Shown here: positions 1 through 64,000 of the stretch, one piece after another | Position numbering within the stretch: position 1 is the stretch's first letter | How the letters are laid out: each line of letters opens with the position of its first letter | Source of the DNA: Minisyncoccia bacterium | GTDB lineage: Bacteria > Patescibacteriota > Minisyncoccia > Phycocordibacterales > UBA9973 | Direction of reading: 5' to 3' | DNA: 64,000 bases | Assembly: GCA_038244685.1 (NCBI GenBank) | Contig: JBBRTD010000002.1 | Location: 2,924-66,923 of the forward strand | Notes under the pieces: generated by a model | Database searches by the model: none | Seen by the model: only the letters and a program-made list of their open reading frames with translations | Told to the model about the DNA's origin: nothing | Position numbers and translations under genes: made by a program

Positions 1-3000
1 ATTTCTAGTTCGTTTATAGTTCAGGATACATCAAATGTTTCTTCTGTTCCTCCATATTTCAGTATGTATCTTGGCTGGCAAGCAGCTAGTGCTACCGGTT
101 TCTCTTCTTATAAATTAGAATATGCAACTTCTGTAAATAATAGTATATATGGTAGTTATACAACTATCTCTGATGCAAGCTTTCAATTAGTAAATTCAAA
201 TTATTATGTTTACAATAATTTGAACTCGAATCTTTTTTATAGATTTAGATTGGGGGTTGTTGGAACAAATGGAAATACTTCCGTCAGATCAAATTCATTT
301 ATTACCGTTAAACCAGATGGAGTTCAAAACTACAGTGAAGGAGGAGGAGGAAGTATTTCAACTGCTTCAAAAGTTGAGAACGTTGTTGTTACTCAAAATG
401 AAGATAAAACAGTAATAGTTGGTTATAAGGTTACTGATGTTTCTTTCTCTAAAAAAATTAATCCATCTTATGAGGCATATCTTTTCTATAATATTGGTAT
501 GACTTTGCCTAGTAATGCATTAGTTGGAGATACAATAACATTATTAGATGCTTCTAAATTAAAATCATCAGGTTATATTTTAATAAACAATGAAGTTATA
601 AGTTATTCTGGAAAAACAGGGAATACTTTAACAGGTATAATTCGCGGAACTTGGCCAACATTGAATTCAACAGGAAGAACATCCCGTATGAATGCAAATC
701 TATTCTCTGGAACAATTGTTTGGGTTTATGCAAATAGTACAACTCCTGTATCAATTACAAATAATACTATTGCGACTGGTCAAAATAATTCCATTTCTTG
801 GAATACATATAGTGAGACAGGTTTGGCTGGTGGTTCTTATACTAATACAGGAATAAAAGTTATCGTTCATGATAATCAAGATGCATCTTTTGGTCCACTC
901 TCAAGTCAAAACGATTACTCTGAGAATGGAATGCTAAGTGTTTTGGATTTAACAGCTCCTGTTGTTTCATTTAATCAGGCCACTTCTTCTGCTACAGAAA
1001 GTACAACTCCAGTTAACATACCTCTTTATTTAGCTAGAGCTTATCCATTTACAACAACTGTTTCTTATACTGTAACTGGTACTGCAACAAGTGGATCAGA
1101 TTTTACATTAGCAAATGGAATTGCCACAATATTAGCAGGAGAAACAACTACGAATATTTCATTTCCTATCATTAACGATATTTTCAAGGAAAGAGATGAG
1201 ACTGTTATCTTAACGCTCTCTGATCCAATAAATGGAAAAATTGGTGGAAATAGTTCTCATACCTATACTATTATTGATGATGATAATACTTCAACTGTAG
1301 AGTTTGATAGTGTCAGTTCTTCAGGATTAGAGAGTGTTGTTTCTGTGAATATTCCAATAAGTCTTTCTGAAATTTCTCTTGTTGATACAACAGTTAATTA
1401 TTCTATATCTGGAACAGCAACAAATGGTTCTGACTTTATTTTATCTGATGGTATTGCAACTATACTTGCTGGAGCATCAACAACAAGTATCGTTATACCT
1501 ATTACAAATGACACGCTAAAAGAAGATGATGAAACAATAATTATTACTTTATCTGATGTTACAAATAATATTCTTGGTTTAAATTCTGTCCATACTTATA
1601 CCATTCTTAATGATGATTTATTCCCTGTATTAAGTTTCAACAGTGGAACGAGTGAGGGATTGGAAAGTGTAAATTCTATAAATATTCCAGTTTCTATTCC
1701 CGCTGCATATTTAGAAGATGTTACATTTTCTTATTCAGTTACTGGTGGTACTGCTACAGGAGGTGGCGTTGACTATACATTAGAAAATGGGACTTTAACA
1801 ATACCAGCTGGCGAAATTTCAGCAAATATTAATTTAGGTATAATTGATGATGGAGTTTCAGAGCCAACTGAAACTATTATTATAAATTTATCTAACCTTA
1901 TAAATTCAACTCTTGGAGTAAATAGTGTTTACACTTATTCAATACTAGACGATGAAATATCTGGTAATGGTATTAAATCAACCAGCGCTCTTATCTCTTG
2001 GATGACATCAGATCTTTCTGACAGTTTAGTTGAATATGGAACAGTCTCTCCTGGAAATGAAGGAGCTTATAATTTGTCCAAATTTAATGCAGATAAAGTC
2101 TTAAAGCATAATATCTATTTAGGTAATTTAATTCCATCTACCACTTATTACATAAAAACTACTTCAACTGATTTAAATGGTGAGACTGTAGTTTCTACTT
2201 CTGGTTTTACAACTACACCTGGACCAATTATTGGTGGAGTAAATTCTGGTGATATTACAGACAGAGCCGTTACTATTACTTGGGTAACAAATATTCCCGC
2301 TAGCTCATATGTTAATTATTCTACCAACGCAAGTCTATCTACTCCATTTAGATTTGGAAGTGATGATCTAACAACAGAGCACTCTGTTAGTATTGCTAAC
2401 TTAAGTGCTCAGAGTCTTTATTATTATTCAGTTGATGGAATTGATGTTGATTCTAATGCTGGAGAAGATGCAAATGATGGTAATTATTATACTTTCACAA
2501 CAAGTGAAGACCAGGCTGCCCCTATAATTTCTGATATTTCAGTTCCAATAATAACATCAACTCAGGTTGCTGTAGTTTGGAGAACAAATGAATTATCTGA
2601 TGGTAAAATTATGTACGGAACAAGTGCTGGTAATTATGATCATGAGACATCACTTGTTTCTATACCAGAGACAAATCACTTAATTACAATTGGAGGATTA
2701 ACAGGAACTACTATTTACTACTATGTAATTGTTTCTGCTGATAGAAATGGAAATACCGCAACAACAGAAGAACAGACTCTAGAAACAACCGCAATAGAAA
2801 GAGTTATTGTTTCTTCTGGCGGTGGAGGTGGAAGTTCTGGTGTTCCTCAGAGTCTTTATGACGCACTTCTTGCTGAGAATGAAAACTTTAAAGCAAAATT
2901 AAAAGATTTCGATTTTACCATGCCAATTATTTCAAATATTAAAATAGATGAGATTACTGCTTTTAGTGCTACTGTTAGTTTTGATACAGATGAAGATGCT

Positions 3001-4242
3001 ATCTCGTTTATTGACTATGGTAAAGATAATAAGTATGGACTTATGGCTGCAGATAAAAGCTGGTCAAAGAGTCACACTATTAAACTTTATGGTTTAAGTT
3101 TGGGTACAGACTATTACTTGAAAATTAATGCTATGAATAGAGCAAATGATGTCAGTACTTCAGATGAACAAACTTTTAAGACTAAATTTTTAGCTGATGA
3201 TTTAGAGCAATTAAAGAATATAGATAATGTTGAACAATTCCAAGCAGCAATTGAGGCTGCCATTGAGTCAATTTTACCTTCTCTTGTTCCTCCGTTTATA
3301 GATAAACCAGCCATCTCTAATATTACAGAAAGTGGCGCAACTGTTACTTTCCGTACAAATATTAAATCATATCCAATTGTAAATTATACGACTGATGCTG
3401 ATTATGACAAAACAAAAGAAAATCCATATGATGGAGAAATATCTGATACATCAGAAAAAAATATTTCCCATACTCTTTCGCTCGTTGGTCTTAAGCCAAA
3501 TACTAAATATCATGTAATGGTTAAAGCATTTTCTATTCCTCAGGTTATTGGTAAATCCGAAGATTTTACCTTCACGACATCAGCATCAAAAATTCAAGGT
3601 TCTATTGTTGGCATAAAGAAGAATTCATTTACTGTTGTTTGGTCAACAGATGAGATTACTTCATCTATTGTTGAATATAAGAATCTTAAAACAGGAAGAT
3701 CTTCTCGTATTGTCGATGAGGCTAAAAATAAATCTCACTCAATCAAAGTTGAAAATCTTTCTCCCGGTACTTCATACGAAGTAAGTATTTCAGGTATTAA
3801 TGAAAAAGGAAATAAAGTTGAAAGTGGCAGTGCTATAAATGTTAAAACTTCAACTGATAATATTGCTCCTATTATTACAAATATAAAAGTTGATAGTGCT
3901 CTTGTCGTAGCTAGAAATGATAGAGTTCAAACTATTGTTTCTTGGCAAACAGATGAGCCTTCTACTTCAACTGTTTATTTCGGAGAAGGTACTGGTTCAT
4001 TAAATGAAAAACTTTCAAATAAGCAGGAAGATTTAGAGCTTACAAAATCTCATGTTGTTATTCTAACGGCATTAAAACCTGGAACCATTTATCGGTTTAC
4101 GGTTAGTTCAGCTGATGATGCAAATAATATTACAAAGCCACCAGTTCGTACAATCATCACTCCAAGGAAAACAGAATCAATTGTAGATGTTATCTTTAAG
4201 AACTTCGATGAGACATTTAAATTTATGAATAATGTTAAGTAA
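1..4242 (+). CDS. Giant secreted/surface protein with three Calx-beta repeats followed by multiple fibronectin-III-like domains. It is 5'-partial: the reading frame is open back to base 1 (ISSSFIVQDTSNVSS...), and the first Met is at 64.
   Basis: The ~100-aa unit ...VTGTATSGSDFTL.NGIATILAGE.TT.I.FPI.ND...EDDETVILTLSD... occurs three times (aa ~330-640), which is the Calx-beta signature. Downstream are repeated ~90-aa modules with a W..D....V.YG...........H...L.GL.P.T.Y.Y motif (FN3/PKD-like). Two Gly-rich linkers are present. Confidence 0.7.
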   Translation: MSSSFIVQDTSNVSSVPPYFSMYLGWQAASATGFSSYKLEYATSVNNSIYGSYTTISDASFQLVNSNYYVYNNLNSNLFYRFRLGVVGTNGNTSVRSNSFITVKPDGVQNYSEGGGGSISTASKVENVVVTQNEDKTVIVGYKVTDVSFSKKINPSYEAYLFYNIGMTLPSNALVGDTITLLDASKLKSSGYILINNEVISYSGKTGNTLTGIIRGTWPTLNSTGRTSRMNANLFSGTIVWVYANSTTPVSITNNTIATGQNNSISWNTYSETGLAGGSYTNTGIKVIVHDNQDASFGPLSSQNDYSENGMLSVLDLTAPVVSFNQATSSATESTTPVNIPLYLARAYPFTTTVSYTVTGTATSGSDFTLANGIATILAGETTTNISFPIINDIFKERDETVILTLSDPINGKIGGNSSHTYTIIDDDNTSTVEFDSVSSSGLESVVSVNIPISLSEISLVDTTVNYSISGTATNGSDFILSDGIATILAGASTTSIVIPITNDTLKEDDETIIITLSDVTNNILGLNSVHTYTILNDDLFPVLSFNSGTSEGLESVNSINIPVSIPAAYLEDVTFSYSVTGGTATGGGVDYTLENGTLTIPAGEISANINLGIIDDGVSEPTETIIINLSNLINSTLGVNSVYTYSILDDEISGNGIKSTSALISWMTSDLSDSLVEYGTVSPGNEGAYNLSKFNADKVLKHNIYLGNLIPSTTYYIKTTSTDLNGETVVSTSGFTTTPGPIIGGVNSGDITDRAVTITWVTNIPASSYVNYSTNASLSTPFRFGSDDLTTEHSVSIANLSAQSLYYYSVDGIDVDSNAGEDANDGNYYTFTTSEDQAAPIISDISVPIITSTQVAVVWRTNELSDGKIMYGTSAGNYDHETSLVSIPETNHLITIGGLTGTTIYYYVIVSADRNGNTATTEEQTLETTAIERVIVSSGGGGGSSGVPQSLYDALLAENENFKAKLKDFDFTMPIISNIKIDEITAFSATVSFDTDEDAISFIDYGKDNKYGLMAADKSWSKSHTIKLYGLSLGTDYYLKINAMNRANDVSTSDEQTFKTKFLADDLEQLKNIDNVEQFQAAIEAAIESILPSLVPPFIDKPAISNITESGATVTFRTNIKSYPIVNYTTDADYDKTKENPYDGEISDTSEKNISHTLSLVGLKPNTKYHVMVKAFSIPQVIGKSEDFTFTTSASKIQGSIVGIKKNSFTVVWSTDEITSSIVEYKNLKTGRSSRIVDEAKNKSHSIKVENLSPGTSYEVSISGINEKGNKVESGSAINVKTSTDNIAPIITNIKVDSALVVARNDRVQTIVSWQTDEPSTSTVYFGEGTGSLNEKLSNKQEDLELTKSHVVILTALKPGTIYRFTVSSADDANNITKPPVRTIITPRKTESIVDVIFKNFDETFKFMNNVK

Positions 4243-4384
4243 GGTTGTACTAATTAAAAATCGATATTAAGCTTGTCTATCAAGGTATATATGTTATAGT
4301 TAAAATATTATATAGACGTAAAAATTACGAAATAAAATTATTTTATCTATAACATAACAATATCTATCATTCAAAAATAAATTC

Positions 4385-5737
4385 ATGAGTAAAATAATTA
4401 AAATTGAGAACGTTAATTTATGGTATGAAAAAGGTAAGAACATAGAGGTTCACGCCTTAAAAGATATAAATATAAGTATAGAGAAAGGGGACTACGTAGC
4501 CTTCTTTGGCCCTTCCGGTTGTGGTAAGACAACTATGCTTTATTCTATTTCTGGAATTGACCGTTTTCAAGAAGGAAAAGTTTTTATTAACGACCAAGAT
4601 ATTTCTAATCTTACAAACCAGGAACTTGCCATTTTTAGACAAACTGGAATCGGAATTGTTTTTCAGCAGTTCAATTTGGTTCCTTCCTTGAATGTTTTAA
4701 AGAATGTTGCTCTACCTATGCTCTTTGTTGGAATAACGTCAGAAATCGCTGAAATTGAGGCACGTAAGCTACTTGAGAGACTAGATCTAACTTTATACGC
4801 TGATCGTTATCCTTATGAACTTTCAGGGGGACAGCAACAGAGAGTTGGTATTGCTAGAGCTTTAGCAAATAACCCTCCTATCATTATTGCGGATGAACCA
4901 TTGGGAAACCTGGACTCAGTTAATGCTAAAATGGTTCTTGAGTTTTTAAAAGAATTAAATGAAAAAGATGGACGAACAATAATCATGGTTACTCATGAAG
5001 CTTGGAGTCTTCGTGATGTTAAAACTGTTTTCCATATGAAGGATGGTGTCATTACTGATGTTGAAAAAATTCAAAGTGATACAGTTGCTGAGTCGTTATC
5101 TAAACATTTATATGAACAACTTTCTTCCGTTCGATCAACTTCAGAAAAGAAGAGCAATAGTATCTCTATAGAAGAAAAACTTTCTGCTAGAGTTTTGGCA
5201 AACTTCTTACTTCGAGGTTATTCAATGGATGAGATTAGACGTTTTGAATCTTTTGTAAACGATAGATTTGATAATAAAATTGATAAAAAAGAATTTCATA
5301 ATTTTATTAGTAAGCCCTTTAAAGAAGGTGGTGTTGGTCTTAGAAAAAAGAGGGCTGAAAAAGTTACAGATTATTTAGAAGGTATAATAGATAAGAGAAA
5401 AAATGTTGAACATATCTATAGTATCATCGACAAAAATCCAGAATTATCTATTGTTGAGGATATTCGCAGTAGTATACGTAGTTGGTTAATGGAAGGGTAT
5501 ACCGGCGAATTATCTCCATCTCAGACAATAGCACTTGATCAAGTTATTTCAGATAGAATTAGAGGTTTTATGCCTGCTAATAAAGTTGTTGAAATACTTA
5601 GTATTTCAAATAATAAATTTGGTGTTGGTCTGTCTTTCCGTGCCGCTCAAATAATGGCAGAGAAACTTGAATTAATATTAAATGACGATAGTGACAGTGA
5701 GGAACTTAATAATAACGATTTTGAAAAAAGTTTATAA
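4385..5737 (+). CDS. ABC transporter ATP-binding protein (MacB/LolD/FtsE-like) with a ~225-aa C-terminal extension of unknown function
   Basis: Walker A GPSGCGKTT, ABC signature LSGGQQQRVGIARAL, Walker B IIIADEPLGNLD and H-loop VTHE are present. The C-terminal half (aa ~225-450) carries no ABC motifs. Confidence 0.85.
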   Translation: MSKIIKIENVNLWYEKGKNIEVHALKDINISIEKGDYVAFFGPSGCGKTTMLYSISGIDRFQEGKVFINDQDISNLTNQELAIFRQTGIGIVFQQFNLVPSLNVLKNVALPMLFVGITSEIAEIEARKLLERLDLTLYADRYPYELSGGQQQRVGIARALANNPPIIIADEPLGNLDSVNAKMVLEFLKELNEKDGRTIIMVTHEAWSLRDVKTVFHMKDGVITDVEKIQSDTVAESLSKHLYEQLSSVRSTSEKKSNSISIEEKLSARVLANFLLRGYSMDEIRRFESFVNDRFDNKIDKKEFHNFISKPFKEGGVGLRKKRAEKVTDYLEGIIDKRKNVEHIYSIIDKNPELSIVEDIRSSIRSWLMEGYTGELSPSQTIALDQVISDRIRGFMPANKVVEILSISNNKFGVGLSFRAAQIMAEKLELILNDDSDSEELNNNDFEKSL

Positions 5738-5740
5738 TAT

Positions 5741-6946
5741 ATGCCTAATAAAAAATTAAGATTAAGTGAATTATTATCTCTTTCCTTAAGAACTTTCAGA
5801 ACTAAACCTCAAAGAGCTTTTTTGACCATTATGGGTATGTCGGTTGGAATAGCTACGGTTCTTCTTTTGGTTTCTTTGGGTTATGGATTGCAATATATTT
5901 TAATAGGTAAGCTTATGACAACAGAAGATTCCTTAATAACAATGGAAGTTTCTTATCCAACAGAGAGTAATATTTTAATTAAAAAACCATTACTAGACAA
6001 TTTAAAAACTTATGAAAATATAGCAGAAGTAAGTCCAATCGCTGAATTTCCTGGTGAAATAAGTGAAAATGGTAATTCTGGTCTTTTGGTTGATACTCGC
6101 ATTGTTGAACCATCATATTTTAGACTTTCAGGGTTATTGCCAAATATCGGTACTTTTCCAACAGAGAGTGGCCTGGTAACATCTAGTCAAACTTTAGTTC
6201 CTCTTGGCTTTGGAATTGATGAAACGTCATTAAATAAATCTCTTACTTTTAAAGTTTTTTATCAAGACGATAAAAATAATACTTCTGAAGAAACTAATTC
6301 TCTTCAGCCTATAAAGATAAAAGGTATTATTAGCGATGAATCTATGCCCCCTACAACTATTATTTTTGCTAATTCTCTTTCCAAGGAGCCACCATTTTAT
6401 CGTAAGGTTCTTGTAAAGGCTAAAAATGTGGATGTCTTAGAAGCTCTTCGCGATAAGTTACTTAAGGAGGGATTTCTGGTGTCAGCTCGAATCGATCTTG
6501 TAACACAAGCTCGTAAAATAACAAATATAATTACTATTATTTTAGGTGTCTTTGGAATTACAGCCTTAGTTGTTTCAGCTATTGGAATGTTCAATACTAT
6601 GATTGTTGGATTCCTAGAACGTATTTACGAAGTTGGAATCTTGAAATCTATTGGAGCAACTGACAGTGATGTTCGTAATTTATTTTTAGTTGAAGCTTCT
6701 CTGATGGGCTTTCTAGGGGGGGTGGGAGGTATCTTAATTGGCATTGGAGGAGGAGAAATTCTAAATATATTATTGAGTGTTTTCGCCACAAGATTTGGAG
6801 GAAGTTCTATTAGATTATTCTTAACACCTTGGTGGTTTATAGTTCTTATTCTTGCCTTTTCAATCGTGATTGGTTTTGTTTCTGGTTGGTGGCCTGCGCA
6901 TAGAGCCGCTGGTTTGTCCCCAAAGGAGGCTTTTACAAAGAGATAA
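5741..6946 (+). CDS. FtsX/MacB-type ABC transporter permease (N-terminal TM, ~220-aa extracytoplasmic domain, three C-terminal TM helices)
   Basis: The start is 4 bp after the ATPase gene. The topology and the C-terminal GIxNxMxxxVxER..EIGILKSIGA motif are typical of the FtsX-like permease family. Confidence 0.8.
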   Translation: MPNKKLRLSELLSLSLRTFRTKPQRAFLTIMGMSVGIATVLLLVSLGYGLQYILIGKLMTTEDSLITMEVSYPTESNILIKKPLLDNLKTYENIAEVSPIAEFPGEISENGNSGLLVDTRIVEPSYFRLSGLLPNIGTFPTESGLVTSSQTLVPLGFGIDETSLNKSLTFKVFYQDDKNNTSEETNSLQPIKIKGIISDESMPPTTIIFANSLSKEPPFYRKVLVKAKNVDVLEALRDKLLKEGFLVSARIDLVTQARKITNIITIILGVFGITALVVSAIGMFNTMIVGFLERIYEVGILKSIGATDSDVRNLFLVEASLMGFLGGVGGILIGIGGGEILNILLSVFATRFGGSSIRLFLTPWWFIVLILAFSIVIGFVSGWWPAHRAAGLSPKEAFTKR

Positions 6947-6970
6947 TTATTATTTGATAATTTAAATTAT

Positions 6971-7417
6971 ATGTACATTATTTACGCATTACTAGGGGCT
7001 GTTATGGCAAGTATGGGAACTATATTCGCAAAATTAGGACTAAAGGGTGTTGATGCAAATCTTCTCACTGCTATTCGTGGAATTATAATGGCATTTATTG
7101 TGACCATTGCTGCCTTGTCTTTTGGAAAGTTATCAATGACGGCATTACACTCCCTTTCTCAAAAACAATGGATTTTTGTTTTTATATCAGGCCTTGGTGG
7201 CGCTTTGTCTTGGTTATTTTTCTATCATGCATTAGCTGCAGGTCCTACTGTTGCGGTGACGGTTATAGATAAGTTATCTATCGTCCTTACGGCAATACTC
7301 GCTACTATTATTTTATCCGAGAGTGTTACTCTTCAAATGGGGATAGGTCTTGGTTTTGTATTTTTGGGGACATTACTTGTGGCAGTTCCTTGGGATAAAA
7401 TTAAAATGTTTTTTTAA
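6971..7417 (+). CDS. Small multi-pass membrane protein, DMT/EamA-like (4 predicted TM helices)
   Basis: Hydrophobic 148-aa protein with four TM-length segments. Confidence 0.4.
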   Translation: MYIIYALLGAVMASMGTIFAKLGLKGVDANLLTAIRGIIMAFIVTIAALSFGKLSMTALHSLSQKQWIFVFISGLGGALSWLFFYHALAAGPTVAVTVIDKLSIVLTAILATIILSESVTLQMGIGLGFVFLGTLLVAVPWDKIKMFF

Positions 7418-7435
7418 GATTAATGATCTTTAAAT

Positions 7436-7478
7436 AAAAAACCGCAGATCTTTTTAGGGATTCAGCGGTTTTATTTGT
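7436..7478 (+). terminator. Rho-independent terminator (aaaaaccgcagatc...gattcagcggtttt + T-run)
   Basis: Inverted repeat accgc/gcggt flanked by an A-run and a T-run, directly after the stop of the 6971-7417 gene. Confidence 0.6.
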
Positions 7479-7721
7479 GGATTTTTTTTAAATTAAAATG
7501 AATTCCAGCAGACATCAAGGTCTATCAATTCTTTTTCTTCTTCTTTTTCTGTCGGCTCCACGACGACACTCCAGTCTAAAACTATCATAAGCAACAAATT
7601 TATTTATTTTACTGTAACACAATTTATCTTTTATATCAATGTTTATTAAAAAATATCCTTTAAAAATAAGGCTTAATTGATATTTAGACAAAGTGTATTA
7701 TTAAATACAGTTTATCTAATT

Positions 7722-8291
7722 TTATAGAAATATTTTATCTGTGAGCTCCTCTAGACCTTTTCTATCTTTAGTAGAGAAGGGAATTATGGCATGTTCACTG
7801 CCTACCATTTTTTTAAGTTCTGTCATTTTTTTGTGATATTCAGATTGTTTCAACTTATCTATTTTATTTGCAACAATAATAAAATCTTTATTATGATTTA
7901 TAAGTTCATTAAACATCAGTATATCTTTTTCTGTCATACCAACAACTGCATCTATAATTAAAACTACTTTTTTTTGAGTATGAATTGAATTAAAAAGATA
8001 TGAATCGATTAGTTCACCAATTTTTTCACGGCCGAGACCTGACGATCTAGCAAATCCATATCCAGGTAAGTCTACTAGATAAAATTCTTTATTAACAAGA
8101 AATATATTTATTTCTTGAGTTCTACCTGCAAATGAACTCGTACGAGAAATACTACTTCTTGTAAGTACATTTATCAGGCTTGATTTGCCGACATTTGAGC
8201 GGCCAATGAAGGCAATTTGAGGTATACCATCGGCTAGTATTTCGTCATCACCAACGAGACCCTTCATAAACTTTGTAGATGTTATTTTCAT
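7722..8291 (-). CDS. engB: Ribosome-biogenesis GTPase EngB/YihA/YsxC
   Basis: G1 GRSNVGKSSLIN, G3 DLPGYGFA and G4 NKID motifs, with length and order typical of EngB. Confidence 0.85.
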   Translation of the reverse strand: MKITSTKFMKGLVGDDEILADGIPQIAFIGRSNVGKSSLINVLTRSSISRTSSFAGRTQEINIFLVNKEFYLVDLPGYGFARSSGLGREKIGELIDSYLFNSIHTQKKVVLIIDAVVGMTEKDILMFNELINHNKDFIIVANKIDKLKQSEYHKKMTELKKMVGSEHAIIPFSTKDRKGLEELTDKIFL

Positions 8292-8364
8292 AGATATATT
8301 TGTATATTATAACGCAATAATAAGGCATTCTATAAAAATATAGTTGCCTTAATTTTTATTTTTG

Positions 8365-8437
8365 TGGACCTTAGCGGACTCGGACCGCTTACCTCCTCAT
8401 TGCAAATGAGGCGCTCTACCAGATGAGCTAAAGGCCC
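8365..8437 (-). tRNA. tRNA-Ala (anticodon UGC)
   Basis: The reverse complement reads GGGCCTTTAGCTCATCTGGTAGAGCGCCTCATTTGCAATGAGGAGGTAAGCGGTCCGAGTCCGCTAAGGTCCA. It forms a cloverleaf with a G3:U70 pair (Ala identity element) and anticodon loop TTTGCAA. No CCA is encoded. Confidence 0.85.
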
Positions 8438-8500
8438 TCAACTAATTAATAATTTAATTAGGATACTCCTATCTTACCGTATTTTTATTTTTTTGCAAGA

Positions 8501-8545
8501 TGTATACAGAGCCCAACCTCAATGGTAGAAGTTGGGCTCTGTATA
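8501..8545. other. Perfect 14-bp-stem hairpin (atacagagcccaac...gttgggctctgtat) between the NRAMP gene and tRNA-Ala. It may be a terminator, but its orientation is ambiguous.
   Basis: Inverted repeat seen directly. The T-run lies on the plus-strand 5' side, so it does not form a canonical terminator for the minus-strand gene. Confidence 0.4.
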
Positions 8546-8556
8546 ATTATTCAAGT

Positions 8557-9861
8557 TTAAAATAAAGAGTAAATAGCGGCGATAGCAGTAACTCCCATAA
8601 GAATTGTTGCGGTCCATCCTAGTATTCTTATAATTAAGGAATTTTTAAATTCACCCATAATTTTTTTACTACTACTTATTTTAACAATAAAAATAAGTAT
8701 TACTGGAGCTACGATACCATTTGCAATGGCTGAGTACAACAGAGCTTTTATAGGGTCAATACCGATAAAATTAAGAAGTATACCAATGACAATTGAGATA
8801 GCGATAACTCCATAAAAAGCATGGGCTGTTTTGTATTTACGATATAAACCTTCTCTCCATCCGAAGCTCTCAGATATAGCATAAGCGGTAGATCCAGCCA
8901 AGACGGGTATCGCAAGTAGTCCTGTGCCTATTATACCAATAGCAAATAGAAGGGTGGCAAAGTGACCAGCAAGAGGCTCTAATGCCCGTGCTGCATCAGC
9001 TGCTGTTTCGATGTTTGTAATTCCATTAACAAAAAGAGTATTTGAACAAACAGCAATAATAAAGAACATGACAATATTAGACAGGAACATTCCCACCCAA
9101 ACATCAACACGCATTTCTTTTATTTCAGTATTGTTTGTACCTTTTCTTGATCTTATTGTTTTTTTACCATCGAGTATCTCTTCTTCAATTTCTTCTGATG
9201 TTTGCCAAAAAAATAAATAGGGAGATATTGTTGTGCCTAATACTCCAGTAATAAGAAGAATTTGAGTTTTAGAAAATGTAATTTGTGGAATAAGTCCATC
9301 ATGCAACAATGTTGACCAATTCATATGAATAATAAAGCCTGTAATTATATAGGAGAAAATAGCCAACACTAACCATTTTAGATATTTAGTATATATACGG
9401 TAGGGAACAAATATTTCTAAAAGTAATCCAGATATGCCAGTAAATATAACTAGAAATACAAATGAGGCTCCAGGGGCAATAAGTTCAATTGCTTTTGCCA
9501 TGGCTCCTAAATCAGCTCCAATATTTAATGTATTTGCAAAAAATAAAAGTATAGTACAAACATAAAGTATTTTTTTTGAAAAATTATGTTTTATATTTGC
9601 GGCTAGTCCTCTACCTGTGACTAAAGCTATTCGAGCACACATTTCTTGAACAGTAGCGACGAGAGGGTAGACCCAAGCAGCTAGCCATATAAGACTTGTG
9701 CCGTATTGGGCTCCTGCTTGTGAATATGTAGTAATACCAGAAGGGTCATCATCTGCTGCGCCCGTAATTACTCCTGGGCCAATTTTTTTTAGATAATCCT
9801 TAGTTTCTTGTAATAGGGATTCTTTTTCTTTTATTTCGTTCATCTGTTTGAGATATTCCAA
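8557..9861 (-). CDS. mntH: NRAMP-family divalent metal (Mn2+/Fe2+) transporter
   Basis: GAADDDPSGITTYSQAGAQYG matches the Nramp DPGN...QAGAQ signature region. The protein has ~11 TM segments and is 434 aa. Confidence 0.8.
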   Translation of the reverse strand: MEYLKQMNEIKEKESLLQETKDYLKKIGPGVITGAADDDPSGITTYSQAGAQYGTSLIWLAAWVYPLVATVQEMCARIALVTGRGLAANIKHNFSKKILYVCTILLFFANTLNIGADLGAMAKAIELIAPGASFVFLVIFTGISGLLLEIFVPYRIYTKYLKWLVLAIFSYIITGFIIHMNWSTLLHDGLIPQITFSKTQILLITGVLGTTISPYLFFWQTSEEIEEEILDGKKTIRSRKGTNNTEIKEMRVDVWVGMFLSNIVMFFIIAVCSNTLFVNGITNIETAADAARALEPLAGHFATLLFAIGIIGTGLLAIPVLAGSTAYAISESFGWREGLYRKYKTAHAFYGVIAISIVIGILLNFIGIDPIKALLYSAIANGIVAPVILIFIVKISSSKKIMGEFKNSLIIRILGWTATILMGVTAIAAIYSLF

Positions 9862-10019
9862 TTTGTAATTGGGAGCTATCTGGTGAATTATTATTAATAA
9901 GACAAACTTTATAAATATTTTTAATATTCCGTAAATGCTATTTTACATTTATAGTGGAATAGTTATATAAGTTTATTATACTATTTTATTTGAATTTGAT
10001 ACAATATTAAGATAATCTT

Positions 10020-11459
10020 ATGGCCCTAAATAAACCTAACAAAATTCAGATAATTAAGTATGCTCCACCACCACCTGACCTTCCCACTCTTGGTAGAGTA
10101 GATCCTGGAGATGTGGCTTTTATCGGCCGAACAAACTATGTTGCTTCTTTAGAGGAAAAGAGGTTTGTTTTTGGTATTAAGCGTATCGATAGAAGACGAC
10201 ATATGTATATTATCGGCAAGTCAGGAGTAGGTAAATCTAAACTTCAAGAATTAATGATTCGTCAGGATATAGCTTATGGTCATGGTGTTTGTGTCATTGA
10301 TCCTCACGGAGAACTTATCGAAGATATATTAAATTTTATTCCAGAAGATCGCATTGAAGATGTTTGTATTATTGATCCTGGGGATGTAGAATATCCTTCT
10401 TCTTTTAATCCACTTTCAAACATTGATCCTACTTTTAAACATCAGCTTACTCAAGGATTGATAGAAGTTTTACGTAAACAATTTGGTTCGAATTGGTCTC
10501 CGCGTCTTGAGCACGTTTTTCGCTTTACCGTTCTTGCTTTGCTTGATTATCCTCATGCCACAATGCGTGGAATGATTTCAATGCTAACCGACCGAAATTA
10601 TCGTCAGAAGGTTGTTGAATATATACAAGATGATATGGTTAAACGTTTTTGGGCTATTGAATTTGCTGATTGGTCTGAGAAATTTGATACGGATGCGATT
10701 ATTCCTTTGGTGAATAAACTTGGGCAGTTTTTGTCTGATCCGATGCTTCGTAATATTTTTGGACAGAAAGAAAATAAAATTGATATTGAAAAATTAATGA
10801 ATGAACAAAAAATTCTTTTGATTAATCTTTCAAAGGGAAAAATAGGGGAGGAGAATTCCTCTTTCTTTGGGTCAATGTTTTTAACAAAAATTAAACAGGC
10901 TGGTATGGCCCGCGCCAAATTAGAGCCAAAAGACCGCGCTGACTTTTATCTTTATGTTGATGAATTTCAGAATATTGTGACAGATACATTTGAGAATATT
11001 CTTTCTGAAGCTCGTAAGTATGGATTGAACCTTGTTATTGCTCATCAATATATTGCTCAGCTTTTACCGAAAGTTCAACAGGCGGTACTTGGAAATGTCG
11101 GATCAATCGTTACTTTTCGTGTTGGCGGTGATGATGCCACTAAGTTGAAGCCAGAGTTTGCTCCAGTCTTTGATGTAAAAGATATGATTAACTTAGGTGT
11201 GGGAGAATTTTATATTAAAATGACAATAGATGGTGAAAGTTATGATCCATTTTCTGGAGAGACATTGCGTGTTCTTCCTGCGACACATCCATCTTATAGA
11301 CAAAAAGTTATCGATGCGTCACGCCGTAAATATTCTATTTCCTCTGGTGATGCTCAGAAGCTAATTATCGAAGAAGAAGCTACTATCATAAGATCAGCTC
11401 AAGAAAAAGCTGCTATTTCAGAAAATAAAGAAGAAAAAGAAAATCAGCCTCTTATTTAG
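10020..11459 (+). CDS. VirD4/TraG/TrwB-like P-loop ATPase (type IV secretion coupling-protein-like DNA-binding ATPase domain), with no N-terminal TM anchor
   Basis: Walker A IIGKSGVGKS, a DPHGE motif shortly after it, and Walker B YLYVDEFQN followed by AHQ. It is paralogous (~50% identity by eye) to the 13039-15243 protein. Confidence 0.55.
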   Translation: MALNKPNKIQIIKYAPPPPDLPTLGRVDPGDVAFIGRTNYVASLEEKRFVFGIKRIDRRRHMYIIGKSGVGKSKLQELMIRQDIAYGHGVCVIDPHGELIEDILNFIPEDRIEDVCIIDPGDVEYPSSFNPLSNIDPTFKHQLTQGLIEVLRKQFGSNWSPRLEHVFRFTVLALLDYPHATMRGMISMLTDRNYRQKVVEYIQDDMVKRFWAIEFADWSEKFDTDAIIPLVNKLGQFLSDPMLRNIFGQKENKIDIEKLMNEQKILLINLSKGKIGEENSSFFGSMFLTKIKQAGMARAKLEPKDRADFYLYVDEFQNIVTDTFENILSEARKYGLNLVIAHQYIAQLLPKVQQAVLGNVGSIVTFRVGGDDATKLKPEFAPVFDVKDMINLGVGEFYIKMTIDGESYDPFSGETLRVLPATHPSYRQKVIDASRRKYSISSGDAQKLIIEEEATIIRSAQEKAAISENKEEKENQPLI

Positions 11460-11551
11460 TTCATAAATCAACTTAATATTATTCATTTGATTTTTAACGT
11501 AAAGTGTTACAATTGTCAGATAGGGTCGCATTTTAATTATCTATATATTTT

Positions 11552-11857
11552 ATGGTATTTATATATACAACATGTAAAAACATGGATGAGGCACAGGAGC
11601 TCGGGGGTTTGATTATAAGTAAGAAAATAGCCGCATGCGTGGATTTTTGGCCAATATCATCCTGCTTTAGCTGGAAGGGTAACCTTCAATGTGTATCTCA
11701 GGCAATGCTTTTAATCACGACCTTTGAATCTAAACTAGAAAGTGTTAATGAAATTATTTCACAAAATCACACCTACAGCATTCCTCTTATAGCAGGAGTT
11801 GATGTGAGGCGTATAAATCATCCCTATAAAGAATGGATGATGGAAGAAATAATATAA
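11552..11857 (+). CDS. cutA: Divalent-cation tolerance protein CutA
   Basis: YTTCKN.DEAQELGGLIISKKIAACV...SWKG......E..LLITT......V...I...H.Y..P.I matches the CutA1 fold consensus at ~100 aa. Confidence 0.75.
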   Translation: MVFIYTTCKNMDEAQELGGLIISKKIAACVDFWPISSCFSWKGNLQCVSQAMLLITTFESKLESVNEIISQNHTYSIPLIAGVDVRRINHPYKEWMMEEII

Positions 11858-12294
11858 TGTCTAATCCTATGAATTCTAAAAAAATTTTAATTTTTGGTGT
11901 GTTTGATGGTGTTCATGATGGACACCTGGCTTTTATTAATGAGGCTAAAAAGAAAGGGGATCATCTTGTTGCTATTGTTGCCCGTGATAGTATTGTTAAA
12001 GAATTAAAGGGTAAAATTCCAAAATATAATGAAGTGGAGAGAATAAATGAGCTTTTGCTGATACCTGGGGTAGATTTAGTTTTTTTAGGTGATGCGAAGA
12101 CAGGAACATATAGTATTTTAAAAGAAATAAAACCCGATATTATATTTTTAGGTTATGATCAGGATGCTTTATTTGTTAATTTAAGTGAATCAATTAAAAA
12201 AGGTATTTTGCCAAAGATAGAAATCATTCGGGGTAATTCATATAAGCCAGAAATTTTTCACTCATCGATTTTAAATATAAATAAAAATATCTGA
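11857..12294 (+). CDS. Cytidylyl/adenylyl-transferase-like nucleotidyltransferase (HxGH family; FMN adenylyltransferase-like or glycerol-3-P cytidylyltransferase-like)
   Basis: (H/T)xGH motif FDGVHDGH near the N-terminus with a Rossmann-like pattern. The start is chosen at the ATG overlapping the cutA stop (TAATG); the ORF track extends to 11833. Confidence 0.6.
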   Translation: MSNPMNSKKILIFGVFDGVHDGHLAFINEAKKKGDHLVAIVARDSIVKELKGKIPKYNEVERINELLLIPGVDLVFLGDAKTGTYSILKEIKPDIIFLGYDQDALFVNLSESIKKGILPKIEIIRGNSYKPEIFHSSILNINKNI

Positions 12295-12324
12295 AATTTA
12301 ATTAAATTTCAGATATTTTTTTTA
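12288..12324. terminator. Bidirectional terminator hairpin (atctgaaattt aattaa atttcagat + T-run) between convergent genes
   Basis: Perfect inverted repeat followed by a run of 8 T residues. Confidence 0.65.
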
Positions 12325-12945
12325 TTAGATTCTTTTAATTGATTCACTTCTTTTTTCAATTTTCCACCATTTAATTATTAGCGGTAGGGTATCACCAATG
12401 CAGTAAATAAAAAATGCTACAGGAAATATGACATTTTTTAATTGCCAGTCAGGGGCATTATAAATTGAAAGAATGTAAACAACTAAAAAAAGAACGTAGC
12501 TCGTGAGTGTTATACGTGACCCTGGTTTTTTCCAAGATTTTTTCATTTGAGGCCATCCTGCAATAATTTCGGCAATTACAGCTAGAGTTAACCCTAATAA
12601 ATTCGATCCTGAGTAAAGCCATAAGAAAACAACAACAAACACAATAGATAGTGTTATAGACTCATCCTTGGTCCATCTCTTTTTTTTATCATACTTTATA
12701 AGTAGTATTGATACTGAGAATGAGCCTAGGATGCACCCAAAAACCAACATGAGGGAAGAGCTTTGTTCTTCAATTGCTGTTATATATACCAATACATCAA
12801 GTATTGACCATAACAGATTTGTGAAAAAACTTTGACTCTTCATTCCTCGCTTTTTGAATATTCCAACTATGAGAATTGCATAAGCTGAAATTGTAACAGT
12901 AAGGATTAACCAATCCATCGATGTTACTGGGAATATTTTTTCCAT
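12325..12945 (-). CDS. Hypothetical integral membrane protein (6 predicted TM helices)
   Basis: Hydrophobicity pattern only. Confidence 0.4.
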   Translation of the reverse strand: MEKIFPVTSMDWLILTVTISAYAILIVGIFKKRGMKSQSFFTNLLWSILDVLVYITAIEEQSSSLMLVFGCILGSFSVSILLIKYDKKKRWTKDESITLSIVFVVVFLWLYSGSNLLGLTLAVIAEIIAGWPQMKKSWKKPGSRITLTSYVLFLVVYILSIYNAPDWQLKNVIFPVAFFIYCIGDTLPLIIKWWKIEKRSESIKRI

Positions 12946-13038
12946 AATGAGTCTTTTCTAAACTCTAAGCCCAGGGGTGTATTTTGTCAACAGTAATTTG
13001 CTTATGCTTCTCTTTTATTGTTATAATAAGAGTAATAT

Positions 13039-15243
13039 ATGGAAAAAGAAATTCCTCATAATCGTGACATAACTTATTTTGCTAAGACGAACTTTCGTAA
13101 TAGTAATGACATCTTTGGTATAAAAAGAAAAGATCGTCGCCAGCATATGTATATCCTCGGTAAGTCAGGTACTGGTAAATCCGTGCTCCTCTCTAATCTT
13201 ATTGTACAGAATATTCAAAACGGAGAAGGTGTCTGTGTGGTTGATCCTCATGGAGAGCTTGTCGAGGAAATTTTACATCTTATTCCAGAACATAGAACTA
13301 AGGATGTTATTTATTTTAATCCAGCAGATGCAGATTTTCATATTGGATTTAATGTTATACAGCTAGATGATCCTAAATATAAACACTTAGTAGCATCAGG
13401 ACTCATGGGAATTTTCACTAAGATTTGGGCGAATGCTTGGAGTTCTCGTATGGAATATATTTTGAATAATGCAATTCTTGCTCTTCTTGATACTCCAGGG
13501 ACAACACTATTGGGAATTCCTCGTCTTCTTGTCGACAAAGATTATCGTCAAATGATAATTGGAAATTTGAAAGACCCTGTTGTTAAAGCTTTCTGGGTCC
13601 ATGAATATGAACAATGGCGTGAACAGTTCCGAAATGAAGCCATTGCTCCTATTCAGAATAAAGTTGGTCAATTCCTTTCAACTTCAATCATTCGTAATGT
13701 TGTGGGTCAGCCAAAATCAACTATCGATATATTTAAGATAATGAATGAGGGTAAGATTTTTCTTGTAAACGTTTCAAAGGGACGTATTGGGGAAGATAAC
13801 TCTGCTCTTTTGGGTGGAATGATTATTACAAAAATTCAACTTGCCGCTATGGAACGTGTTCGTATTCCAGAGGATGAACGAAAAGACTTTTATCTTTATG
13901 TTGATGAATTTCAAAACTTTGCGACTGATGCCTTTGCCAATATTCTTTCTGAAGCTCGTAAGTATCGTCTAAATCTTACTGTCGCCCACCAGTACACAGC
14001 TCAGCTTGAAAATAAAGATGGTTCGAAGGTTCGTGATGCTGTTTTTGGCAACGTTGGAACAATGATAATCTTTCGCGTAGGAGCTGATGATGCAGACTTT
14101 TTGGAAAAAGAATTTGAGCCAGAATTTACAGCTCAAGATTTGGTTAATTTACCGAACTACAATATTTATTTAAAGCTTATGATTGATGGTATTACCAGCC
14201 GACCTTTTTCGGCAACAACCTTACCTCCAATGAAGGTAGATGCAACTTCCGGGGTAAAGGATAAAATTATAGAATCTTCTCGTAAACTTTATACAAGATC
14301 ACGTGAAGAAGTTGAAGGTGAGATATCTAGATGGAGTGGAATGCTTCAAGTTGGAGAAGGTGAAGCTAAGTATAAGGCTGACTGTTCAAATTGTGGTAAA
14401 TCTACGATGGTTCCTTTTGAACCTCAAGAAGGAAGACCTGTCTACTGTAAAGAATGTATGTTCAAAATTAAAAGTGGTGAACTTAAGCCGGAAACTGGTT
14501 TCGTTGCTTCTCGTTCTTCTCGCCAAGAAGAGAAGGTTTCGACTGCACCCTTGGCTGCCCTTGGTATCGAATTTCCTGTAACTGACATGAATTTTAGAGT
14601 TTCCAAGAATAAAGAACAAGCAAAAATATTAGTACAAAATAATCACGAAAATAGTAATCATTCTAATTATAATAAAAATAGTCATACGAATAATGTATCC
14701 AATAACCATGGTGATCTAAATAAAACTCCATATGTTAAACAAGAGAAGCGACACACTGGCCCGTCTCCACTTTTAAAAGGTTTATTGCAAAAGATTGGAA
14801 TAAGTAACGATAAAAAAGAAGTTCCAATTAAGGCAGAATCTATCGAAGTAAAAAAGGAAGTACCGGCTTCTATTTCTCTTTCTTCTCTTAAAAAAGAAGA
14901 GCCTAAAGAAGCTAGGAAAGATTTTGTTGTTGCAGTAAAGGAAGCCTCTGAGGAGAAAAAGGCTTCTCTTAAGGATTTACTTGCAAAGACAGCCAATCAT
15001 ATAAATCCGAACATTATTTCCAAAAAAGAAGAAGTAAAAATAGAAAATAATAAAGTAGAAGAATCTAAAAAAGTTGAGTCAGCTCCTGTTTTGGTCCCAG
15101 AAATAAAAGAGGAAATTATTGTTCCTAAAATAAATGAAGAGAAAATAAAACAAACAGATACTATTTCAGATTCGCTCTCTTGGCAAAAACGTAAAACAAA
15201 AAAAGAAGTTCCTGAGGATGTACTTCGCAAAATTTTAGAATAA
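13039..15243 (+). CDS. VirD4/TrwB-like P-loop ATPase paralog with a C-terminal CxxC...CxxC zinc ribbon and a ~250-aa Lys/Glu/Ser-rich low-complexity tail
   Basis: Walker A ILGKSGTGKS, a DPHGE motif, and Walker B YLYVDEFQN followed by AHQ. The zinc ribbon is CSNCGKSTMVPFEPQEGRPVYCKECMF. The tail is rich in K, E, S and N. Confidence 0.55.
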   Translation: MEKEIPHNRDITYFAKTNFRNSNDIFGIKRKDRRQHMYILGKSGTGKSVLLSNLIVQNIQNGEGVCVVDPHGELVEEILHLIPEHRTKDVIYFNPADADFHIGFNVIQLDDPKYKHLVASGLMGIFTKIWANAWSSRMEYILNNAILALLDTPGTTLLGIPRLLVDKDYRQMIIGNLKDPVVKAFWVHEYEQWREQFRNEAIAPIQNKVGQFLSTSIIRNVVGQPKSTIDIFKIMNEGKIFLVNVSKGRIGEDNSALLGGMIITKIQLAAMERVRIPEDERKDFYLYVDEFQNFATDAFANILSEARKYRLNLTVAHQYTAQLENKDGSKVRDAVFGNVGTMIIFRVGADDADFLEKEFEPEFTAQDLVNLPNYNIYLKLMIDGITSRPFSATTLPPMKVDATSGVKDKIIESSRKLYTRSREEVEGEISRWSGMLQVGEGEAKYKADCSNCGKSTMVPFEPQEGRPVYCKECMFKIKSGELKPETGFVASRSSRQEEKVSTAPLAALGIEFPVTDMNFRVSKNKEQAKILVQNNHENSNHSNYNKNSHTNNVSNNHGDLNKTPYVKQEKRHTGPSPLLKGLLQKIGISNDKKEVPIKAESIEVKKEVPASISLSSLKKEEPKEARKDFVVAVKEASEEKKASLKDLLAKTANHINPNIISKKEEVKIENNKVEESKKVESAPVLVPEIKEEIIVPKINEEKIKQTDTISDSLSWQKRKTKKEVPEDVLRKILE

Positions 15244-15263
15244 TTTATTAATTAAATTTTTTT

Positions 15264-16712
15264 ATGATTAATTTAAATAAAAAATATACAACTTTTATTT
15301 TAATAATAGTGTTTTTTGTTTGTTCTCGATCTGTTTTTGCAAATTTTGAAATTACAGAAATAATGTATGACTTAGATGGAACTGATTCAGATCGAGAGTG
15401 GGTGGAAGTTAAGAATGTCGGTTCATATAGTGTTGATTTGTCTAAGTGGTATCTTTTTTCAGATAATTCTAAACATAGTCTTGTTCCGCAAGGTAATTCT
15501 ATTGTTCCATCTGGTAGTTATGTAATTATTGCTCAAAATCCATCTAAATTTAATGTAGATTGGCCAAACTTTTCAGGTTTATTATTTGATAGTAGCTGGA
15601 CTGGACTTAATAATGAAAGCGATTCTTTGTCTCTTAAAGATCCAGATTTGAATATACAAAGCCCTATTTCATTTAATTCCAGTTTAGGAGGAGACGGTGA
15701 TGGTAATTCCTTGCAGCTTATAGGTAGTTTGTGGAAGGCGGCCAGTCCTACTCCTGGTTTAATTAACGAGGTAACTAATGATGACAATTCAAATGCTATT
15801 ACTCAAAGTAGCTCTAGCGTGAATACAGATATTTCGAATTCAAATATTATAGATAAAAAAGAATTAGAAAATCCTAAAATCGTAACACAAATTATTACTA
15901 GTAAAATTGTGACAGCTGGAGTTCCGTTTATTATCGATCACGTAACTATTGGATTGAAAAAGGAAAAAATTGTTTTAGGTAAATTTACTTGGAATTTTGG
16001 AGATGGAATGCTGAGAGAATCTACTACTTCCGATCCTTTTGAATATATTTATAAATATCCTGGTGAATACGTGCTTAACCTTTCTTATTGTAGTTCTGTC
16101 TTTTGTATTAAGCCTGATGCTACAGATAGAATAATAGTAAAAGTTATTTCTTCTGGTGTAAATATAATATCTATTGGTAGCAAAAGCGACCCATATATAG
16201 AAATTGAGAATAATTCAAATTATGAAATAGCTTTGTATAATTGGATTATTAAGGGGAGTAACCATACTTTTACTATACCTCAAGGTATGATAATTCTCGC
16301 GAATAAAAAGTTAAAGTTATCACCTATTGTCACAGGTTTTGATTTCAATGATTTAAGCTCTGTAAGTATAATTGATAAAACTGGGCAAGTCTTTTCAACT
16401 TATCCAAATACAAATTATTCATTATTAAAAAATTATTCTAGTAAAAATTCCCCAAATAATTATATTAAATCAGATTCACCAAAAATTAAAGAAACTCAAA
16501 ACACACAGGAAGTTATCAATTTAAATGACCTTGGTTCTAGTGCTGAGAGCTCAAGTAATTTATTATTAAACAATAAATTGTTAATATATTTTGGATTAGC
16601 TAGTGTTATTTTAATTGGAATTGCGAGTGTTGTATTATTTCGCCGTAAAAATAATTACCCAGATTACATCGAGAAAGAGGTGAGTGCTAATGATATGGTA
16701 ATCATTGAATGA
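15264..16712 (+). CDS. Secreted lamin-tail-domain (LTD) protein with two LTD-like modules and a C-terminal TM anchor
   Basis: Signal peptide. EITEIMYDLDGTDSDREWVEVKNVGSYSVDLSKWYL matches the LTD consensus (EI.YNP.G.D...EWIEL.N....VDLSGW.L). A second module is YIEIENNSNYEIALYNWII. The C-terminal hydrophobic helix is followed by RRKNN. Confidence 0.65.
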   Translation: MINLNKKYTTFILIIVFFVCSRSVFANFEITEIMYDLDGTDSDREWVEVKNVGSYSVDLSKWYLFSDNSKHSLVPQGNSIVPSGSYVIIAQNPSKFNVDWPNFSGLLFDSSWTGLNNESDSLSLKDPDLNIQSPISFNSSLGGDGDGNSLQLIGSLWKAASPTPGLINEVTNDDNSNAITQSSSSVNTDISNSNIIDKKELENPKIVTQIITSKIVTAGVPFIIDHVTIGLKKEKIVLGKFTWNFGDGMLRESTTSDPFEYIYKYPGEYVLNLSYCSSVFCIKPDATDRIIVKVISSGVNIISIGSKSDPYIEIENNSNYEIALYNWIIKGSNHTFTIPQGMIILANKKLKLSPIVTGFDFNDLSSVSIIDKTGQVFSTYPNTNYSLLKNYSSKNSPNNYIKSDSPKIKETQNTQEVINLNDLGSSAESSSNLLLNNKLLIYFGLASVILIGIASVVLFRRKNNYPDYIEKEVSANDMVIIE

Positions 16713-16765
16713 AGTATTTTTTTTGAGAGGCTTTATTAAAAAGAAATTTCTGATACAATTGGCGA

Positions 16766-17542
16766 ATGAAGAATAATTTACCTAAAAATCCAAAGGATAC
16801 TTCTTGGAATAGTGTTGCAAGCTGGTATGATGAATTACTAAAAAGTGATGATAGCTATCAGGCTAAGGTTATATTGCCTAATTTACTTAGAATTTTGAAC
16901 TTAGGTGAAGGGGAAAGAGTATATGATCTTGCTTGTGGGCAAGGCTATTTTGCAAATGTTTTTGCTCATATTGGAGCATCTGTTGTGGCCTCCGACTTAT
17001 CAAAAAATTTAATTGAGACAGCAAAGAAGAATTCTAAAGAAAAAATAGCTTTTTATATTTCTCCTGCTCATAATGCACAATTTTTAAAAGATGGAACTAT
17101 TGATACTATTGTTATAGTTTTGGCAATTCAAAATATTGAGAATGTAAACAATGTTTTAGTTGAATGCAATCGAGTCCTTAAAAAAAACGGACGAATAGTT
17201 TTAGTGCTTAATCATCCCGCTTTTAGAGTTCCTCAGGGGTCTGATTGGACTTATGATAATGGAGTACAATCTCGTATTGTAAGTCAGTATTTATCTCCAT
17301 CAAAAATATTTATAGACATGACTCCCGGAGAGAAGAATCCAAAAAAGAAAATTAAAACCATTACTTTCCATCGTTCTCTTCAGGATTATGTTAAGTTATT
17401 TTCTAAGAATGGCTTTGCTATCACTCGTCTTGAGGAGTGGATATCGCACAAACAAAGTCAAACTGGTCCTAGACAAATAGCGGAAGATAAAGCACGTAAA
17501 GAAATTCCAATGTTTATGTGTTTAGAAATAAAGAAGATTTAA
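16766..17542 (+). CDS. Class I SAM-dependent methyltransferase
   Basis: Motif I VYDLACGQGYF, followed by an acidic residue at the end of beta2 (ASDLS). Confidence 0.75.
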   Translation: MKNNLPKNPKDTSWNSVASWYDELLKSDDSYQAKVILPNLLRILNLGEGERVYDLACGQGYFANVFAHIGASVVASDLSKNLIETAKKNSKEKIAFYISPAHNAQFLKDGTIDTIVIVLAIQNIENVNNVLVECNRVLKKNGRIVLVLNHPAFRVPQGSDWTYDNGVQSRIVSQYLSPSKIFIDMTPGEKNPKKKIKTITFHRSLQDYVKLFSKNGFAITRLEEWISHKQSQTGPRQIAEDKARKEIPMFMCLEIKKI

Positions 17543-17543
17543 A

Positions 17544-18125
17544 TTATATAAATTTATTTTTTATAATTTTTGGAATTTTCTTAAAATCTTTTATAAGAGT
17601 TGCCCTTAGGCTTCCATTATAAAGAGCCGCTGCTGGATGGTAAAGAGGAAGAAAAGCTTGGTCTCCCAGTTCGGGAATATATTTAATTATAAGTTTTCCG
17701 TGAATATCTCCGATTTTTTCTCTTGGAAAAAATCGGTGCATTGAATGCCTTCCTAAGAATACAATAAGTTTTGGTTTAATTACCTTAAGTTCTTCTATGA
17801 GCCAATCATTACAATCTTCTTTTTCTTTTGGTTCTGGATCGCGATTATTGGGCGGACGGTATTTGACGATATTAGTAATATAAATATCTTCTCTTTTCTT
17901 CCCTATGGTTTCCAGCATTTCATTTAAGAATTTTCCAGCCGCTCCAATAAAAGGTTTACCTTCTTCGTCCTCTTTTTTCCCTGGTGCTTCACCTATGAAA
18001 ACTATCTCACCATTAGCGTTTCCATTCCCAAAAACTGCTTGAATAGCAGTCTTTTTTAACTTGCACTTACAATTCTTTTTCCAGTATTTATTGAGTTTAT
18101 CTAATTGTTCTCGGTTAGATTCCAT
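17544..18125 (-). CDS. Uracil-DNA glycosylase, family 4 (phage SPO1-type)
   Basis: GEAPG...E motif (FIGEAPGKKEDEEGKPFIGAAGKFL), N-terminal Cys residues, and C-terminal LYHPAA motif. Confidence 0.8.
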   Translation of the reverse strand: MESNREQLDKLNKYWKKNCKCKLKKTAIQAVFGNGNANGEIVFIGEAPGKKEDEEGKPFIGAAGKFLNEMLETIGKKREDIYITNIVKYRPPNNRDPEPKEKEDCNDWLIEELKVIKPKLIVFLGRHSMHRFFPREKIGDIHGKLIIKYIPELGDQAFLPLYHPAAALYNGSLRATLIKDFKKIPKIIKNKFI

Positions 18126-18166
18126 GAGTTATAGTATAGCATTTTGTAATTTGGTATAATAATAAT

Positions 18167-18412
18167 ATGAATAAAAATCTTAAAGACGAAATGATTGGTT
18201 GGTATGGAACGTTAGCTATTGTTTCTGCTTATGCATTATTAAGTTTTGGATTGATATATTCGAACAGTTTAATATATCAAATATTAAATGGTACTGGAGC
18301 GCTCGGTATTGTTTATATTTCATTTAAAAAGAAGGCGTATCAGCCTGCTGTTTTGAATATTATTTGGGCGATTATAGCATCTATTGTTATAATTAAAATA
18401 TTATTATATTAA
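18167..18412 (+). CDS. Hypothetical small membrane protein (2-3 TM)
   Basis: ORF plus hydrophobicity only. Confidence 0.35.
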   Translation: MNKNLKDEMIGWYGTLAIVSAYALLSFGLIYSNSLIYQILNGTGALGIVYISFKKKAYQPAVLNIIWAIIASIVIIKILLY

Positions 18413-18425
18413 TTTATAATTTATC

Positions 18426-18986
18426 ATGAATACACAATATAAAAGTTCTAAATTTGCAACGTTCTCACAATACTTAGCTGCACCTTTAGTTATTGGAATA
18501 TTTTTGTATTATGTAAATATTCTTTTGATGGGGAACATTATAAATGAAGAACTATTCTTCTTGCCATTTTGGGCATGGGCTTCATTTATAGTAATTATAA
18601 ATTTTATTAAATTAAGATATATAAAGGTAAATGAAGATAATATTTTAATGAAATCCCTGAAAGGGGAAGAGGTTCTTTTGTATAAAGATATAGAATGGAT
18701 CAATCAAAATATTTTTGGATCAAATTGGTATATTATTACTATAAAATATAGAGATATTCAAACAAATAAATCAAAAATTATTTTTGTCTTTCCTGAAATG
18801 TATACAAATAAAGAGAACCTTTCTTTTTATAAGGAGCTTAATATGACAAAATATATAAGAGAACAAGCACTCAAAGCTAATCCGTCTTATAGAATAGAGT
18901 ATGAACCATCCCGCTGGTTTTTAACAAAGTGGATCTTCTTATCATTTCTTCCATTTATTTTTCTTTCGTTTCTTTTAATTATTTAA
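18426..18986 (+). CDS. Hypothetical membrane protein
   Basis: ORF plus hydrophobic N- and C-terminal segments. Confidence 0.35.
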   Translation: MNTQYKSSKFATFSQYLAAPLVIGIFLYYVNILLMGNIINEELFFLPFWAWASFIVIINFIKLRYIKVNEDNILMKSLKGEEVLLYKDIEWINQNIFGSNWYIITIKYRDIQTNKSKIIFVFPEMYTNKENLSFYKELNMTKYIREQALKANPSYRIEYEPSRWFLTKWIFLSFLPFIFLSFLLII

Positions 18987-18987
18987 A

Positions 18988-19022
18988 TAAAAACAGCGAG
19001 GCAATGCCTCGCTGTTTTTATT
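18988..19022. terminator. Bidirectional rho-independent terminator (aaaaacagcgagg caat gcctcgctgttttt)
   Basis: 10-bp perfect stem flanked by A- and T-runs, between convergent genes. Confidence 0.75.
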
Positions 19023-20537
19023 TTATTTTAATATTTTAATATCAGCCCCGATTGAGTTTAGTCTTTCGGCTATTTCTTCATAGCCTCGATTAATCATATA
19101 AACATTGCGAAGGATAGATGTGCCTGTTGCTCCAAGCATTCCAATAAGGATTATCATTGCGGGACGAAGAGCAGGGGGGCAGACAACTTGAGCTGATTTA
19201 AGGGGTGTTCCGCCTTGTATATAGACTCTATGAGGGTCAGCGAGAGTTATATTGGCCCCTAATCTATTAAGTTCAGTGAAATATATAGCTCGATTCTCAT
19301 ATAGCCAATCATGAATCATGGTCTGGCCTTTGGCTTTAATAGCGATAGGAACAAAGAACGGTAGATTATCCATATTTATTCCAGGATAAGGATTAGCATG
19401 AATTTTGTCTTCTAAAGCAGTTAATTTAGAAGGGAATATTTGTAAATCAACAAGATTTGTTTTTCCATTGTAAGATTTATAGCTTTTGAGTATTTTATAT
19501 TTTAAATTCATTCTCTTTAATTTTTCAAGTTCAAGAGAAAGGAAATCAATCGGACATCTATTAATGTTAAGCTCTGAATCAGTCGCAATTGCAGCTGAAA
19601 TAAACATCATTGATTCGATGGGGTCTTCACTGTTAGTATATTCAACATCCATATTAATATCTTTGACTCCGTGAACTACTAGAGTTGAAGTTCCAATCCC
19701 ATCGATTTGAACTCCAAGTGTTTCTAGAAAGAAGCAAATTTCTTGGACCATGTAATTAGCACTAGCAAATCTTATAGTTGTAGTGCCATCAATTTTTGAA
19801 ACGGCAGTTAGTATGTTCTCACAGGCTGTGTCTCCAGCTTCATACATTACAATATCAGCGGGCTTTAACTTTTTGCTTTCTATTTGGTATTCATCGTTGG
19901 TAGTTTTAATTTTTACCCCTAGATCTTCTAAGGCATAAGTATGTGCACTAATTGTTCTTTTCCCAAGCTTACATCCTGAAGCATGAGGAATAGAGAAAGA
20001 GGGAAGTAAATGAATAAGAGGGCCGATAAGCATTATGACTGAACGAGTTTTGATAGCAGACTCTACGTTCATTTTATCTAGAGAAAATTTGGTAGGTGGA
20101 GTAATTAAAACAGAATTATTATTTATCCACTTAACAGAGACCCCAATACTTTCAAGTATTTCAATAACTCGATAAACTTCTTCTATTCGAGCAATTCCAT
20201 GCAGGGTTGTTTTACCTTTATTTAAAAGAGAAGCACAGAGTAATCCGACTGCTCCATTCTTCGAGAAGTTTGTATCAATACTTCCGTGCAATTTATTTCC
20301 ACCCTTAATTTCAAAATCGATAGAGGAATTTATAGATACAATTTGATGTTCTAGTACTTTGCTTATTTTTGATAATAATTCTGTTGTAAAATTTTGTTCA
20401 CCTTTCTCCATGCGGGGAATAGAACTTTGGGATGTCTCTAATGCTTTAGCGAAGGCTTCTTGAGTCATACCTCGGCGCTCTCGAAGTTCCTTAATAAAGT
20501 AACCAATTTTTTGTTGCTCTGTTTGTTTTGATTTCAT
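19023..20537 (-). CDS. murA: UDP-N-acetylglucosamine 1-carboxyvinyltransferase (MurA) with an N-terminal XRE-type helix-turn-helix domain fused
   Basis: N-terminal ~60 aa (LRERRGMTQEAFAKALETSQSSIPRMEKGEQNFTTELLSKISKVL) is a Cro/C1-type HTH. The remainder has the EPSP-synthase fold, with the MurA active-site loop HASGCKLGKRTISAH (compare E. coli PGGCAIGARPVDLH, Cys115). Confidence 0.75.
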   Translation of the reverse strand: MKSKQTEQQKIGYFIKELRERRGMTQEAFAKALETSQSSIPRMEKGEQNFTTELLSKISKVLEHQIVSINSSIDFEIKGGNKLHGSIDTNFSKNGAVGLLCASLLNKGKTTLHGIARIEEVYRVIEILESIGVSVKWINNNSVLITPPTKFSLDKMNVESAIKTRSVIMLIGPLIHLLPSFSIPHASGCKLGKRTISAHTYALEDLGVKIKTTNDEYQIESKKLKPADIVMYEAGDTACENILTAVSKIDGTTTIRFASANYMVQEICFFLETLGVQIDGIGTSTLVVHGVKDINMDVEYTNSEDPIESMMFISAAIATDSELNINRCPIDFLSLELEKLKRMNLKYKILKSYKSYNGKTNLVDLQIFPSKLTALEDKIHANPYPGINMDNLPFFVPIAIKAKGQTMIHDWLYENRAIYFTELNRLGANITLADPHRVYIQGGTPLKSAQVVCPPALRPAMIILIGMLGATGTSILRNVYMINRGYEEIAERLNSIGADIKILK

Positions 20538-20574
20538 GCTTACTATTTTATCTCATATATGATATAATTGCAAT

Positions 20575-21606
20575 ATGTATAAACTTGAAGAATATGTGGA
20601 TATTAAAGAGTACTCAACCCTAAAAGTTGGAGGAAAATTCCGCTACTTTGCAAAAGTTTCCTCTATAGAAGATATTATGATTATTTGCTCCATAGCCAAG
20701 AAGGATAAAAATAAGATTCTTATTTTGGGTGGGGGCTCTAATGTTGTTTTTTCGGATAGAATTTTAGATTTAATTGCTATAAAAATTGAGATCAAAGGCT
20801 TTAATATTATAAGGGAGGTCTCAGATTACTTAGATATAAAAGTAGGAGCAGGTGAGATTTGGGATAAAATAGTTGAAAAAACTGTAGATATGAATCTTTC
20901 TGGTCTTGAATCTCTGTCGGCAATTCCAGGTACGGTAGGAGCAAGCCCCGTGCAAAATATTGGAGCTTATGGTTCTGAAGTAAAAGATACGATTTTAGAA
21001 GTTGAAGTATTTGATATAGACAAAGGAACAATAAAAAATTTTACAAACGAAGAGTGTAAATTTGGATATAGAGATAGTGTTTTTAAAAATGATGCAAAAG
21101 GAAAATATATTATAACTGCTGTGACCTTCAGATTAGAAAAAAGGCTAGAGAAAAATTCTAAAGCTCTTAATTATCCAGGTGTTTTAAAATTTTTTGAAAA
21201 GAAAGGAGTATCTAATCCTGATTTAAGGCAAATTAGGGAGGCGATAATTAGTATTCGTAGCGAAAAGTTACCAAATCCAAAAGTATTACCTAATGTTGGG
21301 TCATTTTTTAAAAACCCAATAGTTTTAAACGAAGTAGCATATAAAATATTAGAAGAATTTCCTAATGCTAAATTTTTCCCATTAAAAGATGATCTCACAA
21401 AAATTCCGGCTGGTTGGCTTATAGAGAATGCTGGATTAAAAGGCGAGTCCTTTGGAAATGTTTCAGTGTATGACAAGAATGCTCTTGTCCTGATTAATAC
21501 AGACAATGCAACTTTTGAAGACATAATTTCTGCCCGTGATGAGATAATAAAAAAAGTGTTTGATAAATTTGGAATTATACTAGAGCAAGAACCAGAAGTA
21601 GTCTAA
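20575..21606 (+). CDS. murB: UDP-N-acetylenolpyruvoylglucosamine reductase MurB
   Basis: FAD-binding PCMH-type N-terminus (STLKVGG...ILGGGSNVVF) and MurB C-terminal domain. Confidence 0.85.
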   Translation: MYKLEEYVDIKEYSTLKVGGKFRYFAKVSSIEDIMIICSIAKKDKNKILILGGGSNVVFSDRILDLIAIKIEIKGFNIIREVSDYLDIKVGAGEIWDKIVEKTVDMNLSGLESLSAIPGTVGASPVQNIGAYGSEVKDTILEVEVFDIDKGTIKNFTNEECKFGYRDSVFKNDAKGKYIITAVTFRLEKRLEKNSKALNYPGVLKFFEKKGVSNPDLRQIREAIISIRSEKLPNPKVLPNVGSFFKNPIVLNEVAYKILEEFPNAKFFPLKDDLTKIPAGWLIENAGLKGESFGNVSVYDKNALVLINTDNATFEDIISARDEIIKKVFDKFGIILEQEPEVV

Positions 21607-21696
21607 TTGATTTTATACGGATTTCTAGTATACTATTCCTATTACATTGTCGGAGTGGCAATGGAATATTTTTAAAACACTAAGTGTGTTTTTGTT

Positions 21697-21778
21697 GCCG
21701 GAGTGGCGGAATTGGTATACGCGCGCGACTCAAAATCGCGTCTCGCAAGGGATGGAGGTTCAAGTCCTCTCTCCGGCA
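21697..21778 (+). tRNA. tRNA-Leu (anticodon CAA), long variable arm
   Basis: GCCGGAGTGGCGGAATTGGTATACGCGCGCGACTCAAAATCGCGTCTCGCAAGGGATGGAGGTTCAAGTCCTCTCTCCGGCA forms a class II cloverleaf with anticodon loop CTCAAAA. Confidence 0.85.
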
Positions 21779-21779
21779 C

Positions 21780-22913
21780 ATGCAGAATAAATCACTTTCT
21801 TATATAGAAATTTCAGAAGGTAACTTAATAAATAATATCAAGCAATTTAGAAGTTTATTGAAGAATAAAACTAAAATTGCCGCAGTTATAAAAGCTAATG
21901 CTTATGGTCATGGGGATAAGACTGTAGCAAAAATTGCGAGTCCTTATGTGGATTATTTCCAGGTAGATAGTATCGAAGAAGCAGAAAGGGTAAGAAGTAT
22001 TAGCAAAAAGCCAATCCTTATTTTTGGTTATTTAAACGATGACGGAGTAAGGAGATCTGTGAAAATCAATGCAATAATTTGCGCTTTCGATTTAATTAAT
22101 CTTTTAAAAATTAATCATACCGCGAAAATTTTAAAGAAAAAAATAAAAGTTCACTTGGCAATCGATTCATATTTAGGGAGAGAGGGTATAATGCCTAATC
22201 AAGTAGAGATAATAATAAATGAAATTAAAAATCTAGAAAATATAATCTTAGATGGTGTGTATTCTCACTTTGCGAATATTGAAGATACCATGAATTCAAC
22301 TCATGCCAATAGGCAAATTGAAGTTTATCACAACTGCGTTGAACTATTTAGAAAAAATGGTTTTGCAAATATTAATACTCATATCTCAGCGACTTCTGGT
22401 ATTCTTGTCTATGAAAAAGGTGAAAATTTGCATAATATTGTACGTCTTGGTATTGGACTTTATGGCATGTGGCCAAGTGAACATTTAGAGTACTTGAATA
22501 AAAAGAAAATAAATTTAAAGCCAATATTAAAATGGGTGACTCACGTAGCGCAAGTAAAGATAATTCCAGCCAATCATCCAATAGGATATGGGCTTACCTA
22601 TATTACAAAAAAGGTCACAAAAATAGCAGTTATACCCCAAGGTTACTTCGATGGATTAACTCGCTCTCTTTCAAATAACGGAGAATTTTTAATAAGAGGC
22701 AAAAAATCAAAGATATTAGGTAGAGTTGCTATGAATATGACTGTAGTTGATGTATCTCACATTAAAGGTGTTTTGCCTGATGATGAAGTTGTAATTATTG
22801 GTATACAGGGTAAGTCTAAAATTACGGCAGAAGAAGTTGCAAAAAGGTCAGATACAATAAACTATGAAATCACTACGAAAATAAGCGCCTTATTGCCTAG
22901 GGTTATAGTGTAA
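21780..22913 (+). CDS. alr: Alanine racemase
   Basis: PLP-lysine motif AVIKANAYGHG. The start is chosen at the Met just after the tRNA; the ORF track's 21684 start runs through the tRNA gene. Confidence 0.85.
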   Translation: MQNKSLSYIEISEGNLINNIKQFRSLLKNKTKIAAVIKANAYGHGDKTVAKIASPYVDYFQVDSIEEAERVRSISKKPILIFGYLNDDGVRRSVKINAIICAFDLINLLKINHTAKILKKKIKVHLAIDSYLGREGIMPNQVEIIINEIKNLENIILDGVYSHFANIEDTMNSTHANRQIEVYHNCVELFRKNGFANINTHISATSGILVYEKGENLHNIVRLGIGLYGMWPSEHLEYLNKKKINLKPILKWVTHVAQVKIIPANHPIGYGLTYITKKVTKIAVIPQGYFDGLTRSLSNNGEFLIRGKKSKILGRVAMNMTVVDVSHIKGVLPDDEVVIIGIQGKSKITAEEVAKRSDTINYEITTKISALLPRVIV

Positions 22914-23001
22914 TTTCTCTAATTTTGGTCTGGTGTATTGTGGTATATAACTATATCTAATATATTTGCATTTTAAAGTGTTTTATAGTATTGTATACAT
23001 T

Positions 23002-23160
23002 ATGTCACAAGATAGACTTTTCAAATTGGGCTGTACTAAATGTAAACGCATTAACTACTGGTCAAGTAAGAACAAAAAACTCGTCACTAAAAAGATTGAG
23101 CTTAAAAAGTATTGTAAATGGTGTAAAGTTAATACTAAACACAAAGAAATGAAGAAATAA
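23002..23160 (+). CDS. rpmG: 50S ribosomal protein L33
   Basis: CTKCKRINYWSSKNKK...LELKKYCKWCKVNTKHKE matches the L33 zinc-ribbon consensus (CxxC...CxxC). The internal Met is chosen as the start. Confidence 0.85.
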   Translation: MSQDRLFKLGCTKCKRINYWSSKNKKLVTKKIELKKYCKWCKVNTKHKEMKK

Positions 23161-23190
23161 AAAATCCCCAACTGGGGATTTTTTATTTTA
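23161..23190 (+). terminator. Rho-independent terminator (aaaaatcccca actg gggatttttt)
   Basis: Perfect stem plus T-run immediately after the rpmG stop. Confidence 0.75.
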
Positions 23191-23216
23191 TATGCTATAG
23201 TGTATACGTTATTTAA

Positions 23217-23288
23217 GGGCGATTAGTTTAGTGGTAGAACGAAAGTTTCCAAAACTTTTGGTGGGGGTTCGATTCCTCCATCGCCCGC
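23217..23288 (+). tRNA. tRNA-Trp (anticodon CCA)
   Basis: GGGCGATTAGTTTAGTGGTAGAACGAAAGTTTCCAAAACTTTTGGTGGGGGTTCGATTCCTCCATCGCCCG forms a cloverleaf with anticodon loop TTCCAAA. Confidence 0.85.
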
Positions 23289-23317
23289 ATTAGAAAAACA
23301 GCGTAAGCTGTTTTTCT

Positions 23318-23488
23318 GGGCGATAGCACATGAACTGCTTCATGTGTGCGGAGAAAGCGAAAGACTTTTCTGTGATTTGTTTACAAATCAAGAAAAGTAC
23401 CTGACGATGTAATCGGAGATAAGTGTACTCACGGTCCTCCATTATATGTCTGACCGAAAGTGTAATCACGTTTCCTCCATCGCCCGCA
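23318..23488 (+). pseudogene. tRNA-Trp-derived chimeric fragment: the exact first 9 nt (gggcgatag) and exact last 17 nt (ttcctccatcgcccgca) of tRNA-Trp, separated by ~145 nt of unrelated sequence
   Basis: Direct-repeat comparison with the tRNA-Trp gene at 23217-23288. The D, anticodon and T arms are missing. Confidence 0.6.
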
Positions 23489-23526
23489 AATTTTAAAAAA
23501 TATATATAGTAGAGTATACTTAAATT

Positions 23527-24093
23527 ATGAATAAGCTATATCTTATAGGAGGGTCTCCTCGTTGTGGAAAAACTACAATTTTTAATTCTTTTATAAACAA
23601 AAAACCAATGATTGCGATTCCAACTGATGCGATTAGGGCTGGAGTACGATTTTTAAACAAACACAGCCGTATTAACTTTTCTGAAGATGAGATTGAAAAT
23701 AATTTGCCTTGGGAAATGGTGGTAGGGTTAATTCATCGGTATGACCATAAAAATATTCCACTTATAGTTGAAGGTGTTGTAATTACTCCAGAGCGAGTCA
23801 AAAACTTAAAGCTAAAGAATCTTGAATTAAGAGTAGTATTTGTGGGTTTTACTGGAGACTCTCATATAGAAAAAATAATAAAACATGGGCAAATTGAGAA
23901 AGATTGGGTTTACGACCATATAACAAAGGAGAATGGAAATGACACAGAAATAAGAAAAATGTTCAAAAATATTCAAGAAGAAAACAAACTCGTTAAAGAA
24001 AAAGCTGATGAGTATGGTTATAGTTTCTTCTCTCCTGAGAATCTATCTTTTGATGTATATTGCAATTCAGTTGTGGAATACCTTTTAAATTAA
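23527..24093 (+). CDS. P-loop NTPase, small kinase-like (adenylate-kinase/zeta-toxin-like fold); function unknown
   Basis: Walker A GGSPRCGKTT at the N-terminus. 188 aa. Confidence 0.45.
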   Translation: MNKLYLIGGSPRCGKTTIFNSFINKKPMIAIPTDAIRAGVRFLNKHSRINFSEDEIENNLPWEMVVGLIHRYDHKNIPLIVEGVVITPERVKNLKLKNLELRVVFVGFTGDSHIEKIIKHGQIEKDWVYDHITKENGNDTEIRKMFKNIQEENKLVKEKADEYGYSFFSPENLSFDVYCNSVVEYLLN

Positions 24094-24114
24094 AAATTGG
24101 TATTTTAAACATTA

Positions 24115-25044
24115 TTATTTCAAAAATTTATCTATCTCTTTTTGTGCCATAGCTTTTTCGCTTTTATTTGTTGGATCTATCCAAATAGTATTTAAATCAC
24201 GTTTAAACCATGTCTTTTGACGCTTAGCGAAGTGCCAAATTTCTGTGTATAATTTTTCTATCATTTCATCTTTACTAATTTTTTTTTGTAAATAAAGTGA
24301 TACATATCTATACTCAAGCCCGAAACTATTTAATCTTTTCCAAGATATGCCACTTGTATGTAAATTCTCTACTTCTTTAAACATTCCTTTTTTAATTCGA
24401 GAAAGGAGGCGAGTCTTAATTCTTTCTTTTAATATTTCTGGCTGGAGAGATAAACCAATCTTTAAGAAAGATGCAGACGTACAACCTTGAACGTCCTTGT
24501 TGGACGTCTGCTGATTTCGAATTAAAGGAACTTTGCCTAATGCTTTTACAATTTCTATTGCACGAATTAATCGTACTCTATTTTTCGAATCGATATTTAA
24601 AGCTCTATCGCTATCTAGTTTTTTAAGCATTTCAAATAGAGTTTCTGTGGTCTCTTTTTCAAGTTTTTCTCTTAATTCTTTATTTGGAAGAACTTCAGGT
24701 AGAATAGTTCCGTTTATTAATGTATCGATATAAAAGCCAGTTCCTCCACATATAATAGGGGTTTTATTTCTCTTAATTATTTCATCAATTTTTTTATTAG
24801 CTTTCTTTTGGAAATCACTAACAGTAAATACTCTAGATGGGGAAGTAATATCAAGTAGGTAGTGGGGGATACTATGCATTTCTTTTTTTGTAATCTTGCC
24901 TGTACCCAAATCCATTCCTTTGTAGACCTGTCTTGAGTCCGCAGATATAATTTCACCGTCTATAAGTTTAGCTATTTCAACAGCGAAGTCACTTTTGCCT
25001 GTTGATGTTTGCCCTAGGATGACTATTATTTTCATATTTCGCAT
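24115..25044 (-). CDS. miaA: tRNA dimethylallyltransferase MiaA
   Basis: P-loop GQTSTGKS plus ADSRQVYKGMDLGTGK, the MiaA signature. Confidence 0.85.
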   Translation of the reverse strand: MRNMKIIVILGQTSTGKSDFAVEIAKLIDGEIISADSRQVYKGMDLGTGKITKKEMHSIPHYLLDITSPSRVFTVSDFQKKANKKIDEIIKRNKTPIICGGTGFYIDTLINGTILPEVLPNKELREKLEKETTETLFEMLKKLDSDRALNIDSKNRVRLIRAIEIVKALGKVPLIRNQQTSNKDVQGCTSASFLKIGLSLQPEILKERIKTRLLSRIKKGMFKEVENLHTSGISWKRLNSFGLEYRYVSLYLQKKISKDEMIEKLYTEIWHFAKRQKTWFKRDLNTIWIDPTNKSEKAMAQKEIDKFLK

Positions 25045-25073
25045 TTTAGCATATTTTATGTTAAAATGCCGAC

Positions 25074-25376
25074 ATGGGATTCAAATCATATATAACAAAA
25101 AAAGCTCTTCAAATGAAGGGAATGTCTGCTGAACAAGCAGAGAAAATAACAAAACAGCTTGAAGAAAATCCAGATCTTGCTGAGAGTTTAAAGGCTCTCG
25201 AAGCAAATAAAGAAGTTAAAGAACTTTTTGAAAAAATTACGAAAGAGATAGAAGAAAAGAAAAAAGCAGGTACAGCAGAGCAGTATGCGGCTGTTCTTGT
25301 TATGGGTAAATATAAGGCTGAGATAATGAAGCACCGTGAAGCCTTAGCTCCACTCATGAGTTTAATGCAGAAATAG
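25074..25376 (+). CDS. Hypothetical small helical protein (K/E-rich)
   Basis: ORF only. Confidence 0.3.
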   Translation: MGFKSYITKKALQMKGMSAEQAEKITKQLEENPDLAESLKALEANKEVKELFEKITKEIEEKKKAGTAEQYAAVLVMGKYKAEIMKHREALAPLMSLMQK

Positions 25377-25387
25377 TTTTAAGTTTT

Positions 25388-25909
25388 ATGTACAGAAAGT
25401 TTAAGCATAAAATTATCACAGTTTCTGACAAAATGCAGAAGGGCTATAAGTATGAAATTACAGAGCCCTTTGGTAAAAACTTTCAAAAAGATTTCCGTCC
25501 AGACTTAACTCCTAAGCAAATGCTTGCTCTTGGAGTTTTTGGTGGTAAGTATATGACAGATTGTAAAGATGAATTTCCAAAAGATTGGTTTACAAAAGCT
25601 AAACTTTGCTCCGAAATTCATGATCCTAAATTAAATTATTTTGGTGTAAATGCGAGTTCTTCACTTGCAGTTTGGAGGAAGAATGGCTGGATTTACAAAG
25701 AAGACCCTCGAGGGTGGTTTCAGTGGTATTGTCGATATTATATGGGAAGAAGGTTAAAAGAAGAAGATATTAGACAAATAAAAAGATGGCGTGCTATTAC
25801 TCGCCATATTGTTCAGATAACTTTAAATTGTAAGCCTGGAGATTTAACTTGCCGGCGAAAACAAAGACAAGCTGTCCTTCATTGGGCCTATGATAGTCGA
25901 AAAATTTAA
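25388..25909 (+). CDS. Hypothetical conserved-looking protein (W/Y/C-rich)
   Basis: ORF only. No motif recognised. Confidence 0.35.
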   Translation: MYRKFKHKIITVSDKMQKGYKYEITEPFGKNFQKDFRPDLTPKQMLALGVFGGKYMTDCKDEFPKDWFTKAKLCSEIHDPKLNYFGVNASSSLAVWRKNGWIYKEDPRGWFQWYCRYYMGRRLKEEDIRQIKRWRAITRHIVQITLNCKPGDLTCRRKQRQAVLHWAYDSRKI

Positions 25910-25927
25910 ATTTGTTATAATCAATTT

Positions 25928-26326
25928 ATGAATAATACTACTTCTTGGTTTGAACAACTTAAAAAGCCATCATGGGCACCACCATCTTATCTTTTTGGTC
26001 CAGTTTGGACAGTTCTTTATATTGTTATTGCTATCTCTTTTGGTTCAGTTTTTTATAAAGTATTTAACAAACAATTACCAATTATAATAGCTTTGCCTTT
26101 TATTCTAAATTTGATTTTCAATTTTTCTTTTACTTATTTTCAATTTGGTATAAAAAATAATGTTTTAGCCGCAATAGATATAACTTTAGTTTTAGTTACT
26201 TTAGTATGGGCCATGATTGCTATCTATCCATATTTTAGATGGATTGCCCTTGTAAATATACCGTATCTGCTTTGGGTTTGCTTTGCAACAGTACTTCAGT
26301 TTACAATTACGTACTTAAATAGGTAA
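25928..26326 (+). CDS. TspO/MBR (tryptophan-rich sensory protein) family membrane protein
   Basis: WFEQLKKPSWAPPSYLFGPVWTVLY matches the TspO N-terminal signature. Trp-rich TM helices. Confidence 0.7.
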   Translation: MNNTTSWFEQLKKPSWAPPSYLFGPVWTVLYIVIAISFGSVFYKVFNKQLPIIIALPFILNLIFNFSFTYFQFGIKNNVLAAIDITLVLVTLVWAMIAIYPYFRWIALVNIPYLLWVCFATVLQFTITYLNR

Positions 26327-26333
26327 TTACATA

Positions 26334-26366
26334 AAAAACAGCCCCGCAATAGCAGGGCTTTTTTTA
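26334..26366. terminator. Bidirectional terminator hairpin (cagcccc gcaatag cagggc + T-run)
   Basis: Inverted repeat plus T-run between convergent genes. Confidence 0.55.
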
Positions 26367-27038
26367 TTTTGTTAGAACAATAACCTTAAGGCATTGTTCT
26401 CTTGTACCTTTTGGGTAAAAGTAGTTTTCTTCATCATTGCTTCCACCACCACCGCTAGCAGATTCTCCTTTTTTATTTCTGTATGTATATACAAAAGAAT
26501 CGGAGTCTGCTAACACTTTGGATACATTTTCTGGCACACTTAGTGTACTAATGCCTTCATTGTAGAAGACACAGATTTTAAGTGGAATTCCAAACTTAAG
26601 AGACCTCTTACTTTGGTAGGGATCTATATCTTTCGACATAAAAACGTAACCATCATATTTCGGTGCATTGTTTAAGTTTGGAAAGCTTTTTCTGAATTTG
26701 TAGACGAATACAAGAATTCTTCTTATTTCTACTTCGCTAAACATATTTGCTTCATATTGTTGTAAATCTGAAGTGATATATTTAGTTTTCAGTAGAATGT
26801 ATCTGAATTCATTTTTAAAATTAATAGGAACCAACCAAGAGGTTGAATCTTCTATTAATTCCTTTTCGCCGTACAGAATAGGAATCTCCTCAATCCCTGC
26901 TTCTTTACATGAGATAAACTTTTGCCCTAAAATTCTTTGGGCTTTTTCATTTGTCACACCTTGTCCGTGTGTTGCCTTCATTAGTAACAATAGAGCTGCT
27001 GCTAATATTAATGCAAATATAAAATTTTTTCTCCTCAT
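26364..27038 (-). CDS. Hypothetical secreted protein (signal peptide)
   Basis: N-terminal MRRKNFIFALILAAALLLLMKA signal peptide. Confidence 0.4.
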   Translation of the reverse strand: MRRKNFIFALILAAALLLLMKATHGQGVTNEKAQRILGQKFISCKEAGIEEIPILYGEKELIEDSTSWLVPINFKNEFRYILLKTKYITSDLQQYEANMFSEVEIRRILVFVYKFRKSFPNLNNAPKYDGYVFMSKDIDPYQSKRSLKFGIPLKICVFYNEGISTLSVPENVSKVLADSDSFVYTYRNKKGESASGGGGSNDEENYFYPKGTREQCLKVIVLTK

Positions 27039-27283
27039 AACCTTATGCCGCTCTTAACGGACCTTTTTAATGTACAATTTAATTTTTGTTGATTCTAGCA
27101 CAGATATACATATTTGTCAAAGTTAAATTTGCAAATTACTAAAGTCTTTTTGCATGTTAATTGGTATATATTAATTTATATATAATAGTAAATATTATTG
27201 ATTTATAATCATATTGTAGTCAATTATTAATTTATGTTAATAAACCACCTTGTGTTATATTTGTGGCTTGTTATCATTTAGAT

Positions 27284-27958
27284 ATGAGGGTCTTAATTAT
27301 CGAAGATGAAGAAATTTTGGCCAAGCTCGTTAAGAAAAGTCTTGAAAGTGAAGGATACGCAGTAGATTGCTTAACCGACGGAGAGTCTGGTCAAGATAGG
27401 ATTGAGTCGAGTCATAAGGACTACGACTTAATTATCATTGATTTAATGCTTCCTAAAAAATCAGGGAGTGAAGTGTGTTTTGAAGTAAGAAAATTAGGAA
27501 TCTCCACTCCTATATTAATACTTACTGCCAAGGTCGGAGTAGAGAGTAAGGTATCGCTACTTGATACTGGAGCTGATGATTATATGCAGAAGCCATTTGA
27601 GCTGTCTGAATTATTCGCTCGAATTAGAGCGTTAACTCGTAGACCTAGCATTGCTATTCCAAACGAACTCAAGGTGGGGAATCTTACTTTATCTTCAAGT
27701 ACAAAAAAAGTATTTAAAAATAAAAAAGAAATTACTCTAACTTTAAAAGAATTTAGACTTCTTGAATATTTAATGCGGCACCCTAATCGAGTCATCGAAA
27801 GGGTAGATTTGTCTGATAATATATGGGATTTTGATTACGATTCATTATCAAATATTATCGATGTATATATAAATAGATTAAGAGATAAGCTTGATAAAGA
27901 TAGAAAGAAAAAGCTGATTGAGACAGTTCGTGGCGTTGGTTATAAATTAAAAATTTAA
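27284..27958 (+). CDS. OmpR-family response regulator (receiver + winged-helix)
   Basis: Receiver domain with D-box (IIDLMLPKKSG) and K (LTAK), and a C-terminal winged-helix domain. The start is chosen at MRVLIIEDE. Confidence 0.85.
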   Translation: MRVLIIEDEEILAKLVKKSLESEGYAVDCLTDGESGQDRIESSHKDYDLIIIDLMLPKKSGSEVCFEVRKLGISTPILILTAKVGVESKVSLLDTGADDYMQKPFELSELFARIRALTRRPSIAIPNELKVGNLTLSSSTKKVFKNKKEITLTLKEFRLLEYLMRHPNRVIERVDLSDNIWDFDYDSLSNIIDVYINRLRDKLDKDRKKKLIETVRGVGYKLKI

Positions 27959-29091
27959 TTTTTCGGGATAGAAATAAAGAATGTAGTACCTTTATTTTCT
28001 TCAGATTTAAATGATATTTTATAGTTACTTTGTTCGATTAAATTTTTAACAAAATAAAGCCCGAGTCCTGAACCTTCAGTTTTAATGCTGAATACATTAT
28101 TAGCTCTGAATAGTTTTGTGAATATTTTAGGTTGATCTTTTTTAGGGATGCCGATACCATTATCTTTTATTTTTATAATTACATTCTTTTTGTTTTCTTC
28201 CACTCCAAATATTATTCCGCTACCTTTTGGTGAATATTTAATTGCATTTAGTAACAGGTTTTCTAGAATTATCTTCATAATCTTTCTATCTAAATTAATG
28301 ACAGGGAGATTTTTTTTGTAATCCTTTTTAAGGGAGATCTTTTTGTTTTTTAAATTGGCTTGCACCTCATGAATACTCTTCTCTATTATATCGAATAATT
28401 TAGTTGGTTCTTTGATTATGTGGAATCTGCCCATTTCTATTTGAGAAAAATCTAATATTTTCTCTATCATTTCTGCCATATCTTTTATTTCCATAAATAT
28501 GGTTTTTAAGTACTTCTTATTTTCTTTAGAAACGTCACCGACTATACCTCTTAGGAGCATCTCTGAGGCAAGTGAAATAGTAGAAAGTGGAGTTCTTAGT
28601 TCATGGGCTGCAAGAGAAATAAATTCATTCTTGGCCTTGTCTATTTCTTTTTCTTTTGTTATATCTTTTTCTATTGCTACAAAAAATTGAATCTCGCCGT
28701 TATTATCTAGCATTGGTGAAACTTTTATTTCAGCTTCATATAATTCTCCATTTTTTCTTTGGTTGGTTATTTTTCCGATAAAAATACTCTTTTTTTCTTT
28801 TATTGTATTCCAAAAATTTTCATAAAAAATCGATGGCATTTGTTTGCCCCATAGGGTTGGTGTCTTACCTATTATCTCTTCGTTTGTAAAGCCTGTAATC
28901 TTTTCTGAAGATTTATTAGCATATAATATATGTCCATTATTATCTGTGATTATAATGTGTGAAAAATCATTGTCTATAACAGAACGAAGCAATTTTAAAT
29001 CTCCATCTAAATTGTCTAATTTTCCGAAAGTGTCTGGGTTTCTAGATAAAGGTATATTTATAATGTCCTGTTTTATATTAATTTTTTTCAT
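27955..29091 (-). CDS. Cytoplasmic PAS-domain sensor histidine kinase
   Basis: PAS region (HIIITDNNGHILYANKSSEKITGFT), H-box AAHELRTPL, N-box LLNAIKYS, G-boxes DNGIGIP and GSGLGL. No TM segment. Confidence 0.85.
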   Translation of the reverse strand: MKKINIKQDIINIPLSRNPDTFGKLDNLDGDLKLLRSVIDNDFSHIIITDNNGHILYANKSSEKITGFTNEEIIGKTPTLWGKQMPSIFYENFWNTIKEKKSIFIGKITNQRKNGELYEAEIKVSPMLDNNGEIQFFVAIEKDITKEKEIDKAKNEFISLAAHELRTPLSTISLASEMLLRGIVGDVSKENKKYLKTIFMEIKDMAEMIEKILDFSQIEMGRFHIIKEPTKLFDIIEKSIHEVQANLKNKKISLKKDYKKNLPVINLDRKIMKIILENLLLNAIKYSPKGSGIIFGVEENKKNVIIKIKDNGIGIPKKDQPKIFTKLFRANNVFSIKTEGSGLGLYFVKNLIEQSNYKISFKSEENKGTTFFISIPKN

Positions 29092-29236
29092 ACAGATTTA
29101 TTATATTTAACTTATTAATATTAATACTTTAATTAAAAATAATCCATAGCGCTATTAATCTTAAATTTAACTTTGATTGTTATCCTTACTGTCCCAGATG
29201 ATTATATCTTATTAGTTGAATTAAATATTAAAAATT

Positions 29237-30238
29237 ATGGAACAACTAAACGACAGTAAAATTAGTGTCATGGGATTAGTAATAATTACGATTATCGGGG
29301 TAATTTTTATTATTGGTTATTATTTTAAATATTTGAATAATAATCACAAGGAAGTATCTGCATTGATCGTTGATAACTCTGTTGATAAATATTTGTCCTT
29401 AATTTCTACTGAGAATATGCTATCTTCTGTTGGCATTCCAAATGCAACGAATAGTCCATTACTTTGGGGTGCATATGTTGGAGATGGTCAAAATGATTTA
29501 GCTGATTTTGAAAATTTAGTTGGGAAAAAAGTTAACTTGTATGCAGATTTTGAAAGCTGGGAAAATAGTTTTCCTTCGGGGCTTTTTTCTGCCGTTGGTC
29601 AATCTGGTAAAACTCTCATTATTTTCTGGGAACCAAATTTTGGATACGATAAGATAATTAATGGCGATTACGATGATTATATTAAGCAATTTGCTGTTGA
29701 TGCCAAGAAATACTCATACCCAATTATCTTAGTCCCTTTTGATGAAATGAATTTAAATGAAGAAGCTTGGGGTTATGGTCAAAATAATAATACTGCTTCT
29801 AAATTTATTACTGCCTGGAAGCATGTTCATGATTTATTTAAAGATACACCTAATGTAGATTTTGGCTTGGCTTATAATAGTGTTTCTATTCCAAATATTA
29901 AAGGTAATTTGTTTTCTGATTATTATCCAGGGAGTGATTATGTTGATTATATTGGTTTAGATGGTTTCAGTTTTAAAAATTTATGGAAATCATTTAAAGA
30001 TATTTTTGATGATCCAATGAATAAAATATCCTCATATGATAAACCAATAATTATTTTTTCATTAGCTTCTGAAGATAGCTCTCAAAAAGCATCATGGATA
30101 AGTGATGGGCTAGGTCAACATATCAAAACTTATAAAAATATTGCTGGTTGGGTTTGGTTTAATGAGGGAGGAGTGCCCAACTGGCAGGTTAATTCAGATC
30201 AAGAATCACTAAAAGCTTTTAGGTCGATTTTGCCATAA
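29237..30238 (+). CDS. Membrane-anchored glycoside hydrolase, clan GH-A-like (GH26/GH113 mannanase-like fold)
   Basis: N-terminal TM helix. IIFWEPNF motif resembles the strand-4 acid/base segment of clan GH-A. Aromatic-rich (beta/alpha)8-like pattern. The family assignment is tentative. Confidence 0.4.
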   Translation: MEQLNDSKISVMGLVIITIIGVIFIIGYYFKYLNNNHKEVSALIVDNSVDKYLSLISTENMLSSVGIPNATNSPLLWGAYVGDGQNDLADFENLVGKKVNLYADFESWENSFPSGLFSAVGQSGKTLIIFWEPNFGYDKIINGDYDDYIKQFAVDAKKYSYPIILVPFDEMNLNEEAWGYGQNNNTASKFITAWKHVHDLFKDTPNVDFGLAYNSVSIPNIKGNLFSDYYPGSDYVDYIGLDGFSFKNLWKSFKDIFDDPMNKISSYDKPIIIFSLASEDSSQKASWISDGLGQHIKTYKNIAGWVWFNEGGVPNWQVNSDQESLKAFRSILP

Positions 30239-30253
30239 TAAATATATAAAATT

Positions 30254-31276
30254 ATGAAAATATCACTATTAGTTCCGTGTTATAACGAAGAAAAGTCATT
30301 AGAGGCGTCTATTAAGTCCTGCTTAGATCAAACACGCCCCTTCGATGAATTAATATTTGTGAATGATTGCTCAAAGGATAGTTCACCAGAAATATTGTCT
30401 CGTTATTCTGGTTTTATCTATTCGTATAGGACTCCCAAAAACACTGGTAATAAAAGCAGTGCCCAAGAGTATGGCCTACAGTTTATTAATGGAGATATTG
30501 TTGTTATGACAGATGCAGATACTTTGCTTAGTCGGACTTTTGTTGAAGAAATAGAAAAAAGTTTTAGTGATTCACAGGTTGTTGCGGTTGCGGGGCGGGT
30601 TCAAAGTATTTCTTATAATTGGCTAACTTTATGCCGAGCTTATGAATATGCTATCGGACAGAATATTCATAAAGTTGCACAAGGATATATAAACTATATT
30701 TTTGTTATGCCAGGTGCCGCTAGTGCTTTTAGAGTTGATGCTTTCCGTAAAAATATTTCTTTTGATCATGACACTCTAACTGAGGATTTAGATTTCACTT
30801 ATAAATTACATGATCGTAATTTGAAAATTATTTATAATCCAAAAGCTATTTCTTACACTCAAGATCCTGCAGATTTAAAAAACTATATTAATCAGCTCAG
30901 GCGCTGGTTTGGGGGAGGATGGCAAAATTTACTTAAACACTACACCTCTGCTCCTTTGAATTTAATTATGGCATTTGAACTTTCTTTGCTTTATTTTGAA
31001 GGTTTAATCTTTTCTATTTTATTGTTTTTGATAATTATTATTAACACCTGGATGGCCTTAATGTTACTAATCGGATATTTAGGAATTGCGACATTACTTG
31101 GTGTTTGGATGGCCATAAAAGAGAAGAGGTGGACTTTAGCTATTGCTCCTTTCCCTTATATGATTTTAATTTTTATTAATGCTTATATTTATTTAGAACA
31201 ATTTATTAAGGAAGTAATTTTTAGAAGAAGAAATTTAATTTGGTTCAAGCCAGAACGCTTGGACCTAAAACATTAA
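30254..31276 (+). CDS. Processive family-2 glycosyltransferase (IcaA/PgaC/cellulose-synthase-like) with C-terminal TM helices
   Basis: GT-A N-terminus (LVPCYNEE), DAD motif (MTDADT), TED motif (LTEDLDF) and the Q(Q/R)xRW motif QLRRW, followed by 3-4 TM helices. Confidence 0.8.
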   Translation: MKISLLVPCYNEEKSLEASIKSCLDQTRPFDELIFVNDCSKDSSPEILSRYSGFIYSYRTPKNTGNKSSAQEYGLQFINGDIVVMTDADTLLSRTFVEEIEKSFSDSQVVAVAGRVQSISYNWLTLCRAYEYAIGQNIHKVAQGYINYIFVMPGAASAFRVDAFRKNISFDHDTLTEDLDFTYKLHDRNLKIIYNPKAISYTQDPADLKNYINQLRRWFGGGWQNLLKHYTSAPLNLIMAFELSLLYFEGLIFSILLFLIIIINTWMALMLLIGYLGIATLLGVWMAIKEKRWTLAIAPFPYMILIFINAYIYLEQFIKEVIFRRRNLIWFKPERLDLKH

Positions 31277-31280
31277 TTTT

Positions 31281-31550
31281 ATGATGACACCATTTATTGG
31301 GCTTTCGACATTTATTCATATTCTTTTAATTCTTATTTATAGGCTTTTTCACTTGAAACAGGGAAGTCACTTATTTATATATAAACATCGGTCGATTAAG
31401 GCTTTATTAGGATTATTCATTATTTTTGGTATGTTTAGTTTTATTTTTGTTTCCGCAGTTTTTATGTTGCACGCTAGTGTTACAGAAGAACATTCCTCGA
31501 TTCATATTATTGGTAATTATATAAATTCATTTAATTATTATGAGTCGTAG
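31281..31550 (+). CDS. Small 2-TM membrane protein (IcaD/PgaD-like position)
   Basis: 89 aa, two hydrophobic helices, immediately downstream of the GT2 gene. Confidence 0.4.
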   Translation: MMTPFIGLSTFIHILLILIYRLFHLKQGSHLFIYKHRSIKALLGLFIIFGMFSFIFVSAVFMLHASVTEEHSSIHIIGNYINSFNYYES

Positions 31551-31583
31551 AAATATTATAAAAAGATATTAAATATATATTAT

Positions 31584-34130
31584 ATGAAAAACAAAAAATT
31601 TATTTCATTTTTAATTGTTATGTTTGTGTTTATATTTGCAAATGTTTACTCAGTTCGTACTTCTTATGCCTTGGCTCCAATCGATCCACCAAATTTAATT
31701 CAGAATTCATCAGTTGAAGTTGCGAGTGGTGGTAATCCTAGTTTATGGTTACAGTCTGGCTTCGGGGTAAATAACCGTACTTTTTCTTATCCAGTTACTG
31801 GGGTTAGTGGAGGTTCGGCTATTAATGTAAAAATTTCTTCTTATACAAGCGGTGATGCCAAATGGTCTTTCCCTGAAGTTCCAATTTTGTCTAATCGTAG
31901 TTATATTTATACCGATAATTATATGTCTGACATCTCAACAGTTTTGGTCGCTGAGTACTTTGATGCAAGCCATAATCATTTATCTTACGTAGGGTTTATT
32001 CCAGTTCCAGCCTCTCCACTAAATTCTTGGGGGACAAGCAGTACAACATTTATTACTCCTGTCGGAGCTGCTTATATGACGGTATATCATTTAATTAATA
32101 ATGTTGGCTCTTTGACGACGGATAATTTTAGTCTCACGGAAGTGCCATTACCAGAAGCTTTTGATAAGGGTTTTGTTTCTTTGACTTTTGATGATGGTTT
32201 TCTTTCTCAATATCAAAATGCTTTACCAGAATTAAGTGCTGCAAATATTAAAGGGACATTCTATGTGGTCTCTCATGCTATCTCTGGTCTTTCTATTAGT
32301 AATTCATCTTTAGAGGAGGCAGATAGTTCTGCTCTTCCTTTGGACGCTCCGCTAGATTGGACTTTCTCTGGTGGGGTAAATACGATATCTACTTATCCTG
32401 TTGCAGGACATAGCGGGCAAGGGGCTTTCGCTAGTTCATTAGCTATCGACACAAATGCCGCCTGGGCCTTTAAGCCTATCTCTGTTATTAACGACTCTGT
32501 TTATTCTTTTAGTGAGTGGTATAAAAGTACAACTAATTCAGACTTGGTTGCAATAATTAATAAAACAGATGGCTCGACAATACAAGCAGATATAACAGAT
32601 TTAGTAGGGAATACTATCGGTAGCAGTGTCAGCTTACCTTCGACCAATAATGTATGGACTCAGGTTAATGCATATTTCTATGTTCCACTTGATGCCAAAA
32701 GTGTTACGGTGGTGAACCAATTAAAAGGTATTGGTGATTTAGTTATAGATGATGTAACTCTAAGTGAGCCAAATTATATGAATTCCATTCAATTAAAATC
32801 CCTACAAACAGCTGGGCAAGAAATTGGTGGACATACGCAATCACATAAAGATTTACCTTCTATATCTTTAGCTGATGCAGAAAAAGAGGTAAGTGGCGGA
32901 CTTCATGATTTATTAACAAATGGAATAGATCCAGTCTTACCTTTTGATTATCCGTATGGAAATTATAATCAGAATATACAACAAATTGTCGAGAGCTCTG
33001 GTTTTACTTCTGGCCGAACTGTTGCTCCTGGTTTTAACGGTAAAGATACAAATAAATTTGCATTACTTTCTCAGTCAGTAAATGCAGATACACCTCTCTC
33101 TACAGTTGAAGCTTGGATAAATCAGGCAATCAGTGATCACACTTGGCTTATTTTAGTTTTCCATGAAATACAAAGTGATTTAACGAAGGCTCCATTTGGT
33201 ACGACGCCAAGTAATTTACAGTTAATAGTTGATTATATTAAAAATAATAATATTGAAACTCAAACTATTAGTGGAGGTATTAGCTTAATGAATCAAACTT
33301 TGCCGCCAGAAGTTACTTTGAATAGTATTGCTATTACGACACCCGCAACTAAGCTCTCTTACACTGTAGGTGATAGTCTAGACATAGGAGGACTTATTGT
33401 AACGGGAACATATAGTGATAATTCCACAAAAATAGAAACTTTAACATCTAGTAATGTAACCGGTTTTAATAGTGCAGTTCCTGCTGTTGATCAAGTTCTA
33501 ACTATTACAATTGGTGGCAAGACTACAACTTACAAAATAAATATTCTTGCTGTTGTTCCGCCTCCAGTTGTCTTGAATAATATATCTATTACAAATCCAG
33601 CAAGTAAGCTCGTTTATAAGGTAGGTGAATTGCTTGATATTACTGGTCTTGTTATTACAGGAACATATAGTGATAACTCAACTAAGGTTGAAACATTAGG
33701 AACTGAAAGTATAACTGGATTTAATAGTTCAAGTCCTGTAAACAGTCAGATATTAACTATTACAATAAATGGTAAAACTACAACTTACACTGTTAACATA
33801 ATTAAAGATGAAGTTGTGAATAATCATGGGTCATATTCAGGTTCGTTTTTACCAAAGGATTTGAAGCTAGTCATTAAAGACTTGCCAATTGGGAAAGTTC
33901 TTGGTGCTGAAAGTTATAGATTCAATAAAGATTTAAAATTTGGTATGAAGAATGCTAGTGTGAAGGAGTTGCAATCAAAATTTAAAAAAGAAGGTGTTTA
34001 TAAAGGTCCAATTACGGGATACTTCGGAGCCTTAACAAAAGAAGTCGTTAAAAAATACCAACAAAAGAACGAATTACCTCCAACTGGATTTGTCGGACCT
34101 CTAACAAGGGAGATATTGAATACTATATAA
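31584..34130 (+). CDS. Secreted polysaccharide deacetylase (CE4/NodB) with an inserted beta-rich domain, two Ig-like (Big_3-type) repeats and a C-terminal peptidoglycan-binding (PG_binding_1) domain
   Basis: Signal peptide. NodB motifs TFDDG, HTQSHKDL and LPFDYPYG. Two ~85-aa repeats (ITTPATKLSYTVGDSLDIGGLIVTGTYSDNSTKIETL / ITNPASKLVYKVGELLDITGLVITGTYSDNSTKVETL). C-terminus ...SVKELQSKFKKEGVYKGPITGYFGALTKEVVKKYQQKNELPPTGFVGPLT. Confidence 0.8.
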   Translation: MKNKKFISFLIVMFVFIFANVYSVRTSYALAPIDPPNLIQNSSVEVASGGNPSLWLQSGFGVNNRTFSYPVTGVSGGSAINVKISSYTSGDAKWSFPEVPILSNRSYIYTDNYMSDISTVLVAEYFDASHNHLSYVGFIPVPASPLNSWGTSSTTFITPVGAAYMTVYHLINNVGSLTTDNFSLTEVPLPEAFDKGFVSLTFDDGFLSQYQNALPELSAANIKGTFYVVSHAISGLSISNSSLEEADSSALPLDAPLDWTFSGGVNTISTYPVAGHSGQGAFASSLAIDTNAAWAFKPISVINDSVYSFSEWYKSTTNSDLVAIINKTDGSTIQADITDLVGNTIGSSVSLPSTNNVWTQVNAYFYVPLDAKSVTVVNQLKGIGDLVIDDVTLSEPNYMNSIQLKSLQTAGQEIGGHTQSHKDLPSISLADAEKEVSGGLHDLLTNGIDPVLPFDYPYGNYNQNIQQIVESSGFTSGRTVAPGFNGKDTNKFALLSQSVNADTPLSTVEAWINQAISDHTWLILVFHEIQSDLTKAPFGTTPSNLQLIVDYIKNNNIETQTISGGISLMNQTLPPEVTLNSIAITTPATKLSYTVGDSLDIGGLIVTGTYSDNSTKIETLTSSNVTGFNSAVPAVDQVLTITIGGKTTTYKINILAVVPPPVVLNNISITNPASKLVYKVGELLDITGLVITGTYSDNSTKVETLGTESITGFNSSSPVNSQILTITINGKTTTYTVNIIKDEVVNNHGSYSGSFLPKDLKLVIKDLPIGKVLGAESYRFNKDLKFGMKNASVKELQSKFKKEGVYKGPITGYFGALTKEVVKKYQQKNELPPTGFVGPLTREILNTI

Positions 34131-34233
34131 GTGAATCTAATAATTCATATAAACTTTTTATCTCTATTTTAAGAGATCTATATTATGATATTATATAATT
34201 TATAATATAGCTTAAATTATTTTATTCAGTAGA

Positions 34234-34488
34234 ATGAAAACCTTTAGTGAAAAAGTTTATGATGTCGTTCGAAATATTCCCAAAGGGAAGTTTTTGACAT
34301 ACAAAGAAGTTGCCAAGAAGGCAGGAAGTGAGAAGGCTAGTCGGGCAGTTGGAAATATTTTGCATAAAAATTTTGATCCGAAAATTCCATGCCACAGAGT
34401 CATCCGCTCTGATGGTAAATTTGGAGGGTACAATAGGGGGAGTCAAAATAAAAAAGAATTATTAAGGAAGGAAGGAGTAGTTTTTTAA
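34234..34488 (+). CDS. Methylated-DNA-protein-cysteine methyltransferase, C-terminal DNA-binding/active-site domain only (84 aa)
   Basis: PCHRVI active-site motif with a helix-turn-helix context (FLTYKEVAKKAG...RAVGNIL). Confidence 0.75.
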   Translation: MKTFSEKVYDVVRNIPKGKFLTYKEVAKKAGSEKASRAVGNILHKNFDPKIPCHRVIRSDGKFGGYNRGSQNKKELLRKEGVVF

Positions 34489-34495
34489 AATTATC

Positions 34496-34537
34496 TAAAA
34501 TCTGTTATATTCAAATAATGTCACTATCAATCGGAAT
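34496..34537 (+). repeat. Left copy of a 42-bp imperfect direct repeat (40/42 identical to 41948-41989); contains a truncated copy of the ychF start (ATG TCA CTA TCA ATC GGA ATG GCG TGA)
   Basis: taaaatctgttatattcaaATAAtgtcactatcaatcggaat versus taaaatctgttatattcaaCTCAtgtcactatcaatcggaat. Confidence 0.85.
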
Positions 34538-34826
34538 GGCGTGAGCACACCTCGACATGCTATTCCTTTCTTCTTTACCATAAAGCTTCCTCCCATTCAA
34601 AAAAGGGGAATAGATTATGGATTTAGGTCAATAAAAACTATTTTAAAATAAGTATATTTATAGATAGTAGGTTTTTCCTATTTTTTGTGGCAATTTTTCT
34701 GCCCATATTTCGGTCAAATTTTAGAGAGAGGGGGTCACCCCTTCGCTTAGGCCCCCGCCTGTGTTTTTAAAATAAGTAGTGGTACCTGTGTCTAGGGATG
34801 TGTATTTTAAAAGGTTAATTTAATGG

Positions 34827-36884
34827 TTGGAAAATAGCCCTTTTTATGTCATTATTAAGGAATATATGGAATCATCAAAAAATAAAAAGACATCTGTAAA
34901 GTCATTAAAAAGTAATGTTAATGAAAGAGGGTTACGTACTGTGGTAAAAAATCTTCTCAAGCAAGATAAAAGACTTTGGACTTCGGAAGGTAAGTTGATT
35001 GAAAATAAATTGATTGAATTTGTACAAAAAGATGATGAAAATATTATTAAACTTCTATTAAGTGATTCCTTAACAAAAGATGCTTTTTTCCAAAAAATTT
35101 CTTCAATTTTTGTATTTAAAAAAGATGACTTTATTAACTTTGAAACGATGAGTGAGTTTTTGAATGGTTCTTATACTAATTATAGTAAACATATAGGATT
35201 GGCAAATAATTACTCTTTATTAAAAAATGCCGGTGAAGTAGTTCTGAATTTTCCATACAAGGATTGTTTTTTAGAAGGAGGGCAAGAAAAAGTAAGTGAA
35301 GGGAGAGATGAAATATTTTACAATAAAATTCTTGCAAGAGAAGAAATAAATAGACTTGAAGAAGAAAAAGTTTTTACGAACTGGATTAAATATACTGAAA
35401 AAGGGGGGAAAAAGGTGGATTCATTTGACCATAAAAAAGACAATCTTATTTTAAGAGGAAATAATTTATTAGCTTTATATTCATTGCTTCCAAAATATAG
35501 AGGACAAATAAATTTAATTTATATTGACCCACCATACAATACTGGAACAGATGATTTTAATTACAATGATAATTTTAATCATTCTAGTTGGCTAGTATTT
35601 ATGAAGAATAGATTGGAGGTAGCAAAAAAGTTATTAAGAGATGACGGTGTTATTTTTGTTCAGTGTGACGACCACGAACAAGCTTATTTGAAGGTTGTAA
35701 TGGATGAAATTTTTAATGGTGGATTTATAAATAGTATTGCTGTAAAAATGAGTGAGTTGTCTGGGACAAAAATGGCTCATTATGATAAAAAATTACCTAA
35801 AATAAAAGAATATTTATTAGTATATAAAAAAGTAACGTTTAAATTAAGAGATGTTAGAATAATAAAAACTGAGTGGGATGACGAATATAATTTGTATCTC
35901 GAGAATTTTGATGATAATTTATTAGATTTAATTACCGAGTCGGATGAAAATAAAATTGATGAAGTAAATAAAAAACTATTAAATGTAAAAATTTTAGGGA
36001 TAAAAGAAGCATTTAATAAATATAAAAATAAAAATGAAGATTTTGATGATTTTAGATTTAGGAATATAAACTTTATTGTTAGAACATCGCCATCATCCAG
36101 TGTAAAAAAAATTGCTGATATTCTTAATATCAAAAATCAAATTGTTTATGCATTGCTTTCAAAAAGAGACAAAAATATTATTATAATTCGTACAGATTAT
36201 AATAAAGCAGTAAAAGACCCAAGAATACAGATTGTCTTTGCTCGAGATTCTTTTGAACAAAAAATAGGCGATATGTGGACAGATATAAATACTACAGGTT
36301 TACATACTGAGGGGGGAGTTACTTTAGAAGGAGGAAAAAAACCCGAGAAATTACTTAACAGAATTATTGAAATGAGCACAAAAATTGGTGATATTGTTTT
36401 AGATTATCATTTAGGAAGTGGAACGACCTGTGCTGTTGCTCATAAGCTGGGTCGTAAATATATAGGTATTGAGCAATTAGACTATGGAAAAGATGACTCA
36501 GTTATAAGGTTGAACAATGTTATTAAGGGAGACAAATCAGGCATATCAGGGTTAGCTGATTGGAAAGGAGGAGGGTCATTTGTTTATGCTGAACTTGCAC
36601 AATGGAATGAAGAATATATCCAAGAAATAAAGAAAGCCAAAACAGTTAAAGATTTGACTAAAATCTATGAAAAAATGATTAAAGAAGCATTCTTTGTTTA
36701 TACTTTTGACCAATCAAAATGGAATAATAAAAAATTTGAAGAGCTTACAATTGATAACCAAAAGAAAATTCTTTTCGAGCTTCTTAATATGAATCATTTA
36801 TATATAAATTATAAAGATATAGAGGACGCGACTTATAAAATTTCTAAAGAAGATATAAAACTCAATAAAAATTTCTATGAGTAG
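34827..36884 (+). CDS. mod: Type III restriction-modification system methyltransferase (Mod), N6-adenine, beta-class
   Basis: Motif IV IYIDPPYNTG occurs before motif I (DYHLGSGTTCAVAHKLGRKYIGIE), with a target-recognition region in between. The 8-bp overlap with the downstream res gene is typical of Type III mod-res operons. Confidence 0.85.
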   Translation: MENSPFYVIIKEYMESSKNKKTSVKSLKSNVNERGLRTVVKNLLKQDKRLWTSEGKLIENKLIEFVQKDDENIIKLLLSDSLTKDAFFQKISSIFVFKKDDFINFETMSEFLNGSYTNYSKHIGLANNYSLLKNAGEVVLNFPYKDCFLEGGQEKVSEGRDEIFYNKILAREEINRLEEEKVFTNWIKYTEKGGKKVDSFDHKKDNLILRGNNLLALYSLLPKYRGQINLIYIDPPYNTGTDDFNYNDNFNHSSWLVFMKNRLEVAKKLLRDDGVIFVQCDDHEQAYLKVVMDEIFNGGFINSIAVKMSELSGTKMAHYDKKLPKIKEYLLVYKKVTFKLRDVRIIKTEWDDEYNLYLENFDDNLLDLITESDENKIDEVNKKLLNVKILGIKEAFNKYKNKNEDFDDFRFRNINFIVRTSPSSSVKKIADILNIKNQIVYALLSKRDKNIIIIRTDYNKAVKDPRIQIVFARDSFEQKIGDMWTDINTTGLHTEGGVTLEGGKKPEKLLNRIIEMSTKIGDIVLDYHLGSGTTCAVAHKLGRKYIGIEQLDYGKDDSVIRLNNVIKGDKSGISGLADWKGGGSFVYAELAQWNEEYIQEIKKAKTVKDLTKIYEKMIKEAFFVYTFDQSKWNNKKFEELTIDNQKKILFELLNMNHLYINYKDIEDATYKISKEDIKLNKNFYE

Positions 36885-39495
36885 CACTTCTTTATATCAA
36901 AAATATGATATTCGTGTAGAAGATGGGGTTATAGATGTTAGTTCTATACCATCTTTTATTTCAGATAATCTCCACTCTCGTGTTGTTTTACGACCTTATC
37001 AAGAAGAGGCACTTTCTCGTTTTATTTATTATTTTGAAAAAGATAAAAATAAACTTACTCCGGTACATCTACTTTTCAATATGGCCACAGGGACTGGTAA
37101 AACAATTATAATGTCTAGTGTAATGCTTCATCTTTATACAAAAGGATATCGAAATTTTGTATTTTTTGTTGATAAGGACAATATTGTACAAAAAACAATT
37201 GAAAATTTTACAGACAACACAAGCCCTAAATATAGTTTTTCACCATCAATAGTAATAGATGGAAAACGTGTTTTGGTTCGTAAGGTAGAGAATTTTTCAG
37301 ATAGTGATAATAAAGCAATAAATATCAAATTTAGTACTCTTGCAGGGCTACACAGTGAAATTACCTTTCCAAAAGAAGAAGGGTTATCTATGGACGATTT
37401 TAAGCTCAGAAAAACTGTATTTTTATCAGATGAAGCCCATCACGTTAATGCTTCAACAAAAAAGAAAGAATTAGATGAAGAGGAAAAATCTTGGGAATAT
37501 ACTGTAATGAAATTACTTAATTCAAATCTTGAAAATGTTTTATTGGAGTTTACTGCAACAATCGATGAAAGACACGAAAAAATAGTTGAGAAATATTCTG
37601 ATAAAATAATTTTTAAATATGACCTAAAAAGATATATAGCTGATAAATATTCTAAAGATATTTTCTTATATAAAACTCCAGAGGGGATAGATGACCGTAT
37701 TTTACATGCTCTTATTCTCTCTCAGTATCGTCGTAAGTTAGCGGGGAAATATGGGATGTCCTTTAAACCAGTTGTACTTATAAAATCTAAAACAAAAAAA
37801 GAAAGTGAAAATACTGAAATACTTTTCTATAATCTATTACAAAAATTGAAAGTAAATGATATAGAACGCATAGAAAAACAAGTAAAAGTAAATATAGATA
37901 ATAAGGTAGCAGTTAAAGCTTTTGATTTTTTTAAAAAAGAAGGTATTTCTTTTGCTGAACTTATTAAAGAACTCCAGATTGAATTTTCAAAAGAAAGAAG
38001 AATACAAATGAATGATGATAGTCAAAAAGTTGCGCAGTCTAAGCTCTTGAATTCTCTTGAAGAAGAGTCTAACAAAATTCGTGTTATTTTTCAGGTAAAA
38101 AAACTTGATGAGGGTTGGGATGTATTAAATCTTTTTGATATTGTCAGAGCATATGAGACACGAGATACTGGTACTATAACTACGTCCGAAGCTCAGCTTG
38201 TGGGAAGAGGGGCGAGATATTATCCATTTATTATTGAACCAAGCCAAGAAAAAGATAAAAGAAAATATGACGAAGAGCCAGAAAATGAACTTAGGGTTTT
38301 AGAACAACTTTATTATCATTGTCAGAATGACCATAGATATATCTCTGAAATCAAAAATGCTCTTCAAAAAACCGGAATAGATTTAGATAATAAAAAGATG
38401 ATTGAACTTAAATTAAAAGATTCTTTCAAAAAATCTTTATTTTATACCCAAGCATTTGTATATACTAATAAGCAACAAAAAAAAGATAGGAAAAATATTA
38501 AATCATTAAAAGATATAGATTTGGACAAATTAACACATACAGATTCTCTTTCAACTGGAGTATCTGGAGTAGAAGGTATTTTTGCAAATAGTACCGAAAA
38601 GACCTCATCAAATAATGTTAAAATAGTTAGCGAAAAAATTTCTGTAAAAGAAATACCTATTCACATAACGAGAACTGCTATTGATACTTTTCCATTTTTT
38701 GATTTTGCTAATTTAAAAACATATTTACCCAACATAAAAAGTCGTGATGAATTTATCACATCTGACTCATATGCCGGAAACATTCGCATTGAAATTGATG
38801 GCCCAGAAGACAGGATAAAGAATATAAAAAATGATAATGAATATTTATACTCAATTTTAATAAGAAAAGTATTTGAAGATTTGAAAAATAAGATTGTATA
38901 TAACTCTTTTGAATATGAAGGGACTGATGAATTTATGCCTTACGAGATTAACAAACTTATTAAAGATAAGATTATTCAAATTGAAGTAAATAATGAAAGT
39001 GATAAAGAAAACGGCAAAGCTATGGGTGGAACTGAAACAGAGATTCATCTTGATTTATCAAATATTGATTGGTATTCACATACTGAGAATTATGGAACAT
39101 CTGAAGAAAAGTACCTCATAAAGGCAATATTGGGATTTGTAGATTCTATCAAGAGTAAATACGACAATGTTTATCTTATTCGTAACGAGAGACAAGTAAA
39201 GATATTTGATACCAAGGGGCGTGCTATTGAACCTGATTTCTTGTTATATACTATAAAAAAGAATCAGAAAGACACCTCTTACTATCAATTATTTATTGAA
39301 CCAAAGGGAGCACACTTATTGAAAGAAGATTCTTGGAAGGAGGATTTTTTGAAAGGATTAAACAAAAAATATAAAGGAAAATCTAACTTAATTGAAACAC
39401 CAGAATATTATATATTTGGTTTGCCTTTCTTTAATGAACAAAAAACAAAACGAGAATTTGAAACTGATTTAAAAAAGAAACTCCAGCTAAAATAA
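36877..39495 (+). CDS. res: Type III restriction enzyme Res subunit (SF2 helicase + C-terminal endonuclease)
   Basis: Walker A MATGTGKT, DEAH box LSDEAHH, helicase motif VI QLVGRGAR. 872 aa. Translationally coupled to mod. Confidence 0.85.
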   Translation: MSSTSLYQKYDIRVEDGVIDVSSIPSFISDNLHSRVVLRPYQEEALSRFIYYFEKDKNKLTPVHLLFNMATGTGKTIIMSSVMLHLYTKGYRNFVFFVDKDNIVQKTIENFTDNTSPKYSFSPSIVIDGKRVLVRKVENFSDSDNKAINIKFSTLAGLHSEITFPKEEGLSMDDFKLRKTVFLSDEAHHVNASTKKKELDEEEKSWEYTVMKLLNSNLENVLLEFTATIDERHEKIVEKYSDKIIFKYDLKRYIADKYSKDIFLYKTPEGIDDRILHALILSQYRRKLAGKYGMSFKPVVLIKSKTKKESENTEILFYNLLQKLKVNDIERIEKQVKVNIDNKVAVKAFDFFKKEGISFAELIKELQIEFSKERRIQMNDDSQKVAQSKLLNSLEEESNKIRVIFQVKKLDEGWDVLNLFDIVRAYETRDTGTITTSEAQLVGRGARYYPFIIEPSQEKDKRKYDEEPENELRVLEQLYYHCQNDHRYISEIKNALQKTGIDLDNKKMIELKLKDSFKKSLFYTQAFVYTNKQQKKDRKNIKSLKDIDLDKLTHTDSLSTGVSGVEGIFANSTEKTSSNNVKIVSEKISVKEIPIHITRTAIDTFPFFDFANLKTYLPNIKSRDEFITSDSYAGNIRIEIDGPEDRIKNIKNDNEYLYSILIRKVFEDLKNKIVYNSFEYEGTDEFMPYEINKLIKDKIIQIEVNNESDKENGKAMGGTETEIHLDLSNIDWYSHTENYGTSEEKYLIKAILGFVDSIKSKYDNVYLIRNERQVKIFDTKGRAIEPDFLLYTIKKNQKDTSYYQLFIEPKGAHLLKEDSWKEDFLKGLNKKYKGKSNLIETPEYYIFGLPFFNEQKTKREFETDLKKKLQLK

Positions 39496-39498
39496 TAT

Positions 39499-39630
39499 AT
39501 GGATGAAGAAACATTTGAAATAGCTAAAGATAATGACTTAAGTTTAGATGAAGCAGAAGAGCTTCAGAGTGTTATAGAAGAGACAGGGCTTGATGCTGAT
39601 GAAGCCTTAGAAGTTATGCAAGAATTTTAA
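39499..39630 (+). CDS. Small, highly acidic 43-aa ORF (MDEETFEIAKDNDLSLDEAEELQSVIEETGLDADEALEVMQEF), not in the supplied ORF track
   Basis: ATG 4 bp after the res stop, and the stop lies 5 bp before the next gene. Net charge is about -14. Confidence 0.3.
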   Translation: MDEETFEIAKDNDLSLDEAEELQSVIEETGLDADEALEVMQEF

Positions 39631-39635
39631 TATAT

Positions 39636-39908
39636 ATGAAAAACTTTCTAAAAAGAACTTTATTTAAAATGGCTGACATTACTAATTGTGGCACCCCAAA
39701 TATAAAAATAGAAAAAGCCACGATTAAAGAAATATATGATGAAGTCATTTCTGATGTCCCATATTTAATAAAAATATCTCCAGCCTATATCCAAAGAAGG
39801 TATAAGGTTAATTATGAAATTGCATCACAGGTTATGGATTTACTTGAAGCCAATGGTTTTATAGGTCCAGCAGACGGAGCTAAACCTAGAGATATTATTA
39901 AAAGATAG
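39636..39908 (+). CDS. Stand-alone FtsK-gamma (winged-helix, KOPS-binding-type) domain protein
   Basis: KEIYDEVISDVPYLIKISPAYIQRRYKVNYEIASQVMDLLEANGFIGPADGAKPRDII matches the FtsK gamma consensus (...A...V......S.S.LQRRLRIGYNRAARLID.ME..GIVGP..GSKPREVL). Confidence 0.65.
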   Translation: MKNFLKRTLFKMADITNCGTPNIKIEKATIKEIYDEVISDVPYLIKISPAYIQRRYKVNYEIASQVMDLLEANGFIGPADGAKPRDIIKR

Positions 39909-39910
39909 AT

Positions 39911-40198
39911 ATGATTACTGATATCAAAAAACCAAAAAATAATATAGATATTGCTACCTTAATCAATCCTAGTTTAATTTGGAATGTAATTCTTTTTAAT
40001 TGTAACTGCCACACATTTGATACTGTAATTGAAGAACTGATGGAATCACTTGGTTGTTCTTATGCGAAGGCTTCTCAGTTTGCAAATGTTGCGGACCAGC
40101 TTGGCAGTGTCAAAATTTATGAAGGAGATAAGAAAAATTCTGAACGTATTGCTGATACATTAGGAAGAGCTGGTTTGATTGTGAAATTAAATCAATAA
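39911..40198 (+). CDS. ClpS-like adaptor-fold protein
   Basis: WNVILFNCNCHTFDTVIEELMESLG.SYAKASQFANVADQLGSVKIYEGDKKNSERIADTL aligns to the ClpS core ([24 protein letters not shown].Y....A.QLML.VH..G.A.........E.AE). Confidence 0.5.
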   Translation: MITDIKKPKNNIDIATLINPSLIWNVILFNCNCHTFDTVIEELMESLGCSYAKASQFANVADQLGSVKIYEGDKKNSERIADTLGRAGLIVKLNQ

Positions 40199-40203
40199 AT
40201 AAT

Positions 40204-40770
40204 ATGACTAAAAAAAGTTTAAAAGAATATTTTGATTTGGCCAAAGAACTAGAAAATAGTGGTCATGTTATTGATTCAGATTTTTTAAAAGAAAAATTAG
40301 GAGTTTCAGTTTGTAGAGCCAGTTGTTTGTTTTTTATGCTCCACAAAGGTGGATATTATAAAGATTTAGAACCACTTTCAGAGTTAAAAGAAATTCCTAA
40401 TTTAAAAGGTAAAAAAGAAGGTAAAAATAAATTTATAATTTTTACAGAAGATATGCCCCCTTATAAAGCGAATATATACTATGATGAAGAAATTTCTGAA
40501 GTAGACAAAAAACAATATGTTTCAATAGGAGTAGCTAGGGATATTAGTTTTGAAGATGTAAGACAAATAATCATATCTATTTACTGGGGCCTTAGTGAAA
40601 TTATAAAACAAACAAAAAATCATTTTATTAAGGAGCTTGAGTGTGGAAATGCTCAGTATTTCAAAGATTTTTATAAAGAGAAAGATAAAAAATATATTTT
40701 AAAGGATTTGAAAAAGACGAAATTTAAAGATATTCAAATTAAGTCAATTCTAAAATTACTAGAAATATGA
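40204..40770 (+). CDS. Hypothetical protein (188 aa, K-rich C-terminus)
   Basis: ORF only. Confidence 0.35.
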   Translation: MTKKSLKEYFDLAKELENSGHVIDSDFLKEKLGVSVCRASCLFFMLHKGGYYKDLEPLSELKEIPNLKGKKEGKNKFIIFTEDMPPYKANIYYDEEISEVDKKQYVSIGVARDISFEDVRQIIISIYWGLSEIIKQTKNHFIKELECGNAQYFKDFYKEKDKKYILKDLKKTKFKDIQIKSILKLLEI

Positions 40771-40795
40771 TATAGTTTAATTACAACTAAATAGT

Positions 40796-40958
40796 TAGAT
40801 ATCAGGAGTATGGCGAGAGCACTGGCTCAACGACCCATCAGCAACCCTTAGAGATAAGAAGGTGCTAAATCCAGCCAGATGATACACAAGTATTATCATG
40901 GAAAGATAAGACTAGTCATCTGTATCTTTCCTCTTATTAGAGGAATTTTTTAATTTAA
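40796..40958 (+). promoter_or_regulatory. SAM-I (S-box) riboswitch with intrinsic terminator, in the leader of metK
   Basis: gATATCAGGAG...GGCGAGAGCACTGGCTCAACGACCCATCAGCAACC...AAGGTGCTAAATCCAGCC...AGATGATAc matches the S-box core blocks (ATCAAGAG / GG.GGAGGGACUGGCCCGAUGAA.CCC.GCAACC / GGUGC.AAUUCC.GCAG / AGAUGAG). The P1 helix is TATCA/TGATA. A terminator (ttcctct tatt agaggaa + tttttt) lies at 40928-40951, just before metK. Confidence 0.7.
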
Positions 40959-40966
40959 TAACGTAT

Positions 40967-41932
40967 ATGAAAAAGACAGCAGAGTGTGTGAGTCCTATGC
41001 ATCCAGATAAGATCTGTGACTATATTGCAGATTGCATTTTAGATGCATATTTAGAAGGTGATAAAGAAAGTCGTTGTGCCATAGAAGTAATGGGAGGGCA
41101 CGGATTAATAACTATAAACGGGGAAGTAACCTCAAAAGCTAATCCAGATATAGAAAAAGTTGTACAAGGTTTAGTTGGGACCAACTTTAAAATAATTTCT
41201 AATATTGTTTTACAGAGCCCACAAATTGCTCAAGGTGTTGATATTGGTGGTGCTGGTGATCAAGGAATAATGAAAGGTTATGCTACTAACGAAACACCAG
41301 ACTTGTTACCACTTGAATATGTATGGGCGAGAAGTTTATGTAATTATATTTACAAGAAGCATCCATATGATGGGAAGACTCAAGTTACTATTATTGATGG
41401 ACGTATAGATACTATCGTTGCAAGTTTTCAAAATGTTTCAAAAGAAGTACTCCATAGTCTAGTTCTTGATTGGTATGGTGAGTATGCTGCACAATCTAGA
41501 AAGATATTCCAATTTAATATTTTTGTTAATCCTGCTGGGGATTGGACTCAGGGAGGATTTGATGCGGATACTGGATTATCTGGAAGGAAACTTATTATAG
41601 ATAACTATGGACCAGAAATAACTATCGGTGGAGGTTCTTTCTCTGGTAAGGATTATACAAAGGTGGACCGCTCAGGTGCATATATGGCAAGAAAGATTGC
41701 TGTTGATTTATTAAAGAAACATAATGCAAAAGAAGTTTATACAAAACTTGCATATGCTATTGGTCAACCAGAACCAGTAATGGCTGTAGCAGTTATAGAT
41801 GGAGTTGAAAGTGAAATTACTGGTTATGACTTAACTCCAAGAGGAATATATAAACATTTAAAATTAGATCAAGTTGAATTTAAAAAAACTTGTAACTGGG
41901 GTCACTTTGGAAGAGATTTTGAATGGGAGTAG
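40967..41932 (+). CDS. metK: S-adenosylmethionine synthetase (compact, 321 aa)
   Basis: MHPDKICDYIADCILDAYL (compare GHPDKIADQISDAVLDAIL), GAGDQGIMKGYATNET, GGGSFSGKDYTKVDRSGAYMAR, and C-terminal GHFGRDFEWE. Confidence 0.85.
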   Translation: MKKTAECVSPMHPDKICDYIADCILDAYLEGDKESRCAIEVMGGHGLITINGEVTSKANPDIEKVVQGLVGTNFKIISNIVLQSPQIAQGVDIGGAGDQGIMKGYATNETPDLLPLEYVWARSLCNYIYKKHPYDGKTQVTIIDGRIDTIVASFQNVSKEVLHSLVLDWYGEYAAQSRKIFQFNIFVNPAGDWTQGGFDADTGLSGRKLIIDNYGPEITIGGGSFSGKDYTKVDRSGAYMARKIAVDLLKKHNAKEVYTKLAYAIGQPEPVMAVAVIDGVESEITGYDLTPRGIYKHLKLDQVEFKKTCNWGHFGRDFEWE

Positions 41933-41947
41933 ATTATCAAATTTCCT

Positions 41948-41989
41948 TAAAATCTGTTATATTCAACTCATGTCACTATCAATCGGAAT
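41948..41989 (+). repeat. Right copy of the 42-bp direct repeat; spans -22 to +20 relative to the ychF start codon
   Basis: See 34496-34537. Confidence 0.85.
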
Positions 41990-43082
41990 CGTAGGATTAC
42001 CAAATGTCGGGAAATCGACACTATTTAACGCTCTTACAAAGAAGGGTGTGCCTTGTGAGAACTATCCTTTTTGTACCATAGACCCATCTGTTGGGGTTGT
42101 GGCTGTTCCCGATGAAAGAATATGGAAACTAAGTGAATTCTCTAAATCAGCTAAAACTATACCTGCTGTTATTGAATTTGTTGATATTGCTGGTCTTGTT
42201 AAGGGTGCCTCAGAAGGTGAAGGTCTTGGAAATAAATTTTTAGCAAATATTCGTGAAGTTGATGCCATATTTGAAATGGTCCGTATTTTCCCACTAAAGA
42301 GTGATAAAGGGAACGAAATTCTTCATGTCATGGGAGATATTGATCCACTTCGAGATATAGAAATAATAAATTTAGAGTTGATACTTGCTGATTTAGAAAC
42401 TGTTGTAAAAAGGAAAAATAACATTGCTAAAGATGTCCGAAAAGGAGATAAGGAATTTATCATTGAAGATGAAGCACTTGCAAAACTTATACCAGTTCTT
42501 GAAAAAGGAATGCTTGCCAATACTGTCGACTTTACAGAAAAGGAAGTTGAGAAAATAAAAATGCTCGGTCTCTTAAGTATGAAGCCATTTATTTATGGAC
42601 TTAATAAAAGAGCAGGATCAGATAATTTAGATACAGAAAATCCTGAAATTTTTAAAGAACTTACAGATTATATAGAAAGTATGGGTTCACGCTATGTTGT
42701 AATAGACGCAAAAGTTGAAGATGAATTAAAAGATTTCGAAGGTGAAGAAAAAGAGATGTTCCGCAAGGAATTAGGTGGAGAAGATGATGGAATAAATAAT
42801 CTAATAACTGAAGGGTATAAACTTTTAGGTCTCGACACCTATTTTACAACAGGAGAGGATGAGACTAGAGCTTGGACAATTAAAAAAGGTAGCACAGCGC
42901 CTGTGGCAGGAATGGCCATTCATACAGATTTCAAAGATAAATTTATTCGGGCTGAAGTTGTATTCTGGAAAGATTTACTTGAATCTGGAAGTTATGGAGA
43001 GGCTCGCTCAAAAGGAAAAGTGAAAACCGAAGGGAAGGAATATATAGTAAAAAATGGAGATGTAATTGAATTTAAGATTTAA
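41970..43082 (+). CDS. ychF: Ribosome-binding ATPase YchF (Obg-like, Ola1)
   Basis: MSLSIGIVGLPNVGKSTLFNALTK...CENYPFCTIDPSVGVVAVPDER plus the C-terminal TGS domain. The start is chosen at MSLSIG; the ORF track's 41874 start overlaps metK. Confidence 0.85.
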   Translation: MSLSIGIVGLPNVGKSTLFNALTKKGVPCENYPFCTIDPSVGVVAVPDERIWKLSEFSKSAKTIPAVIEFVDIAGLVKGASEGEGLGNKFLANIREVDAIFEMVRIFPLKSDKGNEILHVMGDIDPLRDIEIINLELILADLETVVKRKNNIAKDVRKGDKEFIIEDEALAKLIPVLEKGMLANTVDFTEKEVEKIKMLGLLSMKPFIYGLNKRAGSDNLDTENPEIFKELTDYIESMGSRYVVIDAKVEDELKDFEGEEKEMFRKELGGEDDGINNLITEGYKLLGLDTYFTTGEDETRAWTIKKGSTAPVAGMAIHTDFKDKFIRAEVVFWKDLLESGSYGEARSKGKVKTEGKEYIVKNGDVIEFKI

Positions 43083-43087
43083 AATAT

Positions 43088-43693
43088 ATGAAATACAAAG
43101 TCATAGGTTTTGACTATAGCGGAGTTATAACAGAATCTTCTGGTTCTGATTTTACTCTAAATACCTGTAGGATTTTAAATATAGACGAGGAAACATTTTT
43201 TGGTATTTATCTTAAAAATAATTACTTATTAAATACAACAGATATTGATAGTAAGGATTTTTGGAGAAAATTACTCAAAGAATGGAGTAGAGAGAATAAA
43301 GAAAAAGAATTTTTTGAATTTATAGATTCCTCAAAGTCAGATACAAAATTTAACTATGAATTATTAGATTATATTAAAGAATTAAAAAATTTCGGCTATA
43401 AGGTGGCACTTTTAAGTAATAATTCTTCTAAATTAAATAATACTCTGAAGGAGGCAGGAATTGATGTATTGTTTGATTTGATATTAATATCAGGAGATGT
43501 TGGCTGTATGAAGCCTAATGTAGAAATATTTCAAATGTTGTGTGATAAGTTAGAAATTAACCCGAAAGAATTAGTTTTTGTGGATGATTTTGAAAAGAAT
43601 TTTATTAATTCGGATGAAGTTGGTTTTACTCCCGTTTTGTTTAAAGGTAACAAAGAATTAAAAGATAAATTTAAGGAACTAGATATAATTTAA
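43088..43693 (+). CDS. HAD-superfamily hydrolase-like protein (the motif I second Asp is replaced: FDYSGV)
   Basis: Motif I-like IGFDYSGVI, motif II LLSNNS, motif IV VFVDDFEKN. Confidence 0.5.
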   Translation: MKYKVIGFDYSGVITESSGSDFTLNTCRILNIDEETFFGIYLKNNYLLNTTDIDSKDFWRKLLKEWSRENKEKEFFEFIDSSKSDTKFNYELLDYIKELKNFGYKVALLSNNSSKLNNTLKEAGIDVLFDLILISGDVGCMKPNVEIFQMLCDKLEINPKELVFVDDFEKNFINSDEVGFTPVLFKGNKELKDKFKELDII

Positions 43694-43695
43694 TC

Positions 43696-44259
43696 ATGCA
43701 ATCCGATTGGCAAAAAGCAAAAAAGATTTTAGAAAATGAAGGAGTCGTAATACTTCCTACTGATACTTTGTATGGAATTGTCGCCAGTGTAGATTCTAAA
43801 AAAGCCATAGATAAAATATATAAGATAAAAGAGCGTGATAAAAGTAAGCCGTTTATCGTTTTAATTTCATCGGTTAAAGATCTGGAAAAATTTAATATTA
43901 AAGGCGAATTTTCAAAAATATTTATTCCTAAAGTTAGCGTCCTTTTACCCTGCAAACAAGCCTCATTTAAATATATTCATCGTGGAACAGGCGAGATAGC
44001 CTTTCGTCTTGTGGGGAATAAGAATAAGAATTTATTTAATTTAATTAAAAAAGTTGGTCCTATTGTAGCTCCAAGTGCAAATAAAGAGAGTCTTAAGCCA
44101 GCCGAAACCATTAAAGATGCCAAGGATTATTTTGGATTAGATGTTGATTTCTATATAAATGGCGGAAAAAAAGTAGGGGAACCTTCTACTTTAATAAGGG
44201 TGAAAGATGGGGCTATTGAAATATTAAGACAAGGGAGGGTAAAAATAAATAAGAAATAA
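43696..44259 (+). CDS. tsaC: L-threonylcarbamoyladenylate synthase TsaC/YrdC
   Basis: VVILPTDTLYGIVASV matches the PTDTxYGL signature of YrdC/Sua5. 187 aa. Confidence 0.8.
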   Translation: MQSDWQKAKKILENEGVVILPTDTLYGIVASVDSKKAIDKIYKIKERDKSKPFIVLISSVKDLEKFNIKGEFSKIFIPKVSVLLPCKQASFKYIHRGTGEIAFRLVGNKNKNLFNLIKKVGPIVAPSANKESLKPAETIKDAKDYFGLDVDFYINGGKKVGEPSTLIRVKDGAIEILRQGRVKINKK

Positions 44260-44263
44260 AAAA

Positions 44264-44337
44264 CAGAGGTTGCTTAGACGTCCAACGTCGACGTAAGACG
44301 TTGTACGTCTTGGATTTGCAACCTCTGATTTTTTATT
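44264..44337. terminator. Long nested hairpin (cagaggttgc ... gcaacctctg enclosing agacgt..acgtct and caacgt..acgttg sub-stems) followed by a T-run; bidirectional terminator
   Basis: Perfect 10-bp outer stem, inner palindromic segments, then gattttttatttc. Confidence 0.65.
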
Positions 44338-44866
44338 TCTTATTAAGCTCTCTGTTTCTGTGTTCTTCTTGTTGTTTTTTAAGTTCAATTACTTCTTCTA
44401 TCAGTTTGCCCATTGTATCTTCGATTCGAGTTAATATTTCTTCGTCTTTTTTATCTTCTTTTTCTTCTTCCTCATCATCTTCTTGAATATCTTCCACATC
44501 TTCCTGAATCTCATCAACATCTTTTTGAATATCTTCCACATCTTCCTGAATCTCATCAACATCTTTTTGAATTTCCTCGACATCTTCAGCAATCTCATCA
44601 ACATCACGAGCCACAGCATGGAGCCTTCTGGCTTGACGGTTTACAGACATTTGGATAAATATGGATAGATAAATTGCTTCGAGTGAGACTATTGTTGTAA
44701 CTACAAGTAATATCTCTTCAAATGGTATACCAAAAAAATACAATACAAATGATCCAATGAATAATAATGTATGGATAAGTAGAGATTCAGTCGAGCCGAT
44801 GGAGCGAGTTGCTCTTAGTGCTATTTTTTCAATTGAATCTAGAGATTTTTTCTTTAATTGCTTCAT
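44333..44866 (-). CDS. Small 2-TM membrane protein with a tandem 14-aa acidic repeat (DV[DE]EIQ[KE]DVEDIQ...) and a poly-E/K tail
   Basis: N-terminal hydrophobic helices, then ...DVDEIAEDVEEIQKDVDEIQEDVEDIQKDVDEIQEDVEDIQEDDEEEEKEDKKDEE. Confidence 0.55.
   Translation of the reverse strand: MKQLKKKSLDSIEKIALRATRSIGSTESLLIHTLLFIGSFVLYFFGIPFEEILLVVTTIVSLEAIYLSIFIQMSVNRQARRLHAVARDVDEIAEDVEEIQKDVDEIQEDVEDIQKDVDEIQEDVEDIQEDDEEEEKEDKKDEEILTRIEDTMGKLIEEVIELKKQQEEHRNRELNKK
44470..44610. repeat. Tandem 42-bp repeat (two full units at 44489-44530 and 44531-44572, plus degenerate flanking partial units) encoding the acidic 14-aa repeats
   Basis: atcttccacatcttcctgaatctcatcaacatctttttgaat occurs twice in a row. 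Confidence 0.8.
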
Positions 44867-44914
44867 AATTCCAGGTTTTATTATACACTACATTTCTGGT
44901 ATAATACAACCATT

Positions 44915-45934
44915 ATGGAAACATCAACACAAACGCAATCGTTAACACCTAGGTTCTTCTTTATTTCATTGGGGGTTATTATTTCTCTTATTACCAGTGC
45001 CTCATCTTTTTTAGTTTTATTTTTTGAGACATTAAATAAAAAGTTTCCAGACGCATTAAATTCTACTTATCAGTATGGATATAATTCATACGATTTTGAA
45101 AGTATTCGAGGTACACTCGCTACTCTTATAATCTTTTTTCCAGTATTTCTACTTTTGTCATATTTCTGGAGAAAATTATCGAAAAATCAACTTGGAGTAA
45201 AAGATACTATTATTTTTAAATGGATGATATATTTGGTTCTTTTCCTGACTAGTCTTCTTACTGTTATTGACTTAGTGACGCTTGTTAGATATTTTGTTTC
45301 AGGAGAAATAACTTCTCGTTTTATATTTAAAGTAATAGGGACAGCAATAATTGCTATTCTAATTGGTTTTAATTATTATTACGAATTAAAAAACCATAAT
45401 AATGAATTAAATAAAAATAAAATTTCTTTGCTCTGTACAATAAAGTCTATTATTATATTTTTTGCATTAATTATTTGGAGTTTTACGGTCATGGGGAGTC
45501 CTAAAGAGCAGCGTGCATGGCGCTTAGATGAAACAAGAACAAATGATTTACAGAATATTCAAAGTCAGGTAATAAATTATTGGCAACAGAAAGATAAATT
45601 GCCAGTCCTTCTAACTGATATATCAAATCCAATTTCTAATTATTCAATTCCAGCTGATCCGGAATTTGATAAAGGTAGAGTTTATGAATATATACCTAAA
45701 GATAAATTATCTTTCGAGCTGTGTGCTACCTTTACTTCAGATATGCCTAAGGGATTAAGAGAATCAAATTATTCTAATGTTAGTGGTCCAATGTATGCAG
45801 GGGGCGATATAAAGACAACCGTCGCAATTCCAGCTTATCCAAGCGGCATAAATGATTCTTGGAATCACAAAATAGGTAGAACTTGTTTCTCTCGTACTAT
45901 CGATAAAGATTTATATCCACCAATTAAGAAATAA
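44915..45934 (+). CDS. Hypothetical integral membrane protein (several TM helices, extracytoplasmic C-terminal domain)
   Basis: ORF plus hydrophobicity. The start is chosen at METSTQ; the ORF track gives 44858. Confidence 0.4.
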   Translation: METSTQTQSLTPRFFFISLGVIISLITSASSFLVLFFETLNKKFPDALNSTYQYGYNSYDFESIRGTLATLIIFFPVFLLLSYFWRKLSKNQLGVKDTIIFKWMIYLVLFLTSLLTVIDLVTLVRYFVSGEITSRFIFKVIGTAIIAILIGFNYYYELKNHNNELNKNKISLLCTIKSIIIFFALIIWSFTVMGSPKEQRAWRLDETRTNDLQNIQSQVINYWQQKDKLPVLLTDISNPISNYSIPADPEFDKGRVYEYIPKDKLSFELCATFTSDMPKGLRESNYSNVSGPMYAGGDIKTTVAIPAYPSGINDSWNHKIGRTCFSRTIDKDLYPPIKK

Positions 45935-45942
45935 AATAAACA

Positions 45943-48261
45943 ATGAAAAATTACGATCATAAAAAAATAGAAAAAAAATGGCAAGGGGAGTGGGATAAGA
46001 GTAAAATTTATGAAGCTAAAACAGGAGCAAAAGGAAAGAGATTTTATGGACTTATAGAATTTCCTTATCCATCAGGAGCAGGTCTTCATGTCGGTCATAT
46101 ACGTAGTAATACAGCCATGGATATCATTACACGTAAGCGTCGTATGGAAGGTTATAACGTTCTTTATCCTATTGGTTGGGATGCTTTCGGTTTGCCGACG
46201 GAGAACTATGCTATTAAAACTGGCATTCAACCGGCAAAAGTTACAAAAATAAATACTGATACATTCCGTAAACAATTAAAATCTGTTGGTTTTGGTTTTG
46301 ATTGGTCAAAAGAAATAGATACGACAAATCCCGCATATTATAAATGGACTCAATGGATATTTTTACAAATGTTCAAAAAAGGCCTAGCTTATAAAACAAA
46401 AACTGAAATCAATTGGTGTCCATCTTGTAAGATTGGTCTTGCTAACGAAGAAGTTGTAGGAGGTTTGTGTGATCGTTGTGGCGGTCCGACCGGTAAAAAA
46501 GAAAAGGAGCAGTGGATGCTTGCTATTACAAAATACGCAGATAGACTAGATAAAGATTTAGATGAAGTAAATTATTTAGAAAAAATAAAAATACAACAAA
46601 GGAATTGGATAGGCAAAAGTGAAGGCAGTGAAATTGAATTTAATATTCAAGATTCAAGTGAAAAAATTAAAGTCTTTACTACAAGAGCTGATACTATTTT
46701 GGGTGCTACATATACAGTGCTTGCCCCTGATCATGAATTAGTAAATAAATTAAAATCACAAATTACGAATTGGATAGAAGTTGAAAATTATATTAAAGAA
46801 GTTAAGGATAAGCCGGAGATTGAAAGAACAGCAGAAGATAAAATAAAAACTGGAGTTGAATTAAAGGGAGTAGTGGCAATTAATCCTGCCAATAAAAAAG
46901 AAATTTCTATTTGGATTGCGGATTATGTACTTTCTACTTATGGAACAGGAGCAATAATGGCCGTACCTATGCATGATGAAAGGGATAGAGAGTTTGCTCT
47001 TAAATTTAATTTGCCAATTTTAGATGAGCCATTTATTGATGCAAAAGAAATAACAGAAAAAGTAGGAGGAAAGATTGTTACAAAATATAAACTTCGTGAT
47101 TGGGTCTTTTCAAGACAAAGATATTGGGGTGAGCCAATTCCAATAATCCATTGTGAAAATTGTGGCTATGTTCCAGTTCCAGAGAAAGACCTTCCTGTAA
47201 TTTTACCGAAAGTTAAATCTTATACACCAACCGATAATGGTGAATCACCACTAGCTTCTATTTCAAAGTGGGTAAATACTACATGCCCTAAGTGTAAAGG
47301 TAAGGCAAAAAGAGAAACCGATACAATGCCAAACTGGGCTGGAAGCTCATGGTATTTTTTACGCTATACAGACCCAAAAAATAATAAAGAACTTGCTTCT
47401 AAAAAAGCATTGTCATATTGGATGAAGGAAGGAGTTGATTGGTATAATGGTGGTATGGAGCATACGACTCTTCACCTTCTGTATTCTCGTTTCTGGCATA
47501 AATTCTTATATGATATCAAGGTTGTTCCTACGAGTGAACCTTATATGAAGAGAACTTCTCACGGAATGATATTAGCTGAAGGTGGTGTAAAAATGTCTAA
47601 ATCAATAGGGAATACCATAGACCCAAAAGACATAGTCTCTTCTTACGGAGCAGATACTTTGCGTATATATGAAATGTTTATGGGTCCATTCGATCAGGCT
47701 GTAACTTGGTCTACAGAAAGCATTATTGGATCACGTCGTTTTTTGGATAAAATTTGGAGAATCGGGGAATCAAAAATTTCTGACGATGTTAAATTGAATA
47801 AAGATTTCCAGACCTTGCTCCATAAAACTATAAAGAAAATTTCAAGTGATATTGAAACAATGAGTTTTAATACGGCTATTTCTTCGATGATGGTTTTCGT
47901 GAATGAAATGGAAAGAATAGAGTCTATAAGCAAGAGCGATTTTAAAATGTTTCTTCAGATTCTTGCTCCTTTTGCTCCGCACCTTACAGAAGAGCTTTGG
48001 AATCATACTGGAGAAAAATCATCGATTCATAAAAGTTCTTGGCCTAAATACAATCCAAAGAAAATAATCGAAGATACAATTAAAATTGCTGTCCAGATAA
48101 ATGGTAAAGTGCGTACAGAAATTTTAATCGGGGTGGATTTAAACGAAGAAGAAATTAAATCTCAAGTATTAAAAGATGAAGTATTAATTCCTTGGTTAGA
48201 AAATAAAGAAATTAAGCGCTTTATTTATGTTAAGGGTCGCATTGTGAATATCGTGGTCTAG
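45943..48261 (+). CDS. leuS: Leucyl-tRNA synthetase
   Basis: HIGH motif HVGHIRS, KMSKS motif VKMSKSIGN, LeuRS-specific editing/zinc regions (CPSCK...CDRCG). 772 aa. Confidence 0.85.
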   Translation: MKNYDHKKIEKKWQGEWDKSKIYEAKTGAKGKRFYGLIEFPYPSGAGLHVGHIRSNTAMDIITRKRRMEGYNVLYPIGWDAFGLPTENYAIKTGIQPAKVTKINTDTFRKQLKSVGFGFDWSKEIDTTNPAYYKWTQWIFLQMFKKGLAYKTKTEINWCPSCKIGLANEEVVGGLCDRCGGPTGKKEKEQWMLAITKYADRLDKDLDEVNYLEKIKIQQRNWIGKSEGSEIEFNIQDSSEKIKVFTTRADTILGATYTVLAPDHELVNKLKSQITNWIEVENYIKEVKDKPEIERTAEDKIKTGVELKGVVAINPANKKEISIWIADYVLSTYGTGAIMAVPMHDERDREFALKFNLPILDEPFIDAKEITEKVGGKIVTKYKLRDWVFSRQRYWGEPIPIIHCENCGYVPVPEKDLPVILPKVKSYTPTDNGESPLASISKWVNTTCPKCKGKAKRETDTMPNWAGSSWYFLRYTDPKNNKELASKKALSYWMKEGVDWYNGGMEHTTLHLLYSRFWHKFLYDIKVVPTSEPYMKRTSHGMILAEGGVKMSKSIGNTIDPKDIVSSYGADTLRIYEMFMGPFDQAVTWSTESIIGSRRFLDKIWRIGESKISDDVKLNKDFQTLLHKTIKKISSDIETMSFNTAISSMMVFVNEMERIESISKSDFKMFLQILAPFAPHLTEELWNHTGEKSSIHKSSWPKYNPKKIIEDTIKIAVQINGKVRTEILIGVDLNEEEIKSQVLKDEVLIPWLENKEIKRFIYVKGRIVNIVV

Positions 48262-48315
48262 TCTTATTTATTTTTATTAAGTATAATATATTTATTAGTA
48301 ATCATTATCAAAAAT

Positions 48316-50667
48316 ATGGAATCAAAAAGAATAGAATTTTTTAACAAGTTATCTTTCATTACATTATTATCAACGTTGTTTTTATCTTTGTTTTTCTTCA
48401 TACCTTATGTTCCCGTAACATTAGATGCAAGTAAGGGATTTTTGTTGTCTATAGGGACTACTCTCTCTGTATTCTTTTGGTTAATAGCAAGACTAGGGGA
48501 AGGAAAATTTACTGTTCCGAAGGATAGATTAATTATTCTTGCTGCTGTTATTCCTCTCGTCTTTTTGATTTCATCTTTATTCTCATCATCTCTATATATT
48601 TCAATGTTCGGAAACGGCTTTGAAATGGGAACTTTTGGTTCCATGCTTATACTATTTGTTATCTTCTTTTTGTCTTCAATGTATTTTCAAACAGAGAAGC
48701 GCTTATGGTATTTCTTCGGATCTCTTTTCCTTGGAGCATTGATTTTGTCTGTGTTTGAATTGTTCAATATGTTTATTGGCTTTGAACGTTTCTTCCCAGG
48801 TATTTTAAAGGGTATTTCATCCGGCAATCTTGTCGGTAGTTGGAATAATTTTGCTTTGCTTTTTGGTTTGATAATTCTTTTGTCTGTATTTACTATTGAA
48901 TTCTTAAAATCAAAAGGATTCTTTCTTTTTGTTCAGTATTTTCTATTAGTTACAGGATTATTCTTTCTAGTTGTAGTGAATATACCGCTTGTTTGGCTTC
49001 TAGTTGGATTATTTTCAGTTGTTATATTTGTTTACAGTGTTTCTATCCAGCATGCTGGAATTAAAATTGTTCACGGCGGCGGAGAAAAGAAAAGATTTCC
49101 ATTTGCGGCTCTTATTGTAGTATTTATTTGTCTTTCTTTTTTAATAGGCAGTAATTCTCTTGGTGGATTAATATCGAAATATATAAATCTTTCAAATCCA
49201 GAAGTTCGTCCATCTATCGTTACTACATCTCAGATTGCTTGGAAATCAATTAAGCACAATCCTTTATTAGGTACTGGTCCAAATACTTTCGCAATAGATT
49301 GGGCTCTATGGCAGCCAAAAGAAATTGCTTCAACAATTTTTTGGAATTCAGATTTTAACAATGGTTTTAGTACTCTATCTACTTTTGTTGTTACTACAGG
49401 TATCTTGGGTCTTCTTGCTTGGATTGCATTCTTTATTATTTTTGTAATTAGAGGAATTCAATCTCTTCGAGTTGCACTTAAAGATCCACTCTCGAATTAT
49501 TTTATACTGACAACCTTTATGGTTTCTTTATATTCTTGGATTACATTCATTATCTATACACCAAATATTATAATGTTAATGTTAGCCTTTTCTTCAAGTG
49601 GTATTTTGATTGGAATACTTGTTTACAGACAAGTTATTGGTACAAAAGAAATTTCATTCTTGAATGATCCTAGAAATAGTTTCTTCGCCATTCTTTCTTT
49701 GATGGTCCTTATGATTGGAACATTATCTGTTTCTTATTTGTATGTCGAAAAATTTACTTCAGTTATTTATTTCTCTAAAGGTTTAAATGCAAATAGCACA
49801 ATGGATTCTCTTGTTCGCTCAGAGAAAATGCTTACAAATGCTATTTCTTTAGATAAGAATGATGTTTATTACAGAACGCTTTCTCAGGTTTATATAGCAG
49901 AGATAGGAGTTTTAGTTAATGATGAAAAAATTTCACAAGATACATTGAAATCAACTCTTCAGCAGCTTATAAATTATGCTCAGAATTCAGCTTCACTTGC
50001 TGTTAGCCAGAATCCTAAACAGTATTTGAATTATGTTAATTTAGGTAATGTCTATGCAGCATTGGTTCCTTTGTCTGTAGATGGTAGTTATGAAAGTTCA
50101 ATTAGTTCTTACACTAAGGCTCAAGCTTTAGCTCCAAATAATCCTTCTATAATATTAGCCAAAGCTCAATTGGAATTCTCCAAAAAGAATACTGAAGAAG
50201 CAAGAAAGTTAATAGATCAAGCTCTTAGTCTTAAATTAAATTATACAGACGCACTATTCCTTCTTGCTCAAATTGAATCAAGTGAAGGGAATAATGCTTT
50301 AGCAATTAAGCAAGTTGAAAAGGCCGCTCAGATATCACCAAACGATTCAACTATATTCTTTAGATTAGGATTACTACGTTACAATAACTCCGAATTTGAG
50401 ACTGCTAAAAATGCATTTGAACAAGCTGTTATTTTAGATAATACTTACTTGAATGCTCGTTTCTTCCTTGGTAAGTCATACCAATCTTTGGGACGTAATG
50501 GAGATGCCTTAATTCAATTTAAGATATTAGCTAAGGTCTTACCAGATAATCAAGATATTAAAAAAGCTATTGAGTCTCTATCTGTTGTTTCAGCTCCAAT
50601 AACTCCTGCTACAACAACTGTTGATACTAAAACAATAAAAGGTAAAACAACTACAAAGACACAATAA
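48316..50667 (+). CDS. O-antigen ligase/polymerase-like (Wzy_C-type) polytopic membrane protein with a C-terminal TPR-repeat domain
   Basis: ~12 TM helices with an HNPLLGTGPNTF loop motif typical of the O-antigen-ligase family. The C-terminal ~250 aa contains several TPR-like 34-aa repeats. Confidence 0.5.
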   Translation: MESKRIEFFNKLSFITLLSTLFLSLFFFIPYVPVTLDASKGFLLSIGTTLSVFFWLIARLGEGKFTVPKDRLIILAAVIPLVFLISSLFSSSLYISMFGNGFEMGTFGSMLILFVIFFLSSMYFQTEKRLWYFFGSLFLGALILSVFELFNMFIGFERFFPGILKGISSGNLVGSWNNFALLFGLIILLSVFTIEFLKSKGFFLFVQYFLLVTGLFFLVVVNIPLVWLLVGLFSVVIFVYSVSIQHAGIKIVHGGGEKKRFPFAALIVVFICLSFLIGSNSLGGLISKYINLSNPEVRPSIVTTSQIAWKSIKHNPLLGTGPNTFAIDWALWQPKEIASTIFWNSDFNNGFSTLSTFVVTTGILGLLAWIAFFIIFVIRGIQSLRVALKDPLSNYFILTTFMVSLYSWITFIIYTPNIIMLMLAFSSSGILIGILVYRQVIGTKEISFLNDPRNSFFAILSLMVLMIGTLSVSYLYVEKFTSVIYFSKGLNANSTMDSLVRSEKMLTNAISLDKNDVYYRTLSQVYIAEIGVLVNDEKISQDTLKSTLQQLINYAQNSASLAVSQNPKQYLNYVNLGNVYAALVPLSVDGSYESSISSYTKAQALAPNNPSIILAKAQLEFSKKNTEEARKLIDQALSLKLNYTDALFLLAQIESSEGNNALAIKQVEKAAQISPNDSTIFFRLGLLRYNNSEFETAKNAFEQAVILDNTYLNARFFLGKSYQSLGRNGDALIQFKILAKVLPDNQDIKKAIESLSVVSAPITPATTTVDTKTIKGKTTTKTQ

Positions 50668-50682
50668 AAATAGTTTAGTTTA

Positions 50683-52368
50683 ATGCCAAAAAAGATACTA
50701 ACATTTTTTAATAGAGAATTTAATGGGATAAACGAAGCCGCCTTATTGCTTGGCGGTTTCGCTTTTCTTTCACAACTGCTTGGACTAATCCGAGACAGAA
50801 CTCTTGCAAGTATTATAGGGGCTGGTCCTGTACTTGATACATACTATGCTGCATTTCGCGTTCCAGATTTCTTGTATATTTCTATTGCTTCCTTAGCTTC
50901 TATTACTGTTCTTTTGCCTTTCTTGATGAATAAAATTAATAGTGATGATGAAGGCAAGAAAGCCCGGCTTTTCCTAAATAATATATTTAGTGCTTATATG
51001 CTTTTCATGATTGTTATAAGCTTAATTGTGGCTTTATTAATGCCTTACATTGCGTATTATATTGCTCCTGGATTTTCTTCTGCGCAATTATCATCTCTTG
51101 TTATTACCAGTCGTATTATGTTGCTTTCGCCTATCTTTATAGGTCTATCAAACTTAATTGGCACAGTAACACAATTATTTAAAAACTTTTTCATTTTTTC
51201 CTTGTCGCCTATATTTTATAATTTAGGTATTTTATTTGGAATTGTATATTTTTATCCTATTTTTGGAGTGTATGGTTTAGCCTTTGGGGTTATATTGGGA
51301 GCGATTATGCATTTGCTTATTCAAATTCCAATTGTAATTCACCATGGTCTATTTCCTAAAATTACTTTTAAAATAAATTGGAAAGAAATATTTGAAGTAA
51401 TGAAGCTTTCATTTCCGAGAACCTTAGCTTTATCTTGTAATAGTCTCGCTTTCATAGTTCTAATTGCTATGGCGTCAACGTTGAAAGAAGGTTCTATTTC
51501 TCTATTTACTTTTTCTTTTAATTTACAATCTGTTCCTGTTGGAATAATTGGTATTTCTTATTCCGTTGCGGCTTTTCCTGTTTTAGTAAAATCATTCTCC
51601 CTAAAAGAAATGGATAAATTTATTGATCACATAATAGGAGCGGCTAAGCAAATAATATTTTGGACATTGCCCGTTATAGCTTTAATTATAATTCTTCGTG
51701 CTCAGATAATACGTGTCATACTTGGGTCTGGCACTTTCTCATGGTCCGACACAAGACTTACAGCCGCCGCTGTCGCTCTTTTTGTGATTTCACTTGCTTC
51801 ACAGAGTTTAGTTCTTTTGTTTGTCCGAGGGTATTATGCTGCTTCTAAAACTAAAAAACCATTGATTGTAAACATGTTCTCATCTCTTATGGTAATTATT
51901 TTTGCATATATAATTTTAGGTATTTTTAAATATTATCCTGGCACTTTAAATATTATTGAAACAATTCTTCGTGTAAAAAATGTTCCAGGGACAATCATGC
52001 TGGCCCTTCCACTGGCTTATGCATTGGGCTCACTTCTTAATTTCTTTTTGATATGGATTTTATTTAATCGAGATTTTCTAAGTTCAAGAAGAAATATGTT
52101 AAGTAGGACATTTTTTGAGAGTCTTTTGGGTGCTATTACAATGGGACTTTTTTCTTACATTTCTCTTAATTTTTTCAGTAAAATATTTGATCTTGATACA
52201 TTTTGGGAAATTTTATTCCAAGGTTTATTTTCCGGTTTAATCGGTATATCTTTTGGTCTATTGGTTTTATTTTTATTTAAAAATAAAGAATTATTATCTA
52301 TAGTAAAAACTCTTAGTCATAAACTCTCTAGTAATCGTATCGTTGTTCCAGAACAGGGAGAATTATAG
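50683..52368 (+). CDS. murJ: Lipid II flippase MurJ (MviN)
   Basis: N-terminal LLGLIRDRTLASIIGAG..DTYYAAFRVPDFLY matches the MurJ signature. 14 TM helices, 561 aa. Confidence 0.8.
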   Translation: MPKKILTFFNREFNGINEAALLLGGFAFLSQLLGLIRDRTLASIIGAGPVLDTYYAAFRVPDFLYISIASLASITVLLPFLMNKINSDDEGKKARLFLNNIFSAYMLFMIVISLIVALLMPYIAYYIAPGFSSAQLSSLVITSRIMLLSPIFIGLSNLIGTVTQLFKNFFIFSLSPIFYNLGILFGIVYFYPIFGVYGLAFGVILGAIMHLLIQIPIVIHHGLFPKITFKINWKEIFEVMKLSFPRTLALSCNSLAFIVLIAMASTLKEGSISLFTFSFNLQSVPVGIIGISYSVAAFPVLVKSFSLKEMDKFIDHIIGAAKQIIFWTLPVIALIIILRAQIIRVILGSGTFSWSDTRLTAAAVALFVISLASQSLVLLFVRGYYAASKTKKPLIVNMFSSLMVIIFAYIILGIFKYYPGTLNIIETILRVKNVPGTIMLALPLAYALGSLLNFFLIWILFNRDFLSSRRNMLSRTFFESLLGAITMGLFSYISLNFFSKIFDLDTFWEILFQGLFSGLIGISFGLLVLFLFKNKELLSIVKTLSHKLSSNRIVVPEQGEL

Positions 52369-52419
52369 GCCATCTTTATTTTACTTTTGTTTTAAGGCTT
52401 TTTTTGCTAGTATAAGGGA

Positions 52420-54237
52420 ATGGATATTAAATCTATTAGAAATTTTTCAATTATTGCCCACATTGATCACGGCAAGAGTACTTTGGCTGACAGAATGCTT
52501 GAAGTAACAGGTACAATAGAAAAACGCAAAATGAAAGACCAAGTTCTTGATTCTATGGAATTAGAAAGAGAGCGTGGTATTACTATTAAAATGCAGCCAG
52601 TCCGCATGGAGTATACTTTAGATGACGAGAAGTATATTTTAAACTTAATTGACACTCCTGGCCACATAGATTTTTCGTATGAAGTATCTCGCGCTCTTAA
52701 GGCCGTAGAAGGCTCAATTTTGCTTGTAGACGCAACTCAGGGTGTTCAAGCTCAAACACTTACGACCTTACAAATGGCCCGCGACCTAGGTCTTGTTATC
52801 ATTCCTGTTGTTTCAAAGATAGATTCACCTTTGGCTAGAGTTGATGAAGTTAAAATGGAAGTTGCTTTACTTTTGGATATTGATCCAGATACGATAATGA
52901 TGGTTTCTGGTAAAACGGGTGAAGGGGTTAAAGATTTACTTTCCCATATAATTAAAAAAATTCCATCTCCAAAAGAATATGAAGTTGTGAATGGTACAGG
53001 TAGAGCCTTAGTCTTTGATTTTAAATATGATAATCACAGAGGGGTTATTGTTTATGTTCGTGTTATAGATGGAGAGTTTAGAAAAGGAGAATCACTTCTT
53101 TTTGCTGTTTCCTCAGAGAAATTTATTAGTCTTGAGGTTGGAACTTTTTCTCCAGAAGAAGAAATGAAAGATACAATTGGAACAGGGGAAATCGGCTATA
53201 TTGTTACGGGGATTAAGAAGCCTGGAATTGCTTCCGTTGGAGATACTATAACTTATACGAAGAAACCTTCAGTGGCCTTACCTGGATATATGAATCCTAA
53301 GCCAGTTGTTTGGGCCTCAATGTACCCAGAAAGTCAAGATGATTTTCCAAATTTAAAACAAGCCCTAGGCCGATTACGTTTATCGGACTCATCATTTTCT
53401 TACGAAGAGGAATCTTCTGGTTCTCTTGGACGAGGCTTTCGTTGTGGTTTTCTTGGGATGCTTCACTTGGAAATTATTGCAGAAAGGTTGAACAGAGAAT
53501 TCGATTTGGAGCTTATTGTTACAATGCCATCAATTACTTATAAGGTAGAACTTCGTAATGGTAAGGAAGAAACGATTTATTCTCCACATCTTTTCCCTGA
53601 CGATGGAAATGTATTAAAAATATTTGAGCCATGGGTAAATGTTAAAATCATTACTCCGTCTATCTACACTAGTTTTCTAATGCCATTTTTGTATGAGCAT
53701 GAAGCTCTTATTAAAAGTACTGAAAATTTTGGAGATAATAGATCTTCAATTGATTTGGAGATGCCACTTCGTGAACTAATGAGAAATTTCTTTGATGACA
53801 TGAAAAGTCTTACTTCTGGTTATGCATCTATTTCATATGAAATTGCTGACTACAAAGAAGCTGATGTAGTGCGTATGGATATTATTGTGGCGAATGAAGT
53901 AATGCCGGCCTTTTGTAGAGTTGTATCTAGGAGACGAGTTGAAGATGAGGCAAAATTCCAAGTTGAAAAGTTACAGAAAATTATCCCCAGGCAGCAGTTT
54001 GCTTTTAAAATACAAGCTAAGGCTCTTGGTCGGATTATCTCATCTGAGGCCGTGTCTGCATACCGTAAAGATGTGCTTATGCATGGTAGTAAGGTTGTAG
54101 GAGGTGGAGATGTAAGTCGTAAAAAGAAACTTCTTGAAAAGCAGAAGAAAGGTAAAAAGAGAATGCAATCAAGTGCAAAAATAAACATCTCTCACGAGGT
54201 GTTCCTAAAAATGATGCGAAGTAGTAATGACAAGTAA
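52420..54237 (+). CDS. lepA: Elongation factor 4 (LepA)
   Basis: NFSIIAHIDHGKSTLADRML, DTPGHIDF and the LepA-specific C-terminal domain. Confidence 0.9.
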   Translation: MDIKSIRNFSIIAHIDHGKSTLADRMLEVTGTIEKRKMKDQVLDSMELERERGITIKMQPVRMEYTLDDEKYILNLIDTPGHIDFSYEVSRALKAVEGSILLVDATQGVQAQTLTTLQMARDLGLVIIPVVSKIDSPLARVDEVKMEVALLLDIDPDTIMMVSGKTGEGVKDLLSHIIKKIPSPKEYEVVNGTGRALVFDFKYDNHRGVIVYVRVIDGEFRKGESLLFAVSSEKFISLEVGTFSPEEEMKDTIGTGEIGYIVTGIKKPGIASVGDTITYTKKPSVALPGYMNPKPVVWASMYPESQDDFPNLKQALGRLRLSDSSFSYEEESSGSLGRGFRCGFLGMLHLEIIAERLNREFDLELIVTMPSITYKVELRNGKEETIYSPHLFPDDGNVLKIFEPWVNVKIITPSIYTSFLMPFLYEHEALIKSTENFGDNRSSIDLEMPLRELMRNFFDDMKSLTSGYASISYEIADYKEADVVRMDIIVANEVMPAFCRVVSRRRVEDEAKFQVEKLQKIIPRQQFAFKIQAKALGRIISSEAVSAYRKDVLMHGSKVVGGGDVSRKKKLLEKQKKGKKRMQSSAKINISHEVFLKMMRSSNDK

Positions 54238-54333
54238 TTATTAAAACAAACTTGGCATATAAAGTAGTATCATACTTACAATTACCAATATTGAAATTAC
54301 TGCAAAAACCTTCTCTACCTTTTTTTTATTTTT

Positions 54334-54753
54334 TTGACCGAAAAACATGATATAATAATAGCATTAAAAATGTCGGAATTCAATAGAAAAAATAAAAACA
54401 ATTTTTGGCATTCACCATTAGTCCTAATAGTGCTATTTTGTATTTTAATTTTATTTGTTTTCAATATAATAGGTTTAGCTGAAAAAGAAAGAGAAACCGC
54501 CAAGAAAAAAGATATAGAGTTATCGAAGATTGAAAATCTTCGTATTCGAGAGAAAACTCTTACCGACGATATCAGTAGGCTAAAGACAGAAGAAGGAATA
54601 GAAGAAACAATAAGAGATAAATATCAAGTTGTAAAAGAAGGCGAAAAAATGGTTGTAATTGTGGATGAAGAGACGAAAGAAGTAACACCCCCGGTAGAAA
54701 AAAATACCGGGCACGGTTTTATTTTTTGGTTAGAAGGTATTTTTAAAAAATAG
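54334..54753 (+). CDS. Septum-formation initiator family protein (FtsB/DivIC-like: TM + coiled coil)
   Basis: Single TM helix, coiled coil, C-terminal EEGIEETIRDKYQVVKEGEKMVVI resembling the FtsB tail. The start is possibly the internal Met at 54370. Confidence 0.55.
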   Translation: MTEKHDIIIALKMSEFNRKNKNNFWHSPLVLIVLFCILILFVFNIIGLAEKERETAKKKDIELSKIENLRIREKTLTDDISRLKTEEGIEETIRDKYQVVKEGEKMVVIVDEETKEVTPPVEKNTGHGFIFWLEGIFKK

Positions 54754-54778
54754 TATTGTATTTTTTTTGATAGAAAGA

Positions 54779-54849
54779 GCAGGATTGGTTTAGTGGTAGA
54801 ATGCGACCTTCCCAAGGTTGAGGCACGAGTTCGATTCTCGTATCCCGCA
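54779..54849 (+). tRNA. tRNA-Gly (anticodon CCC)
   Basis: GCAGGATTGGTTTAGTGGTAGAATGCGACCTTCCCAAGGTTGAGGCACGAGTTCGATTCTCGTATCCCGCA forms a cloverleaf with anticodon loop TTCCCAA and an A3-C70 mismatch in the acceptor stem. Confidence 0.7.
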
Positions 54850-54927
54850 CATATATAAAAACTTTTGAAAAGTTATACTGAAGCCTATGCTCTTCAATCA
54901 GAGTAATCGCGGTCTCGTATTGCGCAC

Positions 54928-54968
54928 AATTCTGTCAAGATTTGTATATTTTTCGTCTATGGTATAAT
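54928..54968 (+). promoter_or_regulatory. Sigma70-type promoter with extended -10 (TTGTAT - 15 bp - TGgTATAAT) upstream of the glutaredoxin gene
   Basis: tttgtatatttttcgtctatggtataat ends ~40 bp before the ATG at 55010. Confidence 0.5.
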
Positions 54969-55009
54969 CATAGTAGTTTTCAAATTATAAGTTAATTATT
55001 ATAAATATA

Positions 55010-55252
55010 ATGAATAAAGTAAAAATATACAGTACGCCTACATGCCATTTTTGTCATATGGCAAAAGATTTTTTCAAGGAAAAAGGTGTAGAATTTGAAG
55101 ATTTTGATGTATCTACAGATCTTGAAAAGAGAAAAGAAATGCTTGAGCGTAGCGGTCAGATGGGTGTTCCTGTGATCATTTTAAATGATAAAGATTTAAT
55201 TGTAGGCTTTAATAAGACAAAAATAGTAGAAATTTTAGGAATAACAGAGTAG
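55010..55252 (+). CDS. Glutaredoxin-family small redox protein (CxxC)
   Basis: YSTPTCHFCHMAKDFF...GVPVIIL thioredoxin-fold pattern. 80 aa. Confidence 0.75.
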   Translation: MNKVKIYSTPTCHFCHMAKDFFKEKGVEFEDFDVSTDLEKRKEMLERSGQMGVPVIILNDKDLIVGFNKTKIVEILGITE

Positions 55253-55278
55253 CATTATTTCATTTTTTGACGTATTAT

Positions 55279-55306
55279 AAAAGCACCAGAAATGGTGCTT
55301 TTATAG
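55279..55306 (+). terminator. Rho-independent terminator (aagcacca gaaa tggtgctt + ttat)
   Basis: 8-bp perfect stem after the glutaredoxin stop. Confidence 0.6.
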
Positions 55307-55309
55307 TTT

Positions 55310-55381
55310 GCCCTCGTAGTTCAATGGATAGAACAGTTCCGTCCTAAGGAATAGATGTAGGTTCGATTCCCGCCGGGGGCA
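55310..55381 (+). tRNA. tRNA-Arg (anticodon CCU)
   Basis: GCCCTCGTAGTTCAATGGATAGAACAGTTCCGTCCTAAGGAATAGATGTAGGTTCGATTCCCGCCGGGGGCA. The acceptor is GCCCTCG/CGGGGGC, the anticodon loop GTCCTAA, and there is one T-stem mismatch. Confidence 0.6.
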
Positions 55382-55415
55382 CAATATATTTTATTATTTA
55401 GTAATTATAAAAATT

Positions 55416-57008
55416 ATGTCATTTGGAAAAAGATTTTTTAAAAAAATAGAAGGGCCATTTAATCATGGAATAAAGAGTGCAGCCATAGCGACAGTAATGC
55501 TTTCTAGTTTAAATGAGGTTCAAGCTGGAGAAAATACAACCAAAGATAAGGAAATTATCAAAACAGAAACAGGAACTGAAATAAAAACAAATAAAAGTGA
55601 AAATACATATTTTATGTCTCCTGCTGATTTTTTAAATGAAAATGAAAATTTCAAGTCAGAGATTAGTCGTTCTGGAAACAAAATTGAGTTTCAGGCTATT
55701 AGTCGTTTTAGTGTTGACTCACACATAATTTTAAATGAAGCGAAAGATTCAATAGTCCGCGACTTTCAAGAGTTGTTAAATAATATTACTCCTGAGAATT
55801 TTGACGAAATTTTAAAAAATGGGATTAATATTCTTGCATATTCTGATCCTAGAATAACTAAGAAATATAAAGATAATGAAGAATTGTCTTTAAAAAGGGC
55901 TGGTGCAATGAAAGAAATATTAATTGGATATTTAAAGAGCGATGCATATTTCTCAGGCTTGAACTCTGAACAAAATGAAAAAATTCGGAATATAAAATTT
56001 AATTTTGAAATACCAGAATCTAAAATAGTAAAAAATGCACAGAAAGGGGTTATGAATCCTGAAGATAAGGGTATCGACACAAAGGGGATGACGGACGATC
56101 AGTTGAAAAAAGTTTATGATGATTACTGTCGTGGAGTTATTGTATCTATTGAACTAGAAAAGACCAATATAGAGCCATTAAAATCAATCGACCCAAAAAT
56201 TCCTTCAATACCTTTAGAAAAATTACCACCGAAAATTAATTGGAATGCTCAGTATAAAGTTATCAATATTGATAATAGCCCTTCTGTCGGAAGAAAAAAT
56301 CACGATAAGGGTACTTCTTTTGAGTATATGATTAATCAGATATCTAAAGATGTAAATTTGGAACAATCAGAGATTCATCTTAGATTTTTTTCAGATAAAT
56401 TAGGAGAAATTATTACTTGTAAGGGGAAAGAAGATCTATTTAAAAAGATAAAGAAAGATGAATATAAGGGGAGTGTTACTGAAAAAACTTTAGATACAGC
56501 CACTTCTTCTATTGAAGATATGCCTCAAAATAATGATGAGAAGATATTAACATCATTAACCGATGAAGCCTTGCAATATGTGACCATAAATAAGATAAGT
56601 AAAATTGAAAAATTATCTAAGGATAAGAATACTAACTTTAACGTGGTTTATATTACAAAAGATAAAAAAATAAGAATTATTGATATTAATGAAATAAAAT
56701 CTATTTCTGAAAAACAGTTGATTAATGATTTACGAGGAACTTTTAGTGAATATATAAAAAGTAAGAATTTAGATGTTGGACAGATGAAAGATTTAGTTTC
56801 CAAAAAGGAAAACCAGAATAAAATTTTATCCCTAAAAGAATCAATTGAAAAAAATTCTTTAGATGAAATTTTGAGCAATCCACTAATTAAAGAAATATAT
56901 ATACCTAGCCTTTATCCAGACCTTAAGGGATACCTTTATAATCGTACAATAAACCCAATTTCACTGGAGAATGCAGGCGTAGAAGTTAATAATTCTAATA
57001 AGATTTAG
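55416..57008 (+). CDS. Hypothetical secreted protein (530 aa, signal peptide, K/E/N-rich)
   Basis: N-terminal hydrophobic signal-like segment. No recognisable motifs. Confidence 0.4.
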   Translation: MSFGKRFFKKIEGPFNHGIKSAAIATVMLSSLNEVQAGENTTKDKEIIKTETGTEIKTNKSENTYFMSPADFLNENENFKSEISRSGNKIEFQAISRFSVDSHIILNEAKDSIVRDFQELLNNITPENFDEILKNGINILAYSDPRITKKYKDNEELSLKRAGAMKEILIGYLKSDAYFSGLNSEQNEKIRNIKFNFEIPESKIVKNAQKGVMNPEDKGIDTKGMTDDQLKKVYDDYCRGVIVSIELEKTNIEPLKSIDPKIPSIPLEKLPPKINWNAQYKVINIDNSPSVGRKNHDKGTSFEYMINQISKDVNLEQSEIHLRFFSDKLGEIITCKGKEDLFKKIKKDEYKGSVTEKTLDTATSSIEDMPQNNDEKILTSLTDEALQYVTINKISKIEKLSKDKNTNFNVVYITKDKKIRIIDINEIKSISEKQLINDLRGTFSEYIKSKNLDVGQMKDLVSKKENQNKILSLKESIEKNSLDEILSNPLIKEIYIPSLYPDLKGYLYNRTINPISLENAGVEVNNSNKI

Positions 57009-57038
57009 GACTTTTGTTTTTAGATTAAATATGATAAA

Positions 57039-57350
57039 GTGAGACTTATGGATGAAGAAACAAAAAAGCTTTTAGAGGATAATTATGTTTTAAATAAAGA
57101 TAATAATCAGATGCTTACTAAGCTTGTTCTTTACCAGAAGTGGAATCAGATTTATCGAATTGCATATTGGGCTATTATCATTCTTTCAACTCTTGGAGCC
57201 TTTTACTTCCTACAGCCATATTTAAGCAGTTTAATGGGTGTTTATACGGGGGGAGTAGGTATATCTAATACTGGAAATATTGGTGATATTAGTAAAAATA
57301 TAGGGAGCAATAAAGAGATACAAGATTTGATTAAATCTTTGAATAATTAA
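57039..57350 (+). CDS. Hypothetical small membrane protein
   Basis: ORF with one central hydrophobic helix. Confidence 0.35.
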   Translation: MRLMDEETKKLLEDNYVLNKDNNQMLTKLVLYQKWNQIYRIAYWAIIILSTLGAFYFLQPYLSSLMGVYTGGVGISNTGNIGDISKNIGSNKEIQDLIKSLNN

Positions 57351-57396
57351 GTAATTTGGTTCTGAATTGTTAGATGAAAAGTTTTAAAAATATATT

Positions 57397-57469
57397 GCCT
57401 AGATAGCTCAGTTGGTAGAGCGCTCCCCTGAAGAGGGATAGGTCCCCAGTTCAAATCTGGGTCTAGGCA
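57397..57469 (+). tRNA. tRNA-Phe (anticodon GAA)
   Basis: GCCTAGATAGCTCAGTTGGTAGAGCGCTCCCCTGAAGAGGGATAGGTCCCCAGTTCAAATCTGGGTCTAGGCA with anticodon loop CTGAAGA. Confidence 0.85.
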
Positions 57470-57645
57470 CAAAAAAATAATGGAATCACCTTCAGGTAGA
57501 TAGCCAGTTCAAATCTCTAGTCTAGGCACAAAAAAATAATGGAATCACCTTCAGGTAGATAGCCAGTTCAAATCTCTAGTCTAGGCACAAAAAAATAATG
57601 GAATCACCTTCAGTTAGATAGCCAGTTCAAATCTCTAGTCTAGGC
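57470..57645 (+). repeat. Three tandem 58-59-bp units (caaaaaaataatggaatcaccttcaggtagatagccagttcaaatctctagtctaggca). Each ends in a degenerate copy of the tRNA-Phe T-arm/acceptor 3' end; a partial fourth unit follows.
   Basis: The units at 57470-57528, 57529-57587 and 57588-57645 are near-identical (unit 3 has one fewer A and g->t). ccagttcaaatctctagtctaggca versus the tRNA 3' end cccagttcaaatctgggtctaggca. Confidence 0.85.
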
Positions 57646-57676
57646 ACAAAAAGTAAAAATATCACCAAAAAATAAA

Positions 57677-57705
57677 ACACCTCGCTTAGGGCGAGGTGTT
57701 TTATT
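57677..57705. terminator. Bidirectional terminator hairpin (aaaacacctcgc ttag ggcgaggtgtttt)
   Basis: 11-bp stem with A/T-run flanks, abutting the Hsp20 gene stop (minus strand). Confidence 0.7.
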
Positions 57706-58208
57706 TAGATTGATTTAACTTTTAGTTTCGTTTCTCGATTCTTGTCTATCTTAGGAAGCTTGATTATTAATAATCCATGCTTTTCTATTGCTTCAGCTTC
57801 TTCAGGGTCAATTTCTTCTGGTAGGGTAATACTTCTCGAAAATGTTCCCCAGTAAAGCTCCTGCACGAAGTAATTTTCTTTATTAATTGATTGATTTTCC
57901 TCTCTTTTTCCACGAATGGAAATGGTATCTCTTGTGATATCGATAGATAAATTATCAGGATGAACACCTGCGATCATTGCTTGAACAATTATTTCGCTTT
58001 GTGTTTGGTATAAATCTATAGTAAGTTCTGCTTCTTGTTCCTCTTCCCACTTAGATTCTCTTTCACCATCCTCTGACTCTTCTATATCTCTACCTTGTAA
58101 ACTAACTTTTTTAACAGCAACAACAGAAGGATTCATTAATTCTTCTTCTTGATCTTCTAAACGAATGCTACCTGTTAGACGCTCTAAAAATGATCTCTTT
58201 TTTATCAT
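57705..58208 (-). CDS. Hsp20/alpha-crystallin-family small heat-shock protein
   Basis: Alpha-crystallin-domain pattern ...AGVHPDNLSIDITRDTISIRGKREE... and C-terminal I-x-I-like LKVKSI. Confidence 0.75.
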   Translation of the reverse strand: MIKKRSFLERLTGSIRLEDQEEELMNPSVVAVKKVSLQGRDIEESEDGERESKWEEEQEAELTIDLYQTQSEIIVQAMIAGVHPDNLSIDITRDTISIRGKREENQSINKENYFVQELYWGTFSRSITLPEEIDPEEAEAIEKHGLLIIKLPKIDKNRETKLKVKSI

Positions 58209-58215
58209 ATATAAT

Positions 58216-58926
58216 TTATGAGACAGCTTCCACTGTTCCCATACGTTTTAACTTTTCAAATATAAGTATGTTAATAATCGCGACGACCCACAAGAAACCA
58301 AAAACAGAAAGAAAATTTTCACCGCTTCCTTTCATTATAAAAAAATTAAAGATACTATGCAAGGAAATTGCACACATTATTCCAATTATAAAATATATTG
58401 TTCTATTTTGTTTTAAATAAAAGGATAATCCAAGAGCACTTCCAATCATAGAACTTGCAATTGCGTGAAGTAGGGTAGAACCAAGGAAGCGTAAATTACC
58501 AGTAAGCATTCCTACAATACTATCACTTGTACTTAATGGTTTTATAAGATATAGAACATTTTCAAAGGCTGCAAATCCTAGAGCTGTTGCGATAAAATAC
58601 ATTGGGTAGTCTATCGGTCTTCGAACTATATTATTTCCAAAAACAATAAAAGAAACTCCGATTAATTTTAATACTTCCTCGATACCAGCCCAGACTACTA
58701 TTTGGGTGGTGTTATCCTTTATAAAATTAAGAGAAAATTTTTCCATCCACATTGCGATTAGGACTATAATACCCCCTAAAATAAATGACATTACGACAAG
58801 GCCGATTGGTTCAGGATCATCGCTATCTTCTTCGTACATCCAAAACCACAACCATAAAATAGCAGGTGCTACACCTCCTAATATTGCATATGGGATTGTA
58901 CTTGGGTTTTTGACTAATTCGTTCAT
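58216..58926 (-). CDS. PrsW-family intramembrane metalloprotease
   Basis: EExxK (AGIEEVLK), FxxxENxxY (FAAFENVLYL) and HxxxN (SLHSIFNF) motifs on TM helices. Confidence 0.65.
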   Translation of the reverse strand: MNELVKNPSTIPYAILGGVAPAILWLWFWMYEEDSDDPEPIGLVVMSFILGGIIVLIAMWMEKFSLNFIKDNTTQIVVWAGIEEVLKLIGVSFIVFGNNIVRRPIDYPMYFIATALGFAAFENVLYLIKPLSTSDSIVGMLTGNLRFLGSTLLHAIASSMIGSALGLSFYLKQNRTIYFIIGIMCAISLHSIFNFFIMKGSGENFLSVFGFLWVVAIINILIFEKLKRMGTVEAVS

Positions 58927-61109
58927 AGATTAGGCCACCTTTCAACCATTAATAATTTTTTATTTTGAACAGGCATCATACTCCATATTTCTTCAGTTAC
59001 GAATGGCATAAATGGATGAAGAACTTTTAATGTTTTTACTAACGTATTTAGTAAAAATTGAGCTCTTGAATTTTTAACTAGTTCATTTCCATTTAAGAAT
59101 ATGTCCTTACTTTCTTCTATTATGACATCTGCAAATCGAGACCAAGTGTACTGATAGATTTTTTCTCCAACTAAATAGAATTTATATTCTTCCATTTCTT
59201 TTGTTATTTCTTTTATCAGATTATCTCTTTCTTCTATTAATATTTTTTCTTTTTCTTCGTATAAGGAAAAATTTTCATCATATATAATCCCTTCGGTATT
59301 ACTTAATACAAAGCGAGTTATATTCCATAGTTTATTTGCATAATTCTTATAAGCCCTAATTTTATCTTCAGACATCTTACTGTCGTTTCCTGGGCCTGTT
59401 CCAATAATAAGCGACATACGGACAGCATCAGCTCCATACTTTTGGGATACTTCAAGTGGATCCATGGCATTACCTAACGATTTGCTCATTTTTCTTCCTT
59501 GGACATCTCTAACTATTCCTTGTAAATATACAGTCTTAAAAGGTATTTGGCCTATTAGGTATGTACTCATAAGTATCATACGAGCTACCCAAAAGAAGAT
59601 AATATCATAGCCAGTTTCAAGTACATTAGTAGGGTGGTATGTTTTAAAATCTGGGGCATCTAAATCTGGCCATCCTAGTGTCGAGAAAGTCCATAGTCCA
59701 GAAGAGAACCATGTATCGAGAGTGTCTTCATCTTGAGACCAGCCTTCTTCTTTTGGAGCCTCAATTCCGCAATAAATCTTTTCTCCTTTATACCAAACTG
59801 GTATTCTATGTCCGTACCATATTTGACGAGAGATACACCAATCACGAAGATTTTCTACCCAATTGTAATATACTTTTTCAAAACGATCAGGAATAATATT
59901 TATTCCACCACCACGAACTGCTTCAAGCATTAATTCTTTTAGTGTTTTGTTGTCTCGGTCTACAATTTGCTTATTTACATTTATGAACCATTGAAGTTTT
60001 GGTAATGGTTCAATAATACCCCCTGTTCTTTCTGCTGTGGAAATATTTTGAGTGACCTCTTCTTCTTTTTCAAGCAGACCCTCTGTTCTTAGCCATTCTA
60101 CGATTACAGTTCGAGCTTCGGTTGTTTTTTTATTTAAAATTCTTTCATCTCCCACTGTCATCTTTGCATATTCATTTATAACTTGTTTAGTAGGCAGACT
60201 GTGTCTTGTGGCAATTTCAGCATCTATTTGACTGTGGGCAGGAGTTACACCTAGAGCTCCAGTCCCAAAATCTTTTTCTACTGCATCATCTCCTATAATT
60301 TTAACTTCAAGCTTTACTCCACAAAAATTTTCAACTATATAAGTTTTTCCAATATATTCTAAATATCTTTCATCTGTAGGATTAACAGCAACGGCAACAT
60401 CTCCAACTTTTGTTTCTGGTCGAGTTGTTGATATTGAGATAGGGAAGTCGGAACTATATTTAAAAGTATAGAACTTTGCTTTTCTTTCTTCGTAAACTAT
60501 TTCGTCATCTGAAATAACTGTTTGTCCTTTTGGGTCCCAGTTTACTATTCGGTGTCCACGATAAATGAGTCCATCGTCATACATTTTTTTAAATGCAGTT
60601 CTGACGGCTAGATTTCTTTTGTCATCCAGGGTAAAAGCTTCACGAGACCAATCCACAGAAGTTCCCATTTTTTTCATTTGGCTTACTATTGTGTCATGAC
60701 TTTCCTGAGCGAATTTATTTACTCTTTTTAAGAATTCTTCTCTTCCTAAATCTGTTTTTCTTTTACCTTCTTCTTTCTCTAATATTTTTTCTACTTTTGA
60801 TTGTGTCGCAATTGCTGCATGGTCAGTTCCGGGCAGCCATAATGTTCTCATCCCTTTCATTCTTGCAAACCGAACCATGATATCTTCTATTGTAAGCATT
60901 GAAGCATGTCCGATGTGAAGTACTCCAGTAACGTTAGGAGGAGGAAGCATAATAGAAAAAGGATCTGCATCTTTTTTTGTTACTCCTTTTTCAATACAAA
61001 CATCTGGATTAAAAAATCCACTATCTTCCCATAATTTATATATATGATCTTCTGTCTCTTTAGAGTCATATGGCTTTAGGAGTTTAGGGTCTATGTTTGG
61101 TTCATTCAT
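58923..61109 (-). CDS. valS: Valyl-tRNA synthetase (compact, lacks C-terminal coiled coil)
   Basis: PPPNVTGVLHIGHA (ValRS-type HIGH region), GTDHAAIATQ, and KMSKS motif KMSKSLGN. Confidence 0.85.
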   Translation of the reverse strand: MNEPNIDPKLLKPYDSKETEDHIYKLWEDSGFFNPDVCIEKGVTKKDADPFSIMLPPPNVTGVLHIGHASMLTIEDIMVRFARMKGMRTLWLPGTDHAAIATQSKVEKILEKEEGKRKTDLGREEFLKRVNKFAQESHDTIVSQMKKMGTSVDWSREAFTLDDKRNLAVRTAFKKMYDDGLIYRGHRIVNWDPKGQTVISDDEIVYEERKAKFYTFKYSSDFPISISTTRPETKVGDVAVAVNPTDERYLEYIGKTYIVENFCGVKLEVKIIGDDAVEKDFGTGALGVTPAHSQIDAEIATRHSLPTKQVINEYAKMTVGDERILNKKTTEARTVIVEWLRTEGLLEKEEEVTQNISTAERTGGIIEPLPKLQWFINVNKQIVDRDNKTLKELMLEAVRGGGINIIPDRFEKVYYNWVENLRDWCISRQIWYGHRIPVWYKGEKIYCGIEAPKEEGWSQDEDTLDTWFSSGLWTFSTLGWPDLDAPDFKTYHPTNVLETGYDIIFFWVARMILMSTYLIGQIPFKTVYLQGIVRDVQGRKMSKSLGNAMDPLEVSQKYGADAVRMSLIIGTGPGNDSKMSEDKIRAYKNYANKLWNITRFVLSNTEGIIYDENFSLYEEKEKILIEERDNLIKEITKEMEEYKFYLVGEKIYQYTWSRFADVIIEESKDIFLNGNELVKNSRAQFLLNTLVKTLKVLHPFMPFVTEEIWSMMPVQNKKLLMVERWPNL

Positions 61110-61152
61110 ATATAAAATATAGCACTTTTTATAATTTTATTCAAAAAATAAT

Positions 61153-62460
61153 TTACAGTGACAAATTTCCTTGAGCTTTGATTTTATTTATATTTTTAGC
61201 GAACTTTTTATTTTTAGCTTGGAAGTAGCCAGCAATTGCTATCATTAAAGCATTATCTCCCGTAAGACTTCTAGAAGGGAAGTGAATTTTCATTTTTAGT
61301 TTATTTTCTTTAATTTTTTCAGTCATAACTTTCTGTAAATATGTATTTGCAGAAACACCCCCTCCTACTATTAGAGTTTGTATTTTGTATTCTTTTATTG
61401 CTTTTAGTGTTTTGTGAACTAATGTTTCTACAACTGCATTCTCAAATTCACAAGCTATTTGTTGTTTGATGCTTAAATCTTCTAATATATTAGGATTCTT
61501 TATTTTTAAATCTCGTATCAAATACAAAACGGCAGTTTTTAGTCCTGAAAAAGAAAAATCATAATCTTTTGAATAAATCATTGGGCGAGGAAGTACTATC
61601 TCTGATATTTCACTTGAAATGTTATTCCCGTCAGCACACAATAAAATTCTGCTGAATTTTTTGCTCGTGCTCGGCCCGTCGGCCTGCGCAAGGCTTCCTG
61701 GAACAACATTATCTCGCTTCATATCAGAACGTGCAGTACCTGCCATTTTTGAAATTTCTGGCCCACCTGGGTATTTAAGTCCAAGCATCCGAGCTACTTT
61801 GTCGAATGCTTCACCTGCCGCGTCATCTCTTGTCTGGCCTATTTTTTTATATTTCATAAAATCCTTAACAAGGACTAATTCTGTATGCCCGCCAGATACT
61901 AAAAGAGAAAGCATTGGAAACATTTTTTTATTTATATCAATAGTAAAGGTTTTGCCCTTTTTGGGAAAAATAGAAAAGACATGTCCCTCCATATGGTTTA
62001 CGGGCACGATTGGAATATTCCAATAAGTACTTAATGCTTTTGCAAAACTAATTCCCACCCATAAGGCTGGTTCAAGTCCAGGTCCTGTAGTAACAGCGAT
62101 TGCATCTATCTTAGGCTTTTTGATTAATGGCATTATTGTTATCCATAATTCTTTTAGTTCATTTTCTCTGTCTAAAATTTTATCAATTTTTTTTTGTTCT
62201 TTTTCTGTATAAGGGGAGACCTTAATCAAAGAATACATTTTAGCTTCCTTAAGGACTTTTTCAAGTATATGCAAAATATTTTTACCATGTTCACGTTTGG
62301 CCATCATTGGGAAAACTCCTCCATATTCGGCATGGATAGCAATTTGGGAAGATATTTCATTCCCTAATACTTTGAATTTAACTTTTTTACCTTCTTTTTG
62401 TGCTTCGATAATAGATATTGCTGTCTCGTCACAAGAAGTTTCAATTGCTAATAATTTCAT
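61153..62460 (-). CDS. tsaD: tRNA N6-adenosine threonylcarbamoyltransferase TsaD (Kae1/Gcp family)
   Basis: LAIETSCDETAISI N-terminus and HMEGH metal-binding motif. The start is chosen at MKLLAIE; the ORF track extends to 62478. Confidence 0.8.
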   Translation of the reverse strand: MKLLAIETSCDETAISIIEAQKEGKKVKFKVLGNEISSQIAIHAEYGGVFPMMAKREHGKNILHILEKVLKEAKMYSLIKVSPYTEKEQKKIDKILDRENELKELWITIMPLIKKPKIDAIAVTTGPGLEPALWVGISFAKALSTYWNIPIVPVNHMEGHVFSIFPKKGKTFTIDINKKMFPMLSLLVSGGHTELVLVKDFMKYKKIGQTRDDAAGEAFDKVARMLGLKYPGGPEISKMAGTARSDMKRDNVVPGSLAQADGPSTSKKFSRILLCADGNNISSEISEIVLPRPMIYSKDYDFSFSGLKTAVLYLIRDLKIKNPNILEDLSIKQQIACEFENAVVETLVHKTLKAIKEYKIQTLIVGGGVSANTYLQKVMTEKIKENKLKMKIHFPSRSLTGDNALMIAIAGYFQAKNKKFAKNINKIKAQGNLSL

Positions 62461-62517
62461 AAAAATACTATAACACAAGGGTTTTTATTTGACTATTATT
62501 TGTGATAGAATAAGTTC

Positions 62518-63111
62518 ATGAATAAAAAGCATATTATTACTATAGCTGGTAAGCTTGGAAGTGGTAAATCTTCTACAGCGAAAATGGTAGCAGACATCCT
62601 TGATTACACTCATTACTCAACTGGTGATTTTATGCGATCTATAGCAGACGATAAGGGTGTTTCTCTTGGCGAATTAAGTAAAATGGCGGAGACCGATCTT
62701 TCTATTGATAAAATGTTAGACGATAGAAATTTAGGAATAGGAGAAATGGAAAACGTTGTCCTTGATTCAAGGCTCGGTTTTTATTTTATTCCAAATTCTT
62801 TTAAGGTATTTCTTGAACTTGATCCAGAAACGGCGTCAGAGAGAATTTTGAAAGACAAAGAGAGTAATCCAAATAGAAGTAAGGAAGATAGCGATTCTTT
62901 TAATACAAAGGAAAGTATATTAGAAAAAATTAATCATCGTCTTTTAAGTGAAAGAAAAAGATATAAAGATTTATATGAGATAGAAGACCATACTTCTCCT
63001 GATAATTTCGACCTTGTTATAAATACAAAAGAAATTTCGCTTAAGGAAGTTTCCAAAAAAGTCATAGAAGGATATAGTAATTGGCTAAATAATTTTATAC
63101 CAAAAGAGTAA
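62518..63111 (+). CDS. cmk: Cytidylate kinase-like (d)CMP kinase
   Basis: P-loop IAGKLGSGKSST and NMP-binding-like YSTGDFMR. Confidence 0.65.
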   Translation: MNKKHIITIAGKLGSGKSSTAKMVADILDYTHYSTGDFMRSIADDKGVSLGELSKMAETDLSIDKMLDDRNLGIGEMENVVLDSRLGFYFIPNSFKVFLELDPETASERILKDKESNPNRSKEDSDSFNTKESILEKINHRLLSERKRYKDLYEIEDHTSPDNFDLVINTKEISLKEVSKKVIEGYSNWLNNFIPKE

Positions 63112-63133
63112 TACAATATTAAATTTACAATAT

Positions 63134-64000
63134 ATGAAAATACTTAATAATTTATTAAACGAAATATTTGTTGTAGACATGCATGGAAACATTGATAATC
63201 CTGTTTCTTCAATTTCTCTGAATTCTAAGAATATAAAATCAAATTCATTATTCGTTGCCTTAGAAGGTAATGTGGTGGATGGTCATGTTTTTATCGAAGA
63301 AGTTATAGAGAAGGGCGCTACTACTATTGTTTACGAAAAGGATCCTAGTGAATTTCATGCAGGTGTTACTTATGTAAAAGTTGCTGATAGCCATACAGCT
63401 ATGGGCGTTATAGCAAATAATTTTTACGGTGAGCCATCTCGTAAAATGAAGTTAGTTGGAGTGACTGGCACAAACGGAAAGACAACAACTGCAACACTTC
63501 TTCATCAATTATTTCGAGATTTAGGACATAAAGCTGGAATGATAGGAACTGTCGTAAATAAGATTAACGATAAATCATTTGAATCTAGTCGCACAACACC
63601 AGATTCTGTAACTTTAAATGAGTTACTTGCAGAAATGGTGGACGATGGATGTGAGTATTGTTTTATGGAAATAAGTTCACATTCTGTTTGCGAGAAAAGA
63701 ATATCAGGTCTTTACTTTATCGGTGGAATTTTCACAAATCTTACCTTGGATCATTTGGATTATCATAAAACTTTTGAAAATTATTGTGAAGCCAAAAAAA
63801 GATTTTTTGATGTTCTTCCTTCTCATGGTTTTGCTATTGCTAATATAGATGATGGAAAAGGGGAATATATGTTAAGTACTACTAAAGCCAATAAATACAC
63901 CTTGAGTCTAAAAAAGGAAGCAGATTTTACTGATAGATTAGAAACGAAACTTATCGGAGAATTTAATGCCTATAATATTTTAGGAGTTTATGCGGCGGCT
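63134..64000 (+). CDS. murE: UDP-N-acetylmuramoyl-tripeptide synthetase MurE (3'-partial; runs off the window end)
   Basis: VGVTGTNGKTTTATLL P-loop of Mur ligases and DHLDYH motif. The frame is open to base 64000. Confidence 0.8.
   Translation, partial: MKILNNLLNEIFVVDMHGNIDNPVSSISLNSKNIKSNSLFVALEGNVVDGHVFIEEVIEKGATTIVYEKDPSEFHAGVTYVKVADSHTAMGVIANNFYGEPSRKMKLVGVTGTNGKTTTATLLHQLFRDLGHKAGMIGTVVNKINDKSFESSRTTPDSVTLNELLAEMVDDGCEYCFMEISSHSVCEKRISGLYFIGGIFTNLTLDHLDYHKTFENYCEAKKRFFDVLPSHGFAIANIDDGKGEYMLSTTKANKYTLSLKKEADFTDRLETKLIGEFNAYNILGVYAAA

Follow-up and report, generated by a model that had tools for sequence, protein, structure and literature searches.

The window analyzed here is a 64-kb stretch of DNA, and all of the parts between 34234 and 43082 described below lie on its + strand. 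A 42-mer, TAAAATCTGTTATATTCAA[A/C]T[A/C]ATGTCACTATCAATCGGAAT, is found at 34496-34537 and again at 41948-41989 with 40 of 42 positions identical, as the first-pass annotation had reported. The first 19 nt of the repeat have exact matches in the window only at these two copies, so the sequence is not a common motif there, and simple arithmetic for 64 kb of this composition gives an expectation of ~1e-10 chance pairs of such quality. The repeat can be extended without gaps to 64 nt at 86% identity (34474-34537 versus 41926-41989). Only 15 of the extra 22 nt match, and this extension, its GGAGTAG edge included, may be a chance match; MetK proteins commonly end in FEWE.

On the left, a gene for an 84-aa MGMT-type DNA-binding protein (34234..34488; Pfam DNA_binding_1, 2.6e-30) forms the chromosomal flank, and the left copy begins 7 nt past its stop codon. 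Between the copies lie the methyltransferase gene mod (34827..36884; Pfam N6_N4_Mtase [PF01555] and TypeIII_RM_meth [PF12564]; PADLOC MTase_III, 2.3e-180) and the restriction subunit gene res (36877..39495; Pfam ResIII [PF04851]; PADLOC REase_III, 1.4e-136). A Mod protein with a Type III-specific domain adjoining a Res helicase-nuclease places the pair among Type III restriction-modification (R-M) systems. These genes are followed by a 43-aa acidic ORF (39499..39630; 77% nucleotide identity to 2327-2462 of the related locus L017), a stand-alone FtsK-gamma winged-helix protein of 90 aa (39636..39908; Pfam, 3.5e-13), a ClpS-like protein of 95 aa (39911..40198; 7.7e-8), and a 188-aa orphan (40204..40770). 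The orphan had no Pfam, PADLOC, or PHROG match and a single homologue among 5.8 billion proteins. A 62% homologue of the ClpS-like protein lies directly behind a type I HsdR-like gene in locus L063.

The last unit between the copies is a SAM-I riboswitch with metK. The aptamer (40796-40909; Rfam RF00162) scored 50.4 bits against a gathering score of 44.4 and lies 57 nt 5' of metK, with a terminator-like hairpin behind it (40928-40945; 40796..40945 for the two together). The metK gene (40967..41932) encodes a 321-aa protein of the short Nomurabacteria type (Pfam; PHROG 1569, 1.5e-90). DNA homology to loci L086, L087, L088, and L017 is limited to ~40747-41926, starting at 40747-40767 depending on the locus; the riboswitch and metK behave as one 1.16-kb module. 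Behind the right copy, ychF (41970..43082; Pfam) is intact and encodes a 370-aa product with 93% identity to that of the closest species, and an independent contig (L084) also gives a 370-aa product. All of the earlier gene calls hold against Pfam, PADLOC, and Rfam.

Both copies of the repeat are ychF starts. The right copy spans -22 to +20 of ychF (ATG at 41970) and the left copy is a displaced start that encodes only MSLSIGMA-stop when read directly (34518..34544), in agreement with the initial description. The 42-mer is the ychF promoter with an extended -10 followed by ychF codons 1 to 7. Its first 22 nt represent the promoter conserved ahead of ychF, and each copy has a TG-extended -10 that ends 6 nt ahead of the ATG. 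The layout TGnTATATT-N7-ATG was found upstream of ychF in most of 80 relatives. The -35 and -10 elements are TTTAAA (34484-34489) and TATATT (34506-34511) in the left copy and TTATCA (41934-41939) and TATATT (41958-41963) in the right copy. We also considered a Xer/dif-exploiting element (IMEX), which would be flanked by dif-like 28-bp sites, an idea prompted by the FtsK-gamma gene, and by eye we saw no dif-like dyad in the 42-mer.

At GGAAT (34533-34537), the left copy is fused to 111 nt (34538-34648), which code for the conserved tail at the C terminus of a large serine recombinase (LSR). This severed 3' end of an LSR gene, the P' arm, covers 34538..34651 (37 codons, GVSTPRHAIPFFFTIKLPPIQKRGIDYGFRSIKTILK, and a stop) and is read in the +2 frame relative to ychF. 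The window ORF at 34499-34648 matched an HMM of LSR C-terminal tails with E=2.9e-21, and the tail is 61-67% identical to the extreme C termini of the full-length LSRs P0136, P0134, and P0179, its three best matches. Across the junction, 38 of 39 nt (34533-34571) are identical to L029 5722-5760. The same tail fused to a ychF-like promoter and start was also found in other species, in L029 (twice), L063, and L090/L091, and where the fused copies differ, they do so mostly at third codon positions of the frame that carries the L017 LSR into ychF. Since the left copy is fused at GGAAT to an LSR tail, its sequence identifies it as attL (B|P'), with 34474..34537 (ATG at 34518) as the B arm. This hybrid left boundary has homologues in the L090/L091 attL and the L096 attP. 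The earlier remark that no recombinase is visible overlooked this trace. The last 37 codons are all that is left of the gene: tblastn with the L017 LSR found no LSR, an enzyme with Resolvase, Recombinase, and zinc-ribbon domains, in the 64 kb, and Pfam found no integrase within 34496-41989.

Behind the tail, a noncoding spacer (34652..34826) contains G+C-rich hairpins (GGGGGTCACCCC) with a terminator-like site at 34748-34761. A G+C-rich hairpin also lies behind the LSR stop codon in L096, and the spacer probably serves as the recombinase terminator and cargo promoter region. These features bear on a rival proposal, in which the restriction operon acquired an upstream copy of the ychF promoter and start for its expression and no mobile element was involved. 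Both copies are indeed good promoter matches, down to the extended -10, and the left one is directed toward mod. However, the hairpins stand between it and mod, and the LSR tail at GGAAT, as well as its recurrence in other genomes, is left unexplained. We consider this proposal highly improbable.

The relatives compared were 80 species-representative, ychF-anchored loci. In most, the ychF 5' region is uninterrupted, and an LSR gene adjoins ychF in 4 of the 80. Intact elements with this layout are L015, L017/L090, L024, and L060. The intact L090 locus has an attL at ~693-860, then 16.6 kb, and then a gene for a 547-aa LSR that overlaps the ychF start. Its cargo includes a restriction system, the 43-aa ORF immediately 5' of the riboswitch-metK module, and a truncated copy of the FtsK-gamma gene. 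L091, L093, and L095 carry the left 11 kb of L090 at 99.3% identity with a different left flank and B arm, and across two host backgrounds the identity of this 11-kb cargo begins exactly after GGAAT. L096 is circular (11.9 kb, with a 77-nt terminal overlap) and encodes a full-length LSR of 579 aa, with attP within the ORF and cargo downstream. Among the best 120 LSR homologues, the tail is carried by 17-19 (median, 581 aa) and absent from the other 103 (median, 548 aa). Most of 40 short-form C termini that we inspected end in CRSAKRREIDAF-like peptides, which by our own reading are the ychF P-loop region in the +2 frame. L029 and L063 have relic tails 5' of ychF, and L025, L028, L061, and L078 have weaker ones of family 2; metagenomes yielded four further relic attLs. 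This family of elements targets ychF, holds attP inside the LSR ORF, and has an intact relative that is mobile together with its cargo.

Several parts of the window have counterparts in that relative. The 43-aa ORF, riboswitch-metK, and the 5' end of the FtsK-gamma gene have 72-77% DNA identity to parts of the L017/L090 element, and in both a restriction system lies directly behind P'. The suggestion of defense cargo is borne out in that the restriction system is probably mobile-element cargo. The presence of metK had been held against an island. Because the intact L090 element carries riboswitch-metK, metK can be regarded as cargo, which resolves this puzzle.

We propose that LSR-encoding mobile elements of Nomurabacteria and related Paceibacteria integrate into ychF by exchange at GGAAT, in codons 6-7, just 5' of the P-loop-coding sequence. 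In this family, attP lies within the LSR gene, ~40 codons ahead of its stop, and the LSR of the circular form ends with the conserved tail ..NVFT.YRN|GV.TPRH..IPF.FTIKLPPPLK.GVDYGF... Integration would leave the tail codons at the element's far (left) end, joined to the displaced start and promoter of ychF (attL = B|P'). At the right end, the shortened LSR gene would adjoin ychF (attR = P|B'), with the new ychF start codon supplied by the element itself. The left 42-mer and 34538-34651 are such an attL, and the Type III mod-res pair, 43-aa ORF, FtsK-gamma, ClpS-like, and orphan genes, and riboswitch-metK would be the remaining cargo. The replication and recombination core (primase, small ORFs, and LSR) and attR of the element are missing from the window.

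The right boundary is B|B' and not a hybrid attR (P|B'), unlike the LSR-coding P arm of L017, L096, and L097. The right copy (41926..41989) ends in GGAAT at 41985-41989 and runs on into native ychF sequence (B'). As the right site is an intact attB with a native-type promoter, the 42-bp "direct repeat" consists of two B-arm copies. The 42-mer is the left arm of attB, present once in attL and once in the intact attB. We rejected it as an att core duplicated on integration, with the exchange point being its right edge, GGAAT. Having B|B' where P|B' is expected means that an extra, unobserved event must be assumed.

The right junction is also where a chimeric join, caused by the repeat in a metagenome-assembled contig, would be sought. 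Independent assemblies do break there, with L083 ending at 41963 and L084 starting at 41948, so that no single independent contig runs across, and both are consistent with the window. However, L083 shows a B arm behind metK, and L084 shows a CTC-variant B arm joined to ychF. The left junction is 100% identical in contigs of two sequencing runs (L081 and L082), each of which joins the MGMT-type gene to the left repeat. Because the copies mismatch at two positions, they represent distinct loci. An assembly artifact is thus hardly credible.

The first-pass annotation had proposed a site-specifically integrated island. Integration into the 5' end of ychF stands; a classical island bounded by att-core repeats does not. 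The latter would be a tyrosine-type element in the 5' end of ychF, with a 42-bp core that restores the gene and an integrase that was lost or lies elsewhere. It implies a circle junction of metK-42mer-GGCGTGAGC and a tyrosine integrase acting on it. Direct repeats that flank defense cargo and duplicate a gene end fit this picture, and there are elements, e.g., those of dusA-associated integrases, that restore the 5' end of a gene. Against it, what follows the left copy directly is a serine recombinase gene's 3' end, and the start of identity after GGAAT in two hosts puts the exchange point at the repeat edge and not inside a core. In intact relatives, the right arm consists of LSR coding sequence and brings a ychF-like start of its own, with no copy of the promoter, and no tyrosine integrase was found in any related locus examined. 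We think a classical island quite improbable. We did not find a circular form of the window segment. Some other results count against the LSR reading favored below. In a hypothetical circle made from the segment, stop codons interrupt the tail frame and would prevent any read-through at the junction. The predicted empty site, with the MGMT gene immediately followed by ychF, is absent from all 80 loci. The same arrangement as in the window occurs in 0 of the 80, and no further ychF start lies within 10 kb of the gene in any of them, which does not refute recent integration.

A broader view of the locus raises another possibility. In relatives, the upstream neighbor of ychF, taken as ancestral, has its counterpart in the window in a homologous 100-aa ORF at 25074-25376; 25377-41966 is therefore nonsyntenic, and the variable zone 5' of ychF is larger than the segment between the repeats. 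The attL relic could be real and 25377-41966 a generic variable zone of several unrelated insertions, with metK-ychF adjacency native and the R-M system and accessory genes separate arrivals. This zone differs in almost every species, and riboswitch-metK changes neighbors as a unit. This type of metK was also seen in contexts that look chromosomal (L088 and L089), and metK here could therefore be native. The relic attLs of L029 and L063 precede housekeeping-like genes such as CysRS. The composition check proposed earlier did not mark the segment, with flank-like GC3 and an unremarkable tetranucleotide distance, which also agrees with unrelated insertions. However, the 43-aa ORF, riboswitch-metK, FtsK-gamma, and a restriction system behind P' are all found inside the demonstrably mobile L090/L091 element. 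In addition, the B arms of the window are 40/42 identical and those of different species differ more, which argues that one recent event links both ends. We therefore regard unrelated insertions as an unlikely, though not a far-fetched, account.

Taken together, we favor the reading, at a probability of roughly 70%, that the window holds the scar of an LSR element at the ychF start, with attL kept, the core lost, and mod through metK as a cargo remnant. Under this reading, mod through metK would have arrived with that element, and the core would have been lost and a B arm regained. One candidate route is an aberrant, lambda-gal-like excision of a circle of B|P' plus cargo, which could have reinserted at an empty ychF site through homologous recombination at the 42-bp B arm or the action of a helper LSR. 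Alternatively, a later core element may have excised from a composite, or a deletion may have been followed by gene conversion from the left copy. Against this reading, we found no intact relative of the cargo set in the window. By itself, the segment is probably immobile, and the attB in the window is still available for new integrations.

Two linked ideas are more speculative, and we rate them as doubtful at present. The split of the LSR gene at its own attP could act as an integration-state switch; the conserved 40-residue tail would exist only in the free form, and its loss would change recombinase activity, stability, or directionality. Cassettes of the form B|P'-cargo-B|B' could be recombinase-less satellites and not dead scars, moved between strains by helper LSRs or by homologous recombination in the B arm. 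Restriction systems would then spread with a riboswitch-controlled metK that secures SAM for DNA methylation.

Mobile elements of candidate-phyla-radiation bacteria appear to be little described, and our full-text literature search found no description of their attachment sites. The locus and its relatives provide a complete, sequence-defined set of attB, attP, attL, and attR for one family, and they make the ychF start a recurrent integration hotspot that accumulates defense cargo. The reading frame of a serine recombinase can itself contain attP, in which case the enzyme loses a conserved C-terminal tail upon integration; this may interest users of these enzymes as genome-engineering tools. 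We found no report of attP inside an LSR gene or of riboswitch-metK as island cargo. Usually deemed a housekeeping gene, metK with its SAM riboswitch is carried by elements in which DNA methyltransferases and restriction systems abound, a point of consequence for metabolic reconstructions of genomes this small. In annotation, a short ORF of the ..IPFSFTIKLPPPLKSGVDYGF.. type beside a gene-start fragment can be taken as an integration scar.

With regard to known systems, the Type III enzymes are unremarkable; they share the Mod and Res domains of EcoP15I-like systems, and their genes overlap and are co-oriented. The FtsK-gamma, ClpS-like, and riboswitch-metK neighbors lie outside the known system. 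CIMEs are cis-mobilizable or decayed islands that arise by deletion and tandem accretion, e.g., those related to ICESt1/ICESt3 of Streptococcus thermophilus. Like the window, they have cargo bounded by attachment-site sequences, lack a recombination module of their own, and have a usable att site adjacent. However, CIMEs involve tyrosine integrases and identical core repeats, whereas the window has a serine-recombinase attL (B|P') and an attB (B|B'). By the standard LSR rules, such a pairing is not expected to recombine (PMC3783163).

As an LSR target, ychF was already known from integrative elements, the pipolins of Bacillota (Mateo-Caceres et al., NAR 2024, PMC11551731). Pipolins and the window family share LSR integration at ychF and defense cargo. 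In contrast to pipolins, the host here is a candidate-phyla-radiation bacterium, there is no piPolB, the LSR ORF contains attP, and the LSR is no longer present in the copy in the window. Attachment sites that lie within genes and act as switches are also found in the intP/intX change of Mx8 and the split integrase of SSV1. The BPs-type repressor of mycobacteriophages, with attP inside the gene, forms an integration-dependent switch as well (PMC3694055). In all of these, as in the window family, attP lies in a reading frame and integration alters the C terminus of the protein. The family described here differs in that the gene encodes the serine recombinase itself, whose ~40 conserved C-terminal residues give way to a short read-through into ychF.

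We recovered the 42-nt direct repeat described in the first-pass annotation, whose copies (34496-34537 and 41948-41989) agree at 40 of 42 positions; its leading 19 nt occur exactly at only those two sites in the window. Our repeat tool stretched the match to 64 nt at 86% identity (34474-34537 versus 41926-41989), although the added 22 nt agree at just 15 of 22 positions. The right copy covers -22 to +20 of ychF (ATG at 41970, product of 370 aa), and the left copy begins 7 nt past the stop codon of a gene for an 84-aa MGMT-type DNA-binding protein and encodes MSLSIGMA followed by a stop. Most relatives carry a TG-extended -10 box (tttcTGcTATATTcta) 6-7 nt 5' of the ychF ATG together with a TTGAAA-like -35, and both window copies score as TG-extended -10 promoters. 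Thus, the repeat is the ychF promoter plus codons 1-7.

Several mechanisms that could leave such a repeat were considered. At 42-64 bp, it is too long for the target-site duplication of a transposase. At each mismatch the left copy has A and the right copy has C, a pattern that recalls a diversity-generating retroelement, but no reverse transcriptase was found. A group II intron was excluded since the right copy brings a promoter and an "exon 1" of its own. At its left edge, the 64-nt repeat reads GGAGTAG, which coincides with the metK stop and could be viewed as a junction that replaced the last metK codon, given that the closest homologues end in WN-TAA. However, FEWE is the commonest MetK C terminus, leaving this idea unsupported, and the coincidence may be due to chance.

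A scan of one genome per species yielded 80 ychF loci from Nomurabacteria and Paceibacteria, with a best YchF identity of 93%; none of them had a second ychF start within 10 kb. The downstream order (ychF, a Sua5-like gene, a coiled-coil gene, a membrane gene, and leuS) is kept in relatives, while the upstream side is not conserved. In many relatives, the direct upstream neighbor of ychF is a homologue of the window's 100-aa ORF at 25074-25376, which itself follows miaA. The stretch 25377-41966 is therefore a 16.6-kb nonsyntenic zone, with the segment at 34496-41989 as its right half. Where the 100-aa gene abuts ychF (L010, L012, L039, L043, L056, L062, L069, and L080), there is no promoter, and its stop codon is no more than a few bases from the ATG. 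The TG-extended -10 is borne by lineages whose upstream neighbors differ; there it ends some 6-7 nt short of the ATG, which points to a ychF mRNA without a leader. Insertions at the ychF start may have left behind the promoter-bearing form itself.

The sequence following the left copy is shared with other loci. Positions 34533-34571 match locus L029 (5722-5760) at 38 of 39 nt, and 34549-34590 match locus L063 (5676-5717) at 88% identity; in both, a ychF-like promoter and start precede the matching stretch. Relative to ychF, the +2 frame is open in all copies and encodes a conserved peptide (in the window, NRN followed by GVSTPRHAIPFFFTIKLPPIQKRGIDYGF...). The copies differ mainly at third codon positions, which argues for coding sequence as opposed to RNA. 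A structured RNA or attenuator, with a hairpin GGAATGGCGTG..CATGCTATTCC and alternative pairing with GGAATAG, was rejected for this reason and for want of an Rfam match, and a minus-strand small ORF (MVKKKGIACRG..) was rejected because it has no consistent start codon in L029 or L063. The window ORF at 34499-34648 was instead matched by a hidden Markov model of the conserved C-terminal tail of a large serine recombinase (LSR) family (E = 2.9e-21) and is 61 to 67% identical to the C termini of the full-length LSRs P0136, P0134, and P0179. These matches show that the left copy and 34538-34651 form an attL, in which the B arm of ychF is joined to a P' arm, the severed 3' end of an LSR gene. This left junction was seen at 100% identity in contigs of two sequencing runs.

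The source of the tail became visible in relatives. In contig L017, a 549-aa LSR gene runs across the ychF start and continues into ychF in the same +2 frame (..NVFTEYRN joined to CWST..), and LSR homologues occupy the corresponding place in L015, L060, and L024. Extending L017 leftward (L090) brought in the element's far end, at about 693-860, where the native ychF promoter and ATGTCATTATCTATAGGAAT are joined to GGTATGGGT.., encoding GMGTTPHFIPFSLVLKIPPPLKSGVDYGFK. The attL-to-LSR segment is 16.6 kb. Three further contigs (L091, L093, and L095) match the left 11 kb at 99.3% identity but have a different left flanking gene and B arm (ATGTTAAGTATCGGAAT), and identity begins right after GGAAT. 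Such a change of flank and B arm shows that the element is mobile, with the exchange point at ychF codons 6-7.

With a chimeric protein query (L017 LSR joined to the L090 tail), we retrieved long LSR forms of 571 to 589 aa ending in ..YGYIPV.SNINVFT.YRNGV.TPRH..IPF.FTIKLPPPLK.GVDYGF... The tail was present in 17 to 19 of the best 120 LSR homologues (median, 581 aa) and absent from 103 of them (median, 548 aa). Most of the 40 short-form C termini inspected end in CRSAKRREIDAF-like peptides, which we read as the ychF P-loop region in a shifted frame. Searching a representative library of 1.84 billion proteins with the tail alone returned just short relic ORFs and three repeat-rich translations; the link between tail and LSR comes from the chimeric query. 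Long-form P0136 is encoded on L096, a contig of 12,011 nt whose ends overlap by 77 nt, which commonly marks a circular molecule. On it, the LSR frame continues across the junction of ..CAATGTCTTCACTTTCAATCGGAAT and GGAGTGAGTACACCACGACAT.., and cargo genes follow. This arrangement places attP inside the LSR gene. We also asked whether a distal motif is shifted 5 bp outward in P versus B arms, a known rule for LSR half-sites; the count was 6 bp and B arms from other species do not conserve the motif, and the idea was dropped. Separately, a 54-aa ORF (P0126) joins an N terminus MTPEKQEYSAKSIKVLEGLEAV, presumably gyrB-like, to the same tail (..IPFEFTIKLPPPLKRGVDYGF); related elements may therefore also integrate at the gyrB 5' end.

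No LSR was found in the 64-kb window, and no primase-like gene at 34496-41989. Unlike the LSR-coding P arm of L017, L096, and L097, the right copy is a B-type arm on native ychF, i.e., an intact attB. The "direct repeat" is thus the B arm of attL plus that of attB. L029 (twice) and L063 share this layout, a relic attL followed by some cargo and a normal ychF promoter, with no LSR. It recurs with a second tail family in L025, L028, L061, and L078, and a metagenome scan gave four more relic attLs, including L155 with a promoterless ancestral B arm. In the four second-family loci, a hairpin-containing sequence (CCTTACAAAATAAGG-N-GGAATTT) is conserved about 35 nt upstream of ychF, and a tail relic sits 2 to 3 kb farther upstream. 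Between the two, L025 and L078 (the loci with ORFs listed) hold just small unknown ORFs and no recombinase; such arrangements could be small elements that lack a recombinase but keep both arms conserved.

Three routes could account for core loss with regain of the B arm. Aberrant excision could have released a circle with B joined to P' plus cargo, reinserted at an empty site via B-arm homologous recombination or a helper LSR; a later core element could have been excised from a composite; or a deletion could have been followed by gene conversion. The evidence at hand favors none of the three. If the present segment were closed into a circle, the tail frame would contain stop codons. The synthetic junction of such a circle would read ..GAATGGGAGTAGATTATCAAATTTCCT, the 42-mer, and GGCGTGAGCACACC, and that of the empty site ..GGAGTAGTTTTTTAAAATTATC, the 42-mer, and CGTAGGATTACC. 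In the independent assemblies, the right junction coincides with a contig break, although the contigs on both sides agree with the window. Reading the Logan contig breaks (L083 and L084 overlap by 16 nt) as a simple mixture of occupied and empty sites does not fit their positions.

All gene calls of the first-pass annotation hold: mod, res, a 43-aa acidic ORF, FtsK-gamma, a ClpS-like protein, a 188-aa orphan, a SAM-I riboswitch (50.4 bits), and metK. The type III mod and res genes have Pfam matches and PADLOC hits (MTase_III, 2.3e-180; REase_III, 1.4e-136). Xer/dif hijacking, prompted by FtsK-gamma, was dropped, as inspection by eye showed no dif-like site. The presence of the apparently essential metK had cast doubt on an island. 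In L090, however, P' is directly followed by a PLD/SNF2 protein and an Eco57I/MmeI-like enzyme, three small proteins, a 43-aa ORF, metK with an upstream leader, a 186-aa ORF, a truncated FtsK-gamma gene, and a variable stretch; beyond this lies the core, with its D5-type primase, a pair of small ORFs, and the LSR. The window's 43-aa ORF, riboswitch-metK, and FtsK-gamma 5' end are 72 to 77% identical in DNA to their L090 counterparts, and P' directly precedes a restriction system in both. Because an intact element carries these modules, metK can be cargo, and the doubt is removed.

The closest MetK proteins (92 to 93% identity) adjoin DNA methyltransferases; one of their two loci has a serine recombinase and the other phage-like genes. 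MetK also matches phage protein family phrog_1569 (1.5e-90), and an 89% homologue sits in an apparently chromosomal context. DNA homology to these loci is restricted to about 40747-41926, indicating that riboswitch and metK move as one module. The 188-aa ORF had no relatives in JGI metagenomes, and among 5.8 billion proteins it matched only itself and one 74% fragment, neither informative. In L063 (1206-4523), a 1010-aa ORF that, read by eye, we take to be a type I HsdR restriction subunit is directly followed by a small ClpS-like protein with 62% identity to that of the window. In the window (36877-40198), the ClpS-like gene lies 0.4 kb past res. A ClpS-like adaptor may be found repeatedly alongside restriction subunits. 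In L090 and L091, one 11-kb cargo (99.3% identical) is attached to different replication modules, with a D5-type primase in the former and a PrimPol/AAA_25 protein in the latter, so cargo and core recombine as separate modules. On L090 this concerns 11684-14919; the break is inside the truncated FtsK-gamma gene, and the recombinase regions are just 92% identical.

Composition does not mark the segment: the restriction-modification and accessory genes are at 27 to 29% GC against 32% for the window, but GC3 and tetranucleotide distance are ordinary. Elsewhere, tRNA-Phe (57397-57470) is followed head to tail, within 57397-57652, by three 59-nt tandem copies (99 to 100% identical), each holding a variant of the tRNA 3' part (CAGTTCAAATCTCTAGTCTAGGCACA versus CAGTTCAAATCTGGGTCTAGGCACA in the gene). 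They could be stacked attachment-site remnants of integrations at the tRNA 3' end. A 21-nt periodic repeat at 44448-44605, within a minus-strand coiled-coil gene (44333-44866), encodes an acidic heptad array (DVEEIQKDVDEIQE...).

Taken together, we believe, with a probability of about 0.7, that this feature represents a decayed serine-recombinase element, from a family targeting the ychF start in candidate-phyla-radiation bacteria. Its attL-cargo-attB layout is unusual, and its cargo includes a riboswitch-metK module. The integrated island first proposed is partly supported: it stands as an element relic at ychF, but its right-hand repeat is an intact attB and not a hybrid site. Islands that retain att sites yet lack a recombination module are known among tyrosine-integrase ICEs, and the Mx8 and SSV1 integrases have attP in the reading frame and an altered C terminus on integration. 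Mycobacteriophage repressors likewise carry attP within a reading frame, with integration altering the protein C terminus (PMC3694055). Our limited literature search found no report of a serine recombinase with attP inside its own reading frame. Like the family described here, LSR-encoding pipolins of Bacillota are reported to use ychF as their integration site (PMC11551731).

Follow-up and report, generated by a model that had tools for sequence, protein, structure and literature searches.

Do the small genes that lie behind a restriction operon belong to it, and what might they do there? The question arises in a 64,000-nt stretch of DNA from a Minisyncoccia bacterium (Patescibacteriota), referred to here as the window, in which four short, co-directional reading frames follow a Type III restriction-modification (R-M) operon. 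A first-pass annotation, made from the sequence alone, had read them as a new accessory module composed of an acidic peptide (here pep43), a stand-alone FtsK-gamma domain, a ClpS-like protein and a 188-aa protein without assignment. Patescibacteria (CPR) comprise a large share of bacterial diversity. Most of them lack CRISPR and depend on restriction-type defences (PMC12455944). The set is as undescribed as had been supposed: neither curated families nor the literature found on FtsK-gamma or ClpS domains in defence islands, on acidic self-protection in R-M systems and on defence in Patescibacteria describes these genes.

Four small genes at the 3' end of a low-GC island

The Type III R-M system was recognised by mod and res being encoded together, both with Pfam and PADLOC signatures. 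The methyltransferase gene mod (34827-36884, + strand) matched Pfam N6_N4_Mtase (E = 1.2e-41), TypeIII_RM_meth (2e-14) and PADLOC MTase_III (2.3e-180), and the restriction subunit gene res (36877-39495, + strand), overlapping mod by 8 nt, matched Pfam ResIII (9.5e-28) and, over its full length, PADLOC REase_III (1.4e-136). Behind res, all four reading frames of the first-pass annotation were found again on the + strand, encoding pep43 (39499-39630, 43 aa), the FtsK-gamma mini-protein (39636-39908, 90 aa), the ClpS-like protein (39911-40198, 95 aa) and the 188-aa protein (40204-40770). These are genuine conserved genes, not chance reading frames. The intergenic spacing from mod through res, pep43, the gamma gene and the ClpS-like gene to the 188-aa gene is -8, 3, 5, 2 and 5 nt, all co-directional; thus, the tight packing reported before stands, but the gaps behind res, given there as 3-5 bp, are 3, 5, 2 and 5 nt. 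In compact genomes, close gene spacing is weak operon evidence. From mod to the end of the 188-aa gene, a terminator scan detected no terminator-like site. The four small genes are probably transcribed together with mod-res.

In the composition profile these six genes coincide with a low-GC island at 34750-40750, with a GC content of 0.24-0.33 (mostly 0.26-0.30) inside and 0.33-0.36 in the flanks. On the left, housekeeping side, GC drops from about 0.34 to 0.26-0.30 immediately downstream of a gene for an 84-aa MGMT/Ogt-like DNA-binding-domain protein (34234-34488, + strand; Pfam DNA_binding_1, 2.6e-30). The right boundary is formed by the SAM-I riboswitch of metK (40796-40909, + strand; Rfam RF00162, 50.4 bits), next to a terminator-like hairpin at 40928-40945, and is followed by the core genes metK, a reading frame for SAM synthetase (40967-41932, + strand) whose homologues match Pfam S-AdoMet_synt, and ychF. 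The ten flanking ORFs scanned, within about 15 kb on each side of the island, are housekeeping genes; among them (ORFs at 25074-27038 were not scanned individually) we found no clpA or clpC, no Xer-type or serine recombinase and no integrase, and the island does not resemble an integron-like cassette. A repeat search for dif-like, att-like or direct repeats flanking the island returned only short AT-rich chance repeats.

To find out whether the four genes belong together elsewhere, 65 loci were searched with tblastn and HMMs. The complete set occurred in the window only, and the idea of a fixed four-gene module had to be given up: pep43 usually occurs without the other three genes, and the gamma and ClpS-like genes are found in several orders and combinations. 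What did survive is the linkage to restriction, as the pep43, gamma and ClpS-like genes all recur beside restriction or defence operons in unrelated contexts. This linkage is not specific to Type III mod-res, since Type I, Type IIG-like, GmrSD/TIR, Cas4-like and other nuclease genes are equally frequent partners. On the best reading, an island of defence genes was acquired horizontally here, at about 34.75-40.75 kb, and the four genes form its variable 3' tail.

pep43 is a conserved acidic microprotein

The peptide encoded directly behind res had been called extremely acidic, which is correct, although the D/E count of about 14 was too low: pep43 has 17 D/E and a single K in 43 aa, giving a net charge of -16.5. 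Its family comprises about 70 homologous clusters with a length of exactly 43 aa in nearly all of them, an identity of 65-86% and 15 invariant alignment columns. Acidic residues are invariant at D2, E4, D13, E18, D32 and E38, and at these positions D and E are never interchanged. Codon-position entropy amounts to 0.66, 0.40 and 1.26 bits. Variability at the third position is some 2-3 times that at the other two, which indicates that selection acts on the protein. The AF2 model (pLDDT 94) consists of three helices, residues 3-11, 16-29 and 33-42.

No match to pep43 was obtained in Pfam, NCBIfam or PHROGs. A profile search of the PDB gave a best, non-significant E value of 0.11 (0.2 for the Topo V HhH repeat), the best Foldseek E value was 2.3, and no known DNA mimic was recovered by sequence or fold. 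The non-significant fold matches comprise designed helical repeats, TAP UBA and the Topo V HhH repeat. PADLOC PDC-S48 was matched by 11 of 36 members with a best E value of 0.004, a weak lead.

pep43 usually follows nuclease and restriction genes

The genomic context of pep43 was studied in 43 non-redundant loci, a biased sample of metagenome contigs many of which are short. Per-locus defence calls for L020-L055 were derived partly from cluster membership matched to aggregate counts. In 35 of 38 loci, pep43 and the gene upstream of it are co-directional, at a median gap of 9 nt, and R-M or defence genes lie immediately upstream in all nine loci with long context (9/9). The partners are diverse and include Type I, Type III, GmrSD, Cas4-like, PD-(D/E)XK, HNH, NYN and SNase genes. 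Among 78 upstream proteins, Pfam recognised ResIII (8), SWI2_SNF2 of HsdR (5), DUF2779 (5), Methylase_S (4) and PDDEXK_1 (4), with further matches to Eco57I, N6 MTases, T5orf172, GmrSD, ThsB_TIR, SNase, NYN, HNH and PIN, and PADLOC assigned REase_I (4), Specificity_I (4) and Cas4 (5). RNases and unknowns are also found among the upstream partners (NYN, PIN and a weak HEPN match), and about one third of the upstream genes are without annotation. By approximate counts, R-M, defence or nuclease-type domains were present in about 36 of the 78 upstream proteins, compared with 5 of 44 downstream proteins (Fisher p = 6e-5). Thus, pep43 is a conserved junction gene of Patescibacteria defence islands, usually located right behind a nuclease or restriction gene. 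At times it is island-internal, with another R-M pair downstream, so that it may serve the island or mobile element as a whole and not be tied to one nuclease.

One 43-residue protein is hence associated with nuclease or R-M operons of more than ten kinds, which makes pep43 a candidate for an undescribed general accessory of bacterial immunity. The arrangement is reminiscent of Panacea (SocA/DUF4065), where one small partner family stands beside many unrelated toxic effectors. There is no homology between the two, however, and pep43 remains 65-86% identical across its partners without co-diversification; this steady identity favours a common target over effector-specific neutralisation.

Module exchange at the ends of pep43

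We compared the surroundings of pep43 by blastn in 140 locus pairs that are similar over pep43. In 129 of these the similarity was restricted to pep43 plus or minus 45 nt. In seven pairs it began at the pep43 ATG and extended downstream, and in one it arrived from upstream and stopped 6 nt past the stop codon. For example, the 94% identity of L044 and L048 sets in 1 nt before the ATG, whereas their upstream cassettes are unrelated. L061 is a composite, its left side being that of L012 and its right side that of L060; DUF2779 and pep43 travel together in L012 and L061, and the break follows directly after the stop codon. In L023, two diverged copies of pep43 within 2 kb bracket a three-gene nuclease cassette. 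Thus, the breakpoints of module exchange coincide with the start or the stop of pep43. No non-coding sequence is conserved at these junctions, and the flanks of pep43 are unconserved. As the only sequence that the islands have in common, pep43 would be the place where homologous recombination re-assorts defence modules. Variable cargo beside a conserved border, with short homology at the points of re-assortment, is also known from the defence hotspots of mobile elements and from phage linker sequences; pep43 differs in being a protein-selected coding microgene that is found at many places in the genomes, and the available sequence around it often lacks a recombinase.

The insertion site of the window is itself a recurrent one. 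Behind the pep43-bearing tail there is a SAM riboswitch in the window and likewise in L001, L008, L012 and L035, at a distance of about 30-190 nt from pep43 in L001, L008 and L035 and with an intervening ClpS-like gene in L012, and metK comes next in all of these loci except L001. A different defence system stands upstream in four of the five loci; on the short contig of L035 only small unannotated ORFs precede pep43. The island therefore lies in a recurrent hotspot that directly precedes the SAM riboswitch and metK.

Possible roles of pep43

The explanation that we prefer, tentatively and with less than even confidence, combines the variable tail of an acquired defence island and its portable small genes with pep43 acting as a restriction buffer that mimics nucleic acid. 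As a mimic, pep43 would bind the DNA-binding surfaces of co-encoded or resident DNA-targeting enzymes, or else one conserved cellular partner. In this way it would buffer restriction, either by protecting self DNA during establishment of a new system or by holding the nuclease in check. From its charge and context, such mimicry, already thought of in the first-pass annotation, is plausible. Like Ocr of T7 and ArdA, pep43 is small, strongly acidic and tied to Type I and Type III restriction, and a generic mimic could explain how one conserved protein serves many unrelated DNA enzymes. Unlike them, it is only 43 aa long, has no match to them in sequence or fold, and is encoded at the 3' end of host defence operons instead of on phages or plasmids.

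Several observations speak against mimicry or are neutral to it. A 43-aa monomer is small for a mimic, and invariant acidic positions without D/E swaps fit a specific partner as well as they fit mimicry. Moreover, an inhibitor that is co-expressed with its nuclease requires an extra layer of control, and none was found. Timing or limiting restriction after horizontal transfer is the task of C proteins, which are likewise small and encoded with R-M genes. C proteins are Xre-type HTH regulators, and in Type II systems their gene usually precedes the R gene. The tail genes, in contrast, lie downstream and none is Xre-like, and the charge of pep43 precludes DNA binding. For the study of how small genomes control and exchange such dangerous enzymes, pep43 would be a cheap and testable entry point, being small enough for direct synthesis and assay against restriction enzymes.

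Somewhat less probable, in our view, is that pep43, perhaps together with the gamma and ClpS-like genes, belongs to the conserved border of the cargo hotspot in a family of Patescibacteria integrative elements, with an anti-restriction or establishment role like that of ArdA or Ocr, by which it would neutralise restriction in the recipient on arrival of the element, and that the window holds a remnant which has lost its backbone. Known anti-restriction DNA mimics show a similarly extreme negative charge, and elements are indeed close by in a number of relatives: in L001, L004, L008/9, L012, L016, L023, L061 and L065, pep43 or the gamma gene is only a few kb away from backbone genes for serine recombinases, Prim-Pol/D5/AAA_25 primases, SSB preceded by LOOT RNA, SymE and S49 peptidase, and the S49 peptidase is the next gene or the one after pep43 in L020, L044, L046 and L053. 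In addition, in seven of the nine pairs with extended homology it is the downstream side that is conserved, starting at the pep43 ATG. The backbone is, however, far less conserved than its supposed border, as S49 is 33-59% identical between sublineages and pep43 65-86%, and in L009 the recombinase element and pep43 lie on opposite sides of metK. The window contains no backbone genes and no recombinase among the flanking ORFs scanned, and pep43 was not found in the phage and plasmid collections IMG/VR, INPHARED and PLSDB, nor were the gamma and ClpS-like proteins. Finally, pep43 sits co-directionally 1-20 nt behind defence genes and not in an early unit like those of leading regions. Even if pep43 and its companions were only border genes, they would be a practical marker for CPR defence islands and for new defence genes in metagenomes.

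The exchange pattern also allows a broader proposal, which we regard as improbable, namely that pep43 is a universal portable joint that tames the nuclease as a mimic and at the same time provides the homology for integrase-free exchange of defence cassettes. Exchange would then proceed by ordinary recombination, possibly after natural transformation, and pep43 would share an undescribed toolkit of island-tail regulators with the gamma-like winged helix and the ClpS-like/188-aa pair.

A rather unlikely alternative is that there is no functional link at all, the small genes being lineage-specific chromosomal genes that merely flank an insertion hotspot for defence islands. In the metK clade, where MetK following pep43 is 72-85% identical to that of the window, the identities of pep43 and MetK do track each other (77/85% in L012, 72/73% in L008 and 70/72% in L035), as expected from co-inheritance with the core flank, and L044 and L048 share pep43 and the downstream sequence and not the upstream cassette. 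The explanation does not readily account for pep43 in many unrelated positions, with nothing else shared in 129 of the 140 pairs, for its tandem copies in L037, its duplication in L023 and its decayed copies in L046 and L053, and for the joint movement of DUF2779 and pep43. The strong upstream/downstream asymmetry of defence domains and the recurrence of the gamma and ClpS-like genes by defence genes regardless of context argue against it as well.

The ClpS-like protein and the 188-aa protein

The ClpS-like call was upheld by Pfam ClpS (PF02617; E = 7.7e-8, 32.5 bits, curated cutoff 23), whereas the NCBIfam ClpS equivalogs were reached with 16 bits only, at cutoffs of 117 and 158. Among solved structures, the ClpS-homology domain of UBR2 and Plasmodium ClpS come closest (E about 1e-3). 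In ClpS, acidic residues after a conserved Asn hold the alpha-amino group of the N-degron. Here the protein reads NCNCHTF, compared with NDEVHTY in UBR2, NDEHHSY in UBR1, NDDIHNF in Plasmodium ClpS and NDDxHxF in ClpS adaptors, and a conserved C31-x-C33-H34...C49 replaces the N-degron-binding acidic residues. The replacement is kept in all four family members seen (window, L002, L012 and P0095). Relatives about 64% identical were found in two other loci. As the first-pass annotation had noted, the gene is not next to clpA or clpC, and the flanking ORFs scanned include neither. It is bordered by the gamma and 188-aa genes in the window and by pep43, metK or HsdR in the relatives.

No match to the 188-aa protein was found in Pfam, NCBIfam, PADLOC or PHROGs, and its relatives number about 20 (23 counted) among approximately 1.84 billion cluster representatives. 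The AF2 model is confident (pLDDT 94, pTM 0.81). It has no detectable structural relative in two libraries: Foldseek against PDB and BFVD gave no significant match, only HTH-like fragments of 36-50 residues, and a PDB profile search returned designed helical proteins without a significant sequence match. One relative, P0095, carries a C-terminal ClpS-like domain with the motif INCHCHFF...LGC. Because the two are fused there, we regard the ClpS-like and 188-aa proteins as a two-part unit, and the 188-aa protein is likely the partner of the ClpS-like protein. The single close relative sits on an 815-nt contig, and no second locus with the same neighbours as in the window was found; a distant relative, the sole one with more than 3 kb of sequence, is located between a CoiA nuclease/Type I R-M cluster and a Schlafen-AlbA_2 gene. 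A 186-aa gene in L008 was ruled out as a relative (hhalign probability 0.2%).

In E. coli, HsdR is degraded in a ClpXP-dependent manner, and proteolytic control of Type I restriction is established there. By analogy, the ClpS-like and 188-aa proteins might alleviate restriction by delivering Res/HsdR or pep43 to a Clp-type protease, a scenario to which we give a low probability. The assignment to the ClpS fold family and the position of the gene, adjoining Type III systems in the window and L012 (directly behind pep43 in the latter) and a Type I system in L002, are consistent with it. The degron site does not fit, since the two acidic residues after the Asn of UBR1/2 and Plasmodium ClpS are Cys and Asn here; also, no Clp ATPase is adjacent, the equivalogs were missed by about 100 bits or more, and the conserved C-x-C-H...C points to metal or redox chemistry. 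The ClpS-like protein thus differs from ClpS adaptors and UBR1/UBR2 both in this motif and in the association with a novel protein. The pair probably senses or binds a ligand via its Cys/His site instead of reading N-degrons; the ClpS fold would then be put to a new purpose.

The FtsK-gamma mini-protein

The FtsK-gamma assignment of the 90-aa protein was likewise borne out, with a match to Pfam FtsK_gamma (PF09397) of E = 3.5e-13 and 49.5 bits at a curated cutoff of 30.6, a match to PHROG 13700 'FtsK/SpoIIIE-like' (E = 2.9e-12) and, for the family profile, a match to the PDB FtsK gamma structures 2j5o/2ve8 (E = 1e-3). It scores about equally against the eukaryotic ribosomal protein eS25. There are fifteen relatives of 67-96 aa, at 59-83% identity. 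The frame holds 90 aa between stop codons without a motor domain, and the protein is no appendage of an FtsK/SpoIIIE motor. It shares the winged-helix family and the conserved wing GxxGxKPR with FtsK gamma, the KOPS reader and XerD activator, and differs in the missing motor, the defence-island setting and an extra motif of about 28 aa at the N terminus, basic and conserved (MKNF..CGTP..IQMEKA), which also stands alone as a 52-aa ORF in L008. A scan of a genome collection gave only two distant or partial matches. The gene adjoins five different defence or R-M sets, including Type III, Type I, GmrSD/TIR and MTase+RE_AlwI+RVT; the gamma-like protein is thus portable too, although rarer than pep43.

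In E. coli, a gamma domain on its own is able to stimulate catalysis by XerD. The stand-alone protein might accordingly activate XerC/D or read polar DNA motifs, and the island would be IMEX- or pdif-like; we consider this very unlikely, despite the significant Pfam match, the motor-less gamma-like domains in phage proteins (phrog_13700 and others) and the recurrence of the gene at island junctions. The first-pass annotation had suggested looking for XerC/D and a dif-like site near 42-bp repeats. No Xer-type recombinase is present among the flanking ORFs scanned and no dif-like site was found, and the repeats are unrelated, being coding repeats inside a gene for a DUF1003 coiled-coil protein (44333-44866). 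Recombinases near the relatives are of the serine type, apart from one tyrosine integrase in L002, and no candidate site is offered by direct repeats at the island or by non-coding sequence at the pep43 junctions. The recognition helix, NYEIASQVMD in the window and SYDIASEVID in the family consensus, has lost the basic residues of GYNRAARMIE in Pseudomonas FtsK (DIASE/EIASQ in place of NRAAR), which we take to be those contacting KOPS, and the winged-helix part has a pI of 6.4. For the gamma-like winged helix, a role as an adaptor that binds protein or DNA is more likely than one in reading KOPS.

Least likely of all, pep43 would act as DNA, an attC- or phage-boundary-like recombination site with an incidental reading frame: it is the only sequence common to the islands, exchange breakpoints lie at its ends and two copies bracket the L023 cassette, but its third codon positions are 2-3 times more variable, its 43-codon frame and 15 residues are invariant, its AF2 fold is confident, and neither conserved flanks nor inverted repeats nor a dedicated recombinase accompany it. 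Recombination at pep43 is, given this constraint on the protein, better seen as a by-product of conservation. A mosaic test for a crossover inside pep43 (L012/L061/L060) gave a gradient of the expected sign, but a weak one.

Layout of the restriction-modification island in the window

The four co-directional small ORFs that the first-pass annotation had placed directly 3' of the res gene were found exactly there. They are located on the forward strand and encode a 43-aa ultra-acidic protein, here called pep43 (39499-39630), a 90-aa FtsK-gamma-like mini-protein (39636-39908), a 95-aa ClpS-like protein (39911-40198) and a 188-aa protein (40204-40770). The Type III pair that precedes this tail on the same strand, mod (34827-36884) and res (36877-39495), was recognized by Pfam as well as by PADLOC (MTase_III, 2.3e-180; REase_III, 1.4e-136). 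The mod and res ORFs overlap by 8 nt, and the intergenic gaps from res through pep43, the gamma gene and the ClpS-like gene to the 188-aa gene are 3, 5, 2 and 5 nt. Since no terminator-like hairpin was detected from mod to the end of the 188-aa gene, the six genes look like a single transcription unit. The next such hairpin (40928-40945) follows a SAM-I riboswitch (RF00162, 50.4 bits; 40796-40909) located between the island and metK. Because no terminator separates the operon from the riboswitch, transcription of the SAM-dependent R-M genes could read through into a SAM-sensing leader.

The GC content of the island (mod-res plus tail, ~34.75-40.75 kb) is mostly 0.26-0.30 versus ~0.34 on both sides. 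The window is AT-rich, and the relatives carry the labels Patescibacteria or Paceibacterota. The left flank consists of housekeeping genes (a two-component pair, a glycosyltransferase, a cell-wall deacetylase and an MGMT-like protein); metK, ychF, a HAD-like ORF and Sua5/YrdC follow on the right, and those scanned are likewise housekeeping genes. Among 48 larger ORFs of the window, 2 matched TraD/VirD4-type coupling-protein models of NCBIfam (best E 2.8e-15). The 42-bp repeats mentioned in the first-pass annotation are coding repeats of a gene unrelated to the island (44333-44866, reverse strand). Its product, a DUF1003 protein of 177 aa and of membrane or coiled-coil type, has tandem acidic repeats (DVEEIQKDVDEIQEDVEDIQ...).

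pep43 is a conserved junction gene of defence islands

pep43 contains 17 D/E residues and one K (net charge -16.5). As judged from its conservation it is a real gene, and a chance ORF is ruled out: homologues form ~70 protein clusters, nearly all of exactly 43 aa and 65-86% identity, with 15 invariant alignment columns, and variability is 2-3 times higher at the third codon position than at the first and second. Conservation is absent from the flanking sequence. Variants of 60 aa with a third repeat unit occur in three loci (L038, L051, L055). AlphaFold2 confidently predicted a three-helix bundle (pLDDT 94), for which no significant structural neighbours were found, and no family in Pfam, NCBIfam or PHROG was matched. 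A weak match to PDC-S48 (residues ~240-272), a candidate defence protein in PADLOC, seen in 11 of 36 members (best E 0.004), could reflect remote homology or a common acidic-helix composition.

Across 43 non-redundant loci with 45 copies, the gene upstream of pep43 was co-directional in 35 of 38 cases, at a median gap of 9 nt. Pfam assigned ResIII (8), HsdR-type SWI2_SNF2 (5), DUF2779/Cas4-like (5), HsdS (4) and PDDEXK_1 (4) domains among 78 upstream proteins, besides Eco57I, N6 methylases, T5orf172, GmrSD, ThsB_TIR, SNase, NYN, HNH and PIN, and PADLOC agreed. In all nine loci with long annotated context the genes directly preceding pep43 belong to R-M or defence systems; at least 23 of the ~34 loci with upstream information have a domain there that is firmly assigned to restriction, nuclease or defence functions, a count which for L020-L055 derives partly from blast clusters matched to aggregate family counts. 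pep43 is a junction gene of defence islands. The link of the small genes to R-M loci noted at first is real. It is not specific for Type III systems, as Type I, GmrSD and other nuclease neighbours occur.

A SAM riboswitch-metK hotspot and a shared backbone

A SAM riboswitch and metK come after pep43, either alone or together with additional small genes, in the window and in three relatives (L008, L012, L035). Upstream of this hotspot the window, L008 and L012 have different defence systems; the short contig L035 has only small unannotated ORFs there. In a further locus (L001, 6762-8409) an intact SAM riboswitch (64.7 bits) directly 3' of pep43 leads, instead of to metK, to a set of small genes. 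Three encode proteins of 80, 66 and 92 aa, of which the last is Cys-rich; two encode FtsK-gamma proteins (109 and 92 aa), and one a hydrophobic peptide of 41 aa. SAM may therefore control these accessory genes.

Many relatives have in common, a few kb away, a backbone of SymE, a LOOT RNA with SSB, an S49 peptidase and a serine recombinase. The RNA (RF03000, 58-94 bits) was located in L001 (11857-11978), L012 (13740-13860), L004 (12451-12576), L008 (11025-11156) and L023 (9735-9849); in L001 and L012 it lies ~40 nt 5' of the SSB gene, within a conserved block of x83, x179, SymE, x112, SSB, S49 peptidase and serine recombinase. The islands may be cargo of this backbone element family or just its neighbours. 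Among the rival explanations, the strongest makes pep43 a mobile-element gene with a border or anti-restriction role. None of these backbone components was found in the window, and the small proteins searched gave no matches to IMG/VR viral contigs, INPHARED phages or PLSDB plasmids. Less probably, the small genes are coincidental flank genes of the hotspot; against this, restriction and defence domains were found in roughly 36 of 78 proteins upstream of pep43 versus roughly 5 of 44 downstream (Fisher p = 6e-5).

The remaining tail genes

The first-pass FtsK-gamma assignment of the 90-aa protein was borne out (Pfam FtsK_gamma, E 3.5e-13), and this winged helix carries an additional conserved basic N-terminal motif. 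Each of five well-sampled loci has a different defence or R-M gene set adjoining the mini-protein gene: Type III in the window, Type I plus AAA_13 with a ClpS-like gene in L002, T5orf172-ResIII/TIR/GmrSD in L001 and L004, and D12 methylase, RE_AlwI and a reverse transcriptase in L005. What had been proposed as a fixed four-gene module is instead a mix-and-match tail. Xer activation is an unlikely rival reading. The recognition helix reads NYEIASQVMD versus GYNRAARMIE in Pseudomonas FtsK, and no recombinase was found among the scanned flanking ORFs of the window, which are those named above other than the HAD-like ORF; the gamma-like domain would probably not read KOPS. A 52-aa ORF in L008 (9871-10029) consists of the N-terminal motif alone (MNNFFRKILIKITGIGWCGTPWIQMEKA...) without the winged helix, so the motif appears to be a separable module.

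The 95-aa protein scored above the Pfam ClpS threshold, as the ClpS-like call had predicted, and far below bacterial ClpS equivalogs. Its closest solved structures are those of Plasmodium ClpS and of the ClpS-homology domain in UBR2; a role as proteolytic adaptor is an unlikely rival reading. In alignments with these structures the acidic pair following the conserved Asn is replaced (NCNCHTF versus NDEVHTY in UBR2 and NDDIHNF in Plasmodium ClpS), and C31, C33, H34 and C49 are kept in every family member seen. For the 188-aa protein, ~20 relatives were found in a set of 1.84 billion representatives. It was modelled with confidence (pLDDT 94) and had no significant match in PDB or BFVD. One relative, P0095 (L056, 110-931), known from a 1.7-kb contig, joins a 188-aa-family protein in a natural fusion to a C-terminal ClpS-like domain bearing the same C-x-C-H...G-C motif; this ties the 95-aa and 188-aa genes functionally and, as judged from gene fusion, identifies their products as functional partners. 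Instead of reading N-degrons, the Cys/His pair would form a ligand or redox module.

Accessory genes of defence islands

The following are highly probable: the genes are real, both domain calls and the restriction link are right, the tail is mix-and-match, pep43 is a junction gene and the ClpS-like and 188-aa proteins are partners. The best explanation as a whole, mechanism included, is tentative and rather doubtful. pep43 would be a nucleic-acid mimic, or bind one conserved partner, and would buffer restriction either during establishment or in steady state. The pattern is strong and easily testable; the mechanism is conjecture.

The broad class, accessory or regulatory genes of defence islands, is known. 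That the set itself is undescribed was upheld: pep43, the Cys/His pair formed by the ClpS-like and 188-aa proteins, and stand-alone gamma proteins in the role of defence-island accessories are described in no curated family, defence database or searchable paper. The nearest concepts each differ from the window genes in their defining features; these are anti-restriction proteins that mimic DNA, C proteins, Panacea as a promiscuous antitoxin domain, the defence hotspots of mobile elements, and boundary sequences of phages.

pep43 as the joint between modules

In all-against-all blastn of the loci, pep43 was usually the sole sequence common to two islands. Similarity over pep43, with flanks of at least 150 nt on both sides, was available for 140 locus pairs, and in 129 of them it was limited to pep43 +/- 45 nt. 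It ran downstream from the pep43 start codon in seven pairs, came from upstream and ended 6 nt past the stop codon in one, and extended to both sides in another; two fell outside these classes. From one base 5' of the pep43 ATG to the contig end, L044 and L048 have 94% identity, and their upstream cassettes are unrelated. L061 has DUF2779 and pep43 in common with L012 (1.6 kb, 89%), the downstream parts being different, and pep43 and a C5-methylase operon in common with L060, the upstream parts being different; with its left side common with one locus and its right side with the other, L061 has the appearance of a re-assorted locus joined at pep43. A DNA-level recombination site is the weakest rival: because selection clearly acts on the pep43 protein, we read recombination at pep43 as a consequence of its conservation and not as the reason for its existence.

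Two diverged pep43 copies (1051-1182 and 3072-3203) lie either side of a 203-aa/SNase/123-aa nuclease cassette in L023, and a tandem pair occurs in L037 (719-1024). Decayed copies carry an in-frame stop (L046, 327) or are truncated (L053, 1985). L016 is a Type III locus on a contig from the Hainich groundwater series, from which L063 also derives. Here a gene with a SocA/Panacea antitoxin domain and one for a 171-aa partner (8127-9125, reverse strand) are convergent on pep43, and the mod-res pair has on its far side a serine recombinase gene and an HTH_17 excisionase-like gene.

Follow-up and report, generated by a model that had tools for sequence, protein, structure and literature searches.

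Tandem copies of a degenerate tRNA-Phe gene fragment directly behind tRNA-Phe in a Patescibacteria genome

The intact tRNA-Phe gene of the window (the whole stretch of DNA that was analysed, 64,000 nucleotides) is followed directly by three head-to-tail units of 59 bp, each ending in a degenerate copy of the 3' part of that same tRNA. The array is probably a tandemly amplified tRNA-Phe gene fragment, and the fragment would be an old, lineage-specific module that sits directly behind tRNA-Phe in a minority of Paceibacteria. As such, it offers a clear case of concerted evolution and copy-number instability at the border of a tRNA gene, and a caution for MAG assembly and tRNA annotation.

The tRNA-Phe(GAA) gene (57397–57469, + strand) is 73 nt long, does not encode CCA and is the intact source of the 3' part copied in the units. 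It was called by both ARAGORN and Rfam (57397–57469/70; Rfam tRNA, 68.8 bits), and a consensus scan placed a promoter-like site, TTGTTA-18-TATATT, just 5' of it (57367–57396, + strand). Units 1 (57470–57528) and 2 (57529–57587) are identical, and unit 3 (57588–57646) carries a single G-to-T substitution at 57614; all three lie on the + strand. TRF reported one strong array at 57446–57652 with a period of 59, 3.5 copies, 97% matches and a score of 386. ARAGORN, Rfam and TRF together confirm the tRNA-Phe gene and the three 59-bp units of the initial annotation (57470–57646, one mismatch), and the unit sequence given there is exact for units 1 and 2 and differs in unit 3 by the one substitution. 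The segment behind unit 3, CAAAAAGTAAAAATATCACC (57647–57666, + strand), is similar to the 21 nt with which each unit begins. It had been described as the truncated start of a fourth unit; the segment is real but is better read as a native trailer that has diverged, since in the array-free relative L090 a similar trailer of 20 nt directly follows tRNA-Phe.

A bidirectional intrinsic-terminator hairpin of 17 pairs, with an A tract on its 5' side and a T tract on its 3' side (57670–57706), is predicted to be common to the tRNA-Phe/array transcript and the convergent neighbour hsp20 (PF00011; 57705–58208, − strand). The array lies in the tRNA-Phe–hsp20 interval between the tRNA and this terminator, inside the predicted tRNA transcription unit. 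The consensus scan found no internal promoter-like site on either strand of the array, and no same-strand gene that could be regulated lies 3' of it. Since promoter-like sites occur only 5' of the tRNA and the terminator only 3' of the array, the array is likely co-transcribed with tRNA-Phe as its 3' trailer. Judging from this anatomy, it would be removed at 3' processing of the CCA-less tRNA after A73. The surrounding DNA is chromosomal, with a window G+C content of ~32%, and the neighbouring genes, identified by Pfam marks, encode MurJ-like, LepA, DivIC-like, glutaredoxin, HSP20, PrsW, ValRS and TsaD proteins. Homologues of the window Hsp20 were found in Candidatus Paceibacterota/Nomurabacteria MAGs, and exact-protein look-ups of the window Hsp20, the window PrsW and P0001 returned no record.

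The 25-nt end of the unit, CCAGTTCAAATCTCTAGTCTAGGCA (57504–57528 in unit 1), occurs three times in the 64-kb window and nowhere else in it, with 0 occurrences expected. It aligns to tRNA-Phe positions 50–73 with GGG replaced by CTAG, and the alignment score was matched by 0/2000 dinucleotide shuffles; the mutated copy of the tRNA 3' end that had been proposed for each unit is genuine by this check. The three units are identical at 58–59 of 59 positions and show the same changes relative to the tRNA, while the 34-nt spacer has no further occurrence in the 64-kb window. The unit sequence 5' of the tRNA-derived 25 nt is ...ATCACCTTCAGGTAGATAG, in which GATAG equals tRNA-Phe positions 41–45 and positions 46–49 (GTCC) are then missing. 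The stretch before GATAG copies the anticodon arm in diverged form, either directly, with 11/19 identities, or inverted, with 12/17 (counted by eye). Under the inverted reading, all differences are GC-to-AT changes and the loop is the reverse complement of TCTTCAG; the unit's CTTCAG matches exactly the reverse complement of tRNA-Phe anticodon-loop positions 32–37. On present alignments, a direct and an inverted anticodon-arm origin of this conserved motif (contained in the segment AATCACCTTCAGGTAGATAG, 57484–57503 in unit 1) appear inseparable. The first 21 nt of the unit (57470–57490 in unit 1) proved similar to the native trailer after the last copy when aligned with MAFFT. Because these 21 nt are trailer-like and the remainder matches the tRNA, the unit is composed of about 21 nt of trailer and a 5'-truncated tRNA-Phe copy (about positions 27–45 and 50–73). 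A different decomposition, in which the unit is an internally deleted tRNA with the D loop fused to the T loop via CAGTT, was rejected since the extra TAGATAG match it requires is non-significant (155/2000 shuffles).

The suggestion that the array is transcribed with the tRNA and gives tRNA-like minihelices holds in its first half, co-transcription being likely from the placement of promoter and terminator, and fails in its second. The unit contains no GCCTAGA-like 5' strand with which the acceptor 3' strand could pair, and its MFE fold pairs only 3–5 bases of that 3' strand. In the T arm, GCCAG / TTCAAAT / CTCTA, GCCAG and CTCTA pair at 2/5 positions and the stem is broken; the best alternative register, read from the sequence, has 3/4 pairs and a 9-nt loop. 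Folding of the window unit was no better than that of its shuffles (z = 0.03). Because the 5' acceptor strand is missing, the T stem is broken and folding stays at shuffle level, the unit does not make a minihelix. Consistently, the units were undetected by ARAGORN and the Rfam tRNA model, whose sole call in this region was 57397–57469, and Rfam searches at the gathering threshold and by E-value assigned them to no family. With no ORF of at least 20 aa on the array strand and no Rfam family, the array is, as first stated, not explained by any gene. Several other classes were tried and rejected: a protein-coding reading (no ORFs), a CRISPR array and a promoter on the minus strand built from TTGAAC, the T-loop complement, for which the scan gave no such site in the array. 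A decayed terminator hairpin was likewise rejected as the origin of the unit hairpin; MAFFT aligns the two, but the CACC..GGTG likeness is found only in the window and L002.

To place the array among related genomes, orthologous tRNA-Gly / tRNA-Arg / tRNA-Phe / hsp20 loci were collected from metagenomes and 80 species-level genomes with Hsp20 as the anchor. The module was present in 9/67 related Paceibacteria species-level loci (L002, L003, L022, L025, L026, L036, L047, L052 and L057), always behind tRNA-Phe. More broadly, 17/67 loci have the tRNA-Phe 3' part copied on the same strand no more than 300 nt downstream of the gene, compared with 0–1 in the reverse-strand and upstream controls. The junction motif (GATAG/CCAG, the slash marking the junction) was confined to sites downstream of tRNA-Phe in ~490 kb of sequence comprising the window and the related loci; on this evidence the unit is no repeat dispersed through intergenic DNA. 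The module pattern had 0 matches in the genome contigs collection and matched in the L003 species only in the metagenome contigs collection.

Among close relatives, defined as those with Hsp20 at least 93% identical, the copy number is three in the window, two in L002 (72-bp period), one in L003 and zero in L090 and L091. One copy is also present in contigs nearly identical to L003 (L004, L005, L006 and L087) and in the closely related L088. For the P0004 locus, 0 copies can be deduced from its intergenic gap of 159 bp, which is too short for any unit. In L090 and L091, the tRNA-Phe gene is followed directly by CAAAGTATAACGTAATACAC and then by the terminator, with no unit between them; the last copy of L002 is followed by the trailer CAAAGTATAACGTAAGGCAC, which is nearly identical to that of L090/L091. 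The more distant carriers share the GATAG/CCAG junction, with one copy in L022, L025, L047 and L052 and two in L026 (74-bp period), L036 and L057 (64-bp period). The acceptor part of the module is decayed in L022, L025 and L036. Carriers are scattered on the weakly resolved Hsp20 tree, which requires many losses or horizontal spread. Most relatives lack the module, including two at 93–94% Hsp20 identity, so the array is not essential and is probably dispensable.

The preferred explanation starts from one 59-bp module, made of about 21 nt of native 3' trailer and a 5'-truncated, degenerate tRNA-Phe copy with positions 46–49 deleted. Unequal homologous recombination or replication slippage between the real tRNA 3' end and the copies would then change the copy number, and gene conversion from the tRNA would keep the T-loop and acceptor part of the copies like the resident tRNA. 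If the tRNA end recombined with the last copy, the array would be cleanly removed, in keeping with those close relatives that have no array. The comparison between genomes is consistent with such a course. Units are near-identical within a genome, as in L026 and L057, where this holds for both units of each, and spacers can barely be aligned between genomes, which indicates that the arrays expanded locally and recently in each lineage. In the window, the spacers are identical and the inactivating changes are common to all three units, so the fragment diverged first and was amplified afterwards. In their acceptor and T-loop parts, the copies track the resident tRNA, with TCTAGGC accompanying TTCAAAT or TCTCGGC accompanying TTCGACC, which indicates gene conversion. 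The middle copy of L002 is a hybrid that combines the fragment-type 5' junction GATAG/CCAG, lacking GTCC, with the tRNA-type 3' part CTGGG. To judge by its sequence, it is the expected product of unequal crossover or conversion between the real 3' end and the fragment. The trailer is repeated in the window and in L002, as a tandem duplication would leave it. In L003 the terminator lies directly 3' of the copy and the spacer is not repeated, a layout closer to that of an insertion between direct repeats than to a simple tandem duplication. An insertion event may still have given rise to the first fragment.

The initial annotation had attributed the units to a process in which an integrase repeatedly inserted and excised DNA at a tRNA-Phe attB and each event left one scar. 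A weaker form confines the event to the first fragment, with an inserted small mobile module displacing the native 3' part of the tRNA. Partial tRNA genes are known to arise when genetic elements integrate (PMC9897764). The fragments so produced (attL/attR; PMC9897764) share with the array that they are 5'-truncated copies of the tRNA 3' part, located downstream and on the same strand. The window fragment spans the anticodon-arm region to the tRNA 3' end. That is the usual extent of att identity blocks for tRNA-targeting integrases. The direct-repeat layout of the L003 module also speaks for an insertion, as does a near-identical 110-nt insert that splits a native tRNA-Arg in L028 and L052 and leaves its 3' part downstream. 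In the attachment-sequence test, tRNA-Phe 3' fragments were found in three viral contigs of other, GC-richer lineages. The same collection of viral contigs, which is incomplete, gave 0 matches for the module junction and 0 for the exact 3' end of this tRNA-Phe.

Unlike the fragments left by integrative elements, however, the array has no element or integrase between its repeats, only identical 34-nt spacers without cargo or ORF. Its copies were amplified after divergence, and different species share the module in conserved form, unlike an idiosyncratic scar. The three copies share inactivating mutations that are not in the live tRNA, with no sign that the units differ in origin. No integrase lies within several kb, where the neighbours are housekeeping genes (LepA, DivIC, glutaredoxin, HSP20, PrsW and ValRS). 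A 59-bp circle would also be an implausible recombination substrate, clean excision is scarless and would remove a copy instead of leaving one, and the hybrid copy of L002 points to homologous exchange. Because the copies share their changes, the spacers are identical, and cargo and integrase are absent, serial integrase events do not explain the array, and we consider an integrase origin, including the weaker form, unlikely.

The count of three units rests on a short-read assembly, and one copy or none could in principle have been inflated to three by misassembly. Short tandem repeats are error-prone in metagenome assemblies, and a Logan contig of the same sequence ends inside unit 1. The same contig, however, confirms the junction between the tRNA and the unit; unit 3 is marked by its distinguishing substitution, and independent assemblies of relatives carry 1–2 copies of the module at the same place. 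An assembly artefact is therefore very improbable, and the amplified tRNA-Phe fragment remains the preferred reading.

The closest known architecture is found in Escherichia coli, where 178-bp repeats distal to tyrT/tyrV encode the RtT sRNA, according to Bosl and Kersten 1991 as cited in PMC4986893. RtT RNAs are released from the transcripts of tyrT and other tRNA operons (PMC4986893). In the E. coli sequence, the 178-bp repeat begins within tRNA-Tyr, and the last 19 nt of that tRNA, AATCCTTCCCCCACCACCA, recur at the 178-bp period with 0–1 mismatch, forming the 3' end of each annotated RtT sRNA. The repeat is present in 2.1 copies in the O157 strain examined. Its copy number varies between strains and is 3.14 in K-12. 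Both systems have head-to-tail repeats behind a tRNA within its transcription unit, each repeat ending in the tRNA 3' terminal sequence. They differ in that the units of the array are 59 bp instead of 178 bp and its tRNA part is longer, reaching from the anticodon-arm region to the 3' end, yet is mutated, with a broken T stem, no CCA and no detectable structure. The host of the array belongs to the Patescibacteria, and the array is known here from sequence alone. The Rfam RtT model had no match at E <= 10 in 57380–57720. The array thus appears to be a variant of the tyrT/RtT-type architecture with shorter, degenerate units.

A core of 20–24 nt in the module, TTCAG-N3-AGATAG-CCAGTTCAAA, is far better conserved than its surroundings. 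The 20-nt segment before the tRNA-derived part is 75–90% identical between species whose spacers are unalignable and whose upstream regions, too, have diverged much further, and it agrees at 18/20 positions between L003 and L057. From these alignments, it appears, unexpectedly, to be about as conserved as the tRNA itself, which counts against a neutral relic. Since the segment differs from the tRNA, conversion by the tRNA cannot maintain it; it is therefore constrained or has recently spread, and the module as a whole would be under some constraint or propagating selfishly.

These observations bear on the possibility that the array is a functional 3'-trailer RNA like the RtT of E. coli tyrT, with units released from the tRNA-Phe precursor as small RNAs and copy number setting their dosage. 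In one possible mode, they would act through CUUCAG, which is exactly reverse-complementary to anticodon-loop positions 32–37 (CUGAAG) and includes the Phe codon UUC. Besides the conserved core, the occurrence of CTTCAG or of the full 7-mer TCTTCAG in most species, the predicted position inside the tRNA transcription unit and the likeness to tyrT/RtT speak for such an RNA. Against it, RNAalifold predicted no pairs for 15 module copies, and single units folded across species with z between 0 and −0.8. One hairpin of 4–7 bp can be drawn by hand in each species, but its register relative to GATAG varies and the motif is not consistently in the loop; because the registers differ, we claim no covariation for the module. 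The absence of the module from most relatives, the two at 93–94% Hsp20 identity among them, the decay of the acceptor part in three carriers, the lack of an Rfam RtT or T-box match and the lack of a same-strand gene to regulate 3' of the array further weigh against a functional trailer RNA, which we regard as unlikely. Two related classes were rejected. For a T-box-like leader, the motif does contain UUC, but there is no T-box match, no gene on the array strand lies downstream, and not every species places the motif in a loop. An RNA array of a type III toxin-antitoxin system would need a same-strand toxin gene, and what follows the terminator is the 3' end of the convergent hsp20.

A bolder and rather unlikely reading holds that the module is not a dead relic but the smallest of an undescribed Patescibacteria set of small modules that target or copy tRNA genes. 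Its further members could be a structured element of 115–170 nt, the 110-nt insert in tRNA-Arg and 5' fragments of tRNA-Phe found upstream of the gene. Such modules could spread between species and persist because the core serves as a recombination site or because the CUUCAG motif pairs with the anticodon loop.

The structured element, here called the long element and described by covariance model R1, lies behind tRNA-Gly, tRNA-Arg and tRNA-Phe genes, and the window holds a copy behind tRNA-Trp at 23318–23488. At its start is a copy of the upstream tRNA's 5' acceptor strand, and at its end are the T-loop, T-stem and acceptor 3' strand of that tRNA; the conserved core between them comprises a CUGC-loop hairpin, CGAAAG, CUUUUC...GAAAAG, GUAC and then another hairpin. 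Across 82 loci, a core-only covariance model found 33 copies, one of them in the window, and every copy is on the strand of the tRNA. Where an upstream tRNA was called, every copy lies 3' of it, at 2–53 nt, or at 120–222 nt if it is the second in series; four copies are in loci without an upstream ARAGORN tRNA call (L010, L016, L034 and L035). In the alignment, 93% of cells pair, compared with 36–53% in slid controls, and double changes occur in 17/24 pairs, a level reached by 0/500 shuffles. The predicted folds range from −40 to −61 kcal/mol. Rfam 15 contained no match for the element, and its core had 0 matches in the viral contigs. As modelled from these alignments, the long element qualifies as an undescribed, well-supported structured RNA that Rfam lacks.

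Like the short module, the long element shares the strand of the tRNA directly upstream of it, carries a copy of that tRNA's T-loop and acceptor 3' strand at its end, occurs 1–2 times in series and is patchy among species. It differs in its length of 115–170 nt, its copy of the 5' acceptor strand and its four covarying helices, all features that the short module lacks. A stretch of 15–17 nt is common to the short module and the co-resident long element in L052 and L057 (0/1000 shuffles). A derivation of the short module from the long element by deletion has support only in these two loci and not in the window, L003 or L036. The window tRNA-Gly is followed by a truncated remnant of the long element (54903–54927). 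With this remnant and the other window cases, 3/6 window tRNAs have their own 3' end copied behind them.

In this clade of reduced genomes, partial tRNA copies are present at a quarter of tRNA-Phe loci and at many tRNA-Gly and tRNA-Arg loci. One such class is the structured RNA absent from Rfam; in a second, an insert splits a native tRNA gene and brings a replacement for it. The array is therefore an entry point to clade-wide tRNA-flanking elements, some of them undescribed, that are worth a study of their own. If these elements are mobile or functional, they would bear on the maintenance, processing and exchange of tRNA genes in Patescibacteria, a group known for unusual tRNA introns (PMC13011429).

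The split gene is the native tRNA-Arg(CCT) of L028 and L052, which is interrupted at D-loop position 21/22 by the 110-nt insert. Inside it, a complete tRNA-Arg(CCT) is flanked by two linkers that are complementary to each other, and the insert is nearly identical in the two loci, with 73/73 identities in the inner tRNA and one difference per linker. The outer tRNA-Arg halves differ between L028 and L052 with compensatory changes, and the joined halves form perfect cloverleaves. Upstream of the gene, 5' fragments of tRNA-Phe (positions 1–23, with a shared D-loop change) were observed in several species, sometimes in tandem and together with the promoter region.

The window carries a long structured element behind its tRNA-Trp gene (23217–23288, element at 23318–23488 on the plus strand, ~170 nt), separated from the gene by a hairpin at 23294–23315. 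The element begins with the 5′ acceptor strand of tRNA-Trp (GGGCGAT) and terminates in a copy of the 3′ end of the same tRNA, with 18 of 19 positions matching (CGTTTCCTCCATCGCCCGC). It belongs to the same family as the elements located behind tRNA-Gly, tRNA-Arg and tRNA-Phe in relatives, of which 33 copies were collected from 82 loci, and compensatory changes were observed in 17 of the 24 pairs of this family. The search of Rfam 15 returned nothing matching it. A truncated remnant of this long element lies directly downstream of tRNA-Gly (54779–54850), at 54851–54927 on the plus strand; its segment GTAATCGCGGTCTCGTATTGCGCAC (54903–54927), which takes in a decayed tRNA-Gly 3′ end, matches the 3′ end of the full copies in the related loci L026 and L054. 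The remnant is followed by the glutaredoxin promoter region, an order that is the same in the related locus L003.

Another copy of the long element, with tRNA-Phe-type ends, is present in the related locus L010 (3060–3190, minus strand); no tRNA-Phe was called across this whole locus. Upstream of it lies an ORF whose final motif looks, on inspection by eye, similar to the C-terminal end of a DDE (rve-type) transposase. Sequence resembling the core of the long element (..GGTGTAC..CTGTAAG..) is also inserted into 5′-truncated tRNA copies, located 3′ of tRNA-Phe in L069 and 3′ of tRNA-Arg in L047 and L038; these copies retain an intact anticodon arm, and the core lies between this arm and the variable/T region.

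In two different related species, a tRNA is nested within the native tRNA-Arg(CCT) (L028, ~3460–3660; L052, ~2900–3100; both minus strand). A 110-nt insert, consisting of a whole tRNA-Arg(CCT) flanked by complementary linkers, interrupts the native gene at D-loop position 21/22. The two inserts are almost the same (inner tRNA, 73/73; one difference per linker). The outer halves differ, compensatory changes being among the differences, and, once joined, fold into perfect cloverleaves. More complex versions of the nested arrangement were seen in L037 and L038.

Seven related loci (L012, L020, L024, L036, L060, L073 and L078) carry 5′ fragments (positions 1–23) located 50–160 nt upstream of tRNA-Phe, which have a D-loop change in common (GCTGTTTTGGT) and an acceptor strand that agrees with the resident tRNA. 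In L036, L073 and L078 the fragment is tandemly repeated together with the promoter region, mirroring, at the opposite border of the gene, the array of three 59-bp units behind tRNA-Phe(GAA) in the window. The viral contigs L093, L094 and L095 (IMG/VR) belong to a lineage richer in GC; they contain a 3′ fragment of tRNA-Phe, 30 nt long (GTGTCCCCAGTTCAATCCTGGGTCTCGGCACCA), but no full tRNA, and this fragment looks like a candidate attachment site.

Elsewhere in the window, a SAM riboswitch (S-box) at 40796–40909 on the plus strand scores 50.4 bits, exceeding the Rfam gathering threshold. A 42-bp tandem repeat with a 21-bp sub-period (44472–44605; 3.2 copies, 91% matches), adjoined by a TTC-rich tract, is probably a coding repeat.
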